Source of the DNA: an uncultured delta proteobacterium
GTDB lineage: Bacteria; Desulfobacterota; Binatia; Binatales; Binataceae
DNA length: 64,000 nt
Direction: 5' to 3'
NCBI GenBank assembly: GCA_963765675.1
Contig: CAVXXK010000001.1
Span: forward strand, 224,001-288,000
Part shown: one piece after another, positions 1 through 64,000 of the stretch
Numbering within the stretch: position 1 is the stretch's first letter
How the letters are laid out: every line of letters begins with the position of its first letter
Notes under the pieces: model-generated
Seen by the model: the letters and a program-made list of their open reading frames with translations, nothing else
Database searches by the model: none
Told to the model about the DNA's origin: nothing
Position numbers and translations under genes: made by a program

Positions 1-221
1 GTTGTGATGATTGACTCTCTCAAATACTGCTTCAGGCATGGAACAGCTTTATATTGCAGTCTGTTCCCGTGCGCAAGATAGTCTCGCTGGTTTCAGTGCT
101 GTTTTCTTTCGCTCTCGAGGCGCGATCAACAGTGAATTAACCCCGTCGTGAAGTTTTGCGAGGATATGATTGGCGGTAGCGCGCGATACCGGTTTGAGAT
201 GGTCATTGATTGTACTTGGTT

Positions 222-1238
222 TCAGGTCTTATAGAACGTATTTGAAATCGCGTCGCGGTACTCGGCGATTCGCTTTGCAGGCAGAAAATTCTGCGGTGCG
301 GAAAGGGTCATTGAGTCGGCGTGCTGCCACAACTGAGCGACGCGTTCGCGCGCCTCGTCGGGTGTGCCGGCAATCGCGAAGGTAGTAACCATTTCGTCGG
401 GTACCGCTCGCAGCATCGCAGGCAAGTCCTTTTGCGCAGCCGCCTCGACTACTGCACGAGCCTGCGCGCCGAAGCCATGCGCAGCGAAATACTTCTCGTA
501 CTGCGCGATACTTGAATAGAATGCGACGGTGCCGCGCATGTCATCGATTGCCTGTTTGCGATCGTTTGCGACCGCCACATAGTTCCATAGATTCACATGG
601 AACTTCTCGCGCGCTCGCCCTGCAATCTCAAGCTCCGTGTGAAGCGTCTTCGTCTGCTCGGCGATCCACTTGAGCGACCACACAGGATGGCCGAGCAATC
701 CGTCCGCAATTTTTGCGGCGAGGACGACCGTGGGTTGAAACAAGGCAGGAAGGTAAATGGGTATCGTCGCTCGCACCGGCCGGCGTCCGGTATTGAATCC
801 CGCGAGGTCGAGCTGGTGGTAGGTTCCATCGACCCGGCCGAGATTGCCTTGATGTCCACCTTCGATAATCGCGCGAACAGTCACGACGACTTCGCGCAGA
901 TGCTCGACTGGCTTTCCATAGACCACGCCGTGCATCCGCTCATTGAACAAGCGAACGCTGGTGCCAAGTCCGAGCACCATCCTCCCGCCGCTGATTCGAT
1001 CGAGATCGAGTGCGTTGAGCGCCGTCTCCATCGGACTGCGCGAGAAGGCCAGCGCGATTCCAGTGCCAATCTTCAGACGGCTGCTCGCCATCGCAGCCGC
1101 GGCCAGAGTTGCGAAGGGCGGGCTATGAAGTTGGGGAGCCCATACTCCATAGATTCCCAGGTCCTCGAACCGTCGCATCAGGTCGGTCATTTCTGCGGCC
1201 GGCATCGCCTGAACGATTTCCCAGTAGTATTGTTTCAC
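222..1238 (-). CDS. LLM-class flavin/F420-dependent oxidoreductase
   Basis: 338 aa; luciferase-like motifs (LKIGTGIALAFSRSP, LDRISGGRMVLGLG, IAGTPDE); GTG start preceded by GAGGAG RBS. Confidence 0.85.
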   Translation of the reverse strand: MKQYYWEIVQAMPAAEMTDLMRRFEDLGIYGVWAPQLHSPPFATLAAAAMASSRLKIGTGIALAFSRSPMETALNALDLDRISGGRMVLGLGTSVRLFNERMHGVVYGKPVEHLREVVVTVRAIIEGGHQGNLGRVDGTYHQLDLAGFNTGRRPVRATIPIYLPALFQPTVVLAAKIADGLLGHPVWSLKWIAEQTKTLHTELEIAGRAREKFHVNLWNYVAVANDRKQAIDDMRGTVAFYSSIAQYEKYFAAHGFGAQARAVVEAAAQKDLPAMLRAVPDEMVTTFAIAGTPDEARERVAQLWQHADSMTLSAPQNFLPAKRIAEYRDAISNTFYKT

Positions 1239-1531
1239 AGTTTATCTCCTCTGCGGATCGCGTTGGTCGATTCGGGCGCGGCGCGAATCCCTTAGGGACA
1301 CGTCCAGGCATTCACGGGATGCGCGGACGAAAGACTAATGCGCCCCGCCAAAGCAATTCAAGCGCTCGGCTCAGTGTTCGGAGCGCCCGCACTTTCGGTC
1401 ACAGTTTCGGAGCAGACCAACTGATGCCGGCAGGTTACTTTACGGCAGCGGAATTAGAACAAAAACGCAATTGGCTATTTGCGAAACTGTCTTCGAAATA
1501 GCCAATTGCTATAAATCGGCCAGAGTTGGTG

Positions 1532-1663
1532 TTAGCGGCGATAATGCCAGTCCTGATGATGATGATACCAGTATGGGGAAGGTCCCATGAAGCATCCTGC
1601 GGCGGCCGTCATCGCGAATAGGATCGCAGCAGCTTGAATCAGCGCTAATATTCTCCTTTTCAT
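1532..1663 (-). CDS. Small putative lipoprotein (43 aa), not in ORF track
   Basis: Hand translation MKRRILALIQAAAILFAMTAAAG-CFMGPSPYWYHHHQDWHYRR: basic N-region, hydrophobic core, lipobox-like AAGC; GAGGTG RBS 7 nt upstream; sigma54-like motif upstream. Confidence 0.7.
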   Translation of the reverse strand: MKRRILALIQAAAILFAMTAAAGCFMGPSPYWYHHHQDWHYRR

Positions 1664-1691
1664 GATCATTCACCTCACAGCTCTCTAAGGG

Positions 1692-1707
1692 TGCATAGGG
1701 AGTGCCA
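1692..1707 (-). promoter_or_regulatory. sigma54 -24/-12 promoter candidate
   Basis: Minus strand TGGCACTCCCTATGCA (GG-N10-GC), 29 nt above the ATG at 1663. Confidence 0.6.
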
Positions 1708-1853
1708 GCAGAATTGCCCATGAATTGCGGGCAGATCGCCCCGCGCAGGTGCGCGTGTACCCGGATTGAGATGAGATGTACTGATTAGATCGTTACGCCG
1801 ACCGTGCGATCCTTAATGATCTGTAATATTGATTTAGAAGCGTGGCTCAGAAA

Positions 1854-1884
1854 TCAGGCCGCGCGCAATCTGCGCGCGGCCTGA
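1854..1884 (-). terminator. Probable intrinsic terminator of BVMO gene
   Basis: Perfect 14-bp stem TCAGGCCGCGCGCA-atc-TGCGCGCGGCCTGA followed by TTTCT on the minus strand, ~50 nt after the stop. Confidence 0.6.
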
Positions 1885-1934
1885 AGACAAAGCCGGAAGC
1901 GCTAGCGATGTTTCGGACCCGATTGCGCAAACCG

Positions 1935-3770
<1,836 letters not shown>

Positions 3771-3937
3771 CGTGCAAACTCCGTGGCTACGGCGGAATTT
3801 CTGGTTCGATCACGTCGCATACTGCAATCCGCCTTAAAATGCTCGTATCGTACCTACGAGATTTATCAAAAATCGGCAAGGGAAGTTACTGAAGCGAATA
3901 TCGTGCGACTACGATTCGAACTTTCGCAGCCTCGCGT

Positions 3938-4975
3938 CTAGCGCGTGATGATACTGGCAGTTCGAGTCTCAGTATCATCTTCGGAAATATCGGATGCTCC
4001 GACTTCCGGAGATTGCTCTCGTGGCGGGCGGCGCTTGAGCGCGGTGGTCCCCAGCAGGCGCGGCATCTCTTCCTGGCAGGTTCTGAGGAAGTTGCGGCGC
4101 ATGCCGGTCAGCTCGGCGCCGTGATGATACGCCATGCACCACTGGCGAAAGACGCCCGCCGGTCCAAGCGGGACCGCGCACAGCTCGCCACGCTCGATTT
4201 CTCCGCGCACCGACCATCGCGGCGCCACCGTGATGCCGTGGCCGCCAATCGCCAATCGTTTGGCCAGATCGAGATCGTCGGTCTCGACCGTGATTTCGGG
4301 AAAGACTCCTGCTTCGATCAAAAAAGCGTCCCACGCCGCCCACAGTTGATTGCCGGGATTCGGGACAATCAGCGGTTGTCCTTGCAGGTCCTTCGCGGAG
4401 AGTCGCTCGCGCCGCGCGAGATCATGTTGCGGAGCGACGATTGCGAGCAGCTCGTCGCGTCCCAACTGCACCATTCCAAGCGACTGCTGCCGTATGGGAA
4501 ATGGAAGCAGCGCGAGATCGAGCTCGCGATGAGCCAGCCGCGCCACCATCGAATCAGGATCCGCGGTCACGACCGACAACGCGATCGCGGGAAAGCGGAG
4601 ATGAAATGCGCCCAGCACTTCCGGAAGCAACGAGTGGCAAAACAGCGCGGGCGCTCCGATTGAAAGATGCCCCGCGGCGCTGTTCGATCGCTCGGCCAGC
4701 ATCGCGCGAACCCGATCGAGGTTGTCGAGCACTTGACGGGCGCATTGCAGAAAGATTTCGCCGGCGGTCGTCAGGCCGACAAATTTGTTGGAGCGCTTCA
4801 GGAGCTGCACGCCGAGGCCGCGTTCCAGCACGCTCACCTGCTGGCTCACCGAGGATTGAGTCAGTCCGAGTTTTTTCGCCGCGCCGGTGAAACTCCGCAT
4901 ATCGGCGACCGCGCGCAGCGTTCTCAGCAAACGAATATCCAGTTCCATCGGCTGCACAAATCTTCTCGATTGCAT
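3938..4975 (-). CDS. LysR-family transcriptional regulator (start may be ATG 4948)
   Basis: HTH SFTGAAKKLGLTQSSVSQQVSVLERGLGVQLLKR plus substrate-binding domain. Confidence 0.9.
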   Translation of the reverse strand: MQSRRFVQPMELDIRLLRTLRAVADMRSFTGAAKKLGLTQSSVSQQVSVLERGLGVQLLKRSNKFVGLTTAGEIFLQCARQVLDNLDRVRAMLAERSNSAAGHLSIGAPALFCHSLLPEVLGAFHLRFPAIALSVVTADPDSMVARLAHRELDLALLPFPIRQQSLGMVQLGRDELLAIVAPQHDLARRERLSAKDLQGQPLIVPNPGNQLWAAWDAFLIEAGVFPEITVETDDLDLAKRLAIGGHGITVAPRWSVRGEIERGELCAVPLGPAGVFRQWCMAYHHGAELTGMRRNFLRTCQEEMPRLLGTTALKRRPPREQSPEVGASDISEDDTETRTASIITR

Positions 4976-5118
4976 CGGACGATAGCGCGCGCGCTTCTCC
5001 GTTGCTGATCAAAACTTAGGCGCTTGTGCTGTCGGAAGCGGCACACGCGCTCTCGTCAAAATCCCTATGCGGATCGCATTCGCCTGAATGCCGCCCGTAA
5101 TCGATGAAATCCTCGCGG

Positions 5119-5134
5119 TGGCATAGGGCTTGCC
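5119..5134 (+). promoter_or_regulatory. sigma54 promoter candidate of nas operon
   Basis: TGGCATAGGGCTTGCC (GG-N10-GC) upstream of the nitrate reductase gene. Confidence 0.7.
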
Positions 5135-5221
5135 GTGATCACTCTGCAAAAGCGCGGCCAGATCGATGCGTCCGCGCGAATGAAAGCGATTAGCGGCCGT
5201 GATTATCGAAGCGAGCATCAA

Positions 5222-7342
5222 GTGACGCAGCAGCCTACCGCGACTCATTGTCCATATTGCGCTTTGCAGTGCGGCATGAATCTGACGAACGACCACGGCG
5301 CCGTTTCGGTTTCACCGCGCGAGTTCCCGACCAACAAGGGCGGCCTGTGCCAGAAGGGATGGACCTCGGCCGAGCTGCTGTCGAATCCGGAGCGGCTGAC
5401 CTCTCCGATGCTGCGGGATCGACGCACGGAGAAGCTGCGGCCCGGGTCGTGGAACGAGGCGCTCGATCGAATCGCGACGCAATTGACGCGTGGACAGCAG
5501 CGATACGGGCGCGACGCGATCGGCGTGTTCGGCGGAGGCGCGCTTACCAACGAGAAAGCGTACCTCCTCGGCAAGTTCGCCAGAGTCGCGCTCAGAACCA
5601 GCAATATCGATTACAACGGCCGCTTCTGCATGTCGTCGGCGGCGGTGGCTGGACGAAAAGCTTTCGGAATCGATCGCGGGCTGCCCTTCCCGCTCGAAGA
5701 TATTCCGCGAGCCGAAGTGATTTTGCTGGTGGGCGCGAACGTCGCGGAGACGATGCCGCCGATCATGCAGTACTTCGAGGAGCAACGCCGCCGCGGTGGC
5801 CGCCTTATCGTCGCCGATCCGCGCGCAACGCAGACCGCGCGCGCGGCGACGCTGCATCTGCAATTGACGCCAGGTTCCGACGCGGCCCTCGCCAACGGAT
5901 TGCTCCATATCGCGACGACGCAGGGTCTGCTCGATTCCGATTTTATCGCGGATCGGACGGCGGGCTACGAAACGGTGCGAAGAGTTGCCGCATCCTACTG
6001 GCCGGAACGCGTCGAACGGTTGACAGGAGTGCCGGTGGCTCGACTGCACGAGGCTGCGTGCATGCTCGGACGCGCCGGCACCGCGATGATTCTGACTGCT
6101 CGCGGCGCGGAACAGCAAAGCACGTCAGTCGATAACCTGCTGGCGTTCATCAACCTGGCGCTCGCTCTCGGCAAGTCGGGCAAACCCTTCTGCGGTTACG
6201 GATGCCTGACCGGGCAAGGAAATGGACAGGGCGGACGCGAGCACGGGCAGAAGTCCGATCAACTTCCCGGCTATCGGCGTATCGATGATCCCGCCGACCG
6301 CGCGTATATCGCGCAGGTATGGAACGTCGCGCCCGAGACGCTGCCCGGTGCGGGCCGTTCCGCCTATGAGATGCTCGACACGCTCGGCGCGGACGACGGC
6401 GTGCGCGCGCTGCTCGTGATGGGCTCGAATATCGTGGTGTCAGCGCCGAACGCGGGACACATCGAGAAAAAACTCGCGGCGCTCGACTTCCTGGCGGTGG
6501 CCGATTTCTTCCTCTCCGACACCGCGAAGCTGGCCGACGTGGTTTTGCCGACGACGCAATGGGCGGAAGAAGAAGGCACGATGACGAATCTCGAGGGGCG
6601 CGTTCTCTTGCGCCGCCGCGCGGTCGAGCCGCCCGCCGGGGCTCGCTCCGATCTCGAAATTCTCGCGGGCCTCGCCGAGCGACTCGGATACAAGAATGCG
6701 TTCCCGAGCGAGCCGCGCGCCGTTTTCGACGAGCTGCGCCGCGCGAGCGCCGGAGGCGTCGCGGATTACTCCGGCATCATCTATGAAAAGATCGCGCGCG
6801 AAAACGGCGTGTTCTGGCCATGCACCGACATTGATCATCCGGGCACGCCCCGGATGTTTCTCGATTCCTTCGCAACTCCCGACGGCCGCGCGCGGTTTCA
6901 TCCGGTCGAGTATCGCGGACCCGCCGAGCAGCCCGACGACGACTATCCGATGTATCTGACCACGGGCCGCGTGATGGCGCATTACCAGTCCGGCACGCAA
7001 ACCCGGCGCGTCGCGGCGCTGCGCAAGGCTCAACCCGAAGCGTTCGTCGAGATCCATCCGGCGATGGCGAAAAATTTCGGCATCGCGGAAAACGACGCCG
7101 TACGGCTGACGACGCGCCGTGGAAGCGCGGTGATGAAGGCGCGGCTGAGCTCCGCGATCAGGATGGACACGCTGTTCGCGCCGTTTCATTGGGGCGGCGC
7201 CGGACGGGTCAATCTTCTGACTAATCCCGCGCTCGATCCGGTTTCGAAGATGCCCGAATTCAAGGTCTGCGCAGTTCGTATCGACAAGGTCATCGAGGAT
7301 CGCTCCGCGGCGGAGCTGGAAATACCCATCATTGGCAATTGA
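5222..7342 (+). CDS. nasA: Assimilatory nitrate reductase catalytic subunit (molybdopterin, 4Fe-4S)
   Basis: THCPYCALQCG...LCQKG, NIDYNGRFCMSSA, TGQGNGQGGRE, DPVSKMPEFK; GTG 5222 likely start (ORF open from 5135). Confidence 0.9.
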   Translation: MTQQPTATHCPYCALQCGMNLTNDHGAVSVSPREFPTNKGGLCQKGWTSAELLSNPERLTSPMLRDRRTEKLRPGSWNEALDRIATQLTRGQQRYGRDAIGVFGGGALTNEKAYLLGKFARVALRTSNIDYNGRFCMSSAAVAGRKAFGIDRGLPFPLEDIPRAEVILLVGANVAETMPPIMQYFEEQRRRGGRLIVADPRATQTARAATLHLQLTPGSDAALANGLLHIATTQGLLDSDFIADRTAGYETVRRVAASYWPERVERLTGVPVARLHEAACMLGRAGTAMILTARGAEQQSTSVDNLLAFINLALALGKSGKPFCGYGCLTGQGNGQGGREHGQKSDQLPGYRRIDDPADRAYIAQVWNVAPETLPGAGRSAYEMLDTLGADDGVRALLVMGSNIVVSAPNAGHIEKKLAALDFLAVADFFLSDTAKLADVVLPTTQWAEEEGTMTNLEGRVLLRRRAVEPPAGARSDLEILAGLAERLGYKNAFPSEPRAVFDELRRASAGGVADYSGIIYEKIARENGVFWPCTDIDHPGTPRMFLDSFATPDGRARFHPVEYRGPAEQPDDDYPMYLTTGRVMAHYQSGTQTRRVAALRKAQPEAFVEIHPAMAKNFGIAENDAVRLTTRRGSAVMKARLSSAIRMDTLFAPFHWGGAGRVNLLTNPALDPVSKMPEFKVCAVRIDKVIEDRSAAELEIPIIGN

Positions 7343-7360
7343 GAGGAGACGTTTTCAGAA

Positions 7361-9838
7361 ATGGGATCACCTGAATCGATCAAAAAGAAGCTGATCGTAA
7401 TCGGCAACGGGATGGCGGGCGCGCGCACGGTCGAGGAGATTCTCGCTCGCGGCGGCGCCGAGCAGTTCGAGATCACGGTCTTTGGCGACGAGCCGTACGG
7501 CAACTACAACCGCATCCTGCTGTCGAACGTGCTCAACGGATCGCAGGATTCTTCGGAAATCTTCCTGAACGGCCTTGGCTGGTACCAGGAGAATGGAATC
7601 ACGCTACGCGCCGGCGTTCGGGTGGACGTGATCGCGCGCCCGCATAAGGCGATCCACTGCGACGACGGCAACTGGTACCCGTACGACAAGCTTCTCATCG
7701 CGACCGGCAGCCGCCCGTCGATTCCGCCGATCGCGGCGTTAAGAAAACCCAACGGCGAATTTCGGCCCGGCGTCTTCGTGTTCCGCACGCTCGACGATTG
7801 CCGCAAGATCGCCGAGTACGCCGCAAAATGCCGCCGCGCGGCGGTTATCGGCGGAGGTCTGCTCGGCCTCGAAGCCGCGCGCGGCCTGATCAATCACGGC
7901 GTCGAGGTCCACGTGATCCATCTCCTGGGTCATCTGATGGAGCAGCAGCTCGATCCGCAAGCGGGCGCAATCCTGAAACACACTATCGAGGCGATGGACA
8001 TCAACGTCCATCTGAAGAAGCTCACCAAGGCCGCGCTCGGCGACAACGAAGTCACCGGACTCGCGTTCGAAGACGGCTCGACCCTCGAGTGCGACATGAT
8101 CGTGATCGCAACCGGCATCACGCCCAACTCCGAAATGGGCTCGCGATGGGGCCTTACGACGGAGCGGGGAATCGTCGTCGATGATCAGTTGCGCACCTCC
8201 GATCCGGACATCTACGCCGTCGGCGAGTGCGCGCAGCATCGCGGCCGCGTTTACGGCCTGGTGGCGCCGCTATGGGAACAGGCGAAAGTTCTCGCGGACC
8301 ATATCACCGGCGCGGATTGCGACGCGGCGTACGAGGGCTCGAAGATCGCAACCAAGCTCAAGGTGATGGGCGTCGAGCTCGCCTCGATGGGCGTGATCGC
8401 GGAAGACGGCGAGCACGAGGACGTCGTCCAGTTCCTGGAGCCCAAGCGCGGCGTCTACAAAAAACTCATCATCCGCGACGGCCGCCTGGTCGGCGGAATC
8501 CTGATGGGCGATATCAGCAAGGCCGCCTACCTGATGCAGGCGTTCGATCGCGGAATCCGCCTGCCGGAAGAGCGGCTCTCGCTGCTGTTCGATACTGGAG
8601 CGCCGAGCGCTCGGGTGACCTTCGACGAGATGCCCGACAACGTCCAGATTTGCAACTGCAACGGCGTCAGCAAGGGCGCGATCATGCGGTGCGTCGCCAG
8701 CGGAAAGCGGAGCCTTAAGTCCGTGACGGAGACGACGCGCGCGGGGACGGGATGCGGCTCCTGCAAGGCGATCGTCGGCGAGCTGGTCGAATGGTCCTGC
8801 AACGGGCAGGTCGAGGAAGACCCTTCGATGCATTATTATGTGCCCGCAATCCCGCTTGCGAAGCCTGATCTGGTCGAAGCCATCCGCGAGCAAAATCTCA
8901 GATCGGTTTCCGCCGTCTTTGACGCGCTCGCGGACGGCAAAGACGATCCCGCGAGCAAGCCCGGGCTCGCATCGCTGCTGCGAACAATCTGGAGCGACGA
9001 GTACGAAGACGAACGCGACGCGAGATTCGTCAACGATCGCGTCCACGCCAATATCCAGAACGACGGCACCTTCTCCGTTATCCCGCGCATCTACGGCGGC
9101 GTGACCTCGGCCGCTGAGCTCCGGCGAATCGCCGATGTGGCCGAGAAATATCAGGCGCGGATGGTGAAGATCACCGGCGGCCAGCGAATCGATCTGCTCG
9201 GCCTCAAGAAAAGCGATCTGCCCGCCATCTGGAGCGACCTTGGGATGCCGAGCGGCCACGCGTACACCAAGGCTTTTCGTACCTGCAAGACCTGCGTCGG
9301 CACCGAGTTCTGCCGTTACGGCGTCGGAGATTCGACCACGCTCGGCATCAAGATCGAAAAGCGATTTCAGGGGATCGAATCGCCGCACAAGATGAAGCTC
9401 GCGGCGAGCGGATGCCCGCGCAACTGCGCCGAAGCGACCGTCAAGGATCTCGGCGCGGTGGCCGTCGAGAATGGATGGCAGATCTATGTCGGCGGCGCGG
9501 CAGGCGCCACGGTGCGCGCCGCCGATCTGCTCGCAACCGTGAAAACTCACGACGAGGTCCTGACCCTGATGGGCCGGTTCATCCAGTACTACCGCGAGAA
9601 CGCGCGCTACGGTGAACGAAGCTACGGCTTCGTCGCGCGAGTCGGAATCGAGCGTCTCAAATCGATTCTAATCGACGACAGCGAAGGAGAAGCCGCGCGG
9701 CTCGATCGCGAAATCGAAGCCGCGGTCGCCGCTTATCGCGATCCATGGACTGAGGGGCGCCATCCGCACGAGCCAACCCAGTTCGCGGACGCCGCGCCGA
9801 TCCAGAGTGAAAATGAAGCGGCAGGAGCGGCATTCTGA
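7361..9838 (+). CDS. nirB: NAD(P)H nitrite reductase large subunit
   Basis: GNGMAG, YNRILLS, BFD-like CNCNGV...GTGCGSC, siroheme/4Fe-4S motifs CKTCVGTEFC and SGCPRNC. Confidence 0.93.
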   Translation: MGSPESIKKKLIVIGNGMAGARTVEEILARGGAEQFEITVFGDEPYGNYNRILLSNVLNGSQDSSEIFLNGLGWYQENGITLRAGVRVDVIARPHKAIHCDDGNWYPYDKLLIATGSRPSIPPIAALRKPNGEFRPGVFVFRTLDDCRKIAEYAAKCRRAAVIGGGLLGLEAARGLINHGVEVHVIHLLGHLMEQQLDPQAGAILKHTIEAMDINVHLKKLTKAALGDNEVTGLAFEDGSTLECDMIVIATGITPNSEMGSRWGLTTERGIVVDDQLRTSDPDIYAVGECAQHRGRVYGLVAPLWEQAKVLADHITGADCDAAYEGSKIATKLKVMGVELASMGVIAEDGEHEDVVQFLEPKRGVYKKLIIRDGRLVGGILMGDISKAAYLMQAFDRGIRLPEERLSLLFDTGAPSARVTFDEMPDNVQICNCNGVSKGAIMRCVASGKRSLKSVTETTRAGTGCGSCKAIVGELVEWSCNGQVEEDPSMHYYVPAIPLAKPDLVEAIREQNLRSVSAVFDALADGKDDPASKPGLASLLRTIWSDEYEDERDARFVNDRVHANIQNDGTFSVIPRIYGGVTSAAELRRIADVAEKYQARMVKITGGQRIDLLGLKKSDLPAIWSDLGMPSGHAYTKAFRTCKTCVGTEFCRYGVGDSTTLGIKIEKRFQGIESPHKMKLAASGCPRNCAEATVKDLGAVAVENGWQIYVGGAAGATVRAADLLATVKTHDEVLTLMGRFIQYYRENARYGERSYGFVARVGIERLKSILIDDSEGEAARLDREIEAAVAAYRDPWTEGRHPHEPTQFADAAPIQSENEAAGAAF

Positions 9839-10209
9839 TGCTCTCCGCAAGCTCATCGATGATGCCGACTAAGGATTGGGTGTTCGTGGCAGGCGTGGGT
9901 CAGGTCGCGCTCGGGCAGGGGCGATGCTTCCTCGTCGGCACGCGCAAGATCGCGATCTTCCGATTGCGCAACGGCGAGGTCTACGCACTCGACGCGGTTT
10001 GTCCGCATCGCGACGGCCCGCTCGCCGACGGAGTGGTCGGCCACAACACGGTGGTCTGCCCCTTCCACGGCTACAAGTTCTCGCTGACGGACGGACGCGG
10101 CCTCGACAACGATTTCGCCGTCGGCAGTTACCCGGTCGAGCTACGCGGCGGGATGCTTTACATCCGGCTCCCGCGCGATCGGCTTGAGACGGCGGCGCGC
10201 ATCGCATGA
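9838..10209 (+). CDS. nirD: Nitrite reductase small Rieske subunit
   Basis: Rieske motifs CPHRDGPL and CPFHG; overlaps nirB stop. Confidence 0.85.
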   Translation: MLSASSSMMPTKDWVFVAGVGQVALGQGRCFLVGTRKIAIFRLRNGEVYALDAVCPHRDGPLADGVVGHNTVVCPFHGYKFSLTDGRGLDNDFAVGSYPVELRGGMLYIRLPRDRLETAARIA

Positions 10210-10214
10210 GAGGC

Positions 10215-11282
10215 TCATAGCGACGCCGCAATCTCCGCGCTCTCTTTAACGAGTTGCTCGACCAGATCTGCCGCCGGCATTGCGCGAGCGAGCGATGCGC
10301 CCTGGCCTGCCCACAGCGAGAGATAGCTCGCGTCGCCTTTCTTCGCCGCCGCGGTGCGCATCGGACGGGTCAGATTGTTCTGCGCGGGATACGGCAGGAT
10401 CGAGCGCTCGTGCTCTTTCATGCTGACGGCGAATGAATTCGGGATTCCGCGCGCGAGCCGGCCGCTGAACGCCCGCGTGAGGATCGTGGCGTCGTCGCGC
10501 GCCGCACGGATCGCGGCTCTGTAGGCCTCAGACGCTCCGCTCTCCGGGCATAGGAGAAACGCGGTTCCCATCTGAACTGCGCTCGCGCCGAGCGCCGCTG
10601 CGGCGACGATGCCGCGCCCGTCCATGATTCCTCCCGACGCGATCACGGGAAGCGGAACCGCGTCGGCGATCTGCGCAACCAGCGCCATCGTCCCGACGAG
10701 ACTGTCTTCGCACGAAGCCAGGAAAGTTCCGCGATGCGCACCGGCCTCGCTTCCTTGGGCGACGATCGCGTCGACGCCCGCGGCGTGCAACGCTCGCGCT
10801 TCAGCAACGGTCGTGGCCGTTCCGATGAGCTTGATGCCGCGCGCTTTCATCCGCGCCAGAACATCCGCCTCCGGGACGCCGAAGGTGAAACTGAAGATCG
10901 GAGCCTGCGCCTCCAGAACCGCCTTCACCTGCTGTGCAAATGGCGGGAGCGAGCTGCTTGGGTTCGTAGGGGCGGGCAGGCCGAGCTTTGCGTGAAACGA
11001 AGCCATCACTTTCAGCATCTCCGCCGAATCGTGCGAGCCGGTGCCGTCGGGACCGCCGGCGAACAGGTTAACCGCGAACGGCCGATTGGTCAGTGACCGA
11101 ATCTCGACGATCGTGCGCGCGATCTCCTCGGGCGTCATGTAACCCGCTCCCATCGAACCCAATCCTCCCGCATTCGACACCGCCGCTACGAGCGCCGGAG
11201 TGCTCGTTCCACCGGCCATCGGCGCCAGAATGATCGCGTGCTTGACGCCTAACCAGGAAGCAAATCGATCAAATCGCCGCAT
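10215..11282 (-). CDS. Nitronate monooxygenase (2-nitropropane dioxygenase family)
   Basis: APMAGG, VSNAGGLG, QGSEAGAHRG, ASGGIMDGRG, TRAFSGRLARG, LWAGQ; ATG 11282 has an AAGGAGG RBS. Confidence 0.9.
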   Translation of the reverse strand: MRRFDRFASWLGVKHAIILAPMAGGTSTPALVAAVSNAGGLGSMGAGYMTPEEIARTIVEIRSLTNRPFAVNLFAGGPDGTGSHDSAEMLKVMASFHAKLGLPAPTNPSSSLPPFAQQVKAVLEAQAPIFSFTFGVPEADVLARMKARGIKLIGTATTVAEARALHAAGVDAIVAQGSEAGAHRGTFLASCEDSLVGTMALVAQIADAVPLPVIASGGIMDGRGIVAAAALGASAVQMGTAFLLCPESGASEAYRAAIRAARDDATILTRAFSGRLARGIPNSFAVSMKEHERSILPYPAQNNLTRPMRTAAAKKGDASYLSLWAGQGASLARAMPAADLVEQLVKESAEIAASL

Positions 11283-11409
11283 TGCCACTAGGCCTCCTTG
11301 CCCATGGTTGAACACCTACCGAAACGACCGCTGGGATGCGAGTATAATCGCCGGGCAGGAAATCAACCGTGACAGGCAGCTGATCGACTCACTAATCACT
11401 CATTTTCAG

Positions 11410-11868
11410 ATGATGGCAAAATACAATCGGCTTGCGAACGCACTGTTATATGGTGTCTGTGGGCGGCTCTCCGATATGGAGCGTAGGGCCTTCTTCGGAA
11501 GCATCCACGGTACTCTTAACCACATCATGGTCGGCGATCGGATCTGGATGACCCGATTCGAGGGCGGTGAAGCGCCCTCCACCGGACTGGATGCGATTCT
11601 CTGTGATGATTTTGCCGAACTGAGGGCGGCGCGCGGCGTCGAGGACTCGCGGATCGACCGTTTCGCCTTGGGACTAAGCGCCAAATTTTTCGAGGGATCG
11701 ATCACTCACGTGAACAACCAGGGTAAGCGGTACTCCGACCCGATGCCCGTCCTATTCGCGCACTTCTTCAACCATCAAACTCACCATCGGGGCCGGATCC
11801 ACAACATGCTTTCGCAAGCGGGAGTCGAAACGCCCGTACTCGATCTCCATCGGGTAATCGTACCCTAG
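11410..11868 (+). CDS. DinB family protein (start uncertain)
   Basis: AFFGSIHGTLNH and HFFNHQTHHRG motifs. Confidence 0.8.
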   Translation: MMAKYNRLANALLYGVCGRLSDMERRAFFGSIHGTLNHIMVGDRIWMTRFEGGEAPSTGLDAILCDDFAELRAARGVEDSRIDRFALGLSAKFFEGSITHVNNQGKRYSDPMPVLFAHFFNHQTHHRGRIHNMLSQAGVETPVLDLHRVIVP

Positions 11869-11896
11869 TCAGGCGGCACTCTCTTGATGTGACGCG

Positions 11897-12037
11897 TCAG
11901 ACGTGGCCCAGCAGCAGCCAAACGACCAGGATAACGACGATGATAGGCGCGATTCCGCCGGCCGGACCATAACTGTTGTACCCGTAGTAGCCACCGCCGC
12001 CGCCGAAGATGAGGAGCAGGATTATAATTAGTATCAA
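11897..12037 (-). CDS. Small Gly-rich two-TM membrane protein (DUF3309-like), 46 aa, not in ORF track
   Basis: Hand translation from TTG: MILIIILLLIFGGGGGYYGYNSYGPAGGIAPIIVVILVVWLLLGHV; AAGGAAA upstream. Confidence 0.7.
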   Translation of the reverse strand: MILIIILLLIFGGGGGYYGYNSYGPAGGIAPIIVVILVVWLLLGHV

Positions 12038-12114
12038 CTTGACGTTTCCTTTCTCTGGCAGGGTTTCGGGTACGGAATTTTGGAGGTGGGAGGGCCCACC
12101 TCCAAATCCGGTTG

Positions 12115-12663
12115 CTAGCGCATCTCAGGTGCTCTTTGATCCTTGGGAACTGAGGTTTCTCCGGTGTACGAAATATCTGTCGCGCCACCTTCCTCGAGGA
12201 TTTTCTTGGCCCGATCGCGCTCCTTGCCGTCTTCCGTATGAACGGACAGAAGGATGTTCCCATCCTTGACCTTTCCTTCGTAGCGTCTCGCCTCATACTC
12301 AGGAATACCGAGGCCTATAAGCGCGCCGGTCAATCCTCCGACTGCCGCGACGCCGGCCGCGCCTGCCAGTGCTGCCATGATCGGACCGGCGGCGATGAAT
12401 ACTCCGAGTCCTGGAATTGCAAGCGCTCCGATACCGACCATCCAACCGAGCGCGCCTCCCAGGATTGCGCCGCTTCCTGCGCCCGTCGCCGCACCCTCTG
12501 GAGCTTTTGTGTGTTGCTCATGGGCGAAGTCCTTGGTGCCCTGTTTGTCAGGAAAAAGCACCGACACGTCATTCTGGGTGAAGCCTGCCGCTTTCAGGTT
12601 ATCGGCGATCACGATCGCCTCAGACTGAGTTTTTGCAATACCTATTACAGATTTCTTTGCCAT
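12115..12663 (-). CDS. General-stress-type glycine-zipper membrane protein
   Basis: GAATGAGSGAILGGALGW...IPGLGVFIAAGPI...GLGIPEYEARRYE pattern. Confidence 0.75.
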   Translation of the reverse strand: MAKKSVIGIAKTQSEAIVIADNLKAAGFTQNDVSVLFPDKQGTKDFAHEQHTKAPEGAATGAGSGAILGGALGWMVGIGALAIPGLGVFIAAGPIMAALAGAAGVAAVGGLTGALIGLGIPEYEARRYEGKVKDGNILLSVHTEDGKERDRAKKILEEGGATDISYTGETSVPKDQRAPEMR

Positions 12664-12675
12664 GTTGTCCTCTGA

Positions 12676-13023
12676 CTATTGATTTTTGACTTGGATTTGA
12701 TTGTCGACTTTGTCCGCGCCTGCGATCGCCTGCGCTTTGCTCGCGATAGCGTCTTTTTCTTCTTCGGTCTTGACCGGCCCGAGCAGGGTGACGCTGCCGT
12801 TTACGCTGACAATCTTCACATTGTGCGCAAGGCTCGAGAGTGACTGATCTTTGACTACGGCCCTGCGGATTTTACGGGTGAGGGCTACGTCGGTTTTGGA
12901 GTTTGATTGCTGGCCTGCGGTCATCGCACCGGTGGCGGTGGGCGGCGCATCTTGCGCCATTGTGACGGTGCCAAAGCCCAGCAGTGCCGAGGACAATATC
13001 AGAGTTAATGCGAGTCGTTTCAA
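12676..13023 (-). CDS. Exported BON-domain protein
   Basis: Signal peptide, DVALTRKIRRAVV...AHNVKIVSVNGSVTLLGPV...VDNQI. Confidence 0.85.
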   Translation of the reverse strand: MKRLALTLILSSALLGFGTVTMAQDAPPTATGAMTAGQQSNSKTDVALTRKIRRAVVKDQSLSSLAHNVKIVSVNGSVTLLGPVKTEEEKDAIASKAQAIAGADKVDNQIQVKNQ

Positions 13024-13044
13024 AGACTATACCTCTAATTATCT

Positions 13045-13128
13045 TTAGAGTACGTGACTGACTACGAACCAGATGACGAGAACGGTCACTGGGACTCCAA
13101 GTAGCCATGCGATTCCATATTTCAGCAT
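13045..13128 (-). CDS. 27-aa single-TM micro-protein, not in ORF track
   Basis: MLKYGIAWLLGVPVTVLVIWFVVSHVL; GAGGT RBS; fills the gap between the hemerythrin and BON genes. Confidence 0.6.
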   Translation of the reverse strand: MLKYGIAWLLGVPVTVLVIWFVVSHVL

Positions 13129-13152
13129 ACCATTTACCTCTGGCTCCGATTG

Positions 13153-13662
13153 TTACTTCGCGGCGTGCGCCGCGTGTTGGTGGTCCGATGCCGGCTTCGA
13201 CGAAGGATTCTTCGTGAGCTGTTGTTTGCGTGCTTTGAGCTGGTCGCCCAGTTCCATCAGGCGCTTTTCACCCAGAAACTTCTTGGCGTCGGGAAACATC
13301 TCGCCTTCCTCTTCCTTGACGTGATGCTCAACGTCCTCTTTCAGGACTTTGATCTTCATATCCCAAGTCTCGTCGACCGGCGTGACCTCCGAGGTCTCGG
13401 CGAGCAGATCTTTTATCTGCTTGTGCTCTTCGTATCCCTCACGCACTTCGTCTTTGACGTTTTCCGACCGGGCCTTCTTGACCGCAGGATAAAAGATTTC
13501 TTCCTCGATAGTGGCGTGCACCTCCAGCGCGGCTTTTATCTGATCGAAAATTCCCTGTCTCTTCTGACCGTCGTGCTTGGTCAGCTTTTCTTCCTGTCCG
13601 AATAGCTTTTTGACCGCTGCGTGATCAGCCTTGAGCAACGCGATAGCGTCGTTCTTTTCCAT
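13153..13662 (-). CDS. Hemerythrin (HHE)-domain protein
   Basis: DAIALLKADH, HATIEEEIFYP, EEH, HHVKEEEGEMFP. Confidence 0.88.
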   Translation of the reverse strand: MEKNDAIALLKADHAAVKKLFGQEEKLTKHDGQKRQGIFDQIKAALEVHATIEEEIFYPAVKKARSENVKDEVREGYEEHKQIKDLLAETSEVTPVDETWDMKIKVLKEDVEHHVKEEEGEMFPDAKKFLGEKRLMELGDQLKARKQQLTKNPSSKPASDHQHAAHAAK

Positions 13663-13742
13663 TTGAAGTACCTCTCTTTTGGTCGCGTGGCGTGCGCGAA
13701 TTTTTGTAATTGAATTGTGGACTCGTGCGCCAGATTAAAAAC

Positions 13743-13758
13743 TGCAACGGTCATGCCA
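13743..13758 (-). promoter_or_regulatory. sigma54 promoter candidate of hemerythrin-BON operon
   Basis: Minus strand TGGCATGACCGTTGCA, close to consensus TGGCAC-N5-TTGCW. Confidence 0.7.
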
Positions 13759-14081
13759 TATGAACGCGGTCTCAGCAGAAAACTTACGCGGCAAACAAAG
13801 TGCGTTGGATATTGCTCTATCTGGAGAAAACCCGTTTCTTGATTTCGGATCGCTTCGTTACTCCGAACGCACGATTCGGAAAACGGTAATTGTTAGCCGT
13901 CTGCGGACAAGACGAGCCATCCGCGAAAATGCGAGGAACGAAGCCATCGTGCGTGAGATTTTCGAGGCAAAGGGTTCGCAGAAATGAATTTCAAAGTACT
14001 GATTGGCAACGGCGCGGCGTCCTCCTAATCGGCGTGAGCACTGAGCCGGCACCCCGAAATCGACGAGTGTTCCGGCTGCTA

Positions 14082-14097
14082 AGGCATGACTATTGCT
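14082..14097 (+). promoter_or_regulatory. sigma54 promoter candidate
   Basis: AGGCATGACTATTGCT (GG-N10-GC), 33 nt before the response regulator ATG. Confidence 0.55.
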
Positions 14098-14130
14098 GAT
14101 TCTCTTCCTTGAACTCTTTGAGGTTGTAGA

Positions 14131-14508
14131 ATGGCTACCTTCGACGAGATACCGAGCCAGATTGTAATGTTGGTTGACGACGAAGAAGACGTCCGCGAGA
14201 TGATGTCCGAACTGCTCATGACCAAAGGTTTTCTTGTGCTCCAGGCAGGAAACGGCCTGGAAGCTATGGAAGTCCTGAAGGAAACGGAGCGGCTACCGTC
14301 TGTGGTGCTACTCGATATGGCAATGCCGACCATGGACGGCCCCACATTTCTTCGGGTGCGAGCCGAGGATCCGATCCTGAAAGACATTCCGGTTCTCGTA
14401 ATTTCCGGCTCTCCTCCACCGAAAGAGGCGGCCGAAGGAATCGAAGGTTTCTTCCGGAAGCCGGTAGAAGTTACTGAACTGCTTCAAGTGATTGGCCAGT
14501 ACCAGTAA
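14131..14508 (+). CDS. Single-domain response regulator
   Basis: LVDDE, LLDMAMPTMDG, KP motifs. Confidence 0.9.
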   Translation: MATFDEIPSQIVMLVDDEEDVREMMSELLMTKGFLVLQAGNGLEAMEVLKETERLPSVVLLDMAMPTMDGPTFLRVRAEDPILKDIPVLVISGSPPPKEAAEGIEGFFRKPVEVTELLQVIGQYQ

Positions 14509-14675
14509 GGATAAGAAGCCGGAGTGGTACTGGGAGCTTGCTAGGGACTGTTCCCTGGAGAACGGATTTCGTTGGCTACGATTTGTTCTTTCGGTCAGAC
14601 TGTACTTCTCTAATTGCGTCTTCGAACACTCGTTTCGGTATCGCCTGACAAGGTTAGCGGGGGGAGAACTCTCGA

Positions 14676-16421
14676 ATGCAGGCCAATTCTTCTCTGCAAA
14701 GATCCGCCGGGGATAACAACTCGAACTCAGGATTCCCCGCAGTCAATGTGACCTTTGAAGAAGTCGACTTCCGTCGCGAGCTGCAGTCTCGACCTGTCCG
14801 TCCACCGAATTACGAAGCGGAGCATCGAGCTTTGGCCATGCTCGCTACCGAGATGGCCGAGAACCCGCGCAACATGCTTCAGAAGGTCGTCGAGATCGCG
14901 GTGGAACTGTGTCAGGCAGATACCGCCGGGATCAGCATATTGGAAGGCGATGTCTTTCGATGGGAGTCGCTGGCCGGAGTGTTCGCGGCGCGCCGAAATA
15001 GCACGATGCCCCGAGACGCGAGCCCCTGCGGCGTATGCGTCGATCAGAACACCACCCAGTTAATGTATTTAGCCGATCGCTGTTTTCCAGCGCTCGCGGC
15101 CGAGCCGCGATTCGTGGAAGCGCTGCTGGTTCCATTTCAACACAACGATAAGCCGGTCGGCACGGTATGGATTGTGGCGCATACCGAACAACGGAAATTT
15201 GACCGAGAAGACGAGCGCATCGTACGAACTCTGTCTCGGTTCGCTTCGGCCGGATGGCAATTGTGGAAGGCGTACAAGACCGAGGCGGAATCGAGTCGCA
15301 GCAAGGACCGGTTCCTGGCGATGCTGGGACACGAGCTGAGGAACCCGCTGGCCGCAATCCTGAGCGCCAACGACGTAATGCAAACCATCGGTATCAACGA
15401 CCCCAGAGCCGTGAAAGCGATGGAAGTCGTGGCGCGGCAATCGCGGCATCTCGGCAGGATGGTTGATGATCTGATCGATCAAACCCGAATCTCGCACGGT
15501 AAGCTCAAGCTCCAGAAAGAGCCGGTGGAACTCAAAGCGGCTCTCGATCAGGCAGTGAATTCAACCCGCGCCCAGATCGAGAGCCGGAAGCAGCGGCTAT
15601 CAATCAATATTTCCAACATTTCGGACGCTCCGGTTGTGCTCGATGCGGATCCGGTCCGGCTGTCCCAGATGCTGGCGAACCTGCTGGACAACGCCGCGAA
15701 ATACACGCCTGACGGCGGTGAAATTTCGATTACGGCGGATCTTGTGGACAATCAGGTCTTCATCAGCGTTCGTGACACCGGAATCGGAATCCCGCACGAT
15801 CAGATCAACAATATCTTTGATTTGTTCACTCAGTTGGATACTTCCCAAACGACCACGTCGCGGGGTCTCGGCATGGGTCTGTCCCTGGTTCGCAATCTGG
15901 CGGAGTTACACGGGGGCGGCGTTGAGGTAGCCAGTGCGGGACCGGGCCAGGGCAGCGTCTTCACTCTTCGACTGCCGATCTTTTCAAAGCGATCGTCGCG
16001 CGATGAGGTAAACAAACCCATCGAATCGGCGGGTCCGCGCGGGGTCTATCGTGTTCTTCTGGTCGAAGATGATGAAGACGTCGCGGAAAGTATGAGCGCG
16101 CTGCTCGCAATGGACGGCCACACCGTCAGCACCGCAAACAACGGCACTGTTGCGATGGAAACGCTGCACACCTTCGAGCCCGACGTTGTACTCCTGGACT
16201 TGGGGCTACCGGGAATAGACGGCTACCAGGTGGCTCGCCTCATGCGCTCGAAGACGCTCAGAGAGGATCTGGTGATCATCGCCTTGAGTGGCTACGGCGA
16301 GGAGGAACATCGCCGCAGGTCCCACGAAGCTGGCTGTGACGGCCATCTGGTGAAACCGGTCCAACCTGACGTGCTGCGCGGTCTGGTCGGCAAAATTCGA
16401 AATTCCTCCAAGCAACTCTGA
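14676..16421 (+). CDS. Soluble GAF-HisKA-HATPase-REC hybrid histidine kinase
   Basis: GAF region, GHELRNPL H-box, NLLDNAAKY, DTGIG, GLGMGL, C-terminal REC (VEDD, DLGLPGIDG, KP). Confidence 0.92.
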   Translation: MQANSSLQRSAGDNNSNSGFPAVNVTFEEVDFRRELQSRPVRPPNYEAEHRALAMLATEMAENPRNMLQKVVEIAVELCQADTAGISILEGDVFRWESLAGVFAARRNSTMPRDASPCGVCVDQNTTQLMYLADRCFPALAAEPRFVEALLVPFQHNDKPVGTVWIVAHTEQRKFDREDERIVRTLSRFASAGWQLWKAYKTEAESSRSKDRFLAMLGHELRNPLAAILSANDVMQTIGINDPRAVKAMEVVARQSRHLGRMVDDLIDQTRISHGKLKLQKEPVELKAALDQAVNSTRAQIESRKQRLSINISNISDAPVVLDADPVRLSQMLANLLDNAAKYTPDGGEISITADLVDNQVFISVRDTGIGIPHDQINNIFDLFTQLDTSQTTTSRGLGMGLSLVRNLAELHGGGVEVASAGPGQGSVFTLRLPIFSKRSSRDEVNKPIESAGPRGVYRVLLVEDDEDVAESMSALLAMDGHTVSTANNGTVAMETLHTFEPDVVLLDLGLPGIDGYQVARLMRSKTLREDLVIIALSGYGEEEHRRRSHEAGCDGHLVKPVQPDVLRGLVGKIRNSSKQL

Positions 16422-16625
16422 GCTGAAAGCCCGGGTTCCTGGTACACCACATCGCGCCGCGCAGAGGGCCGATGAGTTCTCTGATTTCGTTGGAGAATTG
16501 GGCGCTTTTCCGGTCTTAATCATCGAACCGACTCGATTCCTCTCTCTCGATTAGCCCGATCGCGTGCGGCGGGATTACCGAAACCGCGGCACCTTTGGTT
16601 CGTCCTACAGATTCGGAGAATAACG

Positions 16626-16904
16626 ATGAATATGAAACGTGTGGCGGCAGTGTTTAGCGCGGCGCTGCTCGCGAGCGCAATGGCTATGCCGGTAATGGCC
16701 CAGAACAATCCCTCTCCGGCAGATTCCGCGCACAGCACCACGGCGGTGAACGCCTCCAACTCCGGGAGCAAAGACGGGACGGCGGCAGCCGCGCATCCTA
16801 AGCGTCAACATGCTGCCCAAACCAGGAACAAAAAGAAGAAGCAATCGTTCTCAAAACGAATGCACGACAAGGCCGAGAAAATCCTTAGCGCGATCAAGCA
16901 GTAG
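16626..16904 (+). CDS. Small secreted protein with basic C-terminus
   Basis: GGAGA RBS; signal peptide ending VMA-Q; low-complexity Lys-rich tail. Confidence 0.65.
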   Translation: MNMKRVAAVFSAALLASAMAMPVMAQNNPSPADSAHSTTAVNASNSGSKDGTAAAAHPKRQHAAQTRNKKKKQSFSKRMHDKAEKILSAIKQ

Positions 16905-17151
16905 GCGCCGCAGAAATTCTCGAACCGGCAGACCGCGATCGTTCGCGTGGCGGCCGAAACGCACAGCCGTGCGCCCGATTGTTGAAGAACGCTCGCGTCC
17001 GGCGGTTGGGTTTGTTTCCAATCGAAAGAAGATCGAGTAGTATCGGGCCGCGCTTTTGACCGCGCGTGTCAGACGCGAGTTCGAGGCGGCTTAATCTATC
17101 GAAAAACGGGAGCGAGTTGCGCGATTTTGCGCAGGCTTTAGGCGGCTAAAC

Positions 17152-19803
17152 GTGGATACCGACCCGTGCACAACCGCAATGGCCAGTGCGGCGCAACAGT
17201 CGTGGGCTCGGCGTGATCAATTGGCGCCCGGCCACGCATCCGCGCAATATTCCCGGCAAAATGCCAGGTACGCATTGGCCAGGGGAACGACCGCGATACT
17301 GCTCGCGGTGGTTCTTGCGGCTGTGCTCGCGGCGCTCGTCGGATCGAAGGCGGATGCGGCACCGTCGGGGTCGAGCGGCCGGTCGCGCCTGCCGACGGCC
17401 GCCGAAACCGTTCGCGAGAAGCTCAAGCCGTTGGAGTCGAGCCTTAAGTCCCGCGAACCGATTTTTCTGAGCGGCCGTGACCTGTCATACGACAGCAAGC
17501 AAAACCTCCTGACGATCACCGGCGACGCGAAAGTGACCGAGGGGCCGACCACGCTCAAGGCCGACGTGATCACATTGAAGAACCGCACGCTCATCCACGC
17601 GACGGGAAACGTGCATCTGACCGATCCCGATTCCAACATCTTTGCGGATACGGGAACGCTGGATTTGACGACCGAGGAAGCGACGCTGACAAACGCGAAA
17701 GTGCACGCCCTCGATCAGAGTTACTACCTGACCGGTAGTACCTTGAACAAGACTTCCGGGCAGAACTATCACGCGGAAGACGCCACGTTGACCACCTGTA
17801 CCTGCAACAGCGATTCTCCTGACTGGGCGTTTAATGCGAAACATATCGATCTCGCGCTGAACGGCGAGATGAAGGCGCAGAAGGGCTATTTCGACATTCT
17901 GGGTCATCCAGTCATGCCATTACCCTATCTGCAATATAATACCGATCCCGAGCGCCACAGCGGCTTCCTGAGCCCACAGATAGGTTACTCGAGTCTGCGA
18001 GGCTTCTATCTTTTGCAACCTTATTTTCTTGATCTCGCACCCAATCAGGACGTGACTTTCGCGGGCGACTTCGAAAGCTCGGCGCGCGTCGGAGGTCTGG
18101 CTGAGTATCGCCGGGTGGACAGCGACGAAGATTTCATGCAGTTCACCATGAGCTACTACAATGAGAGCTTTCGCACCAATGCAAACCGGCTGAGCGACAC
18201 GGTAGACGATCAAATCGCCGATACCAACATTCCGGTCAATCGCTGGGGTATCGTGGGTTTGATGGAGAAGCATCTAACACCCACCCTGTTCGCATACGGA
18301 ACTGCAACCTCAGCCAGCGACAGCCTCTTCTTCCGCGAGATGAGCACCGTGGTGTTGTCCGGAAGGTACGGTTTGAACGGCGGAAATTGGCAGGCAAGCC
18401 GCAACGCGGATTCAGATCTGGGGCTGCTGCAGGAATTCGAGGACAGTTTCGTTCAACTCAACGGCACCTGGAACCAGGACCTCATTCAACCACAGCGATA
18501 TGCCCTGCAGACTTTGCCGAGTCTTACGTGGAGCGGGTATCAGGGCGTAGGCAACGGGTTCGGATATCTCACCTACAACGCTTCCGGGGTGAACTACTGG
18601 CGCCAATCCGGCATCGATGGATCCCGATTCGATGTTAATCCGCAATTCACGATTCCATGGTTGTGGAGCCGTTACCTGAACGGGTGGATGACGGCAGGTT
18701 TCGACTACGCGGCCTACGATGTCTCAGGCCGGCAGGTAAATGTGATCCCGGTCGGCACCAAGGGGCGGATATACAACAACAACCTGACGCTGGGTGCATC
18801 CGAACAGGAAGGGCTGATGCACCGTATCGTGCCGGACGTCGACCTCGGCATCCGAACAACGCTACTTGGAAAATCGGATTTGAGCTGGATCGGGCTGGGG
18901 CAGGCGACCGACTTGATTGTTCCAACTCTCGAATACAGTTACATCCCGACGGTGAACCAGAACCGTTTTCCGCTATTCGATGAAACCGATCGCATAAACC
19001 CCCGCAGCTTGATCTTCTACGGTTTTTCATCGCGGCTCTTTCTACAAATGGGAAATGTGAATCCCAACGCGGGCAACTATGGCTACAATATCGCCCGCGG
19101 AAAGGTTGGCCCCAGCTTCAGTACCGCCAGTGGATTTACCGAAGAGGTTTTGCGCCTGAGTGTTCAGCAGGCCTATGACACCAGCAACGCAATCGCGCCG
19201 GACGGTTCACGCCTCTCGGATGTGGCCTTCGCCGGAACCGTATTTCCTAACCGGGTCATATCGGGAGTCACTTCGGTGGACTGGAGCCCGCGCGCGCAAC
19301 AGCGGCTGGACAGCGCCAGCTTTGGAGTTCAATTCCAGCCTCCGGGACAAAAGCTGCCGAGTGTCTATAGCGGCAAGGAATCGATCGGGACCTACGTCCA
19401 GGTGTCGTATGCTTACGCCGCTCCCAACGCGGTTTTGCAATCGCCGAGTTCGTCAACCAACGCCATCTCGATGGCAACCTTGCGAGCTTATCTGAACGTG
19501 GGCGATTACATGGGACTATATTTCGCTCCGGATTATGATCTCGCCGCGAGCCGATTGCTGACTGACGTTATCGGGGTACGTTTGAAATCAGCTTGCGATT
19601 GCTGGTTTATCGACGTTGGGTTCGATCAGACTTACAATCCGAATAACACGTCGGTCATGTTACAGGTCACGCTGGGAGGGCTCGGCTCGATCGGCGAAGC
19701 ACCATTCGGCCTGAATCCGTTTCAGAGTGCCGGATTGTTGCCGCAGCAAGGCGGCAGGTTTCCGCAGATACCTCCCATGCGGCCGGAATCGACATCCCCA
19801 TGA
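17152..19803 (+). CDS. lptD: LPS-assembly protein LptD-like (start uncertain)
   Basis: OstA-like N-terminal beta-jellyroll, LTTCTC...PDW, R.SGFLSP.IGYSS.RG, beta-strand-rich barrel, C-terminal CDCW. Confidence 0.82.
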   Translation: MDTDPCTTAMASAAQQSWARRDQLAPGHASAQYSRQNARYALARGTTAILLAVVLAAVLAALVGSKADAAPSGSSGRSRLPTAAETVREKLKPLESSLKSREPIFLSGRDLSYDSKQNLLTITGDAKVTEGPTTLKADVITLKNRTLIHATGNVHLTDPDSNIFADTGTLDLTTEEATLTNAKVHALDQSYYLTGSTLNKTSGQNYHAEDATLTTCTCNSDSPDWAFNAKHIDLALNGEMKAQKGYFDILGHPVMPLPYLQYNTDPERHSGFLSPQIGYSSLRGFYLLQPYFLDLAPNQDVTFAGDFESSARVGGLAEYRRVDSDEDFMQFTMSYYNESFRTNANRLSDTVDDQIADTNIPVNRWGIVGLMEKHLTPTLFAYGTATSASDSLFFREMSTVVLSGRYGLNGGNWQASRNADSDLGLLQEFEDSFVQLNGTWNQDLIQPQRYALQTLPSLTWSGYQGVGNGFGYLTYNASGVNYWRQSGIDGSRFDVNPQFTIPWLWSRYLNGWMTAGFDYAAYDVSGRQVNVIPVGTKGRIYNNNLTLGASEQEGLMHRIVPDVDLGIRTTLLGKSDLSWIGLGQATDLIVPTLEYSYIPTVNQNRFPLFDETDRINPRSLIFYGFSSRLFLQMGNVNPNAGNYGYNIARGKVGPSFSTASGFTEEVLRLSVQQAYDTSNAIAPDGSRLSDVAFAGTVFPNRVISGVTSVDWSPRAQQRLDSASFGVQFQPPGQKLPSVYSGKESIGTYVQVSYAYAAPNAVLQSPSSSTNAISMATLRAYLNVGDYMGLYFAPDYDLAASRLLTDVIGVRLKSACDCWFIDVGFDQTYNPNNTSVMLQVTLGGLGSIGEAPFGLNPFQSAGLLPQQGGRFPQIPPMRPESTSP

Positions 19804-19848
19804 TTCGCGAATTCTCAAGCTCGGTTCGTTTTCGGATCGTCGCTGTTA

Positions 19849-20415
19849 TTGGCTTTGTTCGCGGCAATAACCCTACAGAGCTGCAGCTTCCGATTTGCCG
19901 CCAACGGTACGCTACCAGACTCCGCAAAGACGATTTATATCGACAAGTTCGCCAATGCCACGCGGGTGCCCGGGGTAAATGACAAATATATGATCGCCCT
20001 GAAGCAGGAGATCTCGTCGCACCATCGCCTGGTCATCATCGACGATCGTTCAGGAGCCGATCTGGTCTTGAGCGGCCGGGTGCTCTATTTCGGCATGTCC
20101 TCGAGAACTTCCAATTCGGTCGCAGAACCTCTGGACTACGCAGACACCATGTCGGTCGAAGCGAAGCTGGTCAGCAACGATTCGGGAAAAATACTCTGGA
20201 GCAGTAACTCAATAAGCAGCAGCACGACGGCACCTGTCGTCAGCCAGGCGATCATTCCGACCACGCCTCAGTTCCTGCGCCAGAACCTGCGCGGGGGAGA
20301 TCTGGTCAACATGCCTGACCTTCAGGTTGCCGCTACCCAGCAAGCGACCGCGAGACAGCAGTTGATGACCCAGGCGGCGAGCGAGTTGTATACCGATATG
20401 GTTTGGGGTCTCTAG
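19849..20415 (+). CDS. lptE: LptE-like lipoprotein (5' end anomalous)
   Basis: Lipobox LQSC followed by SFRF...LP...KTIYI..F.N.T and ADLVLSGRV; directly follows lptD. Confidence 0.7.
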   Translation: MALFAAITLQSCSFRFAANGTLPDSAKTIYIDKFANATRVPGVNDKYMIALKQEISSHHRLVIIDDRSGADLVLSGRVLYFGMSSRTSNSVAEPLDYADTMSVEAKLVSNDSGKILWSSNSISSSTTAPVVSQAIIPTTPQFLRQNLRGGDLVNMPDLQVAATQQATARQQLMTQAASELYTDMVWGL

Positions 20416-20451
20416 GGTATTCGGATTCCGGAGCCTTCGCAGCCGCAAACC

Positions 20452-20898
20452 TCATTCGAAAACCTGGTCCAGCCAGTCGAAAGCCCGCTGATTCAATACG
20501 GACCGCGCGCTGGCCTCGCAATGATTGCCGGCTCCCTCTCTCGCGGTGAAGGCGATGAAGGCCTTCTTGCAGGTCAGTGCGTGATAGAGTGTGCTCGCGG
20601 TAATGCCGATCTCGTCGTTCTCGGCTGAGCAGATCAGCGTCGGACAGGAGGTCTGTTCGGCGCGGCTCTCGAGACTATATTTCTGCGTGAGGCGCATGTA
20701 TGCGAGTGGACTATCCAACCCGTGCACCCACAATACCCATCTCATGCCCCAGCCCTCGGTCAGATGGCGCATGCGCCGGCGCGCGATCAGATTCATCAGC
20801 CCCAGGGCCAAGGACATGCGAAGGAGACCGACGACGCGAAACCATACAGCAGCATCGCAAGACTGGCAACCGTTGACGGTCATCCCGGGGCGCAGCAC
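20452..20898 (-). pseudogene. C-terminal fragment of an alpha/beta hydrolase
   Basis: CPTLICSAENDE and FTAREGAGNHCE...FDWLD (acid/His region) present; no nucleophile-containing N-terminus. Confidence 0.55.
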
Positions 20899-20942
20899 CG
20901 TCCCGCTTTCAGCGAGTCTGCAAGAAAGGCAAGCTATCTGTC

Positions 20943-21905
20943 ATGAGCGGGCTATATCCACAGATCACACCATACGAACATGGCGCGCTGGAGGTTGGAG
21001 ACGGCAACCTCGTGTACTTTGAGGTTTGTGGTAACCCGCGCGGAAAGCCGGCCGTCGTCTTGCACGGCGGACCTGGGTCGGGATGTACGCCGTGGCATCG
21101 CAGGCTCTTCGATCCGGCCGCGTACCGTGCCGTGTTGCTCGACCAACGCAACTGCGGGCGAAGTACGCCGCACGCGAGTGCGCCCGATACGGTCCTCACG
21201 AGCAACAACACCGCAAACCTGATCGCGGATCTTGAATTACTGCGACAACACTTGCACATCGACCGATGGCTGGTGGCGGGCGGATCTTGGGGCAGTATCC
21301 TGGCGCTGGCATACGCCGAAACGCACGCGGATCACGTCACGCAAATGATCTTGTGGGGCGTCGCGACCGGCAGGCACAAGGAATTCGATTGGCTATTCCG
21401 CGGCGGTCTAGCGATCCTGTTTCCGGAGCAGTGGGAGCGACTCCGCGCTGCAGTACCGGCGGTCAAGCAGGATCGCGATGTCGTCGAGGCGTACTATCAA
21501 CTACTCAATGATCCCAATCCCACGATTCGCGAGCGAGCTGCCACCGCGTGGTGCACATGGGAGTCCGCAACGCCAGCTTGGCCTCCCGCCCCAGGACTCT
21601 CGCGGCGTTTCGCTGATCCCGCGTTCGCGCTGGCATACGCGCGTATCGTGACCCACTATGTCCGTCACAACTCGTGGCTCGCAGACGAGAGCCTGCTTCG
21701 CGGCGCCGATGCTCTAGGAGACATCCCAGGGATCATGGTGAATGGACGCTTTGATTTCCAAGCTCCCATCGGCTGGGCGTGGGACCTAAAGCGCGCGTGG
21801 CCGTCTGCCGAGTACGTGATCGTCGACGATGCCGGGCACGACGCGTCCGCCAAAGGCATCACGGATGAACTGATTCGCGCAACCGAAAGATTTGCTACGC
21901 GATAA
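20943..21905 (+). CDS. pip: Proline iminopeptidase (S33)
   Basis: GNPRGKPAVVLHGGPG, DQRNCGRSTP, GGSWGS, NGRFD, AGH. Confidence 0.92.
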   Translation: MSGLYPQITPYEHGALEVGDGNLVYFEVCGNPRGKPAVVLHGGPGSGCTPWHRRLFDPAAYRAVLLDQRNCGRSTPHASAPDTVLTSNNTANLIADLELLRQHLHIDRWLVAGGSWGSILALAYAETHADHVTQMILWGVATGRHKEFDWLFRGGLAILFPEQWERLRAAVPAVKQDRDVVEAYYQLLNDPNPTIRERAATAWCTWESATPAWPPAPGLSRRFADPAFALAYARIVTHYVRHNSWLADESLLRGADALGDIPGIMVNGRFDFQAPIGWAWDLKRAWPSAEYVIVDDAGHDASAKGITDELIRATERFATR

Positions 21906-22104
21906 TAGCGTCACAATCCAGACGCTCCCAGACGCGCCCCTGATCCGGCAAACAATACGCCACGGGCAATATGAGCATTTATCTTGGAAACCACAGAGCT
22001 GCCTCTGCGCTGGCGCGCGTCATGATTGTGGAGGATGAGGATTTTTCATGGTTCGGCGAATCATGCTCTGATCAAAACCGCAGTCAATTCGTACCGGCCA
22101 ACCT

Positions 22105-22120
22105 TGGCAGACTGTTTGCT
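22105..22120 (+). promoter_or_regulatory. sigma54 promoter candidate
   Basis: TGGCAGACTGTTTGCT (GG-N10-GC) upstream of the methyltransferase gene. Confidence 0.6.
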
Positions 22121-22167
22121 TGCTAAAACTCATCGGGGCGACAGTTCCTGAATTCATTTCTCGCCAG

Positions 22168-23010
22168 GTGAGCTTGAATCAGATTTACGATCATCCGGAC
22201 GATTACGATCTCGAACATCGCGCAGATGATGATGACATCGGCTTCTATTGCGCGCTAGCTCACAGATTGGCGCCGTCCACCATCATCGAGCTCGGCTGCG
22301 GGACGGGACGAATCACAGTCCCGCTGGCGCGGGTCGCGGTGCGGGACAATTTCAATATTATCGGGCTGGATTCAGGATCGGAAATGCTGGACAAGGCCCG
22401 CCAGCATCTGGCCAAAGCGCCATTCGAAGTTCGGCAGCGGGTGAAATTCGTCGAAAGCGACATGCGATCCTGGCGTGTCGGCTCGCCTGCCGAGCTTATA
22501 ATCGTGCCTTGTTCCTCAATCAGCCATGTATTGAGCCTTGACGATCAACTCGAGTTGTGGCGCACGGTCTTCGACAACCTGGCTGCGGGCGGCCATTTCG
22601 TTGTCGAAGTACAGATGCCGAACCTTGCGGCGTTTGCGGACTCATTCACCTCTCCGCCGCGGGTGGCGACCGAAGTCGATCTGGATGTGACCGACCCGCA
22701 GACCAAGTCACGCTTGCTTCGCCATAAGAGTACTTCGTATGTCAGCAGTGAGCAGAAAGCTTCAATTCGTTTCGTGTATGAAAGATTTGAGAAAACCGTA
22801 AGCGTGGAAAGATACATCGATGATTTCGCGAGCCACGTCTATTTCCCTCGTGAGCTCCAGCTCCTGTTTCTGCACACAGATTTTGAGGTCGAAGCAGTTT
22901 ACGGTGATTACCATTTCCGACCGCTCGAACCGGCATCGCAAGTGATTATCATGATCGGGAGAAAGCCTGGATCTGTCGCGAAAATATTACGAACACGCGG
23001 AGCCGAGTAG
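22168..23010 (+). CDS. Class I SAM-dependent methyltransferase
   Basis: ELGCGTGR, GLDSGSEML, DMR, YGDY; GTG 22168 chosen because it lies downstream of the promoter motif. Confidence 0.85.
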   Translation: MSLNQIYDHPDDYDLEHRADDDDIGFYCALAHRLAPSTIIELGCGTGRITVPLARVAVRDNFNIIGLDSGSEMLDKARQHLAKAPFEVRQRVKFVESDMRSWRVGSPAELIIVPCSSISHVLSLDDQLELWRTVFDNLAAGGHFVVEVQMPNLAAFADSFTSPPRVATEVDLDVTDPQTKSRLLRHKSTSYVSSEQKASIRFVYERFEKTVSVERYIDDFASHVYFPRELQLLFLHTDFEVEAVYGDYHFRPLEPASQVIIMIGRKPGSVAKILRTRGAE

Positions 23011-23072
23011 GTTATTTTTACCGATCGGACACATCCACGTGCGATAAACCTTACGCGCTCAAGCCCTGTCGG

Positions 23073-23088
23073 TGGCATGGGCTGTGCT
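23073..23088 (+). promoter_or_regulatory. sigma54 promoter candidate
   Basis: TGGCATGGGCTGTGCT (GG-N10-GC) just upstream of the GGAGG RBS of a lipoprotein gene. Confidence 0.55.
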
Positions 23089-23116
23089 CCTACCTCAACC
23101 GGAGGTTTTACAGAAT

Positions 23117-23419
23117 ATGAAAAAGATTATGCAATGTCTTGCAATTTCAGCGCTGAGCTTGGTTGCCGTATCATTCGTAACCGCTTGCGGCTCGACGAAG
23201 GAAGAGACCACTCACACGACTACTTATGTTCCCGAGGCTCCTGCTCCGCTAGTTGTCAATCCCGCACCGGTCGTCGTGGCTTCTCCCCCGGTAACGACTT
23301 CTTCGACCACAGTTGAGAAGCGCAGCCAGTCAAATACCACGGAAATGACGCCAATGGGCAATACCGGTGATTCCACCTCGATGTATCACAGCGAAACTTC
23401 AACAACCGGTCCACAATAG
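23117..23419 (+). CDS. Thr/Pro-rich small lipoprotein
   Basis: MKK-hydrophobic-VTAC lipobox; low-complexity mature part. Confidence 0.7.
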   Translation: MKKIMQCLAISALSLVAVSFVTACGSTKEETTHTTTYVPEAPAPLVVNPAPVVVASPPVTTSSTTVEKRSQSNTTEMTPMGNTGDSTSMYHSETSTTGPQ

Positions 23420-23484
23420 CATTCGAGTGGCTCTTCATACTTCGATGTCTCCCGTCTGAGGCACTCGGAGATTCAACAGTTCGT

Positions 23485-23513
23485 GAGCGGGAAGGCTCTT
23501 GGCCTTCCCGCTC
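23485..23513. repeat. 12-bp perfect hairpin between lipoprotein and BON genes
   Basis: GAGCGGGAAGGC-tcttg-GCCTTCCCGCTC; no U-tract. Confidence 0.6.
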
Positions 23514-23543
23514 TGACTACTTCCATTACAAAGCAAAGGTGAA

Positions 23544-23981
23544 GTGAATCATATGAGAACTCAGGACAACGCACTTAGGCGAATCGCTACAGGTATTGTC
23601 GCGATAGCGGCAACGGCCGCGTGCCTGATAGCCGCGCCGACGACCGCAAGTGCTCAGCAGTCAATGCCGTCGGCAGCGGCGGACACACCAGCCGCCACGT
23701 TAAAAAGCGACAGTTTGCAAGAGGAGCATGTTCACTCGGCGACCACACACAGCTATTCGTCCGAGGCCGCTCGTGCGAACGACGCGATGCTGATAACGGA
23801 AGTCAAATCGGCGCTCTCGAAGTCGGGGGTTACCAAGAATCAAGCTGTGGTAGTGGACTGCGACCATGGGACGGTAACGCTCGCAGGAGCTGTAGCGTCG
23901 GCATCCGCCGCGCACCAGGCTGTTCAAATAGCATCCGCGGTGCAGGGCGTCAGAAGCGTGAATAGCAAGCTGACCTGGTAA
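23544..23981 (+). CDS. Exported BON-domain protein
   Basis: Signal peptide; DAMLITEVKSAL...GTVTLAG...VQGVRSVNSKL. Confidence 0.82.
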   Translation: MNHMRTQDNALRRIATGIVAIAATAACLIAAPTTASAQQSMPSAAADTPAATLKSDSLQEEHVHSATTHSYSSEAARANDAMLITEVKSALSKSGVTKNQAVVVDCDHGTVTLAGAVASASAAHQAVQIASAVQGVRSVNSKLTW

Positions 23982-24037
23982 ACTCGCAATCGCCCGGCTG
24001 ACGGGGTATTTCCTCGCGTTCCACGGAGTATCGGACA

Positions 24038-24235
24038 CTATCGCAGAGGTGGGATCCGTACACCGGGGATATTTCCGATCAGCCCGAAGGCCTGCAAGAG
24101 CCAGATTACCACCACAATAAACACTACTATGTTGAGCAAGCTCTTGATGCCGGCCGCCATCGGAATGTAGGTATTTATCAGCCACATTATTAATCCGATC
24201 ACAACCAGAACAATCACTATACTCACTAATGTCAT
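24038..24235 (-). CDS. Small two-TM membrane protein (Thivi_2564-like)
   Basis: LVVIGLIMWLINTYIPM..IK.LLNIVV..VVVIWLL. Confidence 0.75.
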   Translation of the reverse strand: MTLVSIVIVLVVIGLIMWLINTYIPMAAGIKSLLNIVVFIVVVIWLLQAFGLIGNIPGVRIPPLR

Positions 24236-24400
24236 AGGTTCACTCCGAGCGGCTTTAGCTCCGGCTATCTGGTCCTTTGCGCGCTTGATCTGTCACTGCA
24301 CTACCTAGTATATGCTGCCCGGTGGCGCGGGTGCCAGCATTTATCGACGCGAGCTTATGAGTTCGTGTCTATTCCTCATTCTGTTGAAGTGTTCCTCCTA

Positions 24401-25378
24401 CTAATGCGTAGCCTTCTCCTCCCGCCGGTTGTCGCTTTTGCGAACCGCGGGTTCAGGCTGGCGTCTCGTTTCCGGCGACCGCTCGCGTTTGGCCTGCTGC
24501 GGCTGATGCGGATTCTCGGGCCGTTTGGCTTGACGCTGGGTCTCCTTCACCTGGCGGACGTTTTCTTGTTGATGTGAATTTGCTTGACGATGCTCGCTGG
24601 CGCGCTGCTGGTTCGCTCGAGGTTCATTGACCTCTGGCGCGCGCTGGAATGTGTTTTTTTCATTCGATCGTTCGTTGGTCGCCTGGCGTTTCGCAGTAGT
24701 GGAACGCTGGTCCTGCTGAGTTTGCGCGGGCATCGCATGCTGTTTGCGATAACTCTGCCGCTCAGAGGCGGATTCCCAGTTGCGATGTTCCGCCAGCCAG
24801 TTGGGATGATTAGCCGTTACCCAAACCGGATTCTGGTTGTACCACCATTCGCCATAATGCCACTGATGTTGTGCGTCGTAAGCACCATCCTGACTGAGCC
24901 ATCGCGAATCGAGCGAGGCCCATGATTGATGATTGTCGTAGAACCAGTTCGGATTGTTCGCGTGCCACCAATAGGCGTCGCGCCATTGATGCTGTTGGTC
25001 GTAGCCGCCCCACGGCGTCTCGGGCAGTCCTTCCGCCCAGTCCTGTCCACTCAGTGCCCGCCATTCGTAAGGGTGATTCTCCAAGTATTGTTCCAACGCG
25101 GGGAACTGGTATCGCCAACGGGCATCATAAAGCAGGCTGGGATTCCGGGCGAGCGCTTGCGCAATATTTGGATGATACGCGAGAAAATACTGAAAACTCT
25201 GGTTTCCTGGGCTCTGAGAGACGTTGTTGAACCAAGGGTAGTTGTTCGAAAACCCCGGCACCTCGGGCATCGTAAAGTCCGCGTTGGCCGGCACGGCAAC
25301 CAACCAAACGGCCAGGATTGCGCCGAGCCCTGACAACACCATTATTTTGATGGAAACATGGAAACGAGGTGGTCTCAT
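24401..25378 (-). CDS. Secreted hypothetical protein with Trp/His-rich repeats and Gln/Arg-rich tail
   Basis: GAGGAGG RBS, signal peptide ending ANA, internal repeats. Confidence 0.7.
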   Translation of the reverse strand: MRPPRFHVSIKIMVLSGLGAILAVWLVAVPANADFTMPEVPGFSNNYPWFNNVSQSPGNQSFQYFLAYHPNIAQALARNPSLLYDARWRYQFPALEQYLENHPYEWRALSGQDWAEGLPETPWGGYDQQHQWRDAYWWHANNPNWFYDNHQSWASLDSRWLSQDGAYDAQHQWHYGEWWYNQNPVWVTANHPNWLAEHRNWESASERQSYRKQHAMPAQTQQDQRSTTAKRQATNERSNEKNTFQRAPEVNEPRANQQRASEHRQANSHQQENVRQVKETQRQAKRPENPHQPQQAKRERSPETRRQPEPAVRKSDNRREEKATH

Positions 25379-25559
25379 GCGAGCCTCCTCAAGCCTTCAA
25401 TGCTTAACGCTTGGCGATGGGTCGAGCGGAGAGTGGTCAAAGGCGAGAGGAAGAACCACAATCGGGCAGGATCGCAGTCGGGATCCAACACTATATTGAG
25501 CCGACCATTCTAGTTTCCGCCAGCGTTCCGTAAAGGTCAATGCAATAAGAATACTTGGT

Positions 25560-25871
25560 CTACTTATTAACGCTTCTTCTAAGGTTTCTGCGGAGGAACG
25601 CCTTACGAGCGGTAAAACTCAACAACGCCGCGGCAATAACGGGACCGGCAAGCCAACTATCTGTTCTCGAACCAAGAAAGAACCCCAAGGCGCAGGCGGC
25701 TATGGATGCACCCACCGCATGGGCTTCAATAATATGATCAGGACGCAAATCACTTTCAGCGCGCTCGAACCTGACGCTGACTTCTTTTAGTGTATCCCGG
25801 AGATCCTGGCGCGCTTCGGTTCGTTCGATGCGATCGTGAGAGATCGTTTCCTGAGCTATCCTGATATCCAC
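25560..25871 (-). CDS. Hypothetical membrane-anchored protein (helical N-terminus, C-terminal TM)
   Basis: GGGAG RBS before GTG; EARQDLRDTL coiled segment; hydrophobic C-terminus. Confidence 0.55.
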   Translation of the reverse strand: MDIRIAQETISHDRIERTEARQDLRDTLKEVSVRFERAESDLRPDHIIEAHAVGASIAACALGFFLGSRTDSWLAGPVIAAALLSFTARKAFLRRNLRRSVNK

Positions 25872-26133
25872 GAAAAGTTTACTCCCTCAGGACGCGTGCC
25901 TGGCAAGACGCTCAGCGAAACTGAGCGCTTCACTGCTAAGAATCAGAGCGGCAGAAATAAATGCCATCTTGGAGAGCTGCGGCTCTTCGTCGCTTCTGAT
26001 GTCCTCTGTTGAACTTCAATAGTATCGCGACAGGGATATTCGGGCTATCGCCTCAGGATGCCTTTTGTTATCTGAAGCACCAAGGGTGCCGAAGCCGAAA
26101 GATGGCAGCGGGTCTTGCTGTTAAACTACCGCT

Positions 26134-26874
26134 ATGCGCGCAGCGCCCGTATCTGAAATCCGAAGACTCCGTGGCCTCAAGAACATTTCTTGGCTCACAT
26201 CGCGCCAAGTGAACAGACTCGCCGCAGCGCTGACTCTGAGACGAGTCAAAGTGCACGGGATCATTTTCGATGAACACCAATCCCCGGAATCCGCGTTTGT
26301 GCTGCTGGAGGGAGTCGCGCGAATCACGTGCCGGAACCGTAAAGGCGATCGCACACTCGTGATCATGGTTGCGCCGGGAATGATTCCGGGCTTTCCGCCG
26401 CCGGTTTCCGGAATCAGGTACAACTTCCGTTGCGAGGCGGTTACCGACTGCCAGGTCGGTGCCGTCGAGTTGGACACTTTCATCGAAATCGCGCTAGGGA
26501 TTGCTTCGGCGGATTTCAAGCGAATGGCTGCAAGCTACTCCGGGCGATGGGATCTGGTGCAATTGCGCTGCGCGAACTTCATGAGCTGCACGCTCGAGGA
26601 GCGGGTGGCCCTGATTCTGCTGGAGTTGAGTGAGAATTTTGGCGTTCAAGATCGGCAAGGAGTGCGACTAACCGTGCCTGCGCGGCATCGGGACTTTGCG
26701 GAACTGGTAGGAGCCTCCAGACCGCGAGTAACCGAATATCTCGCCGCGTTTGAGCGCGACCACATGATCGTTCGCGACGGGCGTCAGTTGATTGTCAGAC
26801 GCGATCGGCTGCAGAAGTTTCTCGCGCAAAAACATGCCTCTGCAAGCCGTAACGGTTCAGATAATTCGCTCTGA
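26134..26874 (+). CDS. Crp/Fnr-family regulator 1
   Basis: cNMP-binding-like N-domain; LEERVALILLEL..FG; HTH DFAELVGASRPRVTE. Confidence 0.85.
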   Translation: MRAAPVSEIRRLRGLKNISWLTSRQVNRLAAALTLRRVKVHGIIFDEHQSPESAFVLLEGVARITCRNRKGDRTLVIMVAPGMIPGFPPPVSGIRYNFRCEAVTDCQVGAVELDTFIEIALGIASADFKRMAASYSGRWDLVQLRCANFMSCTLEERVALILLELSENFGVQDRQGVRLTVPARHRDFAELVGASRPRVTEYLAAFERDHMIVRDGRQLIVRRDRLQKFLAQKHASASRNGSDNSL

Positions 26875-26976
26875 CGATAGCCGCCATCCGTAATCTTGGC
26901 TCTCTGGAGACCATAATTGCCTGCGAAAAGTCGTTGCGCTGCAACCATAATGTTCTCTGAATAACATTTTGGTTGA

Positions 26977-27714
26977 TTGAAGCGTGCGCGTGGCATAGGC
27001 TCATCACATGCTCCTAGAGGTGTGATTTTGAATGAACCCCGCAATTCTTCAGGTAGTGATTTCGACAGACTGAGCCGGCTTAAGACCCTGTCCTGGCTTT
27101 CCACTTCCGAGCTCGGGATGCTCGCCGGAGCCCTCGCGCTTACCGACTACAAACGATCGCAGATAATGTTTCGCGAAGCCGCTTTCGCCTCCGATGCGCA
27201 CATCTTGTTAAGAGGCATCGCGCGCATCACGTGCCAGAACGCCCACGGTGAGCGGGTGACGATCGCTCTGCTTCCACCGGGCCCGATTCCCGAGTTTCCT
27301 TCCGAACCTAAGAGCCTGCTCGATTTTCAGTGCGAGGCGTACAACGATTGCAGAGTCGGCAGCGTGGGCTGGAATGATTTCGACGGCATCACCATTCATA
27401 GCTCGGAATCGGCCTTCAAGAGATTTCATCAAAACGATTTGCGTCAGTGGTACCGGCTACTTCTGCGAAGCTCGAGTTTTCTCAACCTCAGCCTTCGTGA
27501 ACGCATCACCATTACACTGCTCGAACTAGCTTCCGATTTTGGCATCAAGGAATCCCGCGGTTCGCTCCTGAGAGCCTCGTTCAGTCATCAGGACATCGCG
27601 GATCTGGTCGGAGCTTCCCGGCCAAGGGTGACCGAGCATCTGGCTCAATTGGAGCGCGAGCATCTGGTTATTCGCCAGGGCCGGCAACTGATTGTGTGCG
27701 TCGACAAAGAATAG
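26977..27714 (+). CDS. Crp/Fnr-family regulator 2 (paralog; start uncertain)
   Basis: LRERITITLLEL..FG; HTH QDIADLVGASRPRVTE. Confidence 0.85.
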   Translation: MKRARGIGSSHAPRGVILNEPRNSSGSDFDRLSRLKTLSWLSTSELGMLAGALALTDYKRSQIMFREAAFASDAHILLRGIARITCQNAHGERVTIALLPPGPIPEFPSEPKSLLDFQCEAYNDCRVGSVGWNDFDGITIHSSESAFKRFHQNDLRQWYRLLLRSSSFLNLSLRERITITLLELASDFGIKESRGSLLRASFSHQDIADLVGASRPRVTEHLAQLEREHLVIRQGRQLIVCVDKE

Positions 27715-27767
27715 GGTCGGGGCACTGACCTCCACGCATAGCCTTTGCCCGATAGTCTTGAATCAAC

Positions 27768-28565
27768 TCACTTCGATTTGGGTTCAAATTTCGCGAGGTA
27801 TGGCTCGACGTCGGGCGCAAACGCCGGATGCCTGCGCAGCAGGGCGAGGTGCGCGAATGCTCGCGGAAAAACTTCATCGATCTTCGCATGCAATATCGGC
27901 TCAAGGCTTTTGCGCTCTAGCTGCTCGAAGCTTCTCCGCTCGTTGAAGAACAAGCTCATCTCGGCAACGAAACAGATATCCGCCAGAGTCAGGCGATCAC
28001 CGACCAGGTACTCGCGATCAGGCGCAAGAGCCTGATCGATTCCGCCGGCGTAGATTGCGAATCCGTCGCGCGCTCTTGCGTGAATCTCCGGCGAGACCGT
28101 GCCGTCGAGCAAGGAAAGAAGATAGATTTGCGCGTCGCGCGCGAACACAAGACTCACGTCCAGAAAGCTATCGACGCGCGCCGCCTCATATGGACTACTT
28201 CCGTACAGAGGAAATCTATTCTCTCCCAGCCGGGCGACCGCACGCATGATGCTGTTGGATTCAAAAATGCCGATCTTACCGTCGGGACTGAACGCGGCTG
28301 GAACGGTGCCGAATGGATGCGCAGCGATGAAGGCGCTCGTCTTGTGCAACGTTCCCGTGAAACCGATTTTTCCGGCGGCTCCCCTGCTCGAATGGGCTCG
28401 CTCGTCGTTCGAAAGAGGCCGCGCATCGAAGTCCCAGAGCCAGGATTGGAGATCTTTTGGCGCGCTCCCCCTAACGTCGATTTCGATTCCGCAAAGACGC
28501 GCCGCGATCGTCGCCTTCCAAATGCGCGGGTTCGGCAGATAGGAAAAAATCCTGAGCTGAATCAT
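27768..28565 (-). CDS. Glutathione S-transferase family protein
   Basis: SYLPNPR N-terminus, HPFGTVPA, IFESNSI, YLVGDRLTLADI. Confidence 0.85.
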   Translation of the reverse strand: MIQLRIFSYLPNPRIWKATIAARLCGIEIDVRGSAPKDLQSWLWDFDARPLSNDERAHSSRGAAGKIGFTGTLHKTSAFIAAHPFGTVPAAFSPDGKIGIFESNSIMRAVARLGENRFPLYGSSPYEAARVDSFLDVSLVFARDAQIYLLSLLDGTVSPEIHARARDGFAIYAGGIDQALAPDREYLVGDRLTLADICFVAEMSLFFNERRSFEQLERKSLEPILHAKIDEVFPRAFAHLALLRRHPAFAPDVEPYLAKFEPKSK

Positions 28566-28618
28566 GGTCGCTGCTTAATCCGAGTGGGTTCGCGTCTGCG
28601 TCCGCGTCCTGTGATCAC

Positions 28619-29326
28619 CTACCAGGTTTCGCCGAACGGCCTGACCTCGACGTTGAAGGACCATGCGCTGCGATCCTGATGCGCGACATGCCAAACTTCC
28701 TCGGCGATGGCGGAAGGCTTGATGAAGAACGCGTCGGGAGCCTGTGGGAATCGCTTGCGCGTCCATTCCAGATCGATCACCGCGTCGATCAGCACGTAGG
28801 CAACATGCACGCCTTTGGGTCCGAGCTCGCGCGCGATCGATTCGGCGAGAATTCGTTGCGCTGCTTTGGTCGGCGCAAACCCCGCGAAATTAGCTTTGCC
28901 GCGAAGCGCAGAAGTGTTGCCGCTGGCGACGATCGCACCGTCTCCAGCGGCGATCATCGCCGGAGCAAGCCGGCGCGCAAGAAGCAGCAACGCCATCGTG
29001 TTTACCTGAAAGTTCTGGTTCAGAACTTTCGGATCGATTTCCATGAAGTTGCCAAACGCGCCGCCGACCGCGTTATGCACCAGTATCTTGGGCGCGCCGA
29101 GTTCGGCGTGTATCGCACCGAGTGCGGCGTCGATTTGTGATTCGTCGGTCACATCACATGGAAACGCGCGAGTGCCCACAATCTCGCTCTCGAGCCGAGA
29201 CAGGCGTTCCCGATTGCGCGCAAGCATCGCAACCGCAAATCCTCCGTGCGCGAATCGTCGCGCAATAGCCGCGCCGGTTCCCGGACCTACGCCGGTTACA
29301 ACTGCGACAGGCTTAGTATTACTCAT
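28619..29326 (-). CDS. SDR oxidoreductase
   Basis: TGVGPGTG, F-x3-K active-site variant (FAPTK), C-terminal QDRSAWSFNVEVRPFGETW; GGAGG RBS. Confidence 0.88.
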   Translation of the reverse strand: MSNTKPVAVVTGVGPGTGAAIARRFAHGGFAVAMLARNRERLSRLESEIVGTRAFPCDVTDESQIDAALGAIHAELGAPKILVHNAVGGAFGNFMEIDPKVLNQNFQVNTMALLLLARRLAPAMIAAGDGAIVASGNTSALRGKANFAGFAPTKAAQRILAESIARELGPKGVHVAYVLIDAVIDLEWTRKRFPQAPDAFFIKPSAIAEEVWHVAHQDRSAWSFNVEVRPFGETW

Positions 29327-30536
29327 TGCGACCTCCGCTGCTGTTGCTCTCTGCATGTCTCACGACACGAGTTTCCTCGAGACGCGCGATATCTTCGATG
29401 CTGTAGCCCAGGTCGCGAAGAATCGCCGCGCTATCCGCTCCGAGGATCGGCGCAAGTTGGCGAATGCTCGCGGGAGTGCGGTCGAAGAGCGCCGCGGGGC
29501 GCGGCATTCTTACTTTGCCGAACGTCGGGCTCTCATGCTCCTGGAGGATTTTGTTTTCGCGCACCTGCGGTTCCTTCAGAAGCTCGAAACGGCTGAGCAC
29601 CGGCGCCGAAGGAACATCATTGGCGAGAAGCCGCGGCAAAATCTCACTCGCCGTCCACTTCTCGAGTTCTGCGGTCGCGATCTCGCGGCGCTCGACCGCA
29701 TTTTTGGATCGCGAGCGCGCTGTCTTGAAACGAGGATCGTCGATCAGATCCTCGCGATTGAATGCCCGGCACATCCCGGCCCATTCGTCGTCTGACAGAG
29801 CTCCCGCGGTGATGTAGCGATCCTGCGTTGCAAATACGAGGTCAGGACCGACCTCGCCGTCGGAAGGATCTTGTTCTTCTCCGACGAAGGTCAGGCTCGG
29901 CATCGCTTCCGGCCACAGATAGGCGATCATCGCGTCCAGCATCGCGATTCTGACGTGCTGGCCTTGTCCGGATCGCTCTCTGGCGAACAGCGCCGCGGTG
30001 ATCGCTTGCGACGCGGTCAATGCCGTCGTGTAGTCTGCTATGATCGTGCGAACCATCCTGGGACGCCCCGTGTCGCGATCGCGCTGGATTTCCGCAAGAC
30101 CCGAGAGCGCCTGTATCACCGGATCGTAAGCGCGCTGGCCCGCATAGGGTCCGCTCTCTCCAAAGCCGGTTATAGACACATAGATAATGTCCGGACGACT
30201 CGCGCGCACGGCGTCTTCACCCAGACCCATGCGCTCAGCGACGCCCGGGCGGAAGTTGTGCACGACGACTGCCGCCGACGCAATGAGCTTGCCTATTATC
30301 TCAAGTCCCTGCGCTGATTTCAGATCGATCGCCAGCGAGCGTTTGTTGCGATTGCAAGAGAGAAACGGCGCTGACATTCCGTTGCGGCCATGCGCGAGAT
30401 GACGCATCAGCTCTCCGTTCGGAGGCTCGATCTTGATCACCTCCGCGCCCTGGTCGGCCAGCATCATGGTTGCTACCGGCCCCGCAACCATGCTCGTGAA
30501 GTCCAGGACTCGAATACCTTCCAGCGGTCCGGTCAT
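29319..30536 (-). CDS. Family III CoA-transferase (CaiB/BaiF)
   Basis: PLEGIRVLD, GAEVIKIEPP, NRNKRS, NFRPG, YDPVIQA. Confidence 0.92.
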   Translation of the reverse strand: MTGPLEGIRVLDFTSMVAGPVATMMLADQGAEVIKIEPPNGELMRHLAHGRNGMSAPFLSCNRNKRSLAIDLKSAQGLEIIGKLIASAAVVVHNFRPGVAERMGLGEDAVRASRPDIIYVSITGFGESGPYAGQRAYDPVIQALSGLAEIQRDRDTGRPRMVRTIIADYTTALTASQAITAALFARERSGQGQHVRIAMLDAMIAYLWPEAMPSLTFVGEEQDPSDGEVGPDLVFATQDRYITAGALSDDEWAGMCRAFNREDLIDDPRFKTARSRSKNAVERREIATAELEKWTASEILPRLLANDVPSAPVLSRFELLKEPQVRENKILQEHESPTFGKVRMPRPAALFDRTPASIRQLAPILGADSAAILRDLGYSIEDIARLEETRVVRHAESNSSGGRNE

Positions 30537-30540
30537 TTGT

Positions 30541-31197
30541 TTAAGCTCCTTGCGAGCCGACTATCGTGCAAAGTTTCGCTCGAGCGCTGCGTGGTAGGCA
30601 TGACGCTGACGCGACTCGCTGTCTATAGCTCGAGAATGTTTCCGAGAGAGGAATCTCAGCGGACACGGCCCAATCAAGGCAGGTCATCAACAGAATATCG
30701 GCGGCGCTCAACCGGTTGCCAAATAGGTATTCGCCGCTCGCGCCAACCCGCGACGCCATCGCTTCGAGATTGTGGATGAAGTAGTTTTTCGCCGCCTCGA
30801 CCGCTACCGGCGCTTCACCGTAAGTTACCTTCAGGCCCTCATGCCGCCGCATAATATACAATGAACCTGCGTCCAGCTCGGAAATCACGAAATAACACCA
30901 CTCATTCAATCTCGCGCGATCCCTGGCGTCGCCGGGAACATACATCCTCGCCGGATTGGCAAAGGTCTCGCTCAGGTACTGAATAATCGCCGCGCTTTCG
31001 GTCAAGACAAATTGCCCATGGCGAAGCACCGGAATCTTGTGCCGTGGATTGAGCAGTTTGAATTCGCTGGTTTGAGTCTCGCCGGTTCGCGAACCTATCG
31101 GTTCAAATTCATATTGCAGCTCCAGCTCCAGCAACATCCAATGCGCCCGCATCGTGCGGCTGGTGCCCGCGCCCCAAAGAGTCAGATCGTGTGCCAC
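30541..31197 (-). CDS. Glutathione S-transferase (probable C-terminal frameshift; corrected stop at 30561)
   Basis: TSR, LNPRHKIPVL, LTESAAI, LSAADI. Confidence 0.85.
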   Translation of the reverse strand: MAHDLTLWGAGTSRTMRAHWMLLELELQYEFEPIGSRTGETQTSEFKLLNPRHKIPVLRHGQFVLTESAAIIQYLSETFANPARMYVPGDARDRARLNEWCYFVISELDAGSLYIMRRHEGLKVTYGEAPVAVEAAKNYFIHNLEAMASRVGASGEYLFGNRLSAADILLMTCLDWAVSAEIPLSETFSSYRQRVASASCLPRSARAKLCTIVGSQGA

Positions 31198-31219
31198 GTC
31201 AGCATCTCGTTCCTTTCAA

Positions 31220-31951
31220 CTAGAATGTTTCCGTAAACGGCCTGACGTCCATTTCGTGAGTCCACGCGCTTCGATCCTGATGTGCAAGGTACCAGAATGC
31301 ATCGGCGATCGCCGACGGCTTCAGCAAGTCCTGATCTTTCGCTTGTGGACGAAGTTTCCTCAAGAGCGGCATATCGATACCGCCATCCACATTGACGTAC
31401 GCGACGTGGATTCCTTGCGGATGAAGATCGCGGGCCATCACCTGGGCAAGACCTCTGACAGCGAATTTCGCCGGAGCGAATCCCGCCGAGTTGGGCCACG
31501 GCCGCACGCCAGCCGTCGCGCCCGTGATTAGAATCGATCCGCTACCGCGCGAAAGCATCTCCGGCACTGCCTGGCGCGCCCACAGAAATGCGCCAAAGGT
31601 ATGCAGTCGCCAGGTGTCTTCGAAAACCTGCGGCGTCGTCTCGAGTAGGCGGCCCATCGGACGCCGTCCTCCATTGTAAACGAGAATCTCGATTGGACCG
31701 AGTTCGCGGGTGATTCGCTCATGCGCGGCGGCGATTTGCGTCTCGATAGTGGCATCGCTCTGGATCGGCAACGCGATACCGCCGGCCGAGTTGATCTCAC
31801 TGGCCGTCTTCTCAATCACGCTCGAGCTTCTGGCCACGAGCGCGACTTTGTAACCAGCGGCAAAGCGGCGGGCAAGGCCAGCGCCAAGGCCCTCTCCGAC
31901 ACCGACCACGACGCACACTTTGTCCGAAGGACTTACGGCGGAATCACTCAT
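31220..31951 (-). CDS. SDR oxidoreductase
   Basis: VGVGEGLG, TGATA, FAPAKFAVR, QDRSAWTHEMDVRP. Confidence 0.88.
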   Translation of the reverse strand: MSDSAVSPSDKVCVVVGVGEGLGAGLARRFAAGYKVALVARSSSVIEKTASEINSAGGIALPIQSDATIETQIAAAHERITRELGPIEILVYNGGRRPMGRLLETTPQVFEDTWRLHTFGAFLWARQAVPEMLSRGSGSILITGATAGVRPWPNSAGFAPAKFAVRGLAQVMARDLHPQGIHVAYVNVDGGIDMPLLRKLRPQAKDQDLLKPSAIADAFWYLAHQDRSAWTHEMDVRPFTETF

Positions 31952-31993
31952 GAGTTCTCCAATGCGGTTACGTCAGAGATATTGCGGCTATTG

Positions 31994-32034
31994 ATGACGC
32001 TCGTCATGTTTGGTATATTCATGACGATCGTAAT
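31994..32034. promoter_or_regulatory. Twin palindromic operator (probable TetR sites)
   Basis: ATGACG-CT-CGTCAT (31994-32007) and ATGACG-AT-CGTAAT (32021-32034) in the divergent SDR/TetR spacer. Confidence 0.7.
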
Positions 32035-32081
32035 CAAATGTGTCAAGAGAGTTCAAAGGTCGGAGGGCCACGAAAGAGCTG

Positions 32082-32690
32082 ATGCGGGTATCGAAAGAAA
32101 CCGCCGCGCACAACCGCGAACAGATCCTGGCAGCCGCCGCTCGCATGTTTCGCGAACAGGGCATCACGGCGACCGGGGTCGACTCGATAACCAAAGCGGC
32201 CGGACTCACTCACGGCGGCCTCTACAGCCAGTTCGGATCAAAACAAGCGATCGCCGCCGAGGCGATCCACTATGCGGCCGCGCGATCGGAACGGCGATGG
32301 CAGCGCGCCGCCGAGCGTAGCACCGGCGCGCGAATCTTGCCCTCGATCATAGAGACCTACCTCGCGCCGGCGCATCGCGATGCTCCGGGCCATGGCTGCG
32401 TGATCGCGTCTCTTGCTACGGACGTTGCCCGGCAACCGAAGGCGGTGCGCAAGGCGTTTACGAGAGAGCTAAGAAACACGCTTGAATTTCTGGCTCATCA
32501 AATGCCGAGTAAGAGTTCCTCGCGGAGATTCGAGAGCGCTGCGGCCGCATTTTCGACGATGGTCGGCGCACTGATTCTTGCGCGCGCAGTGAGTGACAAT
32601 GAGCTGTCAGGGCAAATATTGAATGCTGCGGCAGCTCGCACTGCGGATCTCGCCCAAGCGCGAAAACGATCGCGCCGAAACATCAGGTGA
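32082..32690 (+). CDS. TetR-family regulator
   Basis: ILAAAARMFREQG...GVDSITKAAGLTHGGLYSQFGSK. Confidence 0.92.
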   Translation: MRVSKETAAHNREQILAAAARMFREQGITATGVDSITKAAGLTHGGLYSQFGSKQAIAAEAIHYAAARSERRWQRAAERSTGARILPSIIETYLAPAHRDAPGHGCVIASLATDVARQPKAVRKAFTRELRNTLEFLAHQMPSKSSSRRFESAAAAFSTMVGALILARAVSDNELSGQILNAAAARTADLAQARKRSRRNIR

Positions 32691-33457
32691 ACCCTGCGCA
32701 CGGAGGATCGTCTTTGGAACCAAGGAATGCCACTGTCGCCGTGATTGGCGCCGGAGACTATATCGGCGGCGCTATTGCCAAACGATTTGCGGCCGAGGGT
32801 TTTACGGTCTTCGCTGGGCGCCGAACCGCGGATAAGCTGGCGCCGCTGGTTGCGGAGATCGAGGCCGCGCACGGACGCGTTGTCGCGCGAGCCCTCGATG
32901 CGCGCAAGGAAGATGAGATAACTGCTTTTCTAAAAGACGCCGACGCTCACGCTCCGCTAGAGGTCTGCATCTTCAATGTCGGGGCCAACGTCAATTTTCC
33001 AATCCTCGAGACGACCGATCGCGTCTTTCGCAAGGTTTGGGAGATGGCCTGCTATTCGGGCTTTTTGGCTGGTCGCGAAGCTGCGCGGTTGATGCTTCCG
33101 CGCGGACGCGGATGCATCTTCTTTACCGGCGCCACCGCGAGCATTCGCGGAGGAATCGGCTATTCGGCATTCGCCAGTGCGAAATTTGGCCTGCGCGCGG
33201 TGGCACAGAGTATCGCCCGCGAACTCGGACCCAGGAATATCCACGTCGCCCATCTCATCATCGATGCGGGAGTAGATACCGCATGGGTACGGGACCGAAT
33301 CAAAGAGCGAGAAGGCGACGCCGCTGTCAACAATCTTGATCCAGGTCGTCTGATGCGGCCGGCTGCGGTCGCGGAAGCATACTGGCAGCTATACCAACAA
33401 CCGCGCGATGCCTGGACTTTCGAGCAGGAAATTCGTCCGTTCGGAGAGAAGTGGTGA
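32687..33457 (+). CDS. SDR oxidoreductase
   Basis: IGAGDYIG, FTGATAS, FASAKFGLR, QPRDAWTFE..IRPFGEKW. Confidence 0.88.
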   Translation: MNPAHGGSSLEPRNATVAVIGAGDYIGGAIAKRFAAEGFTVFAGRRTADKLAPLVAEIEAAHGRVVARALDARKEDEITAFLKDADAHAPLEVCIFNVGANVNFPILETTDRVFRKVWEMACYSGFLAGREAARLMLPRGRGCIFFTGATASIRGGIGYSAFASAKFGLRAVAQSIARELGPRNIHVAHLIIDAGVDTAWVRDRIKEREGDAAVNNLDPGRLMRPAAVAEAYWQLYQQPRDAWTFEQEIRPFGEKW

Positions 33458-33461
33458 ACTC

Positions 33462-34067
33462 ATGATCAAGGTAGAATTCCATTTCGATTTTGGCAGCCCC
33501 AATGCATACCTCAGTCATCTGGTTATTCCTGAGATCGAGAAGCGGACCGGCGTAAAGTTCGAGTACGTGCCGGTTCTGCTGGGCGGCGTCTTCAAGATGA
33601 CCAACAATCGTTCACCAGCCGAGAGCCTGGCGGGAATCAAGAACAAGCCCGATTATGAGCGTCTCGAAACCGCGCGCTTCATCCGTCGTCACGGCATAAA
33701 GCGCTTCACCTCCAATCCGTTTTTTCCTGTAAATACATTAGTGTTGATGCGTGGAGCGATCGCGGCTCAATCACTCGGTATATTCGAGCGATACGTTGAC
33801 GAAGTGTATAGACACATGTGGGCCGAACCCAAGAAAATGGACGATCCCGCGATACTGCGTGCCGCGTTCAGCGAGTCGAGCTTGCCGACGGACAAAATTC
33901 TCGAATTGGCGCAAGCTCAGAACGTTAAGGACAGATTGCTCGAGAACACTCGGCGCTCCGTCGAGCGCGGCACCTTTGGGTCACCGACGTTCTTTGTCGG
34001 CGACGAGATCTTTTTCGGAAAGGACCGCCTGCGCGACGTCGAAGAGTTGATAACCGCCTCAAAGTAA
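33462..34067 (+). CDS. HCCA isomerase / kappa-class GST (DsbA-like fold)
   Basis: FHFDFGSPNAY, GTFGSPTFFV, FFGKDRL. Confidence 0.88.
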   Translation: MIKVEFHFDFGSPNAYLSHLVIPEIEKRTGVKFEYVPVLLGGVFKMTNNRSPAESLAGIKNKPDYERLETARFIRRHGIKRFTSNPFFPVNTLVLMRGAIAAQSLGIFERYVDEVYRHMWAEPKKMDDPAILRAAFSESSLPTDKILELAQAQNVKDRLLENTRRSVERGTFGSPTFFVGDEIFFGKDRLRDVEELITASK

Positions 34068-34303
34068 TTGCCCAGCTGGTGTCCGCCAGAGCGCCACCCT
34101 CGCGACGGTGATGCCGTTATCGAAAAGAGCACGGCCGCCGACCGGCGACCTCGCATCTACGGAACTTCTTGTTCCGTCGAGCCTGCGCGTTAGGTATTCA
34201 GCGGATTTCAAATTGCAATCCGACATTTGATTTTGCAGCGCGACTCATTTCGCAGCCTCGGGAATGAGAAATGATTCAGCCTTGATCTGACAAAGGTTCT
34301 GGT

Positions 34304-34319
34304 TGGTCCGGGAATTGCC
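34304..34319 (+). promoter_or_regulatory. sigma54 promoter candidate
   Basis: TGGTCCGGGAATTGCC (GG-N10-GC). Confidence 0.45.
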
Positions 34320-34332
34320 TTGGATCCCGATC

Positions 34333-34767
34333 GTGAACCTCTGGAAAAAGCGTTCTCCGTCTCCTTCGCCCGCTCGCAGAACCCTAAGACATGAGTTTGT
34401 CATCGGTCCGCCTCGCGAGAGCCCGATGTTTCAGCGAAAGGCCAGGCTATACTACTGCATTCGCTGCAAATGGAGCTTTCTGGTCTGTGAGCGGCAGGTA
34501 ATCGTTCTCGACGAACACGGCCAGCCTCTAGCTGGAACCAAGGGCGCGGAGCGTTTCGATACGTTCGACGAAGGGCCGTGTCCCGGGCTTGAAGTACTCC
34601 GATCGAGCAAGCCCATCACGGTCTACGTCGTCCACCTTAGATCGGTGAGGAAGAACGACGAATCAAATAGTCCGTTTATTTCCAACATTCCTGCTCGGAC
34701 TTCAGAGCCTCGGCCTGTGCTGCGCCTCCTTACTTGCGCCCGAAAAGATATAGAAGCATCTCCGTGA
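34333..34767 (+). CDS. Hypothetical Cys-motif protein (start uncertain)
   Basis: YYCIRCKWSFLV...GPCP; ORF open from 34303. Confidence 0.5.
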   Translation: MNLWKKRSPSPSPARRTLRHEFVIGPPRESPMFQRKARLYYCIRCKWSFLVCERQVIVLDEHGQPLAGTKGAERFDTFDEGPCPGLEVLRSSKPITVYVVHLRSVRKNDESNSPFISNIPARTSEPRPVLRLLTCARKDIEASP

Positions 34768-35119
34768 TTTATCTGACCGCGAGCGCGAATACATCTCGCG
34801 GGTGTTGGCCGAGAGTTCGACGCTAGATCAGGTGGCGGCCGCGCAGCAAGTTCGCCGCCGCGCACCTCTTTGAGCAGCGGCTCGATTCGCTTTAGGTATT
34901 GGCGATCGCGGTCAGCGTCAGCCTGCGCCTGCCGCTGACGTGCGTCCTCGCGGACTTCATTCAGTTTGATCAAGATCGATCCGGTAAACGCGTCCGCGCA
35001 GGCGTATAGTTTGAAGAAATGAGACCGGCCGGACTTTTTGTCGTGGCATAACCCAGCGGCTCTGCGTCATTATTGGATCATATCGATCCGCATGCCCCCA
35101 AAGAGGTCAAAGCTGAATT

Positions 35120-36775
35120 ATGAAAGTTAGCGAACTCGCGGGAAAGCCGGCTCCCGCTTCGATGCTCGTGAACGTCCCGAGGCTGGTGACCGCGTATTTC
35201 GCAGAGCATCCCGATCCGAAGCTCGCGGCCGAGCGCGTCTCGTTCGGAACCTCGGGGCATCGCGGTAGCGCGCTCGAGCGCAGCTTCAACGAGGCCCACA
35301 TCCTCGCGATCAGCCAGGCAATCTGCCTCTATCGCAAGAAGCATCAGATAGATGGTCCGCTCTTTCTCGGAATGGATACTCATGCGCTCTCAGAGCCGGC
35401 GCTTGCCAGCGCGCTCGAGGTGCTGGCCGCCAATGGTGTCGAGGTGATGATCGACAGTGTGTCCGGCTACACGCCGACGCCGGTCATCTCGCACGCGATT
35501 CTCACCTACAACCGCGGCCGCACCAGTGGCCACGCAGACGGGATCGTCATCACGCCGTCGCACAATCCGCCCGCCGATGGCGGCTTCAAATACAATCCAC
35601 CCAACGGCGGTCCCGCCGACACCGATGTCACCAACTGGATCGAGCAGACTGCCAACTCGCTCCTGGCCGACGGCCTTCGCGCGATCGAGCGCATCCCATA
35701 CGAGCGCGCGATGCGCGCCACCACCACCCATCGACATGACTACATCAACGCCTACGTGAGCGATCTCGGAAACGTCGTGAATATGGAGACAATCCGCTCG
35801 GCTGGCGTCAGGATCGGCGTCGATCCCCTGGGCGGCGCGGCCGTTCACTACTGGGAGCCGATTATCGATCGTTACAAAATCGCCGCGACCGTCGTCAACA
35901 ACGCGATCGATCCAACCTTTCGCTTCATGACCGTGGATTGGGACGGCAAGATCCGGATGGACTGCTCGTCGCCCTACGCGATGGTGCCGGTAGTGGCGAT
36001 GCGCGATCGATTCGACGTCGCATTCGGCAATGACACCGACGCCGACCGCCATGGAATAGTCACTCCTGCCGGCTTGATGAATCCGAATCACTATCTGGCG
36101 GTCGCGATATCGTACTTGTTCAAGCATCGCGAGCGCTGGCCGAAAAATGCCGCGGTCGGCAAGACCGTCGTGAGCAGTTCGCTTCTCGATCGCGTTGCCA
36201 CCGGACTCGGGCGGCGTCTGTTCGAGGTGCCCGTCGGTTTCAAATGGTTCGTGTCCGGTCTCCTGGACGGAAGCCTCGGCTTCGGCGGCGAAGAGAGTGC
36301 CGGAGCCTCGATGCTGCGGATCGACGGCAGCGTCTGGACCACCGACAAGGACGGCATAATCCTGGGCCTTCTCGCCGCGGAGGTTACCGCCGCGACTGGT
36401 CGCGATCCGGGAAAGCACTACGAGGCGCTGACCCGCGAATATGGCGCGCCGGTTTACGAAAGAATCGACGCGCCAGCGACGGTCGCGCAAAAAGATATCC
36501 TGAAGAAGCTGACGCCCAATCAGATACACGCGAAGGATTTGGCAGGCGAAAAGATTGCCGCGATGCTGACCAACGCGCCCGGCAACAACGCCCCGATCGG
36601 CGGACTCAAGGTCGCCACCGAGCACGGATGGTTCGCTGCGCGCCCCTCCGGCACTGAGGAGGTGTATAAAATTTACGCCGAGAGCTTCCGCGACGCCGAC
36701 CATCTAAAGCAAATCCAGAAGGAAGCCCAAGCGATCATCCAACGCGTTTTTGAACAAGCCTCGAATCAGAATTAG
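35120..36775 (+). CDS. pgm: Phosphoglucomutase
   Basis: [33 protein letters not shown]. Confidence 0.95.
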
Positions 36776-36850
36776 CGATTAATCAGAACGCTCGGTCACT
36801 ATGAATCCCTACTATCAACACGCCTTACTCACGGTTGCCGATCCAATACT

Positions 36851-39211
36851 ATGTCGGTAGTGGCAATTCCGTCCGAAGGCTCACTGAGTAGTGATCAGGG
36901 CGCCAACTCGCCCGGCCTTGCCGTTGACGAGGCCGCCCGGCGTCTGGTTCAGTTCGGACCCAACTCGGTAACCGACACCTCCGTCAGTGCATTGTGGTTG
37001 GCGATAGGCAAGTTCTGGGCGCCGGTGCCGTGGATGCTCGAGGCCGCGATCCTGCTCGAACTCATGCTCGGAAAATTTGTCGAAGCAGCGATCATCGGGT
37101 TCCTTCTCCTGTTCAACGCCGCTCTCGGACTTTTCCAGGAGTCGCGCGCGCAGGCGACTCTCGAGGCGCTGAAGTCGCGTCTGGCGCTCAATGCCTCCGT
37201 GCACCGCGGAGGTGCCTGGATTGTCGTACCCGCCGCCACGCTCGTGCCGGGCGATATCGTCAAGCTCTCGCTCGGATCGGTGGTTGCCGCTGATGTTCGG
37301 CTGCTCGGCGGATCGGTCCTTCTCGATCAATCGACGCTCACCGGCGAGTCAGTCCCGATCGAAGCTGGCGCTGGAACCCAAACCTGGGCCGGAGCGCTGG
37401 TGCGCCGCGGCGAGGCGCTCGCCGAAGTTACCGCCACCGGATCGCGCACGAAGTTCGGGCGCACCGCCGAGCTCGTTCGTGTCGCGCACGTGGCCAGCTC
37501 TCAGCAAAAGGCCGTGCTGCGCGTGGTGCGCAACCTCGCGATATTCAACAGCGTGATCATCATGATGCTGGTGGCGTATGCCTACGCGATCGCGATGCCG
37601 ATTGCCGAAATCATACCGCTGGTGCTGACCGCCATTCTGGCGACTATCCCGGTCGCCCTTCCCGCCACCTTCACTCTCGCCGAGGCTCTCGGCGCACGCG
37701 CCCTGGCTCACTTGGGCGTCTTGCCGACGCGGCTCTCCGCGGTGGACGAAGCCGCGACCATGGATGTCCTGTGCTCGGACAAAACCGGCACGCTGACCCG
37801 CAACGAGCTGAAGGTTACCGCGATCCGGCCGATGCCCGGCTTCGACGAACCACAGGTGCTCGCGATGGCGGCGCTGGCCAGCGACGAAGGCGGACAGGAT
37901 CCCGTCGATGCGGCGATTCGAGCCGCGGCAGTCCTCACTCCGGTGTCCGCTCCACTCAAGGCCGTCAGTTTTATCCCGTTTGATCCTTCGACCAAGCAAT
38001 CGGAGGCGACCGCGATGGATGCGAAAGGAGTTACGTTGCGAGTCGTCAAAGGCGCATTCGCCGCCGTCGGCATCCTTGCACCGGCGTCCGCGGAGGCGGC
38101 GCAGGCGGCGCGGGAGCTCGAAGGGAAAGGTTTCCGCGTTCTGGGCGTCGCAGTAGGACCTGCGCAGGGAAAACTCTCAATATGCGGGTTGGTCGCCCTC
38201 AGCGATCCGCCGCGCGATGATTCCGCGACGCTTATCGCGGCGCTGCTCGCCTCCGGCGTGCGTACCGTAATGTTAACCGGCGACGCGCCTGCCACCGCTG
38301 CGATCGTCGCGCGTGCGGTGGGTCTTGATGGCCCCGTATGCCCTCCCGGCGCGATTTCGCCAACGGCGCGGCCCGACCAGTTCGCGGTCTTTGCGGGAGT
38401 CTTGCCCGAAGGCAAATATCAGCTCGTCAAGGCGTTTCAGGCCGGAGGGCACACCGTCGGCATGTGCGGTGACGGCGCAAACGACGCGCCTGCCCTGCGC
38501 CAAGCGCACATGGGAATAGCGGTATCCACCGCCACCGACGTCGCCAAATCAGCGGCCGGCATCGTACTGACCGAGCCTGGACTGGCCGGTATAGTCGCCG
38601 CGGTCAAGGAAGGCCGCACCACCTTTCAGCGTGTTCTGACCTATACCTTGAACTCGGTAATCAAAAAGCTGGTTCAGGTGCTGTTTCTGGCAGTCGGGCT
38701 TGTGATGACTGGACGTGCAATACTCACTCCGATGCTTATGGTCATCATCATGATCACCGGAGACTTTCTGACTATGTCGTTGACCACGGATAACGTGGTG
38801 CCCTCGCCGACGCCCAACATATGGCGAATCGGCCGACTGACTATTGCCGGCGCTGTACTGGCTATCAGCGAGCTTATATTTTGCTCCGCCGTTCTGGCGA
38901 TCGGAAAATTCCGGATGGAAATGAGTACGCAAACGCTGCAAACTCTCTCCTTCGTGGTACTGATGTTCGCCAGTGAAGCGGCCTTATATGCGATTCGCAT
39001 CCGCCACCGCCTGTGGTCGCGGCCGAGTACCTGGCTTATTCTGTCCTCGGTCGGCGATCTGCTGATAATTGGTACGCTCGCCGTCGGCGGAATCGCGATG
39101 GCCCCGCTACCCATTTACGTCGTGGCAGGCGTGCTCGCTGGTGCAGTCCTATACGGACTCGCGGCGGACGTGATGAAGCTCTGGCTGTTCGCGCGCCTCC
39201 GAATCGCCTGA
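36851..39211 (+). CDS. P3A-type plasma-membrane H+-exporting ATPase
   Basis: KFWAPVPWMLE, TGES, IPVALPA, CSDKTGTLT, GDGANDAPAL, TM6 ITGDF. Confidence 0.85.
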   Translation: MSVVAIPSEGSLSSDQGANSPGLAVDEAARRLVQFGPNSVTDTSVSALWLAIGKFWAPVPWMLEAAILLELMLGKFVEAAIIGFLLLFNAALGLFQESRAQATLEALKSRLALNASVHRGGAWIVVPAATLVPGDIVKLSLGSVVAADVRLLGGSVLLDQSTLTGESVPIEAGAGTQTWAGALVRRGEALAEVTATGSRTKFGRTAELVRVAHVASSQQKAVLRVVRNLAIFNSVIIMMLVAYAYAIAMPIAEIIPLVLTAILATIPVALPATFTLAEALGARALAHLGVLPTRLSAVDEAATMDVLCSDKTGTLTRNELKVTAIRPMPGFDEPQVLAMAALASDEGGQDPVDAAIRAAAVLTPVSAPLKAVSFIPFDPSTKQSEATAMDAKGVTLRVVKGAFAAVGILAPASAEAAQAARELEGKGFRVLGVAVGPAQGKLSICGLVALSDPPRDDSATLIAALLASGVRTVMLTGDAPATAAIVARAVGLDGPVCPPGAISPTARPDQFAVFAGVLPEGKYQLVKAFQAGGHTVGMCGDGANDAPALRQAHMGIAVSTATDVAKSAAGIVLTEPGLAGIVAAVKEGRTTFQRVLTYTLNSVIKKLVQVLFLAVGLVMTGRAILTPMLMVIIMITGDFLTMSLTTDNVVPSPTPNIWRIGRLTIAGAVLAISELIFCSAVLAIGKFRMEMSTQTLQTLSFVVLMFASEAALYAIRIRHRLWSRPSTWLILSSVGDLLIIGTLAVGGIAMAPLPIYVVAGVLAGAVLYGLAADVMKLWLFARLRIA

Positions 39212-39307
39212 GTCTCAGCGCGATGTTCGACCAGCGTCCGCGCTGTTGAAAAGACCGTTAGCTTGGCCTAAGGCTGCAAGTTGACCCTGCGGCGGAGCGA
39301 AACCCTG

Positions 39308-40771
39308 ATGGCAATCGAATTAACCCAACTTGCTGAGATGGACGCCACGGCACAGGCCGAACTCGTCGCCACCGGCCAGGCGACGGCGTCCGAACTGGTC
39401 GAAGCAGCTATTCAGCGAATCGAACGTCTCAACCCGCAAATCAATTGCGTCGTCTATCCGCGCTTCGACCAGGCGCGCGACGAGGCTGCCAAGTTACGAG
39501 ACCATCCGGCGCGCGGAATTTTTCGCGGCGTGCCTTTTCTGTTGAAAGATTTGTCCGAGACGGTCGCGGGCGAGCCGATGAGCTGGGGATGGAAGCCGCT
39601 GAAGGACGCGCAGCTCCGTGCGCGATCGACGGCAAACGTCGCCGCCAGGTTTCACGCCGCCGGATTGATCGTACTCGGACGGACTACCGTCCCCGAATGG
39701 GGTCCCTCGATCGCGACTGAGACGCGCGCCTGGGGCGCGACGCGCAATCCGTGGAACCTCGAGCGCGGCGTCGGCGGCTCAAGCGGCGGCGCCGGTGCGG
39801 CAGTAGCCTCGCGGATGGTCGCAATCGCCCATGGCAACGACGCCGGCGGCTCGATTCGGATTCCCGCGTCGTTCTGCGGAATCGTCGGCCTCAAACCTTC
39901 GCGCGGCCGTACTTCGATCGGACCCCTCCACGCGAATATCTGGCACGGACTCGGCGAGGAAGGCGCTCTCGTCCGCTCCATTCGCGACGCGGCTGCGGCG
40001 CTCGACGTCGTGGCTGGTTACGAGTCCGGTGATCCTTATACCGCGCCCGCTCCGCGGCGCTCTTTTCGCGCCGAGGTCGGCCAGTCTCCTGGACGGCTTC
40101 GGATTGGGTTCATGGACCGCGCCCCCTCATTTCATCCCGGAATCGAACCCGAGTGCGCCGCCGCAGTTCGAGCCTGTGCGAAGCTGCTGGGTTCGCTCGG
40201 GCACTCGATGGAACAAACCCATCCTGCCGCGCTCGACGACAACCGTGTTGGCGACCCGATCGGCGTGCTGGTCGCCACCAGCGAAGCGCTCGCCGCGGTT
40301 GAGGCCGAACAAATTCTCGGCCGCCCTTTAAGTGCCGAAGATTTCGATCCGTGGACCTGGTTTCTTATCGAACGAGGCCGCCGATTCTCCGCCCTCGATT
40401 TGCTCCGTGCGACCGAGTGGGTCAACGAGTTCACCCGCACCACCGCGAAGTGGTGGACCGATGGGTTCGATATTCTCGTAACTCCGACGCTCGCGACCGC
40501 AGCGCCGCCGATTGGAATTTTTCAGCTACGTCCCAACGAGCATCCTGCCGATATTGGCCGGCGGATGGCTTACATCAGCCCGTTCACGATTCCGTGGAAC
40601 GTCGCCGGCAATCCTGCCATCTCGCTGCCGCTGCACACGACACCTGACGGCATGCCGGTCGGCGTTCAACTGGTCGCCGCGTACGGCCGCGAAGATTTGC
40701 TCCTGCGCCTGGCTGCCCAGATCGAGGATGCGGCCCCGTGGTCCGGACGCCAGCCGGTCTTGTCCACTTAA
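39308..40771 (+). CDS. Amidase signature family enzyme
   Basis: GVPFLLKD, GGSSGG, GNDAGGSIRIPAS (ORF open from 39281). Confidence 0.92.
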   Translation: MAIELTQLAEMDATAQAELVATGQATASELVEAAIQRIERLNPQINCVVYPRFDQARDEAAKLRDHPARGIFRGVPFLLKDLSETVAGEPMSWGWKPLKDAQLRARSTANVAARFHAAGLIVLGRTTVPEWGPSIATETRAWGATRNPWNLERGVGGSSGGAGAAVASRMVAIAHGNDAGGSIRIPASFCGIVGLKPSRGRTSIGPLHANIWHGLGEEGALVRSIRDAAAALDVVAGYESGDPYTAPAPRRSFRAEVGQSPGRLRIGFMDRAPSFHPGIEPECAAAVRACAKLLGSLGHSMEQTHPAALDDNRVGDPIGVLVATSEALAAVEAEQILGRPLSAEDFDPWTWFLIERGRRFSALDLLRATEWVNEFTRTTAKWWTDGFDILVTPTLATAAPPIGIFQLRPNEHPADIGRRMAYISPFTIPWNVAGNPAISLPLHTTPDGMPVGVQLVAAYGREDLLLRLAAQIEDAAPWSGRQPVLST

Positions 40772-40809
40772 TCCATCCTTGCGCCGCTGAATTGACGGAT
40801 ACGCGATGA

Positions 40810-41583
40810 TCAGCCGGCCACGAACCCAAGCGGCGCGGGTGCCTGCGGGATTGTTTGCCACAGCTCGGGATCGTGCCCCGTGACGATCATCATCCCCGCG
40901 TCGCGCATCGCACGCAGCCGTCTAAGCGACTCGAGCATCTGCTCGCGATTGTACATCGCGGTCGGCAGATGCATCGTGTCCAGCGTACGGCGCAAATAAC
41001 ACGCGTCTCCCGTCAGGACGACGTGGCCGGAGCCGATCTGCAGCCGCAGCGACTGATGCCCCGGCGTATGCCCGTGCGTCGGAATGCATACCACCGAGCC
41101 GTCGCCGAAGACGTCGTGCTCGCCGTCAATCGTCCGCACCCGATGCCCGTGGTCGTAGTCATTCGGGTTGTAATAGACGCTCTCGATCAGGTCGGCGTCA
41201 TGAGCAGCTTCCCATTCGCGGCGCTGAATCAGCAGCGTCGCGTTCGGTAGCTGCTGATTGCCGCCACAGTGATCGAAGTGCAGATGCGAGTTGATAATCA
41301 GATCGATATCCTCCGGTTTGCGCCCGAGCGCCCCCAGCCGCCCGGCAATCTCCTCGCCGGGTTTGAATCCGACTGTGTGAATCGAAGCCAAACGTCCCAG
41401 ACGCCGATCCGGTTCGGTCTGCGTCTCTACATGAAGTCCGGTATCGAAAATCACGCGGCCTTTCGGATGCTCGATCAGATAGGAGGGAACCGGCACCTTC
41501 AGCTTCCCCTTCTCGCCCTGGAGCAAAAGTCCCATCGGCAGAGTCAGCCATCCGCACGTGAACGCATAGACATTAAGAGCCAT
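40810..41583 (-). CDS. N-acyl-homoserine-lactonase-family metallo-beta-lactamase-fold hydrolase
   Basis: SHLHFDHCG, GHTPGHQS, GDA, GHD. Confidence 0.85.
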   Translation of the reverse strand: MALNVYAFTCGWLTLPMGLLLQGEKGKLKVPVPSYLIEHPKGRVIFDTGLHVETQTEPDRRLGRLASIHTVGFKPGEEIAGRLGALGRKPEDIDLIINSHLHFDHCGGNQQLPNATLLIQRREWEAAHDADLIESVYYNPNDYDHGHRVRTIDGEHDVFGDGSVVCIPTHGHTPGHQSLRLQIGSGHVVLTGDACYLRRTLDTMHLPTAMYNREQMLESLRRLRAMRDAGMMIVTGHDPELWQTIPQAPAPLGFVAG

Positions 41584-41782
41584 CTATTTCCTCGCTCGCT
41601 TCAATCATCGTGACGGGCCGCTCCGCAATCCTAGTCAATCTCGATATCGATAGCGTAACGCGAAGATCAGTTGCAGGCCCGAGGCGCTTGGGATTGCGTC
41701 AGGTACTAAACGATCGTTTAATCAGGTTGACCCTCCCGCAGCCGTTGGCAAATTCCATCCGGAGACAGGTCGAGGACGACAT

Positions 41783-43057
41783 ATGGCCGCAACCAAGCTT
41801 CGCTTCGGCGCGTTTATCGCGCCCTTCCATCCCCTTAACGAAAACCCCACGCTCGCGATCGAGCGCGATTTGGAGCTCGTGCAGTGGATGGACCGGCTGT
41901 CCTACGACGAAGCCTGGATCGGCGAGCATCACTCCGCCGGCTACGAGCTGATCGCGAGCCCCGAAATTTTCATCGCAACCGCCGCCGAGCGCACCCGCAA
42001 TATCCGCCTCGGCACCGGCGTGTCGTCGCTGCCGTATCATCATCCGCTGATGCTCGCGGACCGGATTAACCAGCTCGATCATATTACCCGCGGACGCGCG
42101 ATGTTCGGAGTCGGACCGGGCGCGTTGCCATCTGACGCCGCGATGATGGGAATCGAGGTCGCCAAGCAGCGCGACATGATGGACCAGGCGCTCGAGGTGC
42201 TGGTGCCATTGCTGCGCGGCGAAACCGTCACGAAGAAAACCGACTGGTTCACGCTGAAAGACGCGCGCCTCCAGATGACGCCATACTCGCGCCCCTCGGT
42301 CGAGGTCGCCGTCGCAAGCCAGGTCTCACCGACCGGATCGCGCGCTGCAGGCAAACATGGCGTCGGACTTCTCTCGCTCGGCGCAACTTCGGCGGGCGGG
42401 TTCAACGCGCTCTCGTCCAACTGGGCCATCGCCGAAGAAATGGCGCGCGACAACGGGACCGTGATGGATCGCGCGCGATGGCGTCTCGTGGGACCGGTGC
42501 ATGTCGCTGAGACGCGCGAGCAGGCACGCGCCAACGTCCGCTTCGGACTCGAGAAGTGGCTGTTCTATTTCCGCGAGGTCGCCGCGCTTCCGGTCGCGCC
42601 TGACGATGGTTCCGATCCGGTCGATGCGTTGATCGCTTCGGGGCTCGCTGTCGTCGGAACGCCCGACGATTGTATCGCGCAGATCGAGCGGCTCCAGAAG
42701 CAGTCGGGAGGCTTCGGCTGCTTTCTTCAGCTCGCGCACAACTGGGCGAACTGGGAAGCGACCAAACACTCCTACGAATTGATCGCGCGCTACGTGATGC
42801 CGAAGTTCCAGGATTTGAACCTCAATCGCGAGACTTCGCTCAACTGGGCGAAACAAAATCGCGAGAGCTTCATCGGCGCCGCGACCGCCGCCGTCGCTTC
42901 TCGCATCGCCCAGCACATTTCAGAAAAGGGTTCGGAAAATATCCGCCCCGAGATTCTCGAATCGATGGGGATGACGAAAAGCGCGGACGGTCACCCGGAC
43001 GCGCCGTCGGTCTTGTCCGCGATTTCTCCGCTGCCGGGCAAAGCGAACGGAAGATGA
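41783..43057 (+). CDS. LLM-class flavin monooxygenase (limonene 1,2-monooxygenase-like)
   Basis: FGAFIAPFH, WIGEHHSAG, LGTGVSSLPYHHP, GVGPGALPSDA. Confidence 0.85.
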   Translation: MAATKLRFGAFIAPFHPLNENPTLAIERDLELVQWMDRLSYDEAWIGEHHSAGYELIASPEIFIATAAERTRNIRLGTGVSSLPYHHPLMLADRINQLDHITRGRAMFGVGPGALPSDAAMMGIEVAKQRDMMDQALEVLVPLLRGETVTKKTDWFTLKDARLQMTPYSRPSVEVAVASQVSPTGSRAAGKHGVGLLSLGATSAGGFNALSSNWAIAEEMARDNGTVMDRARWRLVGPVHVAETREQARANVRFGLEKWLFYFREVAALPVAPDDGSDPVDALIASGLAVVGTPDDCIAQIERLQKQSGGFGCFLQLAHNWANWEATKHSYELIARYVMPKFQDLNLNRETSLNWAKQNRESFIGAATAAVASRIAQHISEKGSENIRPEILESMGMTKSADGHPDAPSVLSAISPLPGKANGR

Positions 43058-43174
43058 ATCGCGGAACGATCGCGCCGCTTGAATAGTTGCCACGCTCTGC
43101 CTTAAGAGACAATTGGCCGTCATCAGCCTGCGCGGACTGGGCGCTGAACTACGGCATCAACAGGAGGAATTTTC

Positions 43175-44473
43175 ATGAGCTGGGATTTTGAAACGGAACC
43201 GGAGTTCCAAAAGGAACTCGACTGGATCGATAAATTCGTGCGCGAAGAAGTCGAGCCGCTCGACTACGTGCTGGGCCATCCGTATGACGTGAAAGACCCA
43301 AAGCGCAACGCTCTCGTGCGCCCGCTCCAGGCCGAGGTCCGCAAGCGCAAGCTCTGGGCCTGCCATCTGGGCCCCGACCTCGGCGGACCGGGTTACGGCC
43401 AAATCAAGCTCGCGCTGATGAACGAGATTCTCGGCCGCTCACGCTTCGCTCCGATCGTGTTCGGATGCCAGGCGCCCGACTCCGGCAACGCCGAGATTCT
43501 CGCGCATTACGGCACCCCCGATCAGAAGAAGCGTTTTCTCCAGCCGCTGCTCGACAATGAAATTGTTTCTGCATTCTCGATGACCGAGCCGCAGGGCGGC
43601 GCCGATCCCAAGGTCTTCACCACCAAGGCCGAGCTGCGCGGCGACAACTGGGTGATCAACGGTGAGAAGTGGTTCTCGTCGAACGCGCATCTGGCTTCGT
43701 TTCTGATCGTGATGGCGGTGACGGACCCCGACGCCAAAGAATACAACCGGATGTCGATGTTCATCGTGCCGAAAGAGACGGCCGGAGTGAAAATTCTGCG
43801 AAACATGGGCGTCGGCATGCACGAGGCCGAGGGCAGCCACGCCTATATCCGCTATGAAGACGTGACCGTTCCCAAGGATCACATGCTCGGACCCCGCGGC
43901 GGCGCGTTCGTCGTCGCGCAGACTCGTCTGGGCGGCGGCAGGATTCATCATGCGATGCGCACGATCGGGCAGGTGCGCAAGGCGTTCGACATGATGTGCG
44001 AGCGGGTGCTTTCGCGCACCACGCAAGGCTCGCGGCTGGCCGACAAGCAGATGGTGCAGGAAAAAATTGCCGACTCGTGGATGGAGATCGAGCAGTTCCG
44101 GCTATTGGTGCTGCGCACCGCGTGGAAGATCGATCGCTACAAAGATTATCTGAAGGTGCGCAAGGATATCGCCGCCGTGAAAGCCCTGATGCCGAAAGTT
44201 TTTCACGATGTCGCCGCCCGCGCGCTGCATCTGCACGGCTCGCTCGGCGCGACCGGCGAGATGCCGTTCGTCGAGCAGGTCATCCAGAGCTTCCACATGG
44301 GTCTCGCCGATGGACCGACCGAGGTCCACAAGGTGACGGTCGCGCGCCAGGTGCTGCGCGAATACAAAGCCACCACCGGACTTTTCCCGAGCCAGCATAT
44401 TCCGAAGCTGCGCGAAGCCGCGATCAAAAAGTACGCGGACCGTATCGAACACGAGGTTCGCGCCCAGTCATGA
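43175..44473 (+). CDS. Acyl-CoA dehydrogenase
   Basis: APDSGNAE, FSMTEP, INGEKWFSS, RLGGGRIHH, DGPTEVH. Confidence 0.92.
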   Translation: MSWDFETEPEFQKELDWIDKFVREEVEPLDYVLGHPYDVKDPKRNALVRPLQAEVRKRKLWACHLGPDLGGPGYGQIKLALMNEILGRSRFAPIVFGCQAPDSGNAEILAHYGTPDQKKRFLQPLLDNEIVSAFSMTEPQGGADPKVFTTKAELRGDNWVINGEKWFSSNAHLASFLIVMAVTDPDAKEYNRMSMFIVPKETAGVKILRNMGVGMHEAEGSHAYIRYEDVTVPKDHMLGPRGGAFVVAQTRLGGGRIHHAMRTIGQVRKAFDMMCERVLSRTTQGSRLADKQMVQEKIADSWMEIEQFRLLVLRTAWKIDRYKDYLKVRKDIAAVKALMPKVFHDVAARALHLHGSLGATGEMPFVEQVIQSFHMGLADGPTEVHKVTVARQVLREYKATTGLFPSQHIPKLREAAIKKYADRIEHEVRAQS

Positions 44474-44503
44474 TAGCGGGCGCGCGATAAATCAGCACGG
44501 GAG

Positions 44504-45410
44504 ATGCCAGTGGCTTACGAACAGATTCTCTACGACGTCAAGGACAATATCCTGACGATCACACTGAACCGGCCCGAGAAGTTGAACGCGTTTACCGGCG
44601 TGATGATGACCGAAATGATCGACGCGTTCGATCGCGCCGACAAGGATGACGAGATTCGCGCGATTATCGTGACCGGCGCCGGACGCGCGTTTTGCGCCGG
44701 CGCCGATCTTTCATCGGGTCCAGATACCTTCAACTCTTCGCGCTCTGATCGCCCCGAGCGCAAGAGCGCAATCCGCGCCGACGGCTCGATCGATTGGACC
44801 AATGACGCGACTCGCGACGGTGGCGGACGTCTGACACTACGAATCTTCGAATGCCTGAAACCAGTCATCGCGGCCGTCAACGGACCGGCGGTCGGTGTCG
44901 GCGTTACGATGCAACTGGCGATGGACGTGCGGATCGCGTCGGAAAACGCGCGCTTTGGGTTCGTTTTCTCGCGCCGCGGAATAGTTCCCGAGGCCTGCTC
45001 GAGCTGGTTTCTGCCGCGGATCGTCGGAATTTCGCAGGCGCTGGAATGGGCATTTTCTGGCCGGGTCTTTTCCGCAAAAGAGGCGCTCGAGGGGCGGCTT
45101 GGTCAGCAAAATCTACCCGCCGAGCGAACTTGTTCCGGCCGCGCGCGCCCTCGCCCGCGAGATCGCCGACAACACCTCGCAGGTCTCGGTCGCACTGATT
45201 CGTCACATGATGTGGAAGATGCTGGGCGCGGACCATCCGATGGAGGCGCACAAGGTCGATAGCAAGGGAATCTTCGTGCGCGGCGCGTCCGCCGATGTCA
45301 GAGAAGGTGTGGCTTCGTTTCTCGAGAAGCGACCGGCCAAATTTCCGGAGAAAGTCTCGAAGGACATGCCGTCGTATTTTCCCTGGTCGCCGCCCCGAAA
45401 ATACAGCTAA
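44504..45410 (+). pseudogene. Enoyl-CoA hydratase/crotonase split by a 1-nt frameshift (may be a sequencing error)
   Basis: AFCAGADL, AVNGPAVG, GIVPEA in one frame; removing one G of GGGG (45091-45094) gives ...ALEGGLVSKIYP...EGVASFLEKR. Confidence 0.8.
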
Positions 45411-45473
45411 TGGGGCCTTAACGCGCGCCGAACCTGGGCCCTGAAGCCAGCCGGCGCGCGACAATCCTCAAGC

Positions 45474-45872
45474 TTACGCTACGCTCTCACCGCGCATCGC
45501 GGGAGTGATGCGCGCTGAAGATGCTGCTCTGTGCGCCGAACGGATTCGCCCATGCTGGCGCCTCAGGCCGACGCGCAATGAGTCGGGCTCGATATCCAGG
45601 TTCTCGCACACGCTGACGAAGCTGAATGGACCGCGATCTTTTACCGAAAAGATCCAGTCGTGAGCCTCAACGTACTGGATTCGCTTGAGCGCCGTCCGGT
45701 CGTTGCAATTATCCAGGTAGCACCGGACCGCGTCCTCGAGGATCGCGAACAGGAGGTTGCGCTCGCCTTCAAACCGATGGTCACGGCGAGCGCTATGGAA
45801 CTGCTCGGGCAGAATCGAAGCTCCGGAGAAAACGCTTGGCGATTCGTCTGAGGGATTAAGTGCTGCCTTCAT
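45474..45872 (-). CDS. Conserved-looking hypothetical protein (132 aa)
   Basis: ILPEQF...GERNLLFAILEDAVRCY...EAHDW...FSFVSVCENLDIEP; GGAG upstream; sigma54-like motif. Confidence 0.7.
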   Translation of the reverse strand: MKAALNPSDESPSVFSGASILPEQFHSARRDHRFEGERNLLFAILEDAVRCYLDNCNDRTALKRIQYVEAHDWIFSVKDRGPFSFVSVCENLDIEPDSLRVGLRRQHGRIRSAHRAASSARITPAMRGESVA

Positions 45873-45917
45873 GCTCTTGGTACTCCGGTGTTTGGTTACG
45901 TTGGGTTCGGGTTACAA

Positions 45918-45933
45918 CGCAAAGTTGATACCA
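45918..45933 (-). promoter_or_regulatory. sigma54 promoter candidate
   Basis: Minus strand TGGTATCAACTTTGCG (GG-N10-GC). Confidence 0.55.
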
Positions 45934-46229
45934 ACGTAAAGTCCTTCATCTTCGTGGCACGCAGGCGATCTTGAGAGAGAAAATTCTACACGGTCATCAA
46001 TCCCGAAAATCGAACTAACGCATCTGCCAGGCGAGCCTTAGTATCTCTCCGGCTGGCGATAGTGCATACGGCCGAGAGGGCCGTATCGGTTCTCTAGAGC
46101 ACGGTTATGTGGGGAACGGATGAAAAATTTATGATGGTCCGAAAAAGGCTATGGTTCGCACCTCAGCATCGCCGCGTCGCGGTTTATCCGCGTGAAGTGG
46201 TACCATCGATGCTCGGGATCGTAGGCGAC

Positions 46230-47570
46230 TCACCCTTGCGATCGAGCTGACCGCGACGGCAGCGTCAAGGCGAGCGCGCCCGCAATTCCCACCGAGAGCG
46301 CCAACACCGCGAGGCCGCTCTTGAAACTGTGCGTCGAACCTTTCATCAGGCCGACCACGTACGGGCCGAAGAAGCCACCCAGGTTTCCTAGCGAGTTGAT
46401 TAGCGCGATTGCTCCTGCCGCCGCAGTGCCGCCCAGGAACTCGGGCGGTATTGCCCAGAAGGGACCGCACGCGCTGAAGATTCCAGCGGCGCCAAGCGCG
46501 ATCGCCGCGAGCTCAACGGCAGGCACGCGCGTGATTGCCGAGAGAATAAATCCGCATGCGCCCGCGAACGCGCATATCGCCAGCACGCGCCGGCGATCTC
46601 CGCCGCGGCTCGAAATTGCGTCGGAGATCGCTGCGACCCAAACCATCGCAAACGCGGCGACGATAAAGGGAATCGCCGTGATTAGTCCGATCACGAAATC
46701 GCTGCTGGCGCGAAACCCCTGCACGATTTGCGGCAGCCAGAAACTCACGCCGTAAAGTCCGAACACAATTCCGAAATAGATCAACGCCAGCAGCCACACT
46801 CGCGCATCCTTCAATCCGTCGGCGAGACGATACTCGGATCGCGCTGCGACGCTCTGCTCGCGCGCATTCATCTCCAGCAGCGCATTGCGTTCGTCTTCGG
46901 AAAGCCAGTCGGCGTCCTCCGGTCCGTCGGGCAGCCGGAATGCCACCGCGATTCCGAGCACGATCGCAGGCGCGCCTTCAAGCAGGAACAGCCATTGCCA
47001 TCCTGCGATGCCGAGCGTGTCGTGCATCATCAGCAGTGCTCCAGACACCGGACCGGCAACGATCCCCGCCACAGCGGCGGCGGTCATAAACAAAGCCACC
47101 GCACGCGCCCGCTGCCCCGCGGGGAACCATCGCGTCAGGTACAGAATCACGCCGGGAAAAAATCCGGCTTCCGCCGCGCCGAGCGTGAAGCGCAAGGCGC
47201 AGAAGCTCGCGGGGCCGCGCACCGCCGTCATCGCAATCGCGACTGCGCCCCAGGTGAGCATGATCCGCGCGATCCATCGCCGCGCGCCGACTCTCTCAAG
47301 AATCAGGTTGCTCGGAATTTCAAAGATGAAATATCCGGCGAAGAATAAGCCCGCGCCAAAGCCGAAGACCGCATCGCTCAGTCCGAGCGCGCGATTCATC
47401 TGCAGCGCCGCGAACCCGACGTTGATTCGATCCAGGTAGGCAACGATGTAGAGCACGAACAGAAACGGCAGCAGCCGGCGCCTGACCTTCGCGAGCGCGG
47501 CAGCCTCGAGCGCGGCCGCGGCTTCCGTGATCGCGCTTGGGTTTGAAATCTCGTCGCCGGGAATTCTCAC
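46230..47570 (-). CDS. MFS transporter, anion:cation symporter type
   Basis: RLLPFL, AYLDRINVGFA, EIPSN, GAAEAGFFPG, GWQWLF; GTG 47570 likely start. Confidence 0.9.
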   Translation of the reverse strand: MRIPGDEISNPSAITEAAAALEAAALAKVRRRLLPFLFVLYIVAYLDRINVGFAALQMNRALGLSDAVFGFGAGLFFAGYFIFEIPSNLILERVGARRWIARIMLTWGAVAIAMTAVRGPASFCALRFTLGAAEAGFFPGVILYLTRWFPAGQRARAVALFMTAAAVAGIVAGPVSGALLMMHDTLGIAGWQWLFLLEGAPAIVLGIAVAFRLPDGPEDADWLSEDERNALLEMNAREQSVAARSEYRLADGLKDARVWLLALIYFGIVFGLYGVSFWLPQIVQGFRASSDFVIGLITAIPFIVAAFAMVWVAAISDAISSRGGDRRRVLAICAFAGACGFILSAITRVPAVELAAIALGAAGIFSACGPFWAIPPEFLGGTAAAGAIALINSLGNLGGFFGPYVVGLMKGSTHSFKSGLAVLALSVGIAGALALTLPSRSARSQG

Positions 47571-47612
47571 CCGCCTTCTCCTAGCAGGAGAGCTTCGCAT
47601 AACCAATCGGAG

Positions 47613-47826
47613 GAGTGTGCCCGTGCGCGAGGGCGAGATTCCTCGCGGCATCTGCCGGGCACATTGCGCACACGAATCGTACGCGCTGCCTGCTCGCGCT
47701 CGGAATGACACGAAGCCGGAGAAAATTGTCATTCCGAGCGCGCACGGGTAATGCGTATGGCGGCGTGCGTAATACCTGGAGCGGCAGAAGTCGCGAGGAA
47801 TCTCGCCCTTGCGCATTGGCACACTC
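47613..47826. repeat. ~214-nt imperfect inverted repeat (long hairpin)
   Basis: Arms 47613-47710 and 47727-47826 with perfect 18-bp and 16-bp cores and a 16-nt loop. Confidence 0.85.
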
Positions 47827-47978
47827 TCCTGTCCCGGAGGAGCTACTCGACATTCTTCCACCAGGCGCGTCCGCTCTCGCCAATCATGGCCGCGGGTTTT
47901 CGTTTATCGCGCGCGGTCGGGTAGTCTCGAAGCGCGGATGCGATGCGTTCGCGAAACGAACCCAAGGGAGAACAGGAC

Positions 47979-48674
47979 GTGGCTTCAGATCAGGTGGTGT
48001 TTTTGCTCGATGTCGACAACACGCTGCTCGATAACGATGGGGTGGTCGCGGACCTGATGCGCCATCTGGAGAAAGACGTCGGCCCCGAGCAGCAGAAGCG
48101 TTACTGGACCTACTTCGAGCAGCTCCGCACGGAGCTCGGATACGCCGACTACCTGGGCGCGCTGCAGCTCTACCGGATTCACTATCCACGCGATTTCCGG
48201 ATTTTTTCAGTCTCGCTGTTCCTGGTTGACTACCCGTTCGCCAACCGGTTGTTTCCTAACTCGCTCGACGTGATCGAGCACGTGAAACAATTCGGCCGCA
48301 CCGTGGTTCTGTCCGACGGCGACGTCGTGTTTCAGCCGCACAAGATTCAGCGCTCGGGACTCCACGACGCTGTCGACGGCGAGGTGCTGATCTATATTCA
48401 CAAAGAACAGGAGCTCGACGACATCACGGCGCGCCTGCCCGCCGCGCATTACGTGATAATCGATGACAAGGTACGGATTCTGGCCGCATTGAAGAAGGCG
48501 TGGGGATCGAAGGTGACGACTGTATTCCCGCGCCAGGGCCATTACGCCGCCGACGCGGCGGAGGTCGCGAAATATCCCGCGCCCGATATTACGATCGCGC
48601 GGATCGGCGACCTGCTCAACTACGATCTGGAGACGATCAGAAAAGCCGCGGTCGCCGGTTCAGCGCAAACCTGA
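47979..48674 (+). CDS. HAD-superfamily hydrolase
   Basis: DVDNTL motif I, SDGD, IDDK. Confidence 0.85.
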   Translation: MASDQVVFLLDVDNTLLDNDGVVADLMRHLEKDVGPEQQKRYWTYFEQLRTELGYADYLGALQLYRIHYPRDFRIFSVSLFLVDYPFANRLFPNSLDVIEHVKQFGRTVVLSDGDVVFQPHKIQRSGLHDAVDGEVLIYIHKEQELDDITARLPAAHYVIIDDKVRILAALKKAWGSKVTTVFPRQGHYAADAAEVAKYPAPDITIARIGDLLNYDLETIRKAAVAGSAQT

Positions 48675-49079
48675 GTCCCGTTGGCGGCTGACCGCTTCGG
48701 CCTGACCCAGCGCCTGCGGCAGAATCAGCCGGACGCGTTTGGCTTCGCTTTCGAGCGCCGACAGCAGATCCTCCATCGCTTCCGGCGCCGCCGCCCGATC
48801 TCCGATCGACTCGAGTTCGCCGCAAATTCCGGCGAGGCGGCTCGCGCCGATAAGCGCCGAAGATCCCTTCATCCGATGCGCGGCGCGCGCGAGTTCGCTG
48901 AAATCCGGCACTTGCGCGAACGCGCGCAGCGCGACAATCCGCGCGGGTAATTCTTTGAAGAACATTTCCAACAGAACCGGAATTACGTCGTCGGTCGGAT
49001 CGGCGCTGATGTCCTTCAGATCTTCGATTACTTCGTGATCGAGACCGTCGTCACTAATCTGCATAACGTCACTCGGCAT
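48660..49079 (-). CDS. Hpt-domain phosphotransfer protein
   Basis: AAHRMKGSSALIGA..L..C..LE. Confidence 0.85.
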   Translation of the reverse strand: MPSDVMQISDDGLDHEVIEDLKDISADPTDDVIPVLLEMFFKELPARIVALRAFAQVPDFSELARAAHRMKGSSALIGASRLAGICGELESIGDRAAAPEAMEDLLSALESEAKRVRLILPQALGQAEAVSRQRDSGLR

Positions 49080-49094
49080 AACACCCCTTTAGGC

Positions 49095-49110
49095 AGCACT
49101 TTCCGTGCCC
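49095..49110 (-). promoter_or_regulatory. sigma54 promoter candidate (Hpt gene)
   Basis: Minus strand GGGCACGGAAAGTGCT (GG-N10-GC). Confidence 0.45.
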
Positions 49111-49309
49111 AAATGAGGATCCCGCTGCGCCAACCGCAGGTCCCGAATTCGCACATCCGGATCGCGATCGCTATCGATCAGATTGTCGCAGTTTCAGTAG
49201 CGAGCAATGCCAATTTTGTGACACATCTTTGCGCCGCACGGTCTGAGGCAATCGTGGTCTTTACCTTGCCTCGGCAACTTTTGATTTTCTGCTGATGCCA
49301 TCGATCGCG

Positions 49310-49325
49310 CGGCACGCCTGTTGCG
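49310..49325 (+). promoter_or_regulatory. sigma54 promoter candidate (response regulator)
   Basis: CGGCACGCCTGTTGCG (GG-N10-GC). Confidence 0.55.
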
Positions 49326-49380
49326 TTTGGAAGTGGTGGCGCAGCTTTCTCCCTCGGATCGCGCGCAAAGCGAGGCGCAC

Positions 49381-50190
49381 GTGATCAACAATCTCGGAGC
49401 CGTGCTCAGCGGCAAACGGTTCGCGCTGATCGGGTTCGATGCGGAAGAAAGTGGCACTATAGTGTCGGTTTTGGCCGCGATGCACGCATTCGGGCAGCCG
49501 GTTACGGGAGGCGCGACGATCCCCGGCCTCAATCCTTTCGCGCGTTTTGACGGCTGCATCATCGACGCGGGCGTGGGCGCGAACAACTCCACCGCGCCCG
49601 AAGAAACCATCGCGAGAATCCATAAACCCGCGCTGCTAATCGGCAGCGGCGAGCAGATGATGAAGCATGCGCTCGCGGTCGCCGACAACCGCCACGACTT
49701 CCTGGTGCGGCCGTATGAAACCGAGGAGTTGCTGCTGCGCGTGTTCCGGATCGTGCGCAATGCCGGCACCGAAAACGACGTGGTCCGTCCGACGCAGCGC
49801 TCCGCCGGCAGGCGGGTGCTGGTCGCCGACGACGATCAGGCGGCGACGATCCTGATCTCGACCGTGCTGCGCCACGCGGGTTTTATCTGCGAGTTCGCGC
49901 GCGACGGCCGGAGCGCGCTGAAACTCGCGCGCGAGTCGGTTCCCGATCTTCTTCTGCTCGACGTTGGCCTGCCGGAGATGGACGGATTCGCGGTGCTGAG
50001 CGCGGTGCGCAACGATCCGGCAATCTGCAAGCTGCCGATAATCGTGGTCACCGGCCGCAACAACGAGGACGACATCGTCAAGGGATTCGCGCTCGGCGCC
50101 GACGATTACATCACCAAACCCTTCATCTCGGGCGAGATGACCTCGCGGGTGAATCGCGCGCTGCGCCGCGAACACCCGGCAGGCGATTGA
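49381..50190 (+). CDS. Response regulator: degenerate REC plus intact REC
   Basis: C-terminal VADDD, LLDVGLPEMDG, DYITKPF; N-terminal pseudo-receiver (IID...DFLVRPY); GTG 49381 with GAGG. Confidence 0.8.
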   Translation: MINNLGAVLSGKRFALIGFDAEESGTIVSVLAAMHAFGQPVTGGATIPGLNPFARFDGCIIDAGVGANNSTAPEETIARIHKPALLIGSGEQMMKHALAVADNRHDFLVRPYETEELLLRVFRIVRNAGTENDVVRPTQRSAGRRVLVADDDQAATILISTVLRHAGFICEFARDGRSALKLARESVPDLLLLDVGLPEMDGFAVLSAVRNDPAICKLPIIVVTGRNNEDDIVKGFALGADDYITKPFISGEMTSRVNRALRREHPAGD

Positions 50191-50253
50191 TCGCCTGATC
50201 CGCGGCTGCACAACCAGTTGTCATCGGACGATGCGGTGTCCTACTGTTGCCGC

Positions 50254-51024
50254 GTGTTTCGACTCGATGGAAAAACCGCAATCGTAACCGGCGCGGGCTC
50301 TGGAATCGGACGCGCGATCGCGATCACTTTTGCTGCGCAGGGCGCGCGCGTATTTATTCTCGAACGCGAACGCGACAGCGCAGCGGCGGTCGCGGCGGAA
50401 ATTGCCGCGGCGGGCGGCGCCGCAGTGCCGATCGAATGCGACGTCACCAGCGCCGCCTCGGTCGCGGCCGCATTCGCGAGCGTCGATCGCGAGGCGCCAC
50501 GGCTCGATATCCTGATAAACAATGCCGGCATCGCGCACGTCGGCAATGTCGAAAATACCGCGGAGGCCGACCTCGATCGCGTGTACGCGGTCAACGTCAA
50601 AGGGGTCTATCTGTGCGCGCAAGCGGCGGTCACGCGAATGCGCAAGGCGCACGCCGGTGTGATCCTGAACCTCGCGTCGATCGCCTCGCTCATCGGTCTC
50701 ACCGACCGCTTCGCCTACTCGATGAGCAAGGGCGCGGTGCTGACGATGACCCGCTCGATCGCGGTGGATTACATCCGCGACGGAATCCGATGCAACTGCG
50801 TGTGTCCGGCGCGCGTGCACACACCGTTCGTCGATGGATTCCTCAAGGCCAGCTATCCCGGACGCGAGGCCGAGATGTTCGCGCAGCTCTCCGCCTATCA
50901 ACCGATCGGCAGGATGGGCACGCCCGAGGAAGTCGCTGCGCTCGCACTCTACCTGTGCTCGGACGAGGCGTCGTTCATAACCGGACAGGCCTATCCGATC
51001 GACGGCGGAGTGCTGGTGTTCTGA
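50254..51024 (+). CDS. SDR, 2-keto-3-deoxy-L-fuconate dehydrogenase-like
   Basis: TGAGSGIG, NNAG, YSMSK, CPARVHTPFVD, QPIGRMG; sugar-catabolism context. Confidence 0.75.
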   Translation: MFRLDGKTAIVTGAGSGIGRAIAITFAAQGARVFILERERDSAAAVAAEIAAAGGAAVPIECDVTSAASVAAAFASVDREAPRLDILINNAGIAHVGNVENTAEADLDRVYAVNVKGVYLCAQAAVTRMRKAHAGVILNLASIASLIGLTDRFAYSMSKGAVLTMTRSIAVDYIRDGIRCNCVCPARVHTPFVDGFLKASYPGREAEMFAQLSAYQPIGRMGTPEEVAALALYLCSDEASFITGQAYPIDGGVLVF

Positions 51025-51044
51025 AAGCGCGCGCGGAAGCGGCG

Positions 51045-51392
51045 ATGAAGATTTACGGCCAGACGATCAATCTCAAACCCGGCGCCGAGATCGAGCGCCG
51101 CTACGTCGCGATGCATCGGGCGGCGTTCCCGGAGGTCGAGCGCGGACTCAAATCTATCGGAATCAGAAGGATGCTCATCTGGAAGCTCGGCCGCCAGCTT
51201 TTCATGATGATGGAAACCGAAGACGGCTTCGATCCTGATCGTGATTTCCCGCGCTACGAGCAAAGCCATCCGCGAATCAAGCAATGGCAGGATACGATGG
51301 CCGCGATGCAGGAGCCGGTCGCCGACGCTCCCGCCGGACAATGGTGGGCGCGGATGGAGCTGGTGTACGCGCTCGGCGACCGCCGCGACTAG
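51045..51392 (+). CDS. L-rhamnose/L-fucose mutarotase family protein
   Basis: Y..H...FPEV..LK.IGI..M.I....LFM.ME...W...M....WWARMELVY. Confidence 0.8.
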   Translation: MKIYGQTINLKPGAEIERRYVAMHRAAFPEVERGLKSIGIRRMLIWKLGRQLFMMMETEDGFDPDRDFPRYEQSHPRIKQWQDTMAAMQEPVADAPAGQWWARMELVYALGDRRD

Positions 51393-51394
51393 AC

Positions 51395-52177
51395 CTACTC
51401 GCGCGTTGCTCCGACGACAGCGATCGGCTCGCGGCGGCGCCGAAACGTGGCGCGCACCAGGTCGTGATTCATATTGCCGATGAACTCGATCGGAATTTCC
51501 TTGGGACAGACCGCCTCGCATTCGCCGTGATTGGTGCAGCTTCCGAACAGCTCCCGCGACATCGCCTCGACCATGTTCAGCGTCCGCTGATCGCGCTGCG
51601 GCTGGCCTTGCGGCAGAGAATTGAGATGCGTGATCTTTGCCGACGTGAACAGCATCGCCGAGGCGTTGGGGCACGCGGCCACGCACGCGCCGCATCCGAT
51701 ACACGCGGCAGCGTCGAACGCGGTGTCGGAGGAACTCTTGGGAACGAGAGTCGCGTTCGCCTCGGGCGCGCTGCCGGTCGAGGCGCTGATGAACCCGCCC
51801 GCCTGGATGATGCGATCGAAAGGCGAGCGATCGACGATCAAATCGCGCAGGATCGGAAACGCCCGCGCGCGCCACGGCTCCAGCGCAACCGAATCTCCGT
51901 CTTTGAAGAACCGCATCGAGAGCTGGCACACGGTCGTGCCCGGGCGTCCGCCGTGCGCAACGCCATTGACCAGAAAGCCGCACGAGCCGCAAATTCCCTC
52001 GCGGCAGTCGTGCTCGAAGGCGACCGGCGCCTCGCCGCGCGCGGTCAGATCTTCGTTCAGCACGTCGAGCATCTCGAGAAACGACATGTCCGGTGTGATC
52101 CCGCTGACCTGGTAGTCCTTGAACTCGCCTTTGGCGCTGGCGTTCGCCTGCCGCCAGATCTTGAGCTTGAGATTCAT
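51395..52177 (-). CDS. sdhB: Succinate dehydrogenase/fumarate reductase Fe-S subunit
   Basis: CREGICGSC, CIGCGACVAACP, CTNHGECEAVCP. Confidence 0.93.
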   Translation of the reverse strand: MNLKLKIWRQANASAKGEFKDYQVSGITPDMSFLEMLDVLNEDLTARGEAPVAFEHDCREGICGSCGFLVNGVAHGGRPGTTVCQLSMRFFKDGDSVALEPWRARAFPILRDLIVDRSPFDRIIQAGGFISASTGSAPEANATLVPKSSSDTAFDAAACIGCGACVAACPNASAMLFTSAKITHLNSLPQGQPQRDQRTLNMVEAMSRELFGSCTNHGECEAVCPKEIPIEFIGNMNHDLVRATFRRRREPIAVVGATRE

Positions 52178-52192
52178 CGCTACTCCGTCGCC

Positions 52193-54103
<1,911 letters not shown>

Positions 54104-54115
54104 CTTTTCGTATCC

Positions 54116-54877
54116 TTAGTGAATCCAACCCGCCATTACCGCGACCGGTACCGAAACGAACCCAAGAAAAATCACCGCCGCGATCACCCGCGACGCAAGG
54201 CGCAGCTTCACCTGGTGGCGCGCCGTGTTCCAGCCGAGCGTCTGCAGCATGCTCCACATACCGTGGTCGAGATGAAAGAACAGCGCGATCATCGCGATGA
54301 TGTAAAACACCGAAACCGGCCAGACCGAGAATCCGATGATCACGTTCGAGTAAACGTGCAGGTCCCGGTACTGGCCCGGCGCGAAGCCGACCGCGCCGAA
54401 CGTGAAATGCGCGATGTGGAACACGATGAAGATCGCGAGCAGCAGGCCGCCCCAGCGCATCGATCGCGCCGCAAACGAGGTCTCGACATCCTTGCGCTCC
54501 CGGTAGCCGATCGGACGCGCCTGCCAGTTCATGCGCGTGAGCTGTATCGCTGCGATAATGTGCAACGTCGCGCTGACTAGCAGCACAATCCTGACGATCC
54601 AGAGCGCGTCGCCATAGCCGAGCTCCGGCATCCCGACCGTGCGCAGAAACCGCGAGTAAGTATTAATTTCGTCGGGACCGGCGAAAATCTTCAGATTTCC
54701 CAGCATGTGCGCGATCACGAACAACACCATGATCACGCCCGTGACCGCCATCACGACTTTCTTGCCGATGACCGTGCGCCACAGCAGCGTCAGCGGATTC
54801 GATCCAAACACCGCAGGGCGTTCGGCCATCTGGAGGTTTTTCGCGGCGCGCTCGCTTGCCGCACTCGACGATGCCAT
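54116..54877 (-). CDS. sdhC: SDH cytochrome b membrane anchor (single subunit)
   Basis: GKKVVMAVTG, HMLGN, five TMs with His ligands. Confidence 0.88.
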   Translation of the reverse strand: MASSSAASERAAKNLQMAERPAVFGSNPLTLLWRTVIGKKVVMAVTGVIMVLFVIAHMLGNLKIFAGPDEINTYSRFLRTVGMPELGYGDALWIVRIVLLVSATLHIIAAIQLTRMNWQARPIGYRERKDVETSFAARSMRWGGLLLAIFIVFHIAHFTFGAVGFAPGQYRDLHVYSNVIIGFSVWPVSVFYIIAMIALFFHLDHGMWSMLQTLGWNTARHQVKLRLASRVIAAVIFLGFVSVPVAVMAGWIH

Positions 54878-55003
54878 GTCAGGGCTCCTGCCTTTCTCCT
54901 GCTTCTATCAGTGCGGCTTATTCGGAAGTCAAGTCACGCGCTGATTTTCTTATCTCACTCATAGCGCTTGTGCAATCCCGAGAACAGCGTCCGATAAACC
55001 GTC

Positions 55004-56305
55004 TCATGCGCGCCATACCGAGCCGCCGGGAAACTCGAGCTGATCCAGCGAATGCGGGAATATCTCGGCGCTGTAGCCTGCGTCGGTCGGCAGCAGGTAG
55101 CGTCCACGGCGCGCCTTCACCGGATGCTTGAAGTACTCGTGCCCGTGATCGGCGAACTCGGTCATGCGATTTTCGAGACTCGCACTCACGCAGATATAGT
55201 CAATCAGCGAGATGTGCTGCACGTACTCGCACAGCCCGATTCCGCCCGCATGCGGACAGACCGGCACTCCGAACCGCGCCGCGAGCAGCAGCACCGCCAT
55301 GACTTCGTTCAGTCCGCCGAGCCTGCACGAGTCGAGCTGGCAAAAGTCGATCGCGCCCGCCTGCATCAGTTGCTTGAACAGTACGCGGTTGGCGCAATGC
55401 TCGCCGGTCGCGACGCCGATCGGCTTGATCGCGCGGCGAATCGCCGCGTGGCCGAGGATATCGTCCGGACTGGTCGGCTCCTCGATCCACAGAAGATTGA
55501 ACGGCCGCAGAGCCTGGATATGCTCGATCGCCTCGCCGACATCCCAGACCTGGTTGGCGTCGGCCATCAGCGTCGCCCCGGCGCCAATCTCCTCGCGCAT
55601 CAGCTTGGCGCGATGGATATTCTCCTCGCGATTCAGCCCGACCTTCATTTTGAACCGCGTCCATCCCTGATCGAGCGCCTCGCGGCAGAGCGCGCGCACC
55701 TTATCGTCGGGATAACCCAGCCATCCCGCCGACGTGATGTATGCAGGATAACCGTCGCGGCGCATCTCGGCCTCGCGCGCGGCACGGCCCGCAAGATTGC
55801 GGCGCAGGATTTCGAGCGCCTGCTCGCGCGTGAGCGCGTCGGAGAGGTAGCGGAAGTCGACGCACGCGACGAATTGCTCCGGCGTCATATCAGCGACCAG
55901 CTTCCACACCGGCTTGCCTTCGCTCTTCGCGTAGAGATCCCAAACCGCGTTGACGATCGCGGCGGTGGCGAGATGCAGCACGCCCTTTTCAGGACCGAGC
56001 CATCGGAGCTGGCTCTCGTTGGTGAGACTGCGCCAGAAGCCGTTGAAGTCGGCGGTGATCTCTTCGAGCGTCAACCCGACGATCAGATGGCGCAGAGCCT
56101 CGACCGCCTTCAGCACCACTTCGGTGCCGCGCCCGATCGTGAAGGTGAGGCCGTGGCCCTCGAGTCCGTCGTCCGCGTCGGTCCTGAGCACGACGTAGGC
56201 CGCCGAATAGTCGGGATCTTTGTGAACCGCGTCGGAGCCGGCAAGCGTGCGCGAGGTTGGCGTACGGATGTCGCGGGCGACGAGTTCGATGATCCTGCGG
56301 GCCAT
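55004..56305 (-). CDS. fucD: L-fuconate dehydratase (enolase superfamily, ENOSF1-like)
   Basis: GSDAVHKDPDYS, FTIGRG, RWLGPEKG, KMKVG, DAN, EEP, GE, CPHAGG. Confidence 0.85.
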   Translation of the reverse strand: MARRIIELVARDIRTPTSRTLAGSDAVHKDPDYSAAYVVLRTDADDGLEGHGLTFTIGRGTEVVLKAVEALRHLIVGLTLEEITADFNGFWRSLTNESQLRWLGPEKGVLHLATAAIVNAVWDLYAKSEGKPVWKLVADMTPEQFVACVDFRYLSDALTREQALEILRRNLAGRAAREAEMRRDGYPAYITSAGWLGYPDDKVRALCREALDQGWTRFKMKVGLNREENIHRAKLMREEIGAGATLMADANQVWDVGEAIEHIQALRPFNLLWIEEPTSPDDILGHAAIRRAIKPIGVATGEHCANRVLFKQLMQAGAIDFCQLDSCRLGGLNEVMAVLLLAARFGVPVCPHAGGIGLCEYVQHISLIDYICVSASLENRMTEFADHGHEYFKHPVKARRGRYLLPTDAGYSAEIFPHSLDQLEFPGGSVWRA

Positions 56306-56349
56306 TGTCGATGCCTCCGCGCGGCATGGTAGCATCCTCGCGACGCGCG

Positions 56350-57426
56350 ATGGCAACCGAATCCGCACCGCTCGACGATCTGCGCCAGCGTTGGCCGCTG
56401 CCGCGCGCGCCGCGTCCGATCGTCGTTATTGGAGCAGGCAGTATCGTGCGCGATGCGCATCTGCCGATTTACGCGCGGCTCAATTTTCCCGTTGCCGGGA
56501 TTTTCGATCTCAGTCGCGACGCGGCGCGCGAGCGCGCCGAACAATTCAAGCTTCCGCGCGTGTTCGATTCTCTCGAGCAGGCGGCCGCGGTCCCCGGCGC
56601 GGTGTTCGACCTCGCGGTTCCTCCCGGCGCGATCGCGGCGATCCTCGCAAAGCTACCTCCGCGTGCTGCCGTCCTGATGCAGAAGCCGATGGGCCGCAAC
56701 CTGGAAGAGGCGCGCGCGATCCTGGCGCTCTGCCGCAATCGCGAGCTTGCCGCTGCGGTGAATTTCCAGCTTCGCTTCGCGCCGAACATGCTCGCACTGA
56801 AGGACGCGATCGCGCGCCGCGTCCTCGGCGACATCACCGACATCGAGGTGCGCATCGTTCTGCATACCCCCTGGGAGTATTGGGCGTTTCTGCGCGGAGA
56901 ACCGCGGCTCGAAGTGTTGATGCACTCGATCCACTACCTGGACCTGATCCGTTCGATTGCGGGCGAGCCGCGCGGCGTCTATTGCAAAGGCGCGCGGCAT
57001 CCGGCGACGCCCGGCTACGCGGACGCCCGCACCTCGATCATCCTGGATTACGGCGACGCGATTCGCGCGAGCCTCACGATGAATCACGCGCATCGCTTCG
57101 GCTCCAAGCATGCCGTCTCCGAAATCAAGCTCGAAGGAACCCGTGGCGCGGCGATCGCCAAGATGGGCGTGAACCTGAACTATCCGCACGGCGAGCCCGA
57201 TGCGCTCGAAATCGCTGCCGACGGAGAACCATGGCGATCAGTCCCGCTTCGCGGCTCATGGTTTCTGGAGGCATTCGAGGGACCGATGGCAAACGTCCAA
57301 CGCTTCGCCGCCGGCGAGGACACCGCGCTCGTCTCCGGTGTCGAGGACGCGATCCACACGATGGCGCTGGTCGAGGCCTGCTACGCCTCGAGCGCAAGCG
57401 GCGCCACGCCTATCCCGCGCCCGTAA
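56350..57426 (+). CDS. Gfo/Idh/MocA oxidoreductase
   Basis: IGAGSIV..AHLP, QKP, VNFQLRF, HSIHYLD. Confidence 0.85.
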   Translation: MATESAPLDDLRQRWPLPRAPRPIVVIGAGSIVRDAHLPIYARLNFPVAGIFDLSRDAARERAEQFKLPRVFDSLEQAAAVPGAVFDLAVPPGAIAAILAKLPPRAAVLMQKPMGRNLEEARAILALCRNRELAAAVNFQLRFAPNMLALKDAIARRVLGDITDIEVRIVLHTPWEYWAFLRGEPRLEVLMHSIHYLDLIRSIAGEPRGVYCKGARHPATPGYADARTSIILDYGDAIRASLTMNHAHRFGSKHAVSEIKLEGTRGAAIAKMGVNLNYPHGEPDALEIAADGEPWRSVPLRGSWFLEAFEGPMANVQRFAAGEDTALVSGVEDAIHTMALVEACYASSASGATPIPRP

Positions 57427-57430
57427 AACG

Positions 57431-58681
57431 CTACGCGCGGGCCGAATTCAGCTTCATCTTGATCGGCATGTGCTTGATTCCGCCGACGAAGCTCGAGCGC
57501 AGCCGCTCGATCGGTCCCGCCATCTCCGCGAACTCCATCCGCTCCATCAACTGGCGGAAGATCACTTCCAGCTCGAGGCGCGCCAGATTCGCGCCGAGAC
57601 AGAAATGCTCGCCGATCCCGAACGCGATGTGCGGATTCGGATCGCGCCCGATGTCGAACTTGAACGGCTGGTCGAACACTTCTTCGTCGCGGTTCGCCGA
57701 GGGATAGAACAGGCACACCGATTCGCCAGCCTTGATCTTCTGGCCGCGAATCTCCGTGTCCTCGGTCGCCGTGCGCGTGAACTGGATGACCGGCGTGGTC
57801 CAGCGCACGATCTCCTCGACCGCCGGCTTGATCAGTGCGGGATTTTTCTTGAGCCGGTCCCATTGATCGCGATGCTCGATCAGCGCCATCAGGCCGCCGG
57901 TCGTCGCGTTGCGCGTGGTCTCGTTGCCGGCGACCACCAGCAGCAGAAAATACGAAAGCATCTCGAACTGCGGCATCAAGGTGCCGTTGAGTTTCGCCGA
58001 CGCGACGATACTGGTGATGTCGTTGGTCGGATGCTTGGTGCGCTCGTTGACCAGGTCGGTGAAGTACTGGAACAGTCCCAGCCGCGCGCGCTCGAAGGTC
58101 TCATCCGAGCTGGCGCCGTCCTGAAATTCGGGGTCGCCACCGCCGATCGTTTCGTTGGTCCAGCGAAAGAGCTGATCCCAATCCTTGCGCGGCACTCCGA
58201 GCAGCTCGGCGATTACGGCCAGCGGAACGCGCGAGGAAACGTCGGTCACGAAATCGCACTCGCTCTTGCCGGTCACGCCGTCCAGGACCTCGCGCGCGAT
58301 CCGTTCGATCTCGGGCTGCAGGTCGCGCACCGCGCGCGGCGTGAAGCGCCGGCTGATGATCGAGCGGTACTCGCCGTGCTCGGGCGGATCCATGTTGAGC
58401 AGATGCCGAAACGGCGGGACCGGATCGGGATCGGCCGGGCCGTCGGGCACGAACACCAGCAGCCGCTTGACGATCGAAAACAGCTTGGGCTGCTTGGCGA
58501 CCTGAACGATATCCGCGTATTTGGTCAGCGCCCAGAACGGATCGGTGTGCGGATATTCGGTCCAATGCACCGGATCGTGCTTGCGCAGCCAGGTCCACTC
58601 GGCGTGCGGGTATCCGTTTTTGGCGTAATGATCCGGGCCGATGATGTTGAGGTTCTCGAGCGAATGTTGCTGCTGTTCCAT
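57431..58681 (-). CDS. Cytochrome P450 (CYP124/125/142-like)
   Basis: MDPPEH, AGNETT, EEIVR, FGIGEHFCLG. Confidence 0.93.
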   Translation of the reverse strand: MEQQQHSLENLNIIGPDHYAKNGYPHAEWTWLRKHDPVHWTEYPHTDPFWALTKYADIVQVAKQPKLFSIVKRLLVFVPDGPADPDPVPPFRHLLNMDPPEHGEYRSIISRRFTPRAVRDLQPEIERIAREVLDGVTGKSECDFVTDVSSRVPLAVIAELLGVPRKDWDQLFRWTNETIGGGDPEFQDGASSDETFERARLGLFQYFTDLVNERTKHPTNDITSIVASAKLNGTLMPQFEMLSYFLLLVVAGNETTRNATTGGLMALIEHRDQWDRLKKNPALIKPAVEEIVRWTTPVIQFTRTATEDTEIRGQKIKAGESVCLFYPSANRDEEVFDQPFKFDIGRDPNPHIAFGIGEHFCLGANLARLELEVIFRQLMERMEFAEMAGPIERLRSSFVGGIKHMPIKMKLNSARA

Positions 58682-58751
58682 GGATTGTTTTGCCTCGGCG
58701 GAAATGCCGCGTAGTTGAATTGCGCGGCGCCGGTGCGCCGATAGATCAAAT

Positions 58752-58943
58752 CTAGTCTTCCAAGGTGATCGCCTGTCGCGGGCACATCTTGATTGCGAGC
58801 TTCACCTTCTCGCGCAGCGACTCGGGCGGCTTTTCGATCAGTAGGTGCGCCTTGTCGTCATCGCGGACTTCAAACACCTCGGGCGCAGATTCCTGGCAGC
58901 GCTGATTCCCTTCGCAAAGCTTCAAATCGATGACAACCTTCAT
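58752..58943 (-). CDS. 3Fe-4S ferredoxin
   Basis: CEGNQRC...APEVF...CPRQAI, upstream of the P450. Confidence 0.85.
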   Translation of the reverse strand: MKVVIDLKLCEGNQRCQESAPEVFEVRDDDKAHLLIEKPPESLREKVKLAIKMCPRQAITLED

Positions 58944-59170
58944 GGCATCTCCTGGCTAACTCATCTGGCGCTGAACACGGCTCCGAGACTAGCGCAGCGG
59001 CATAAATCGAACCAGCCAAGACGGCATTGGGCAATCGCCATCAATCCAACCACCGAGACACCAAGGCACAAAGAAACAATCCATTTCCGCGCGCCGCGCG
59101 CTTGACCCATCGCTATGCTCCGATCTCTGATAGGTTCGCAACGTCACCATTCCTCCAAGGAGAAAGCGCG

Positions 59171-60013
59171 ATGGTAAAGTTCGGAGTCTCGATGTTCCCG
59201 ACCGATTACGCAATTCAGCCGATCGAGTTGGCGCAGGCCGCAGAGGCGCGCAACTTCGAGTCGCTCTGGTTTCCCGAGCACACCCATATCCCGACCTCGC
59301 GCAAGACTCCGTTTCCGGGCGGCACCGAACTGCCCAAGGAATATTGGCATACGCACGATCCGTTCGTGGCGCTCGGCGCCGCTGCGGCGGCGACGAAGAA
59401 GCTCCGGCTCGGCACGGGCGTGTGCCTGGTGATCGAGCGCGATCCTATCGTGCTCGCCAAGGAAGTCGCTTCACTCGACATGATCTCCGGCGGACGCGTC
59501 GAGCTTGGAATCGGCGCGGGATGGAACGTCGAGGAGATGGAGAATCACGGCGCGCAGTTCAAGAAGCGCTGGAAGATCGTGCGCGAGAAAATCCTCGCCA
59601 TCCGCCAAATCTGGACCAAGGAAGCCGCCGAGTTTCACGGCGAGTTCGTCAATTTCGATCCGATCTGGTCGTTCCCCAAGCCGGTTCAGGCCGGCGGCCC
59701 GCCGATTCTGCTCGGCTCGCAATCCAAGCGCTCGTTCGAGCGAGTGGCGGAGTACTGCGACGGATGGATGCCGATTAACTTTCCGCGCGCCGATTTCGCG
59801 GGCAGCGTCAAACAACTTCGCGACGCCGAGAAGGCGGCAGGCCGAAAGAAACTCGGCATCTCGCTGTTCGGGTCGTCCGCAAAGGAAGACGAGATCAAAC
59901 GCTTCGCCGACCTGGGCTTCGACCGGCTGATCTTTTCGCTGCCCGCGGCTCCGCGCGAGACCGTGCTGCCGCTTCTGGACAAATACGCGGGGGTCGCCGC
60001 CAAAATGCATTAG
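59171..60013 (+). CDS. LLM-class F420-dependent oxidoreductase (Rv2161c-like)
   Basis: WFPEHTHIP, DPFVAL, LGTGV, GAGWN.EE, PKPVQ; AAGGAG RBS. Confidence 0.88.
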   Translation: MVKFGVSMFPTDYAIQPIELAQAAEARNFESLWFPEHTHIPTSRKTPFPGGTELPKEYWHTHDPFVALGAAAAATKKLRLGTGVCLVIERDPIVLAKEVASLDMISGGRVELGIGAGWNVEEMENHGAQFKKRWKIVREKILAIRQIWTKEAAEFHGEFVNFDPIWSFPKPVQAGGPPILLGSQSKRSFERVAEYCDGWMPINFPRADFAGSVKQLRDAEKAAGRKKLGISLFGSSAKEDEIKRFADLGFDRLIFSLPAAPRETVLPLLDKYAGVAAKMH

Positions 60014-60145
60014 GCGCGCGCGCGGAGGCGCGGTAATCCGCGAGCGTGTCGCTTGCGTATCTAGTGCGGAAGGAGCTGCCGCGATCGGCACCTTTGCGGC
60101 GTCGCGGCAGCTCTTCAGATATACTGATACCGCGCGAGGCGAACG

Positions 60146-60784
60146 TTGATGAATCTCAAATCACAGACCAACCTCGATCGCATCGGATCGTTCAGCCGCC
60201 GCAGCTTCGTCGCGATCGCGATAGCGACGCCCGCGATCGTCGCGATGCGGCTCGCGGTCGGGCGCGCCGCCGACGGCAATTCAACCGGCGGCATTCTGCG
60301 CACGGCTATCGCACCGGTTCCGAAAGTAGAAATCGTCGAGTTCGATGACGACGGCCAGCGCAAGGGCGTCGTGTCCGTGGACAAAGTGATTAAGACCGAC
60401 GCCGAGTGGCGCAAGATTCTCACGCCCGAGGAATACGAGGTCACGCGGCAGAAAGGCACCGAGCGCGCCTTCACCGGCCGCTACGCCGAATCACACGACA
60501 AGGGACTCTACCGATGCATCTGCTGCGGCACGGCGCTCTTCAGCTCGGATACGAAGTTCGAGTCAGGAACAGGATGGCCGAGTTTCTGGGAACCGATCGC
60601 GCCCGAGAACGTCCGCAACAACACCGACAAATCGTTTTTCATGACCCGCACTGAAGTCACCTGCGCGCGATGCGACGCGCACCTGGGCCACGTCTTCAAC
60701 GACGGCCCCAAGCCGACGGGCCTGCGCTATTGCATGAACTCGGCCTCGCTAAAATTCGTAAAGCCCAACGGCGAGAAGGCTTAG
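60146..60784 (+). CDS. msrB: Peptide-methionine (R)-S-oxide reductase with Tat-like signal
   Basis: [39 protein letters not shown]; N-terminal SRRSF. Confidence 0.92.
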
Positions 60785-60786
60785 CG

Positions 60787-61263
60787 CTAACCCACGAGGC
60801 GCCACTGAATCAGGGTGTGGCCGGCGGGATGGTCCTCGAACACCGCTTCGACTTTCGCGTCGAAACGGACTTCCTGCATCGGATCGCCGAGCAGATTACC
60901 GACCATCCGGACGCCGCCTGCCTCCTCCAGCTCCACCACGACTACGAGGTACGGGCACGCGCCCTTTAGCGCGGGATGCGCCGGATGCCAGACGCGCTCC
61001 CAGCTATAAATCCGGCCGCGTCCCGACACGCGATGCCACTGCGGGTCGAACGTATGGCACTTGTGGCAAATCCATTCGGCGGGAAACTGGAACGCCGCGC
61101 ATCGCGCGCATCGCTGGACGACGATCTCGTGGCGCTTTGCCGCTTCGTAGAATTCGTGATCGAGTCCGTCGCGCGCGGCCGCCGGCGCCGGCATCCCCTC
61201 AGGCAAGTAGGTTTTCGATTTCGCGCCGCTCTGTTCGTCCATCGCCGATTCCTTCTTCTCCAT
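60787..61263 (-). CDS. Zn-ribbon/OB-fold (DUF35/ChsH2-like) protein
   Basis: QRCARC...CHKC, SGRGRIYSW; ATG overlaps the upstream stop codon (TAATG). Confidence 0.85.
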   Translation of the reverse strand: MEKKESAMDEQSGAKSKTYLPEGMPAPAAARDGLDHEFYEAAKRHEIVVQRCARCAAFQFPAEWICHKCHTFDPQWHRVSGRGRIYSWERVWHPAHPALKGACPYLVVVVELEEAGGVRMVGNLLGDPMQEVRFDAKVEAVFEDHPAGHTLIQWRLVG

Positions 61264-62444
61264 TATCGATGCAGCAGCAGATCGCTGACCGGCGCGACCA
61301 TCGGACCCGACGCGACCAGCGCGATCTCGGCGTCCTTCACCTGGCAGGTCGAGGTTCCGCGCACCTGCCGCGCCGCCTCGATGATCAGTTCGAGTCCGTG
61401 CATGTAGCACTCGGCCAGATTTCCGCCGCTGGTGTTGATCGGCAAGCGTCCGTTAGGGGTCGTGAGATTCTCGAAGGTGCAGAACTTCATCACTTCATCG
61501 GGATGACAGAAGCCGTGCTCGACGATACTGGTCATCACGGCGCCGGTGAAATTTTCGTACACCTGCGCGACGTCGACGTCCTTCGGCTCGATCCCCGCCA
61601 TCGCGTAGAGCCGCGGCGCGAGGGTCTTGAAGTTCGAGGTCTCATAGTCGGGCAGATTCTCCGCGCCCGCGCCCTGCCGATAGTCCGAACCCTGCGCCGA
61701 CGCCATCACCCACGCGGGCCGCTGCTTCAAGTCGCGCGCGCGCTCGCGGCTGGTGAGGATCACCGCGGCGGCGCCGTCGTTCTCGAGGCAGCAATCGAAC
61801 AGATGAAACGGCTCGACGATCCATCGCGACTGGTCGTACATCGCGCGGGTCAGCGGATGCCCATACATGATCGCGCGCGGATTGGATTGCGCGTGGTGAT
61901 AGCAAGCCATCGCGATCGCCGCGAGCGCGTCCTGAGTCACGTGATGCTCATGCATGAAGCGGCGCGTGCGCAGCGCGATCCATTGCGCCGGCGTGGACAT
62001 CCCGTACGGCCACGTGTAGGCGATCGGTCCGGAGATCGTATTGACTGCCGGCGTCTGGCCGAAGCGCCCGAACTGTCCCTGCGCCAGCGCGCGATACACG
62101 ATCACCGTGTTGGCGAACCCGGCGACGATCGCCGCTGCCGCGTTGCCGATCGCGCCCGAGCCTCCGCCGCCACCTCCGCCCCAGAACATGTTCGAGAAGC
62201 GCAGCTCGGGCAGTCCCAGCGCGGTCGCGACGCGAACCGAATCGTTGCGATCGTTGCTGTACGACGCGATTCCGTCGATCTCGGTCGGCCGGATACCCGC
62301 GTCGTCGCACGCGCGGATTATCGCTTCGAGCGCGAGGCGGAACTCGCTCACCGGCGCTTGCCCGCGCTTGTAGTACGCGGTCTCGCCGAGTCCGACGATC
62401 GCAACCTTGTCCTTAATCGTATTTTCGATTTTAGTTTCGCTCAT
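61263..62444 (-). CDS. Thiolase-like protein (SCP-x/Ltp2 type)
   Basis: AIVGLGET, DCCLENDGA, YENFT, INTSGGNL. Confidence 0.88.
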   Translation of the reverse strand: MSETKIENTIKDKVAIVGLGETAYYKRGQAPVSEFRLALEAIIRACDDAGIRPTEIDGIASYSNDRNDSVRVATALGLPELRFSNMFWGGGGGGGSGAIGNAAAAIVAGFANTVIVYRALAQGQFGRFGQTPAVNTISGPIAYTWPYGMSTPAQWIALRTRRFMHEHHVTQDALAAIAMACYHHAQSNPRAIMYGHPLTRAMYDQSRWIVEPFHLFDCCLENDGAAAVILTSRERARDLKQRPAWVMASAQGSDYRQGAGAENLPDYETSNFKTLAPRLYAMAGIEPKDVDVAQVYENFTGAVMTSIVEHGFCHPDEVMKFCTFENLTTPNGRLPINTSGGNLAECYMHGLELIIEAARQVRGTSTCQVKDAEIALVASGPMVAPVSDLLLHR

Positions 62445-62560
62445 CGCACCTGCCCGCTGCTCCTTCGCTGTAGCGCAGGCGCGGCTCGGATCACAACCGC
62501 GCCCGCGTCTGCCTCAAGCGGATGCGATTGCGATGGCGCTGTAGTAATTCTTTTATCGAG

Positions 62561-63154
62561 ATGCGATCCGAAGACATTCCCGCCGAGCTCCGCGCCTATA
62601 CCGCGCATGAAACTTTGCGCGACGGCGAAAGGATTCTCGTGCGCGCTATCCGCCCCGATGACAAGGCGCGCCTGCTCGAACACTTCCATGCGCTGAGCCC
62701 GGCGTCGATCCATAGCCGGTTCTTTTCCATGCGACGGAACTTGAGCGACGCCGACCTCGCGAAGCTGACGGAGCTCGACTTTCAGATTCAGGTGGCCGTT
62801 GTCGTCACAACCGGTGAAGGAGATGGCGAACGCTTCATCGGTGTCGGCCGCTACGTTCGCGAACCCGATCTCAAACGCGCCGAGGTCGCCTTCGCGGTCC
62901 GCGATGATTATCAAGGCCACGGCGTCGGTACGATCCTGCTCGAGCATCTGGCAAAGATCGCGCGCGCACAGGGCGTCGAAATGTTCGAGGCCGACGTGCT
63001 CGCCGAGAATCGCCAGATGCTGGGCGTCGTCGAGCAGAGCGGCTTTAAGGCTCATCGCACGTCCGACTCTGGCGTCGTTCACCTGGTGATGCCGATCGCC
63101 GAAACTCAAGAATCGATCGCGGCCCACGCGGATCGCGAGAAGCCGCGGAAATAA
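62561..63154 (+). CDS. GNAT-family N-acetyltransferase
   Basis: LRDG..VRAIRPDD, AEVAFAV.DDYQGHGVG, N..ML. Confidence 0.85.
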   Translation: MRSEDIPAELRAYTAHETLRDGERILVRAIRPDDKARLLEHFHALSPASIHSRFFSMRRNLSDADLAKLTELDFQIQVAVVVTTGEGDGERFIGVGRYVREPDLKRAEVAFAVRDDYQGHGVGTILLEHLAKIARAQGVEMFEADVLAENRQMLGVVEQSGFKAHRTSDSGVVHLVMPIAETQESIAAHADREKPRK

Positions 63155-63184
63155 TTCGCGCCCGCGTACGAGGAGAATTTCACC

Positions 63185-63949
63185 ATGAGCAATGTCAGTT
63201 TCGAGACCGATGGAGCGATCGCGATCGTCACGATCAACCGTCCCGCCGCGCGCAATGCCGTCGATCGTCCGACCGCCGCCGCGCTGGCCGAGGCGTTTCG
63301 CCGCTTCGACGCCGACGCCTCGCTCGCAGTCGCGATCCTGACCGGCGCGGGAGGATTCTTCTGCGCGGGCGCGGATTTGAAGGCGGTCGCGACCGAGCGC
63401 GGAAATCGCGTCAGCGCCGACGGCGACGGGCCTCTCGGATGCTCACGGATGCTGCTCGGCAAGCCTGTAATCGCCGCGGTCGAGGGCTTCGCGGTGGCGG
63501 GCGGTCTCGAGCTCGCGCTGTGGTGCGACCTGCGCGTCGCGGCTCGCGATGCGGTGTTCGGCGTCTATTGCCGCAGATGGGGCGTGCCGCTGGTCGATGG
63601 CGGCACGATCCGGCTGCCGCGTCTTATCGGGATGAGCAATGCGATGGACATGATTCTGACCGGACGCGGTGTTGCGGGCGAAGAGGCGCTCAGGATGGGG
63701 CTTGCGAATCGAATCGTCGAAAAGGGCGGCGCGCTCGCGGCCGCCCGCGAGCTCGCATCACAGCTCGCAGCGTTTCCGCAGCGATGCCTGCGCTCGGACC
63801 GGATGTCGGCGTACGAGGCATGGACGCTGCCGCTCGAAGGCGCGCTCGCGAACGAATATCGTCACGGAATCGCGACCATTAGCTCGGGCGAAACGCGCGA
63901 GGGCGCCGCCCGCTTCGCCGCCGGCGCCGGCCGCCACGGAAAATTCTAG
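63185..63949 (+). CDS. Enoyl-CoA hydratase/isomerase family protein
   Basis: INRP..RNA, FCAGADL, AVAGGLELAL, GVPLVDGG. Confidence 0.9.
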   Translation: MSNVSFETDGAIAIVTINRPAARNAVDRPTAAALAEAFRRFDADASLAVAILTGAGGFFCAGADLKAVATERGNRVSADGDGPLGCSRMLLGKPVIAAVEGFAVAGGLELALWCDLRVAARDAVFGVYCRRWGVPLVDGGTIRLPRLIGMSNAMDMILTGRGVAGEEALRMGLANRIVEKGGALAAARELASQLAAFPQRCLRSDRMSAYEAWTLPLEGALANEYRHGIATISSGETREGAARFAAGAGRHGKF

Positions 63950-64000
63950 GGGGCACTCTACATTGACAGACGGTGGATTTCCAGTGGTGGCCGACGGCTC

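Follow-up and report, generated by a model that had tools for sequence, protein, structure and literature searches.

A cluster of tyrosine-less SDRs, glutathione-fold proteins and a StyG-clade CoA-transferase in Binataceae suggests a modular, glutathione-linked accessory function

The closest described systems are isoGHIJ and styGHIJ. For the former, an excerpt of PMC9804861 presents the proposal that IsoG forms a GS-acid CoA thioester and that IsoJ then removes glutathione from the thioester. The latter consists of a CoA-transferase, an SDR and two GSTs on the annotated Gordonia plasmid NZ_CP022581.1, just as a preliminary description of the DNA studied here had stated. A cluster of the same general composition occupies positions 27768 to 34067 of the window (the whole 64,000-nucleotide stretch analysed) in an uncultured Binataceae soil bacterium. 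Its eight open reading frames form a minus-strand series and a divergent plus-strand series, and both the reading frames and the Pfam matches agree with the gene layout first proposed. The features, with the minus-strand genes in transcription order, are as follows.

31220-31951, minus strand: SDRB, a tyrosine-less SDR (motif FAPAK) that opens the minus-strand operon, with GST2 directly after it; Pfam adh_short, E 1.3e-36
30541-31197, minus strand: GST2, a glutathione transferase of canonical fold, 4 nt upstream of the CoA-transferase; Pfam GST_N, E 2.3e-16
29319-30536, minus strand: family III (Frc/CaiB) CoA-transferase of the clade that contains StyG; Pfam CoA_transf_3, E 7.9e-112
28619-29356, minus strand: SDRA, a tyrosine-less SDR (FAPTK); Pfam adh_short, E 2.2e-31
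27768-28565, minus strand: GSTL, a divergent GST-fold protein of 265 aa, EF1B-gamma/phi-like, with weak Pfam matches
31991-32037, between SDRB and the TetR gene: two operator-like palindromes (inverted repeats) and a promoter-like site
32040-32690, plus strand: TetR-family regulator; Pfam TetR_N, E 3e-13
32687-33457, plus strand: SDRC, a tyrosine-less SDR (FASAK); Pfam adh_short, E 2.6e-29
33462-34067 (reading frame open from 33408), plus strand: DsbA-fold protein, like kappa-GST and 2-hydroxychromene-2-carboxylate (HCCA) isomerase; Pfam DSBA, E 2.7e-25

Neighboring genes overlap or are separated by 4 to 53 nt. The genes are real: other Binataceae genomes carry orthologs with 63 to 97% identity in an unchanged order. 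The true start of SDRA is probably its second Met, near 29326. A Pfam scan found neither a transporter nor an oxygenase nor a downstream catabolic gene inside the cluster, and the earlier remark that it holds no monooxygenase stands.

The likeness to styGHIJ is clearest for the CoA-transferase, which shares 44% identity with StyG across 389 aa (E 6e-117) and is the best StyG match in the genome (335 versus 259 bits). In a tree against 26 paralogs from its own genome, which covers the StyG part of the phylogeny suggested at the outset, it groups with StyG at a support of 100/99, and the Asp at its catalytic position (D168) is conserved in 73 sequences. The likeness does not extend to the remaining genes. 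StyH keeps Y-x3-K, whereas the cluster SDRs have F-x3-K and resemble StyH only in a generic way (E 0.002 or worse). A genome search at E ≤ 1e-5 gave no StyI homolog. GST2 shares 27% identity with StyJ, less than three StyJ-like GSTs encoded elsewhere in the genome (42 to 46%). These results do not support the SDRs and GSTs of the cluster as equivalents of StyH, StyI and StyJ.

A search for related loci recovered the full or near-full cluster repeatedly in Binataceae, and conservation is modular, each SDR paralog keeping its own glutathione-fold neighbor. Among 80 loci, GST2 directly follows SDRB in 30 of 32 SDRB matches, SDRA directly precedes GSTL in 27 of 30 GSTL matches (37 SDRA matches), and SDRC directly precedes the HCCA-like gene in 29 of 31 HCCA-like matches (36 SDRC matches). 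In 67 of 76 testable loci (38/44 Binatia-type and 29/32 other, mostly alphaproteobacterial), the gene immediately upstream of the CoA-transferase is GST2. The cluster is thus built of three reusable units, GST2 with the StyG-clade CoA-transferase, a tyrosine-less SDR with GSTL, and a tyrosine-less SDR with the kappa-GST/HCCA-isomerase-like protein; a third tyrosine-less SDR stands before GST2. The units also occur separately, so they need not form one linear pathway: a Binataceae genome has the three SDRs, GSTL and the HCCA-like gene and lacks GST2 and the CoA-transferase, and a tyrosine-less SDR lies near 5 of 26 full alphaproteobacterial loci for GST2 and CoA-transferase. Orthologs of the CoA-transferase are present in 13 of 41 related genomes (9/10 in the genus, 0/16 outside the family), and GSTL is present in 10 of the 41, adjoining a tyrosine-less SDR in all nine regions fetched. 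Flanking genes vary between genomes, and neighboring genes gave no substrate clue in the loci annotated.

Beyond Binatia, an SDRC-like gene was found in 74 of 301 evenly sampled Alphaproteobacteria, and among the best 30 of these 74 loci the adjoining gene is DsbA/HCCA-isomerase-like at 24 and a GST at 1. Of 14 plasmid or chromid matches, 11 records were examined, and each of them has an HCCA/DsbA-like or GST gene at a distance of up to 5 kb; the carriers include Trichlorobacter, Cupriavidus, Ralstonia, Variovorax, Eleftheria and Tistrella. The pairing of an SDR with a glutathione-type enzyme recurs widely in bacteria, without earlier description.

The three SDRs have Phe in place of the catalytic Tyr and share a C-terminal tail, as had been noted from the sequence: the tails read QDRSAW..VRPFGETW, QDRSAW..VRPFTETF and QPRDAW..IRPFGEKW, and the Phe aligns with the catalytic Tyr of diacetyl reductase 3WYE in an HMMER alignment. 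They belong to a clade of 236 representative clusters (E ≤ 1e-30) that includes PDB 3H7A. SDRC is the paralog nearest to this structure, its family profile matching at E 2.7e-108, and SDRB, which has orthologs of >80% identity in many Binataceae, matches at E 3.4e-44. Across 135 aligned clade sequences, the Tyr position is occupied by F in 108, L in 17, other residues in 9 and Y in 1; 128 sequences retain the Lys, 117 the Thr at −12 and 112 the Arg at −8. At the cofactor site G17, G19, G23, R41, D66 and N93, and in the pocket and tail H182, D189, Q225, W230, E233 and R237 are at least 90% conserved. In SDRs, an Arg after strand 2 indicates NADP(H), and its conservation here suggests that the tyrosine-less SDRs would use NADPH and not NAD+. 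A further paralog in the same genome adjoins MaoC-like and enoyl-CoA hydratase genes.

The glutathione-fold partners differ in kind. GSTL scores 23.9 bits for GST_N_2 (cut-off 25) and 22.4 bits for GST_C (cut-off 20.7), and phmmer against PDB finds the phi-class GSTF9 (1.9e-8) and EF1B-gamma (7.5e-8). Its AF2 model has a pLDDT of 65.8, with low confidence in the N-terminal domain (residues 30 to 101), and the thioredoxin-like domain holds an insertion of roughly 35 aa; the top Foldseek matches of the model are EF1B-gamma GST-like domains and phi GSTs (E about 1e-8). The PDB matches and the predicted structure together support a GST fold. In the DsbA/HCCA-like protein, Ser stands where DsbA has its Cys motif (FDFGSPNAY); all of 17 orthologs share S12 and P13, and the PDB matches are HCCA isomerase 2IMD (2.5e-13) and GSTK1 (2.4e-6). 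The best matches of GST2 are the NCBIfam model maiA (66 bits, far below the cut-off of 171) and PDB 4KDU (E 1.5e-17). Its conserved residues in 69 aligned sequences are E67-S68, P56 and six Arg, with no conserved N-terminal Ser or Cys in that alignment; the six Arg would fit a polyanionic CoA-ester substrate.

Our leading reading, which we hold tentatively and at rather less than even confidence, is a module for glutathione-assisted isomerization or de-conjugation and NADPH-dependent ene-reduction of activated alkenes, in part in the form of CoA thioesters. Its most likely targets are activated C=C bonds, i.e., α,β-unsaturated carboxylates or enones and their glutathione adducts; this substrate class and every chemical step are what we infer, next to the observed gene content, conservation, pairing, regulator site, clade membership and motif conservation. 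The glutathione-fold proteins would use glutathione as a transient or removable nucleophile, in isomerization or addition-elimination like that of HCCA and maleylpyruvate isomerases. The CoA-transferase would then convert the carboxylate or GS-adduct into a CoA thioester, on which GST2 may act in the manner proposed for IsoG and IsoJ. Finally, the NADP(H)-type SDRs, with Lys and Thr kept and Phe in place of the proton-donating Tyr, would give hydride to the activated alkene rather than interconvert alcohol and ketone. Literature searches found no known activity for any member of the tyrosine-less clade, so ene-reduction is a proposal. According to an excerpt of PMC4988501, Mentha SDRs can be switched from keto- to ene-reduction and back by swapping the catalytic Tyr and Glu, although that precedent has Glu at the catalytic position where the cluster SDRs have Phe. 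We counted for this reading the pairing counts, the SDR residue conservation, the relationship to 2ET6, the GST2 Arg residues, the HxlR and TetR neighbors, the Bradyrhizobium context and the Mentha and IsoG/IsoJ precedents. Counted against it were the lack of a substrate clue from neighboring genes, the lack of a known activity in the SDR clade, the separate units, the lack of an N-terminal Ser or Cys in GST2, the patchy spread and the lack of a glutathione reductase at the curated cut-off in the genome (best 256 versus 606 bits).

It is somewhat unlikely that the locus is instead a stress regulon that only detoxifies thiol-reactive electrophiles (quinones, aldehydes, enones), with NADPH reductases and glutathione transferases in pairs and with the CoA-transferase and GST2 as an unrelated unit under the same repressor. 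The patchy, accessory spread and the lack of transporter, oxygenase and catabolic genes would suit such a role. So would the regulators, the SDR-DsbA pair standing alone beside HxlR-type (8) or TetR (2) genes in the best 30 alphaproteobacterial loci, and in Tistrella and Pseudosulfitobacter beside genes annotated only as helix-turn-helix proteins; HxlR relatives often respond to electrophiles. However, in Binataceae the CoA-transferase pair is set between the SDR-GST pairs with a spacing of 4 to 22 nt, and the Bradyrhizobium versions lie within beta-oxidation-type operons, a setting that speaks for carbon flow and not just for detoxification.

An epoxide-conjugate pathway like those of isoGHIJ and styGHIJ is possible but unlikely. 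In such a pathway, a GST would open an epoxide or other hard electrophile from an oxygenase encoded elsewhere, the SDR would oxidize the GS-alcohol to the acid, the CoA-transferase would activate it and the second GST would remove glutathione. The shared composition and the StyG-clade CoA-transferase speak for it, and so do the glutathione synthesis genes that the preliminary description had suggested looking for: gshB is above its curated cut-off, and a plant-type glutamate-cysteine ligase is slightly below (444.9 versus 463 bits). Several monooxygenase genes also lie at a distance in the window:

1935-3770: BVMO-like gene
222-1238, 41783-43057 and 59027-60013: luciferase-like genes
57431-58681: P450

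The gene at 41783-43057, once suggested as the feeder of the cluster, was looked for up to 10 kb from the CoA-transferase in 80 related loci, and none of them has a counterpart there; this result is informative for the more distant loci only, since in the closest relatives the distance just exceeds the fetched flank. The cluster has no aldehyde dehydrogenase, and the loci annotated have neither an aldehyde dehydrogenase nor an oxygenase linked to it. Together with the missing catalytic Tyr and the failure of equivalence beyond the CoA-transferase, this makes the epoxide-conjugate pathway not the best reading; the CoA-transferase relationship and the glutathione synthesis genes are the parts of the original comparison that hold.

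Quite unlikely, too, is a role of the tyrosine-less SDRs in acyl-CoA beta-oxidation, in which they would be 3-hydroxyacyl-CoA dehydrogenases or 3-ketoacyl reductases of atypical catalytic make-up, with non-catalytic or unrelated glutathione-fold neighbors. After 3H7A, the closest structure with a named function is (3R)-hydroxyacyl-CoA dehydrogenase 2ET6 (E 1.6e-39, family profile), the neighbors on Bradyrhizobium plasmids are an acyl-CoA ligase, two acyl-CoA dehydrogenases, a thiolase and an enoyl-CoA hydratase with no other dehydrogenase, and the own-genome paralog adjoins the MaoC-like and enoyl-CoA hydratase genes. Nevertheless, the loss of the general-acid Tyr, present in 1 of 135 sequences, speaks against alcohol/ketone chemistry, the Arg after strand 2 favors NADPH over NAD+, and a DSBA-like or GST neighbor in 25 of 30 loci is too regular for an unrelated role. 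That the SDRs have no catalytic activity and act as NAD(P)H-binding partners or sensors like NmrA, which regulate or scaffold the glutathione-fold enzymes, would suit the clade-wide loss of Tyr and the one-to-one pairing but is highly improbable, as Lys, Thr and Arg, tallied with the pocket and tail residues as at least 90% conserved, are kept as in an active site.

The preferred reading, a glutathione-assisted module, also involves common control. The palindromic operator-like sites TTGATGACGCTCGTCATG and CATGACGATCGTAATCAA at 31991-32037 overlap a promoter-like match at 31991-32019, and these candidate operators mark the cluster as a putatively TetR-repressed accessory module. The TetR gene overlaps the start of SDRC by 4 nt at its stop codon; distant TetR orthologs align solely from residue 13 to 15 on, with Met15, near 32082, as the probable true start. 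With the recurrence in Binataceae and the glutathione synthesis genes, the operator block in the divergent promoter bears out the initial proposal of a co-regulated, glutathione-linked module. The double palindrome block is present in all 15 orthologous intergenic regions inspected, from 35 loci with TetR; a strict 14-mer operator pattern occurs in 11 of the 35 and, where present, is confined to the SDRB/TetR intergenic region of the locus.

The eight genes of the cluster lie tightly packed within 27768-34067, with spacings of 4 to 53 nt or overlapping ends, in an assembly of 4.5 Mb that is 95.6% complete (stated contamination, 4.3%). The preliminary description had read them as SDR-GST-CaiB-SDR-GST on the minus strand and TetR-SDR-kappa GST/HCCA isomerase on the plus strand, which is correct, the order given there being the order of transcription.

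Genes of the cluster, by strand and in order of transcription
31220-31951, minus strand: SDRB, tyrosine-less short-chain dehydrogenase (SDR), first in transcription order
30541-31197, minus strand: GST2, GST-fold protein, second
29319-30536, minus strand: family III CoA-transferase, third
28619-29356, minus strand: SDRA, tyrosine-less SDR, fourth (probable start near 29326)
27768-28565, minus strand: GSTL, divergent protein of predicted GST fold, fifth
32040-32690, plus strand: TetR regulator (TetR_N, E value of 3e-13; probable start near 32082)
32687-33457, plus strand: SDRC, tyrosine-less SDR, after TetR
33462-34067, plus strand: DsbA-fold protein resembling HCCA isomerase and kappa GST (HCCA-like), after SDRC

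The replacement of the catalytic Tyr by Phe in all three SDRs and their common tail, both noted beforehand, were borne out by reading of the sequences and by a HMMER alignment to diacetyl reductase 3WYE. The motifs at the classical Y-x3-K position are FAPTK, FAPAK, and FASAK, with the Phe opposite the catalytic Tyr of 3WYE, and the tail Q-x-R-x-A-W ... R-P-F-x-E-x-W/F is shared by SDRA, SDRB, and SDRC. Relative to the Asn-Ser-Tyr-Lys tetrad of classical SDRs, each of the three has Phe for Tyr and Thr for Ser and keeps the Lys. A search of 1.84 billion representative proteins recovered a clade of 236 clusters (E <= 1e-30), and 132 matches of at least 200 amino acids, from 150 listed, were aligned with the three window SDRs (n = 135). 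The Tyr position is occupied by Phe in 108 of these sequences, by Leu in 17, by Met, Ile, Val, Cys, His, or Trp in 9, and by Tyr in 1. The Lys is retained in 128/135 and a Thr twelve residues upstream in 117/135; eight residues upstream of the Tyr position stands Arg (112/135) or Lys (18/135). The tail Trp, Arg, Pro, and Glu are kept in 116 to 128 of the 135, and the cofactor-site glycine motif, R41, D66, and N93 are at least 90% conserved. The combination of G-[AN]-T-[AS]-x-x-R, a hydrophobic residue at the Tyr position, the Lys, and the tail W..E..R-P-x-E is present in all three window SDRs. Because Tyr occurs in only 1 of the 135 aligned proteins while the other residues are kept, the replacement is, judged from this alignment, a property of the whole clade and not decay.

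The structure 3H7A belongs to the same clade (E value of 2.7e-108 with the SDRC family profile and 3.4e-44 with SDRB), reads GFAAFASAKF (F-x3-K), and carries the same tail. It is an unpublished structural-genomics entry named "short chain dehydrogenase" with no function or partner recorded, and its group is presumably the NCBI CDD subgroup SDR_c10 (cd05373), described with Phe for the active-site Tyr. After 3H7A, the SDRC profile finds 2ET6, a (3R)-hydroxyacyl-CoA dehydrogenase (1.6e-39), as its next best structure. Full-text literature searches returned no paper tying 3H7A to a short-chain dehydrogenase and none on a short-chain dehydrogenase with the catalytic tyrosine replaced by phenylalanine, and ESM Atlas look-ups gave generic names only. 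A quick FastTree reconstruction of 16 members, shown without support values, placed the three window paralogs in three subclades, that of SDRC being the one with DsbA-like partners across phyla. Domain fusions in the clade (among proteins P0206, P0269, P0237, P0233, and P0196) comprise DUF362 with a 4Fe-4S ferredoxin and one NADAR, and they provide no link to glutathione.

Two further SDRs of the source genome were recorded. A fifth tyrosine-less SDR (contig C3, 317741-318274; FGPAK) is 54% identical to SDRB and adjoins genes for a MaoC-like dehydratase, a phosphotransferase-family protein, and an enoyl-CoA hydratase; its surroundings contain no GST. On contig C1 at 2235756-2240454, a more distant, Tyr-keeping SDR (YTASK) with 33% identity to SDRB and a similar tail is encoded, with another HCCA-isomerase-like gene and a luciferase-like monooxygenase at a distance of about 3 kb. 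This SDR may represent a relative of the SDR-DsbA pairing in which the Tyr has been kept, and it was chosen as the root of the tree, so that its own position there is set by choice.

The conservation search proposed with the preliminary description found the cluster kept in Binataceae, with all genes present in the fetched regions of two genomes of the genus, GSTL being in two pieces in one of them, and variants elsewhere. One fetched related genome has the cluster without GST2; a second variant consists of GSTL, SDRA, and SDRB with a divergent TetR-SDRC-HCCA arm and neither GST2 nor the CoA-transferase; a third holds an SDR, HCCA, GSTL, and SDRA with a divergent TetR. Among 41 related genomes, a count that takes in the source assembly and the unpublished genome G010, GSTL was found in 10 and a CoA-transferase ortholog (E <= 1e-150, 73 to 96% identity) in 13. 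Orthologs of the latter occur in 9/10 other genomes of the genus, 3/14 from other genera of the family, and 0/16 from other families. In one genome of the same genus (G005; L020:9024-9816), GSTL is divided between two adjacent frames (residues 1-191 and 192-263), which is either a frameshift or an assembly error, and the CoA-transferase ortholog of another (G003:C44:4898-6112) contains one in-frame TGA.

When 185,579 species genomes were scanned for the CoA-transferase, 80 loci were recovered, 47 at >=72% identity (Binatia type) and 33, mostly from Alphaproteobacteria, at 56 to 66%. Genes in these foreign loci were called with a simple ORF picker, and the related genomes are not independent samples. 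GST2 lies directly upstream of the CoA-transferase on the same strand in 38/44 Binatia-type and 29/32 other loci with enough upstream sequence. The 36 full-length Binatia-type loci have nearby at least one tyrosine-less SDR in 34 cases, two in 29, and three in 20, together with HCCA-like (23), GSTL (25), and TetR (30), and the 26 full-length loci of the other type include a tyrosine-less SDR in only 5, HCCA-like in 2, GSTL in 1, and the TetR of the cluster in none. Across the 80 loci, SDRA and GSTL are neighbors at 27 of the 30 GSTL hits, SDRB and GST2 at 30 of the 32 SDRB hits, and SDRC and HCCA at 29 of the 31 HCCA hits. Each SDR paralog thus retains its own glutathione-fold neighbor. The flanks are otherwise heterogeneous, and no recurrent oxygenase or transporter was seen in the annotated flanks of the alphaproteobacterial and variant Binatia loci. 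Three unrelated loci have, next to GST2/CoA-transferase, a gene for a large molybdopterin oxidoreductase of the DMSO-reductase family, approximately 800 to 970 amino acids long (L064:1245-3647, between TetR and GST2; L076:11497-14397; and L077:5526-7919). In L074, L086, and L090 the genes flanking the pair include molybdenum enzymes of the XDH type.

The pairing also extends outside Binatia. SDRC-like genes were located on 14 plasmid or chromid records, and all 11 of those examined have an HCCA/DsbA-like or GST gene no more than 5 kb away. The partner is adjacent, or separated by a regulator only, in Trichlorobacter lovleyi, Tistrella mobilis, Pseudosulfitobacter (a GST), Eleftheria terrae, Cupriavidus metallidurans CH34, C. 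campinensis, Ralstonia, and Variovorax. In two Bradyrhizobium plasmids and Polymorphobacter the distance is one gene or 4 to 4.5 kb, and the surrounding genes encode an acyl-CoA ligase, two acyl-CoA dehydrogenases, a thiolase, an enoyl-CoA hydratase, a nitronate-monooxygenase-family protein, and another GST. The Bradyrhizobium plasmids, L111 (NZ_CP082165.1, 144497-153734) and L023 (NZ_CP066352.1), are of the symbiosis type, and their operon runs through HCCA-isomerase-like, adenylate-forming enzyme, tyrosine-less SDR, two acyl-CoA dehydrogenase, thiolase, nitronate-monooxygenase-family, enoyl-CoA hydratase, and GST-like genes; an IS3 element disrupts the ligase gene of strain S06B. An SDRC-like match (E <= 1e-45) was present in 74 of 301 evenly drawn Alphaproteobacteria genomes (1.5-kb flanks). 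For the best 30 of these 74 loci, Pfam classification of the two flanking ORFs identified a DSBA-like protein at 24, a GST at 1, and neither at 5, and an adjacent regulator of the HxlR type is present at 8 and a TetR at 2. A literature search found no paper joining HCCA isomerase, short-chain dehydrogenase, TetR, and glutathione.

GST2 is a regular GST (Pfam GST_N, E value of 2e-16) whose top NCBIfam model is maiA (maleylacetoacetate isomerase) at 66 bits, far below the cutoff of 171; its best PDB match is 4KDU, and maleylpyruvate isomerase 2JL4 is matched at 8e-11. In the zeta-class isomerases glutathione is the catalytic nucleophile on an activated alkene. GST2 shares the maiA and 2JL4 matches with this class but differs from it in the sub-cutoff score, in its CoA-transferase partner, and in its motifs, as the zeta Ser/Cys motif is not conserved in the GST2 family, where six arginines are. 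GSTL has marginal Pfam matches, one of them below the cutoff, and resembles a phi GST and the GST-like domain of EF1B-gamma both by sequence (E value of 2e-8) and by fold, the N-domain of the model having a pLDDT of <50; EF1B-gamma itself has no known catalytic GST activity. The HCCA-like protein matches Pfam DSBA (2.7e-25), the HCCA isomerase NahD (2IMD, 2.5e-13), and GSTK1 (2.4e-6). Its motif FDFGSPNAY has Ser-Pro where DsbA has cysteines, and this Ser-Pro, which starts with S12, is invariant in 17 orthologs. The likeness to HCCA isomerase and kappa GST, both glutathione-dependent, with an enone substrate, lies in the DsbA fold and the N-terminal Ser motif, and the activity is a sequence-based prediction. 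Unlike nahD, the gene lies outside a naphthalene pathway and is coupled to a tyrosine-less SDR, and the identity of its product to 2IMD and GSTK1 is low.

The host is predicted to make glutathione, a point put forward for checking at the outset. The genome encodes gshB (TIGR01380, 369 bits, above the cutoff of 299) and a full-length match to the plant-type glutamate-cysteine ligase (GCS2/TIGR01436) at 444.9 bits, just below the cutoff of 463; an Escherichia coli-type gshA was not found in the genome. A genome search for glutathione reductase (TIGR01424) returned only sub-threshold flavoprotein disulfide reductases, which is no proof of absence. A second, fragmentary gshB-like sequence with an internal TAG stop, at a contig end (contig C13, 139-1058), is possibly a broken copy or contamination.

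The preliminary description had likened the cluster to isoGHIJ (isoprene) and styGHIJ (styrene). The systems in question are isoGHIJ of Rhodococcus AD45 and Variovorax WS11 and styGHIJ of Gordonia rubripertincta CWB2, and our comparison used the Sty proteins, from the annotated Gordonia plasmid NZ_CP022581.1. The CoA-transferase is 44% identical to StyG over its full length (389 amino acids, E value of 6e-117), above the best of 201 other plasmid-borne StyG relatives (43%), and it is the top StyG match among 37 in the genome (335 versus 259 bits). In an IQ-TREE analysis of 38 rows, midpoint rooted, with StyG as the sole characterized transferase, a clade with 100/99 support united the window protein with StyG, eight alphaproteobacterial orthologs, and a protein from a Bradyrhizobium plasmid; all 26 paralogs from the source genome fell outside it. 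The likeness to the styrene and isoprene systems stood for the StyG-clade CoA-transferase, with SDR and GST genes alongside, and for the glutathione-making host, but not for the remaining components. SDRA and SDRB match StyH at E values of 0.002 to 0.004 and SDRC at >1 by blastp, no closer than any SDR, and StyH keeps Y-x3-K (YRISK), whereas the window SDRs have F-x3-K and fall in another clade. The best match of StyI in the cluster has an E value of 0.5, and whole-genome tblastn with StyI found nothing at E <= 1e-5. GST2 and GSTL are 27% (1e-11) and 28% (6e-5) identical to StyJ, and three loci elsewhere in the genome match it better (42 to 46%). The best AldH match is about 2.15 Mb away on the contig. 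Neither aldH nor gshAB lies inside the cluster, nor does any oxygenase, the preliminary description having already noted the lack of an epoxidizing monooxygenase; no such monooxygenase and no aldehyde dehydrogenase recurs in the annotated flanks of related loci. By these comparisons the resemblance is therefore genuine for the CoA-transferase, whereas for the other proteins it is one of gene composition. The LigDEFG beta-etherase pathway of sphingomonads likewise sets an SDR and several GSTs on one substrate series, but it is not known to include a CoA-transferase, and its LigD-type SDRs retain the Tyr. Studies on IsoG and StyG propose that these enzymes convert a glutathionylated acid into its CoA thioester, letting a GST strip the glutathione (PMC9804861; PMC10057887), and the CoA-transferase/GST pair of the cluster parallels the functional pair proposed for IsoG and IsoJ. 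The available portion of the Binatota genome paper mentions glutathione only for dcmA and formaldehyde dehydrogenase.

Our tentative reading is that the cluster deals with activated alkenes and the adducts they form with glutathione, partly as CoA thioesters; it draws on the Tyr-less SDRs, the types of their partners, the StyG-like CoA-transferase, and the arginines of GST2. In classical SDRs the Tyr transfers the proton that the substrate oxygen gains or loses, a relay that hydride delivery to an activated C=C does not require, and 2,4-dienoyl-CoA reductase, in which the canonical Tyr is replaced, reduces C=C instead of C=O. Because Tyr has given way to Phe or Leu while the Lys, the Thr, the NADP(H)-type cofactor site, and the pocket are kept, the clade is unlikely to interconvert alcohols and ketones as IsoH and StyH do; the SDRs would instead deliver hydride to an activated C=C (ene-reduction). 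In Mentha SDRs, swapping the catalytic residues Tyr and Glu is reported to convert keto-reduction into ene-reduction and the reverse, and isopiperitenone reductase, its canonical Tyr replaced, reduces C=C and not C=O (PMC4988501). The likeness is by analogy, these SDR ene-reductases carrying Glu or Ser at the Tyr position whereas the window clade has Phe or Leu. The partners resemble HCCA isomerase, kappa GST, and zeta-like GST, enzymes in which glutathione is the nucleophile that attacks alpha,beta-unsaturated carbonyls, and would act likewise; the CoA-transferase would turn a glutathionylated acid into a CoA thioester before a GST strips the glutathione, as proposed for StyG/IsoG, and a CoA ester as substrate would fit the six arginines conserved in GST2.

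A broader and more doubtful proposal is that the whole tyrosine-less clade (at least 236 clusters, 3H7A included) comprises glutathione-coupled reductases, working as two-gene units with a GST-fold or kappa-GST/DsbA-fold partner. A thiol adduct made or bound by the partner would stand in for the missing Tyr chemistry, for example, in NADPH ene-reduction or reductive de-glutathionylation of enone, enoate, or enoyl-CoA adducts. The unit would be spread over Binatota, Alpha- and Betaproteobacteria, and Thermodesulfobacteriota, and the Binataceae cluster would be a triple unit fused with an IsoG/IsoJ-like CoA-transferase/GST pair.

Pure electrophile detoxification is a rather unlikely role for the cluster. 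A true iso/sty-like epoxide route, with the StyG-clade CoA-transferase on one side and the absence of StyH and StyI counterparts and of a linked monooxygenase on the other, is distinctly unlikely. It is quite improbable that the SDRs are unusual beta-oxidation dehydrogenases. That they are non-catalytic partners is very improbable.

Only a few bacterial catabolic routes depend on glutathione (those for isoprene, styrene, and lignin beta-ethers, and some dehalogenations), and what happens beyond conjugation still awaits proof even for the isoprene model. The GST and StyG-clade CoA-transferase pair conserved alone in many Alphaproteobacteria offers simpler systems for examining the proposed step of CoA thioester formation followed by glutathione removal. 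The locus further exposes a regular partnership between a large uncharacterized Tyr-less SDR clade and glutathione-fold proteins. If this partnership reflects joint chemistry, it would represent a new way for SDRs to work and would give a function to hundreds of genes annotated as "SDR family oxidoreductase" and "2-hydroxychromene-2-carboxylate isomerase", partly in cultivable Cupriavidus, Bradyrhizobium, Variovorax, and Tistrella. The Binataceae are uncultured and abundant in soil, and the module may therefore have a part in how reactive unsaturated compounds are turned over there.

The SDRB/TetR intergenic region of 88 nt contains two 18-nt inverted repeats (31991-32008 and 32020-32037) that overlap a promoter-like site. 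Of 35 loci, 11 have a strict 14-mer operator pattern in this region, and none of these 11 has it anywhere else within the locus of approximately 20 kb. A looser block, CTATTGATGrCGnnCGTCATGTTTGGyAyATTmATGACGCTCGTAATCA, scored by eye and not statistically, is visible in 15/15 printed orthologous intergenic regions. With conserved inverted repeats at a promoter-like site and the strict pattern confined to that region, the divergent operons are likely under TetR control via these predicted operators.

The suggestion that the pathway is fed by flavin monooxygenases such as that at 41783-43057 found no backing, as none of the scattered window oxygenases is conserved next to the cluster. These are two luciferase-like monooxygenases, a BVMO/FMO-like gene, and a P450, within 222-3770 and 57431-60013, together with an LLM-ACAD-ECH trio at 41783-45262. 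An assimilatory nitrate/nitrite reductase set (molybdopterin enzyme, NirB-like, and Rieske-type small subunit) under a LysR gene occupies 5135-10209, and a gene of the nitronate-monooxygenase family comes next (10215-11315). A tandem of two Crp/Fnr-family regulator genes with about 42% mutual identity (26134-27714) lies immediately downstream of GSTL, on the other strand, and is kept at that position only among the closest relatives.
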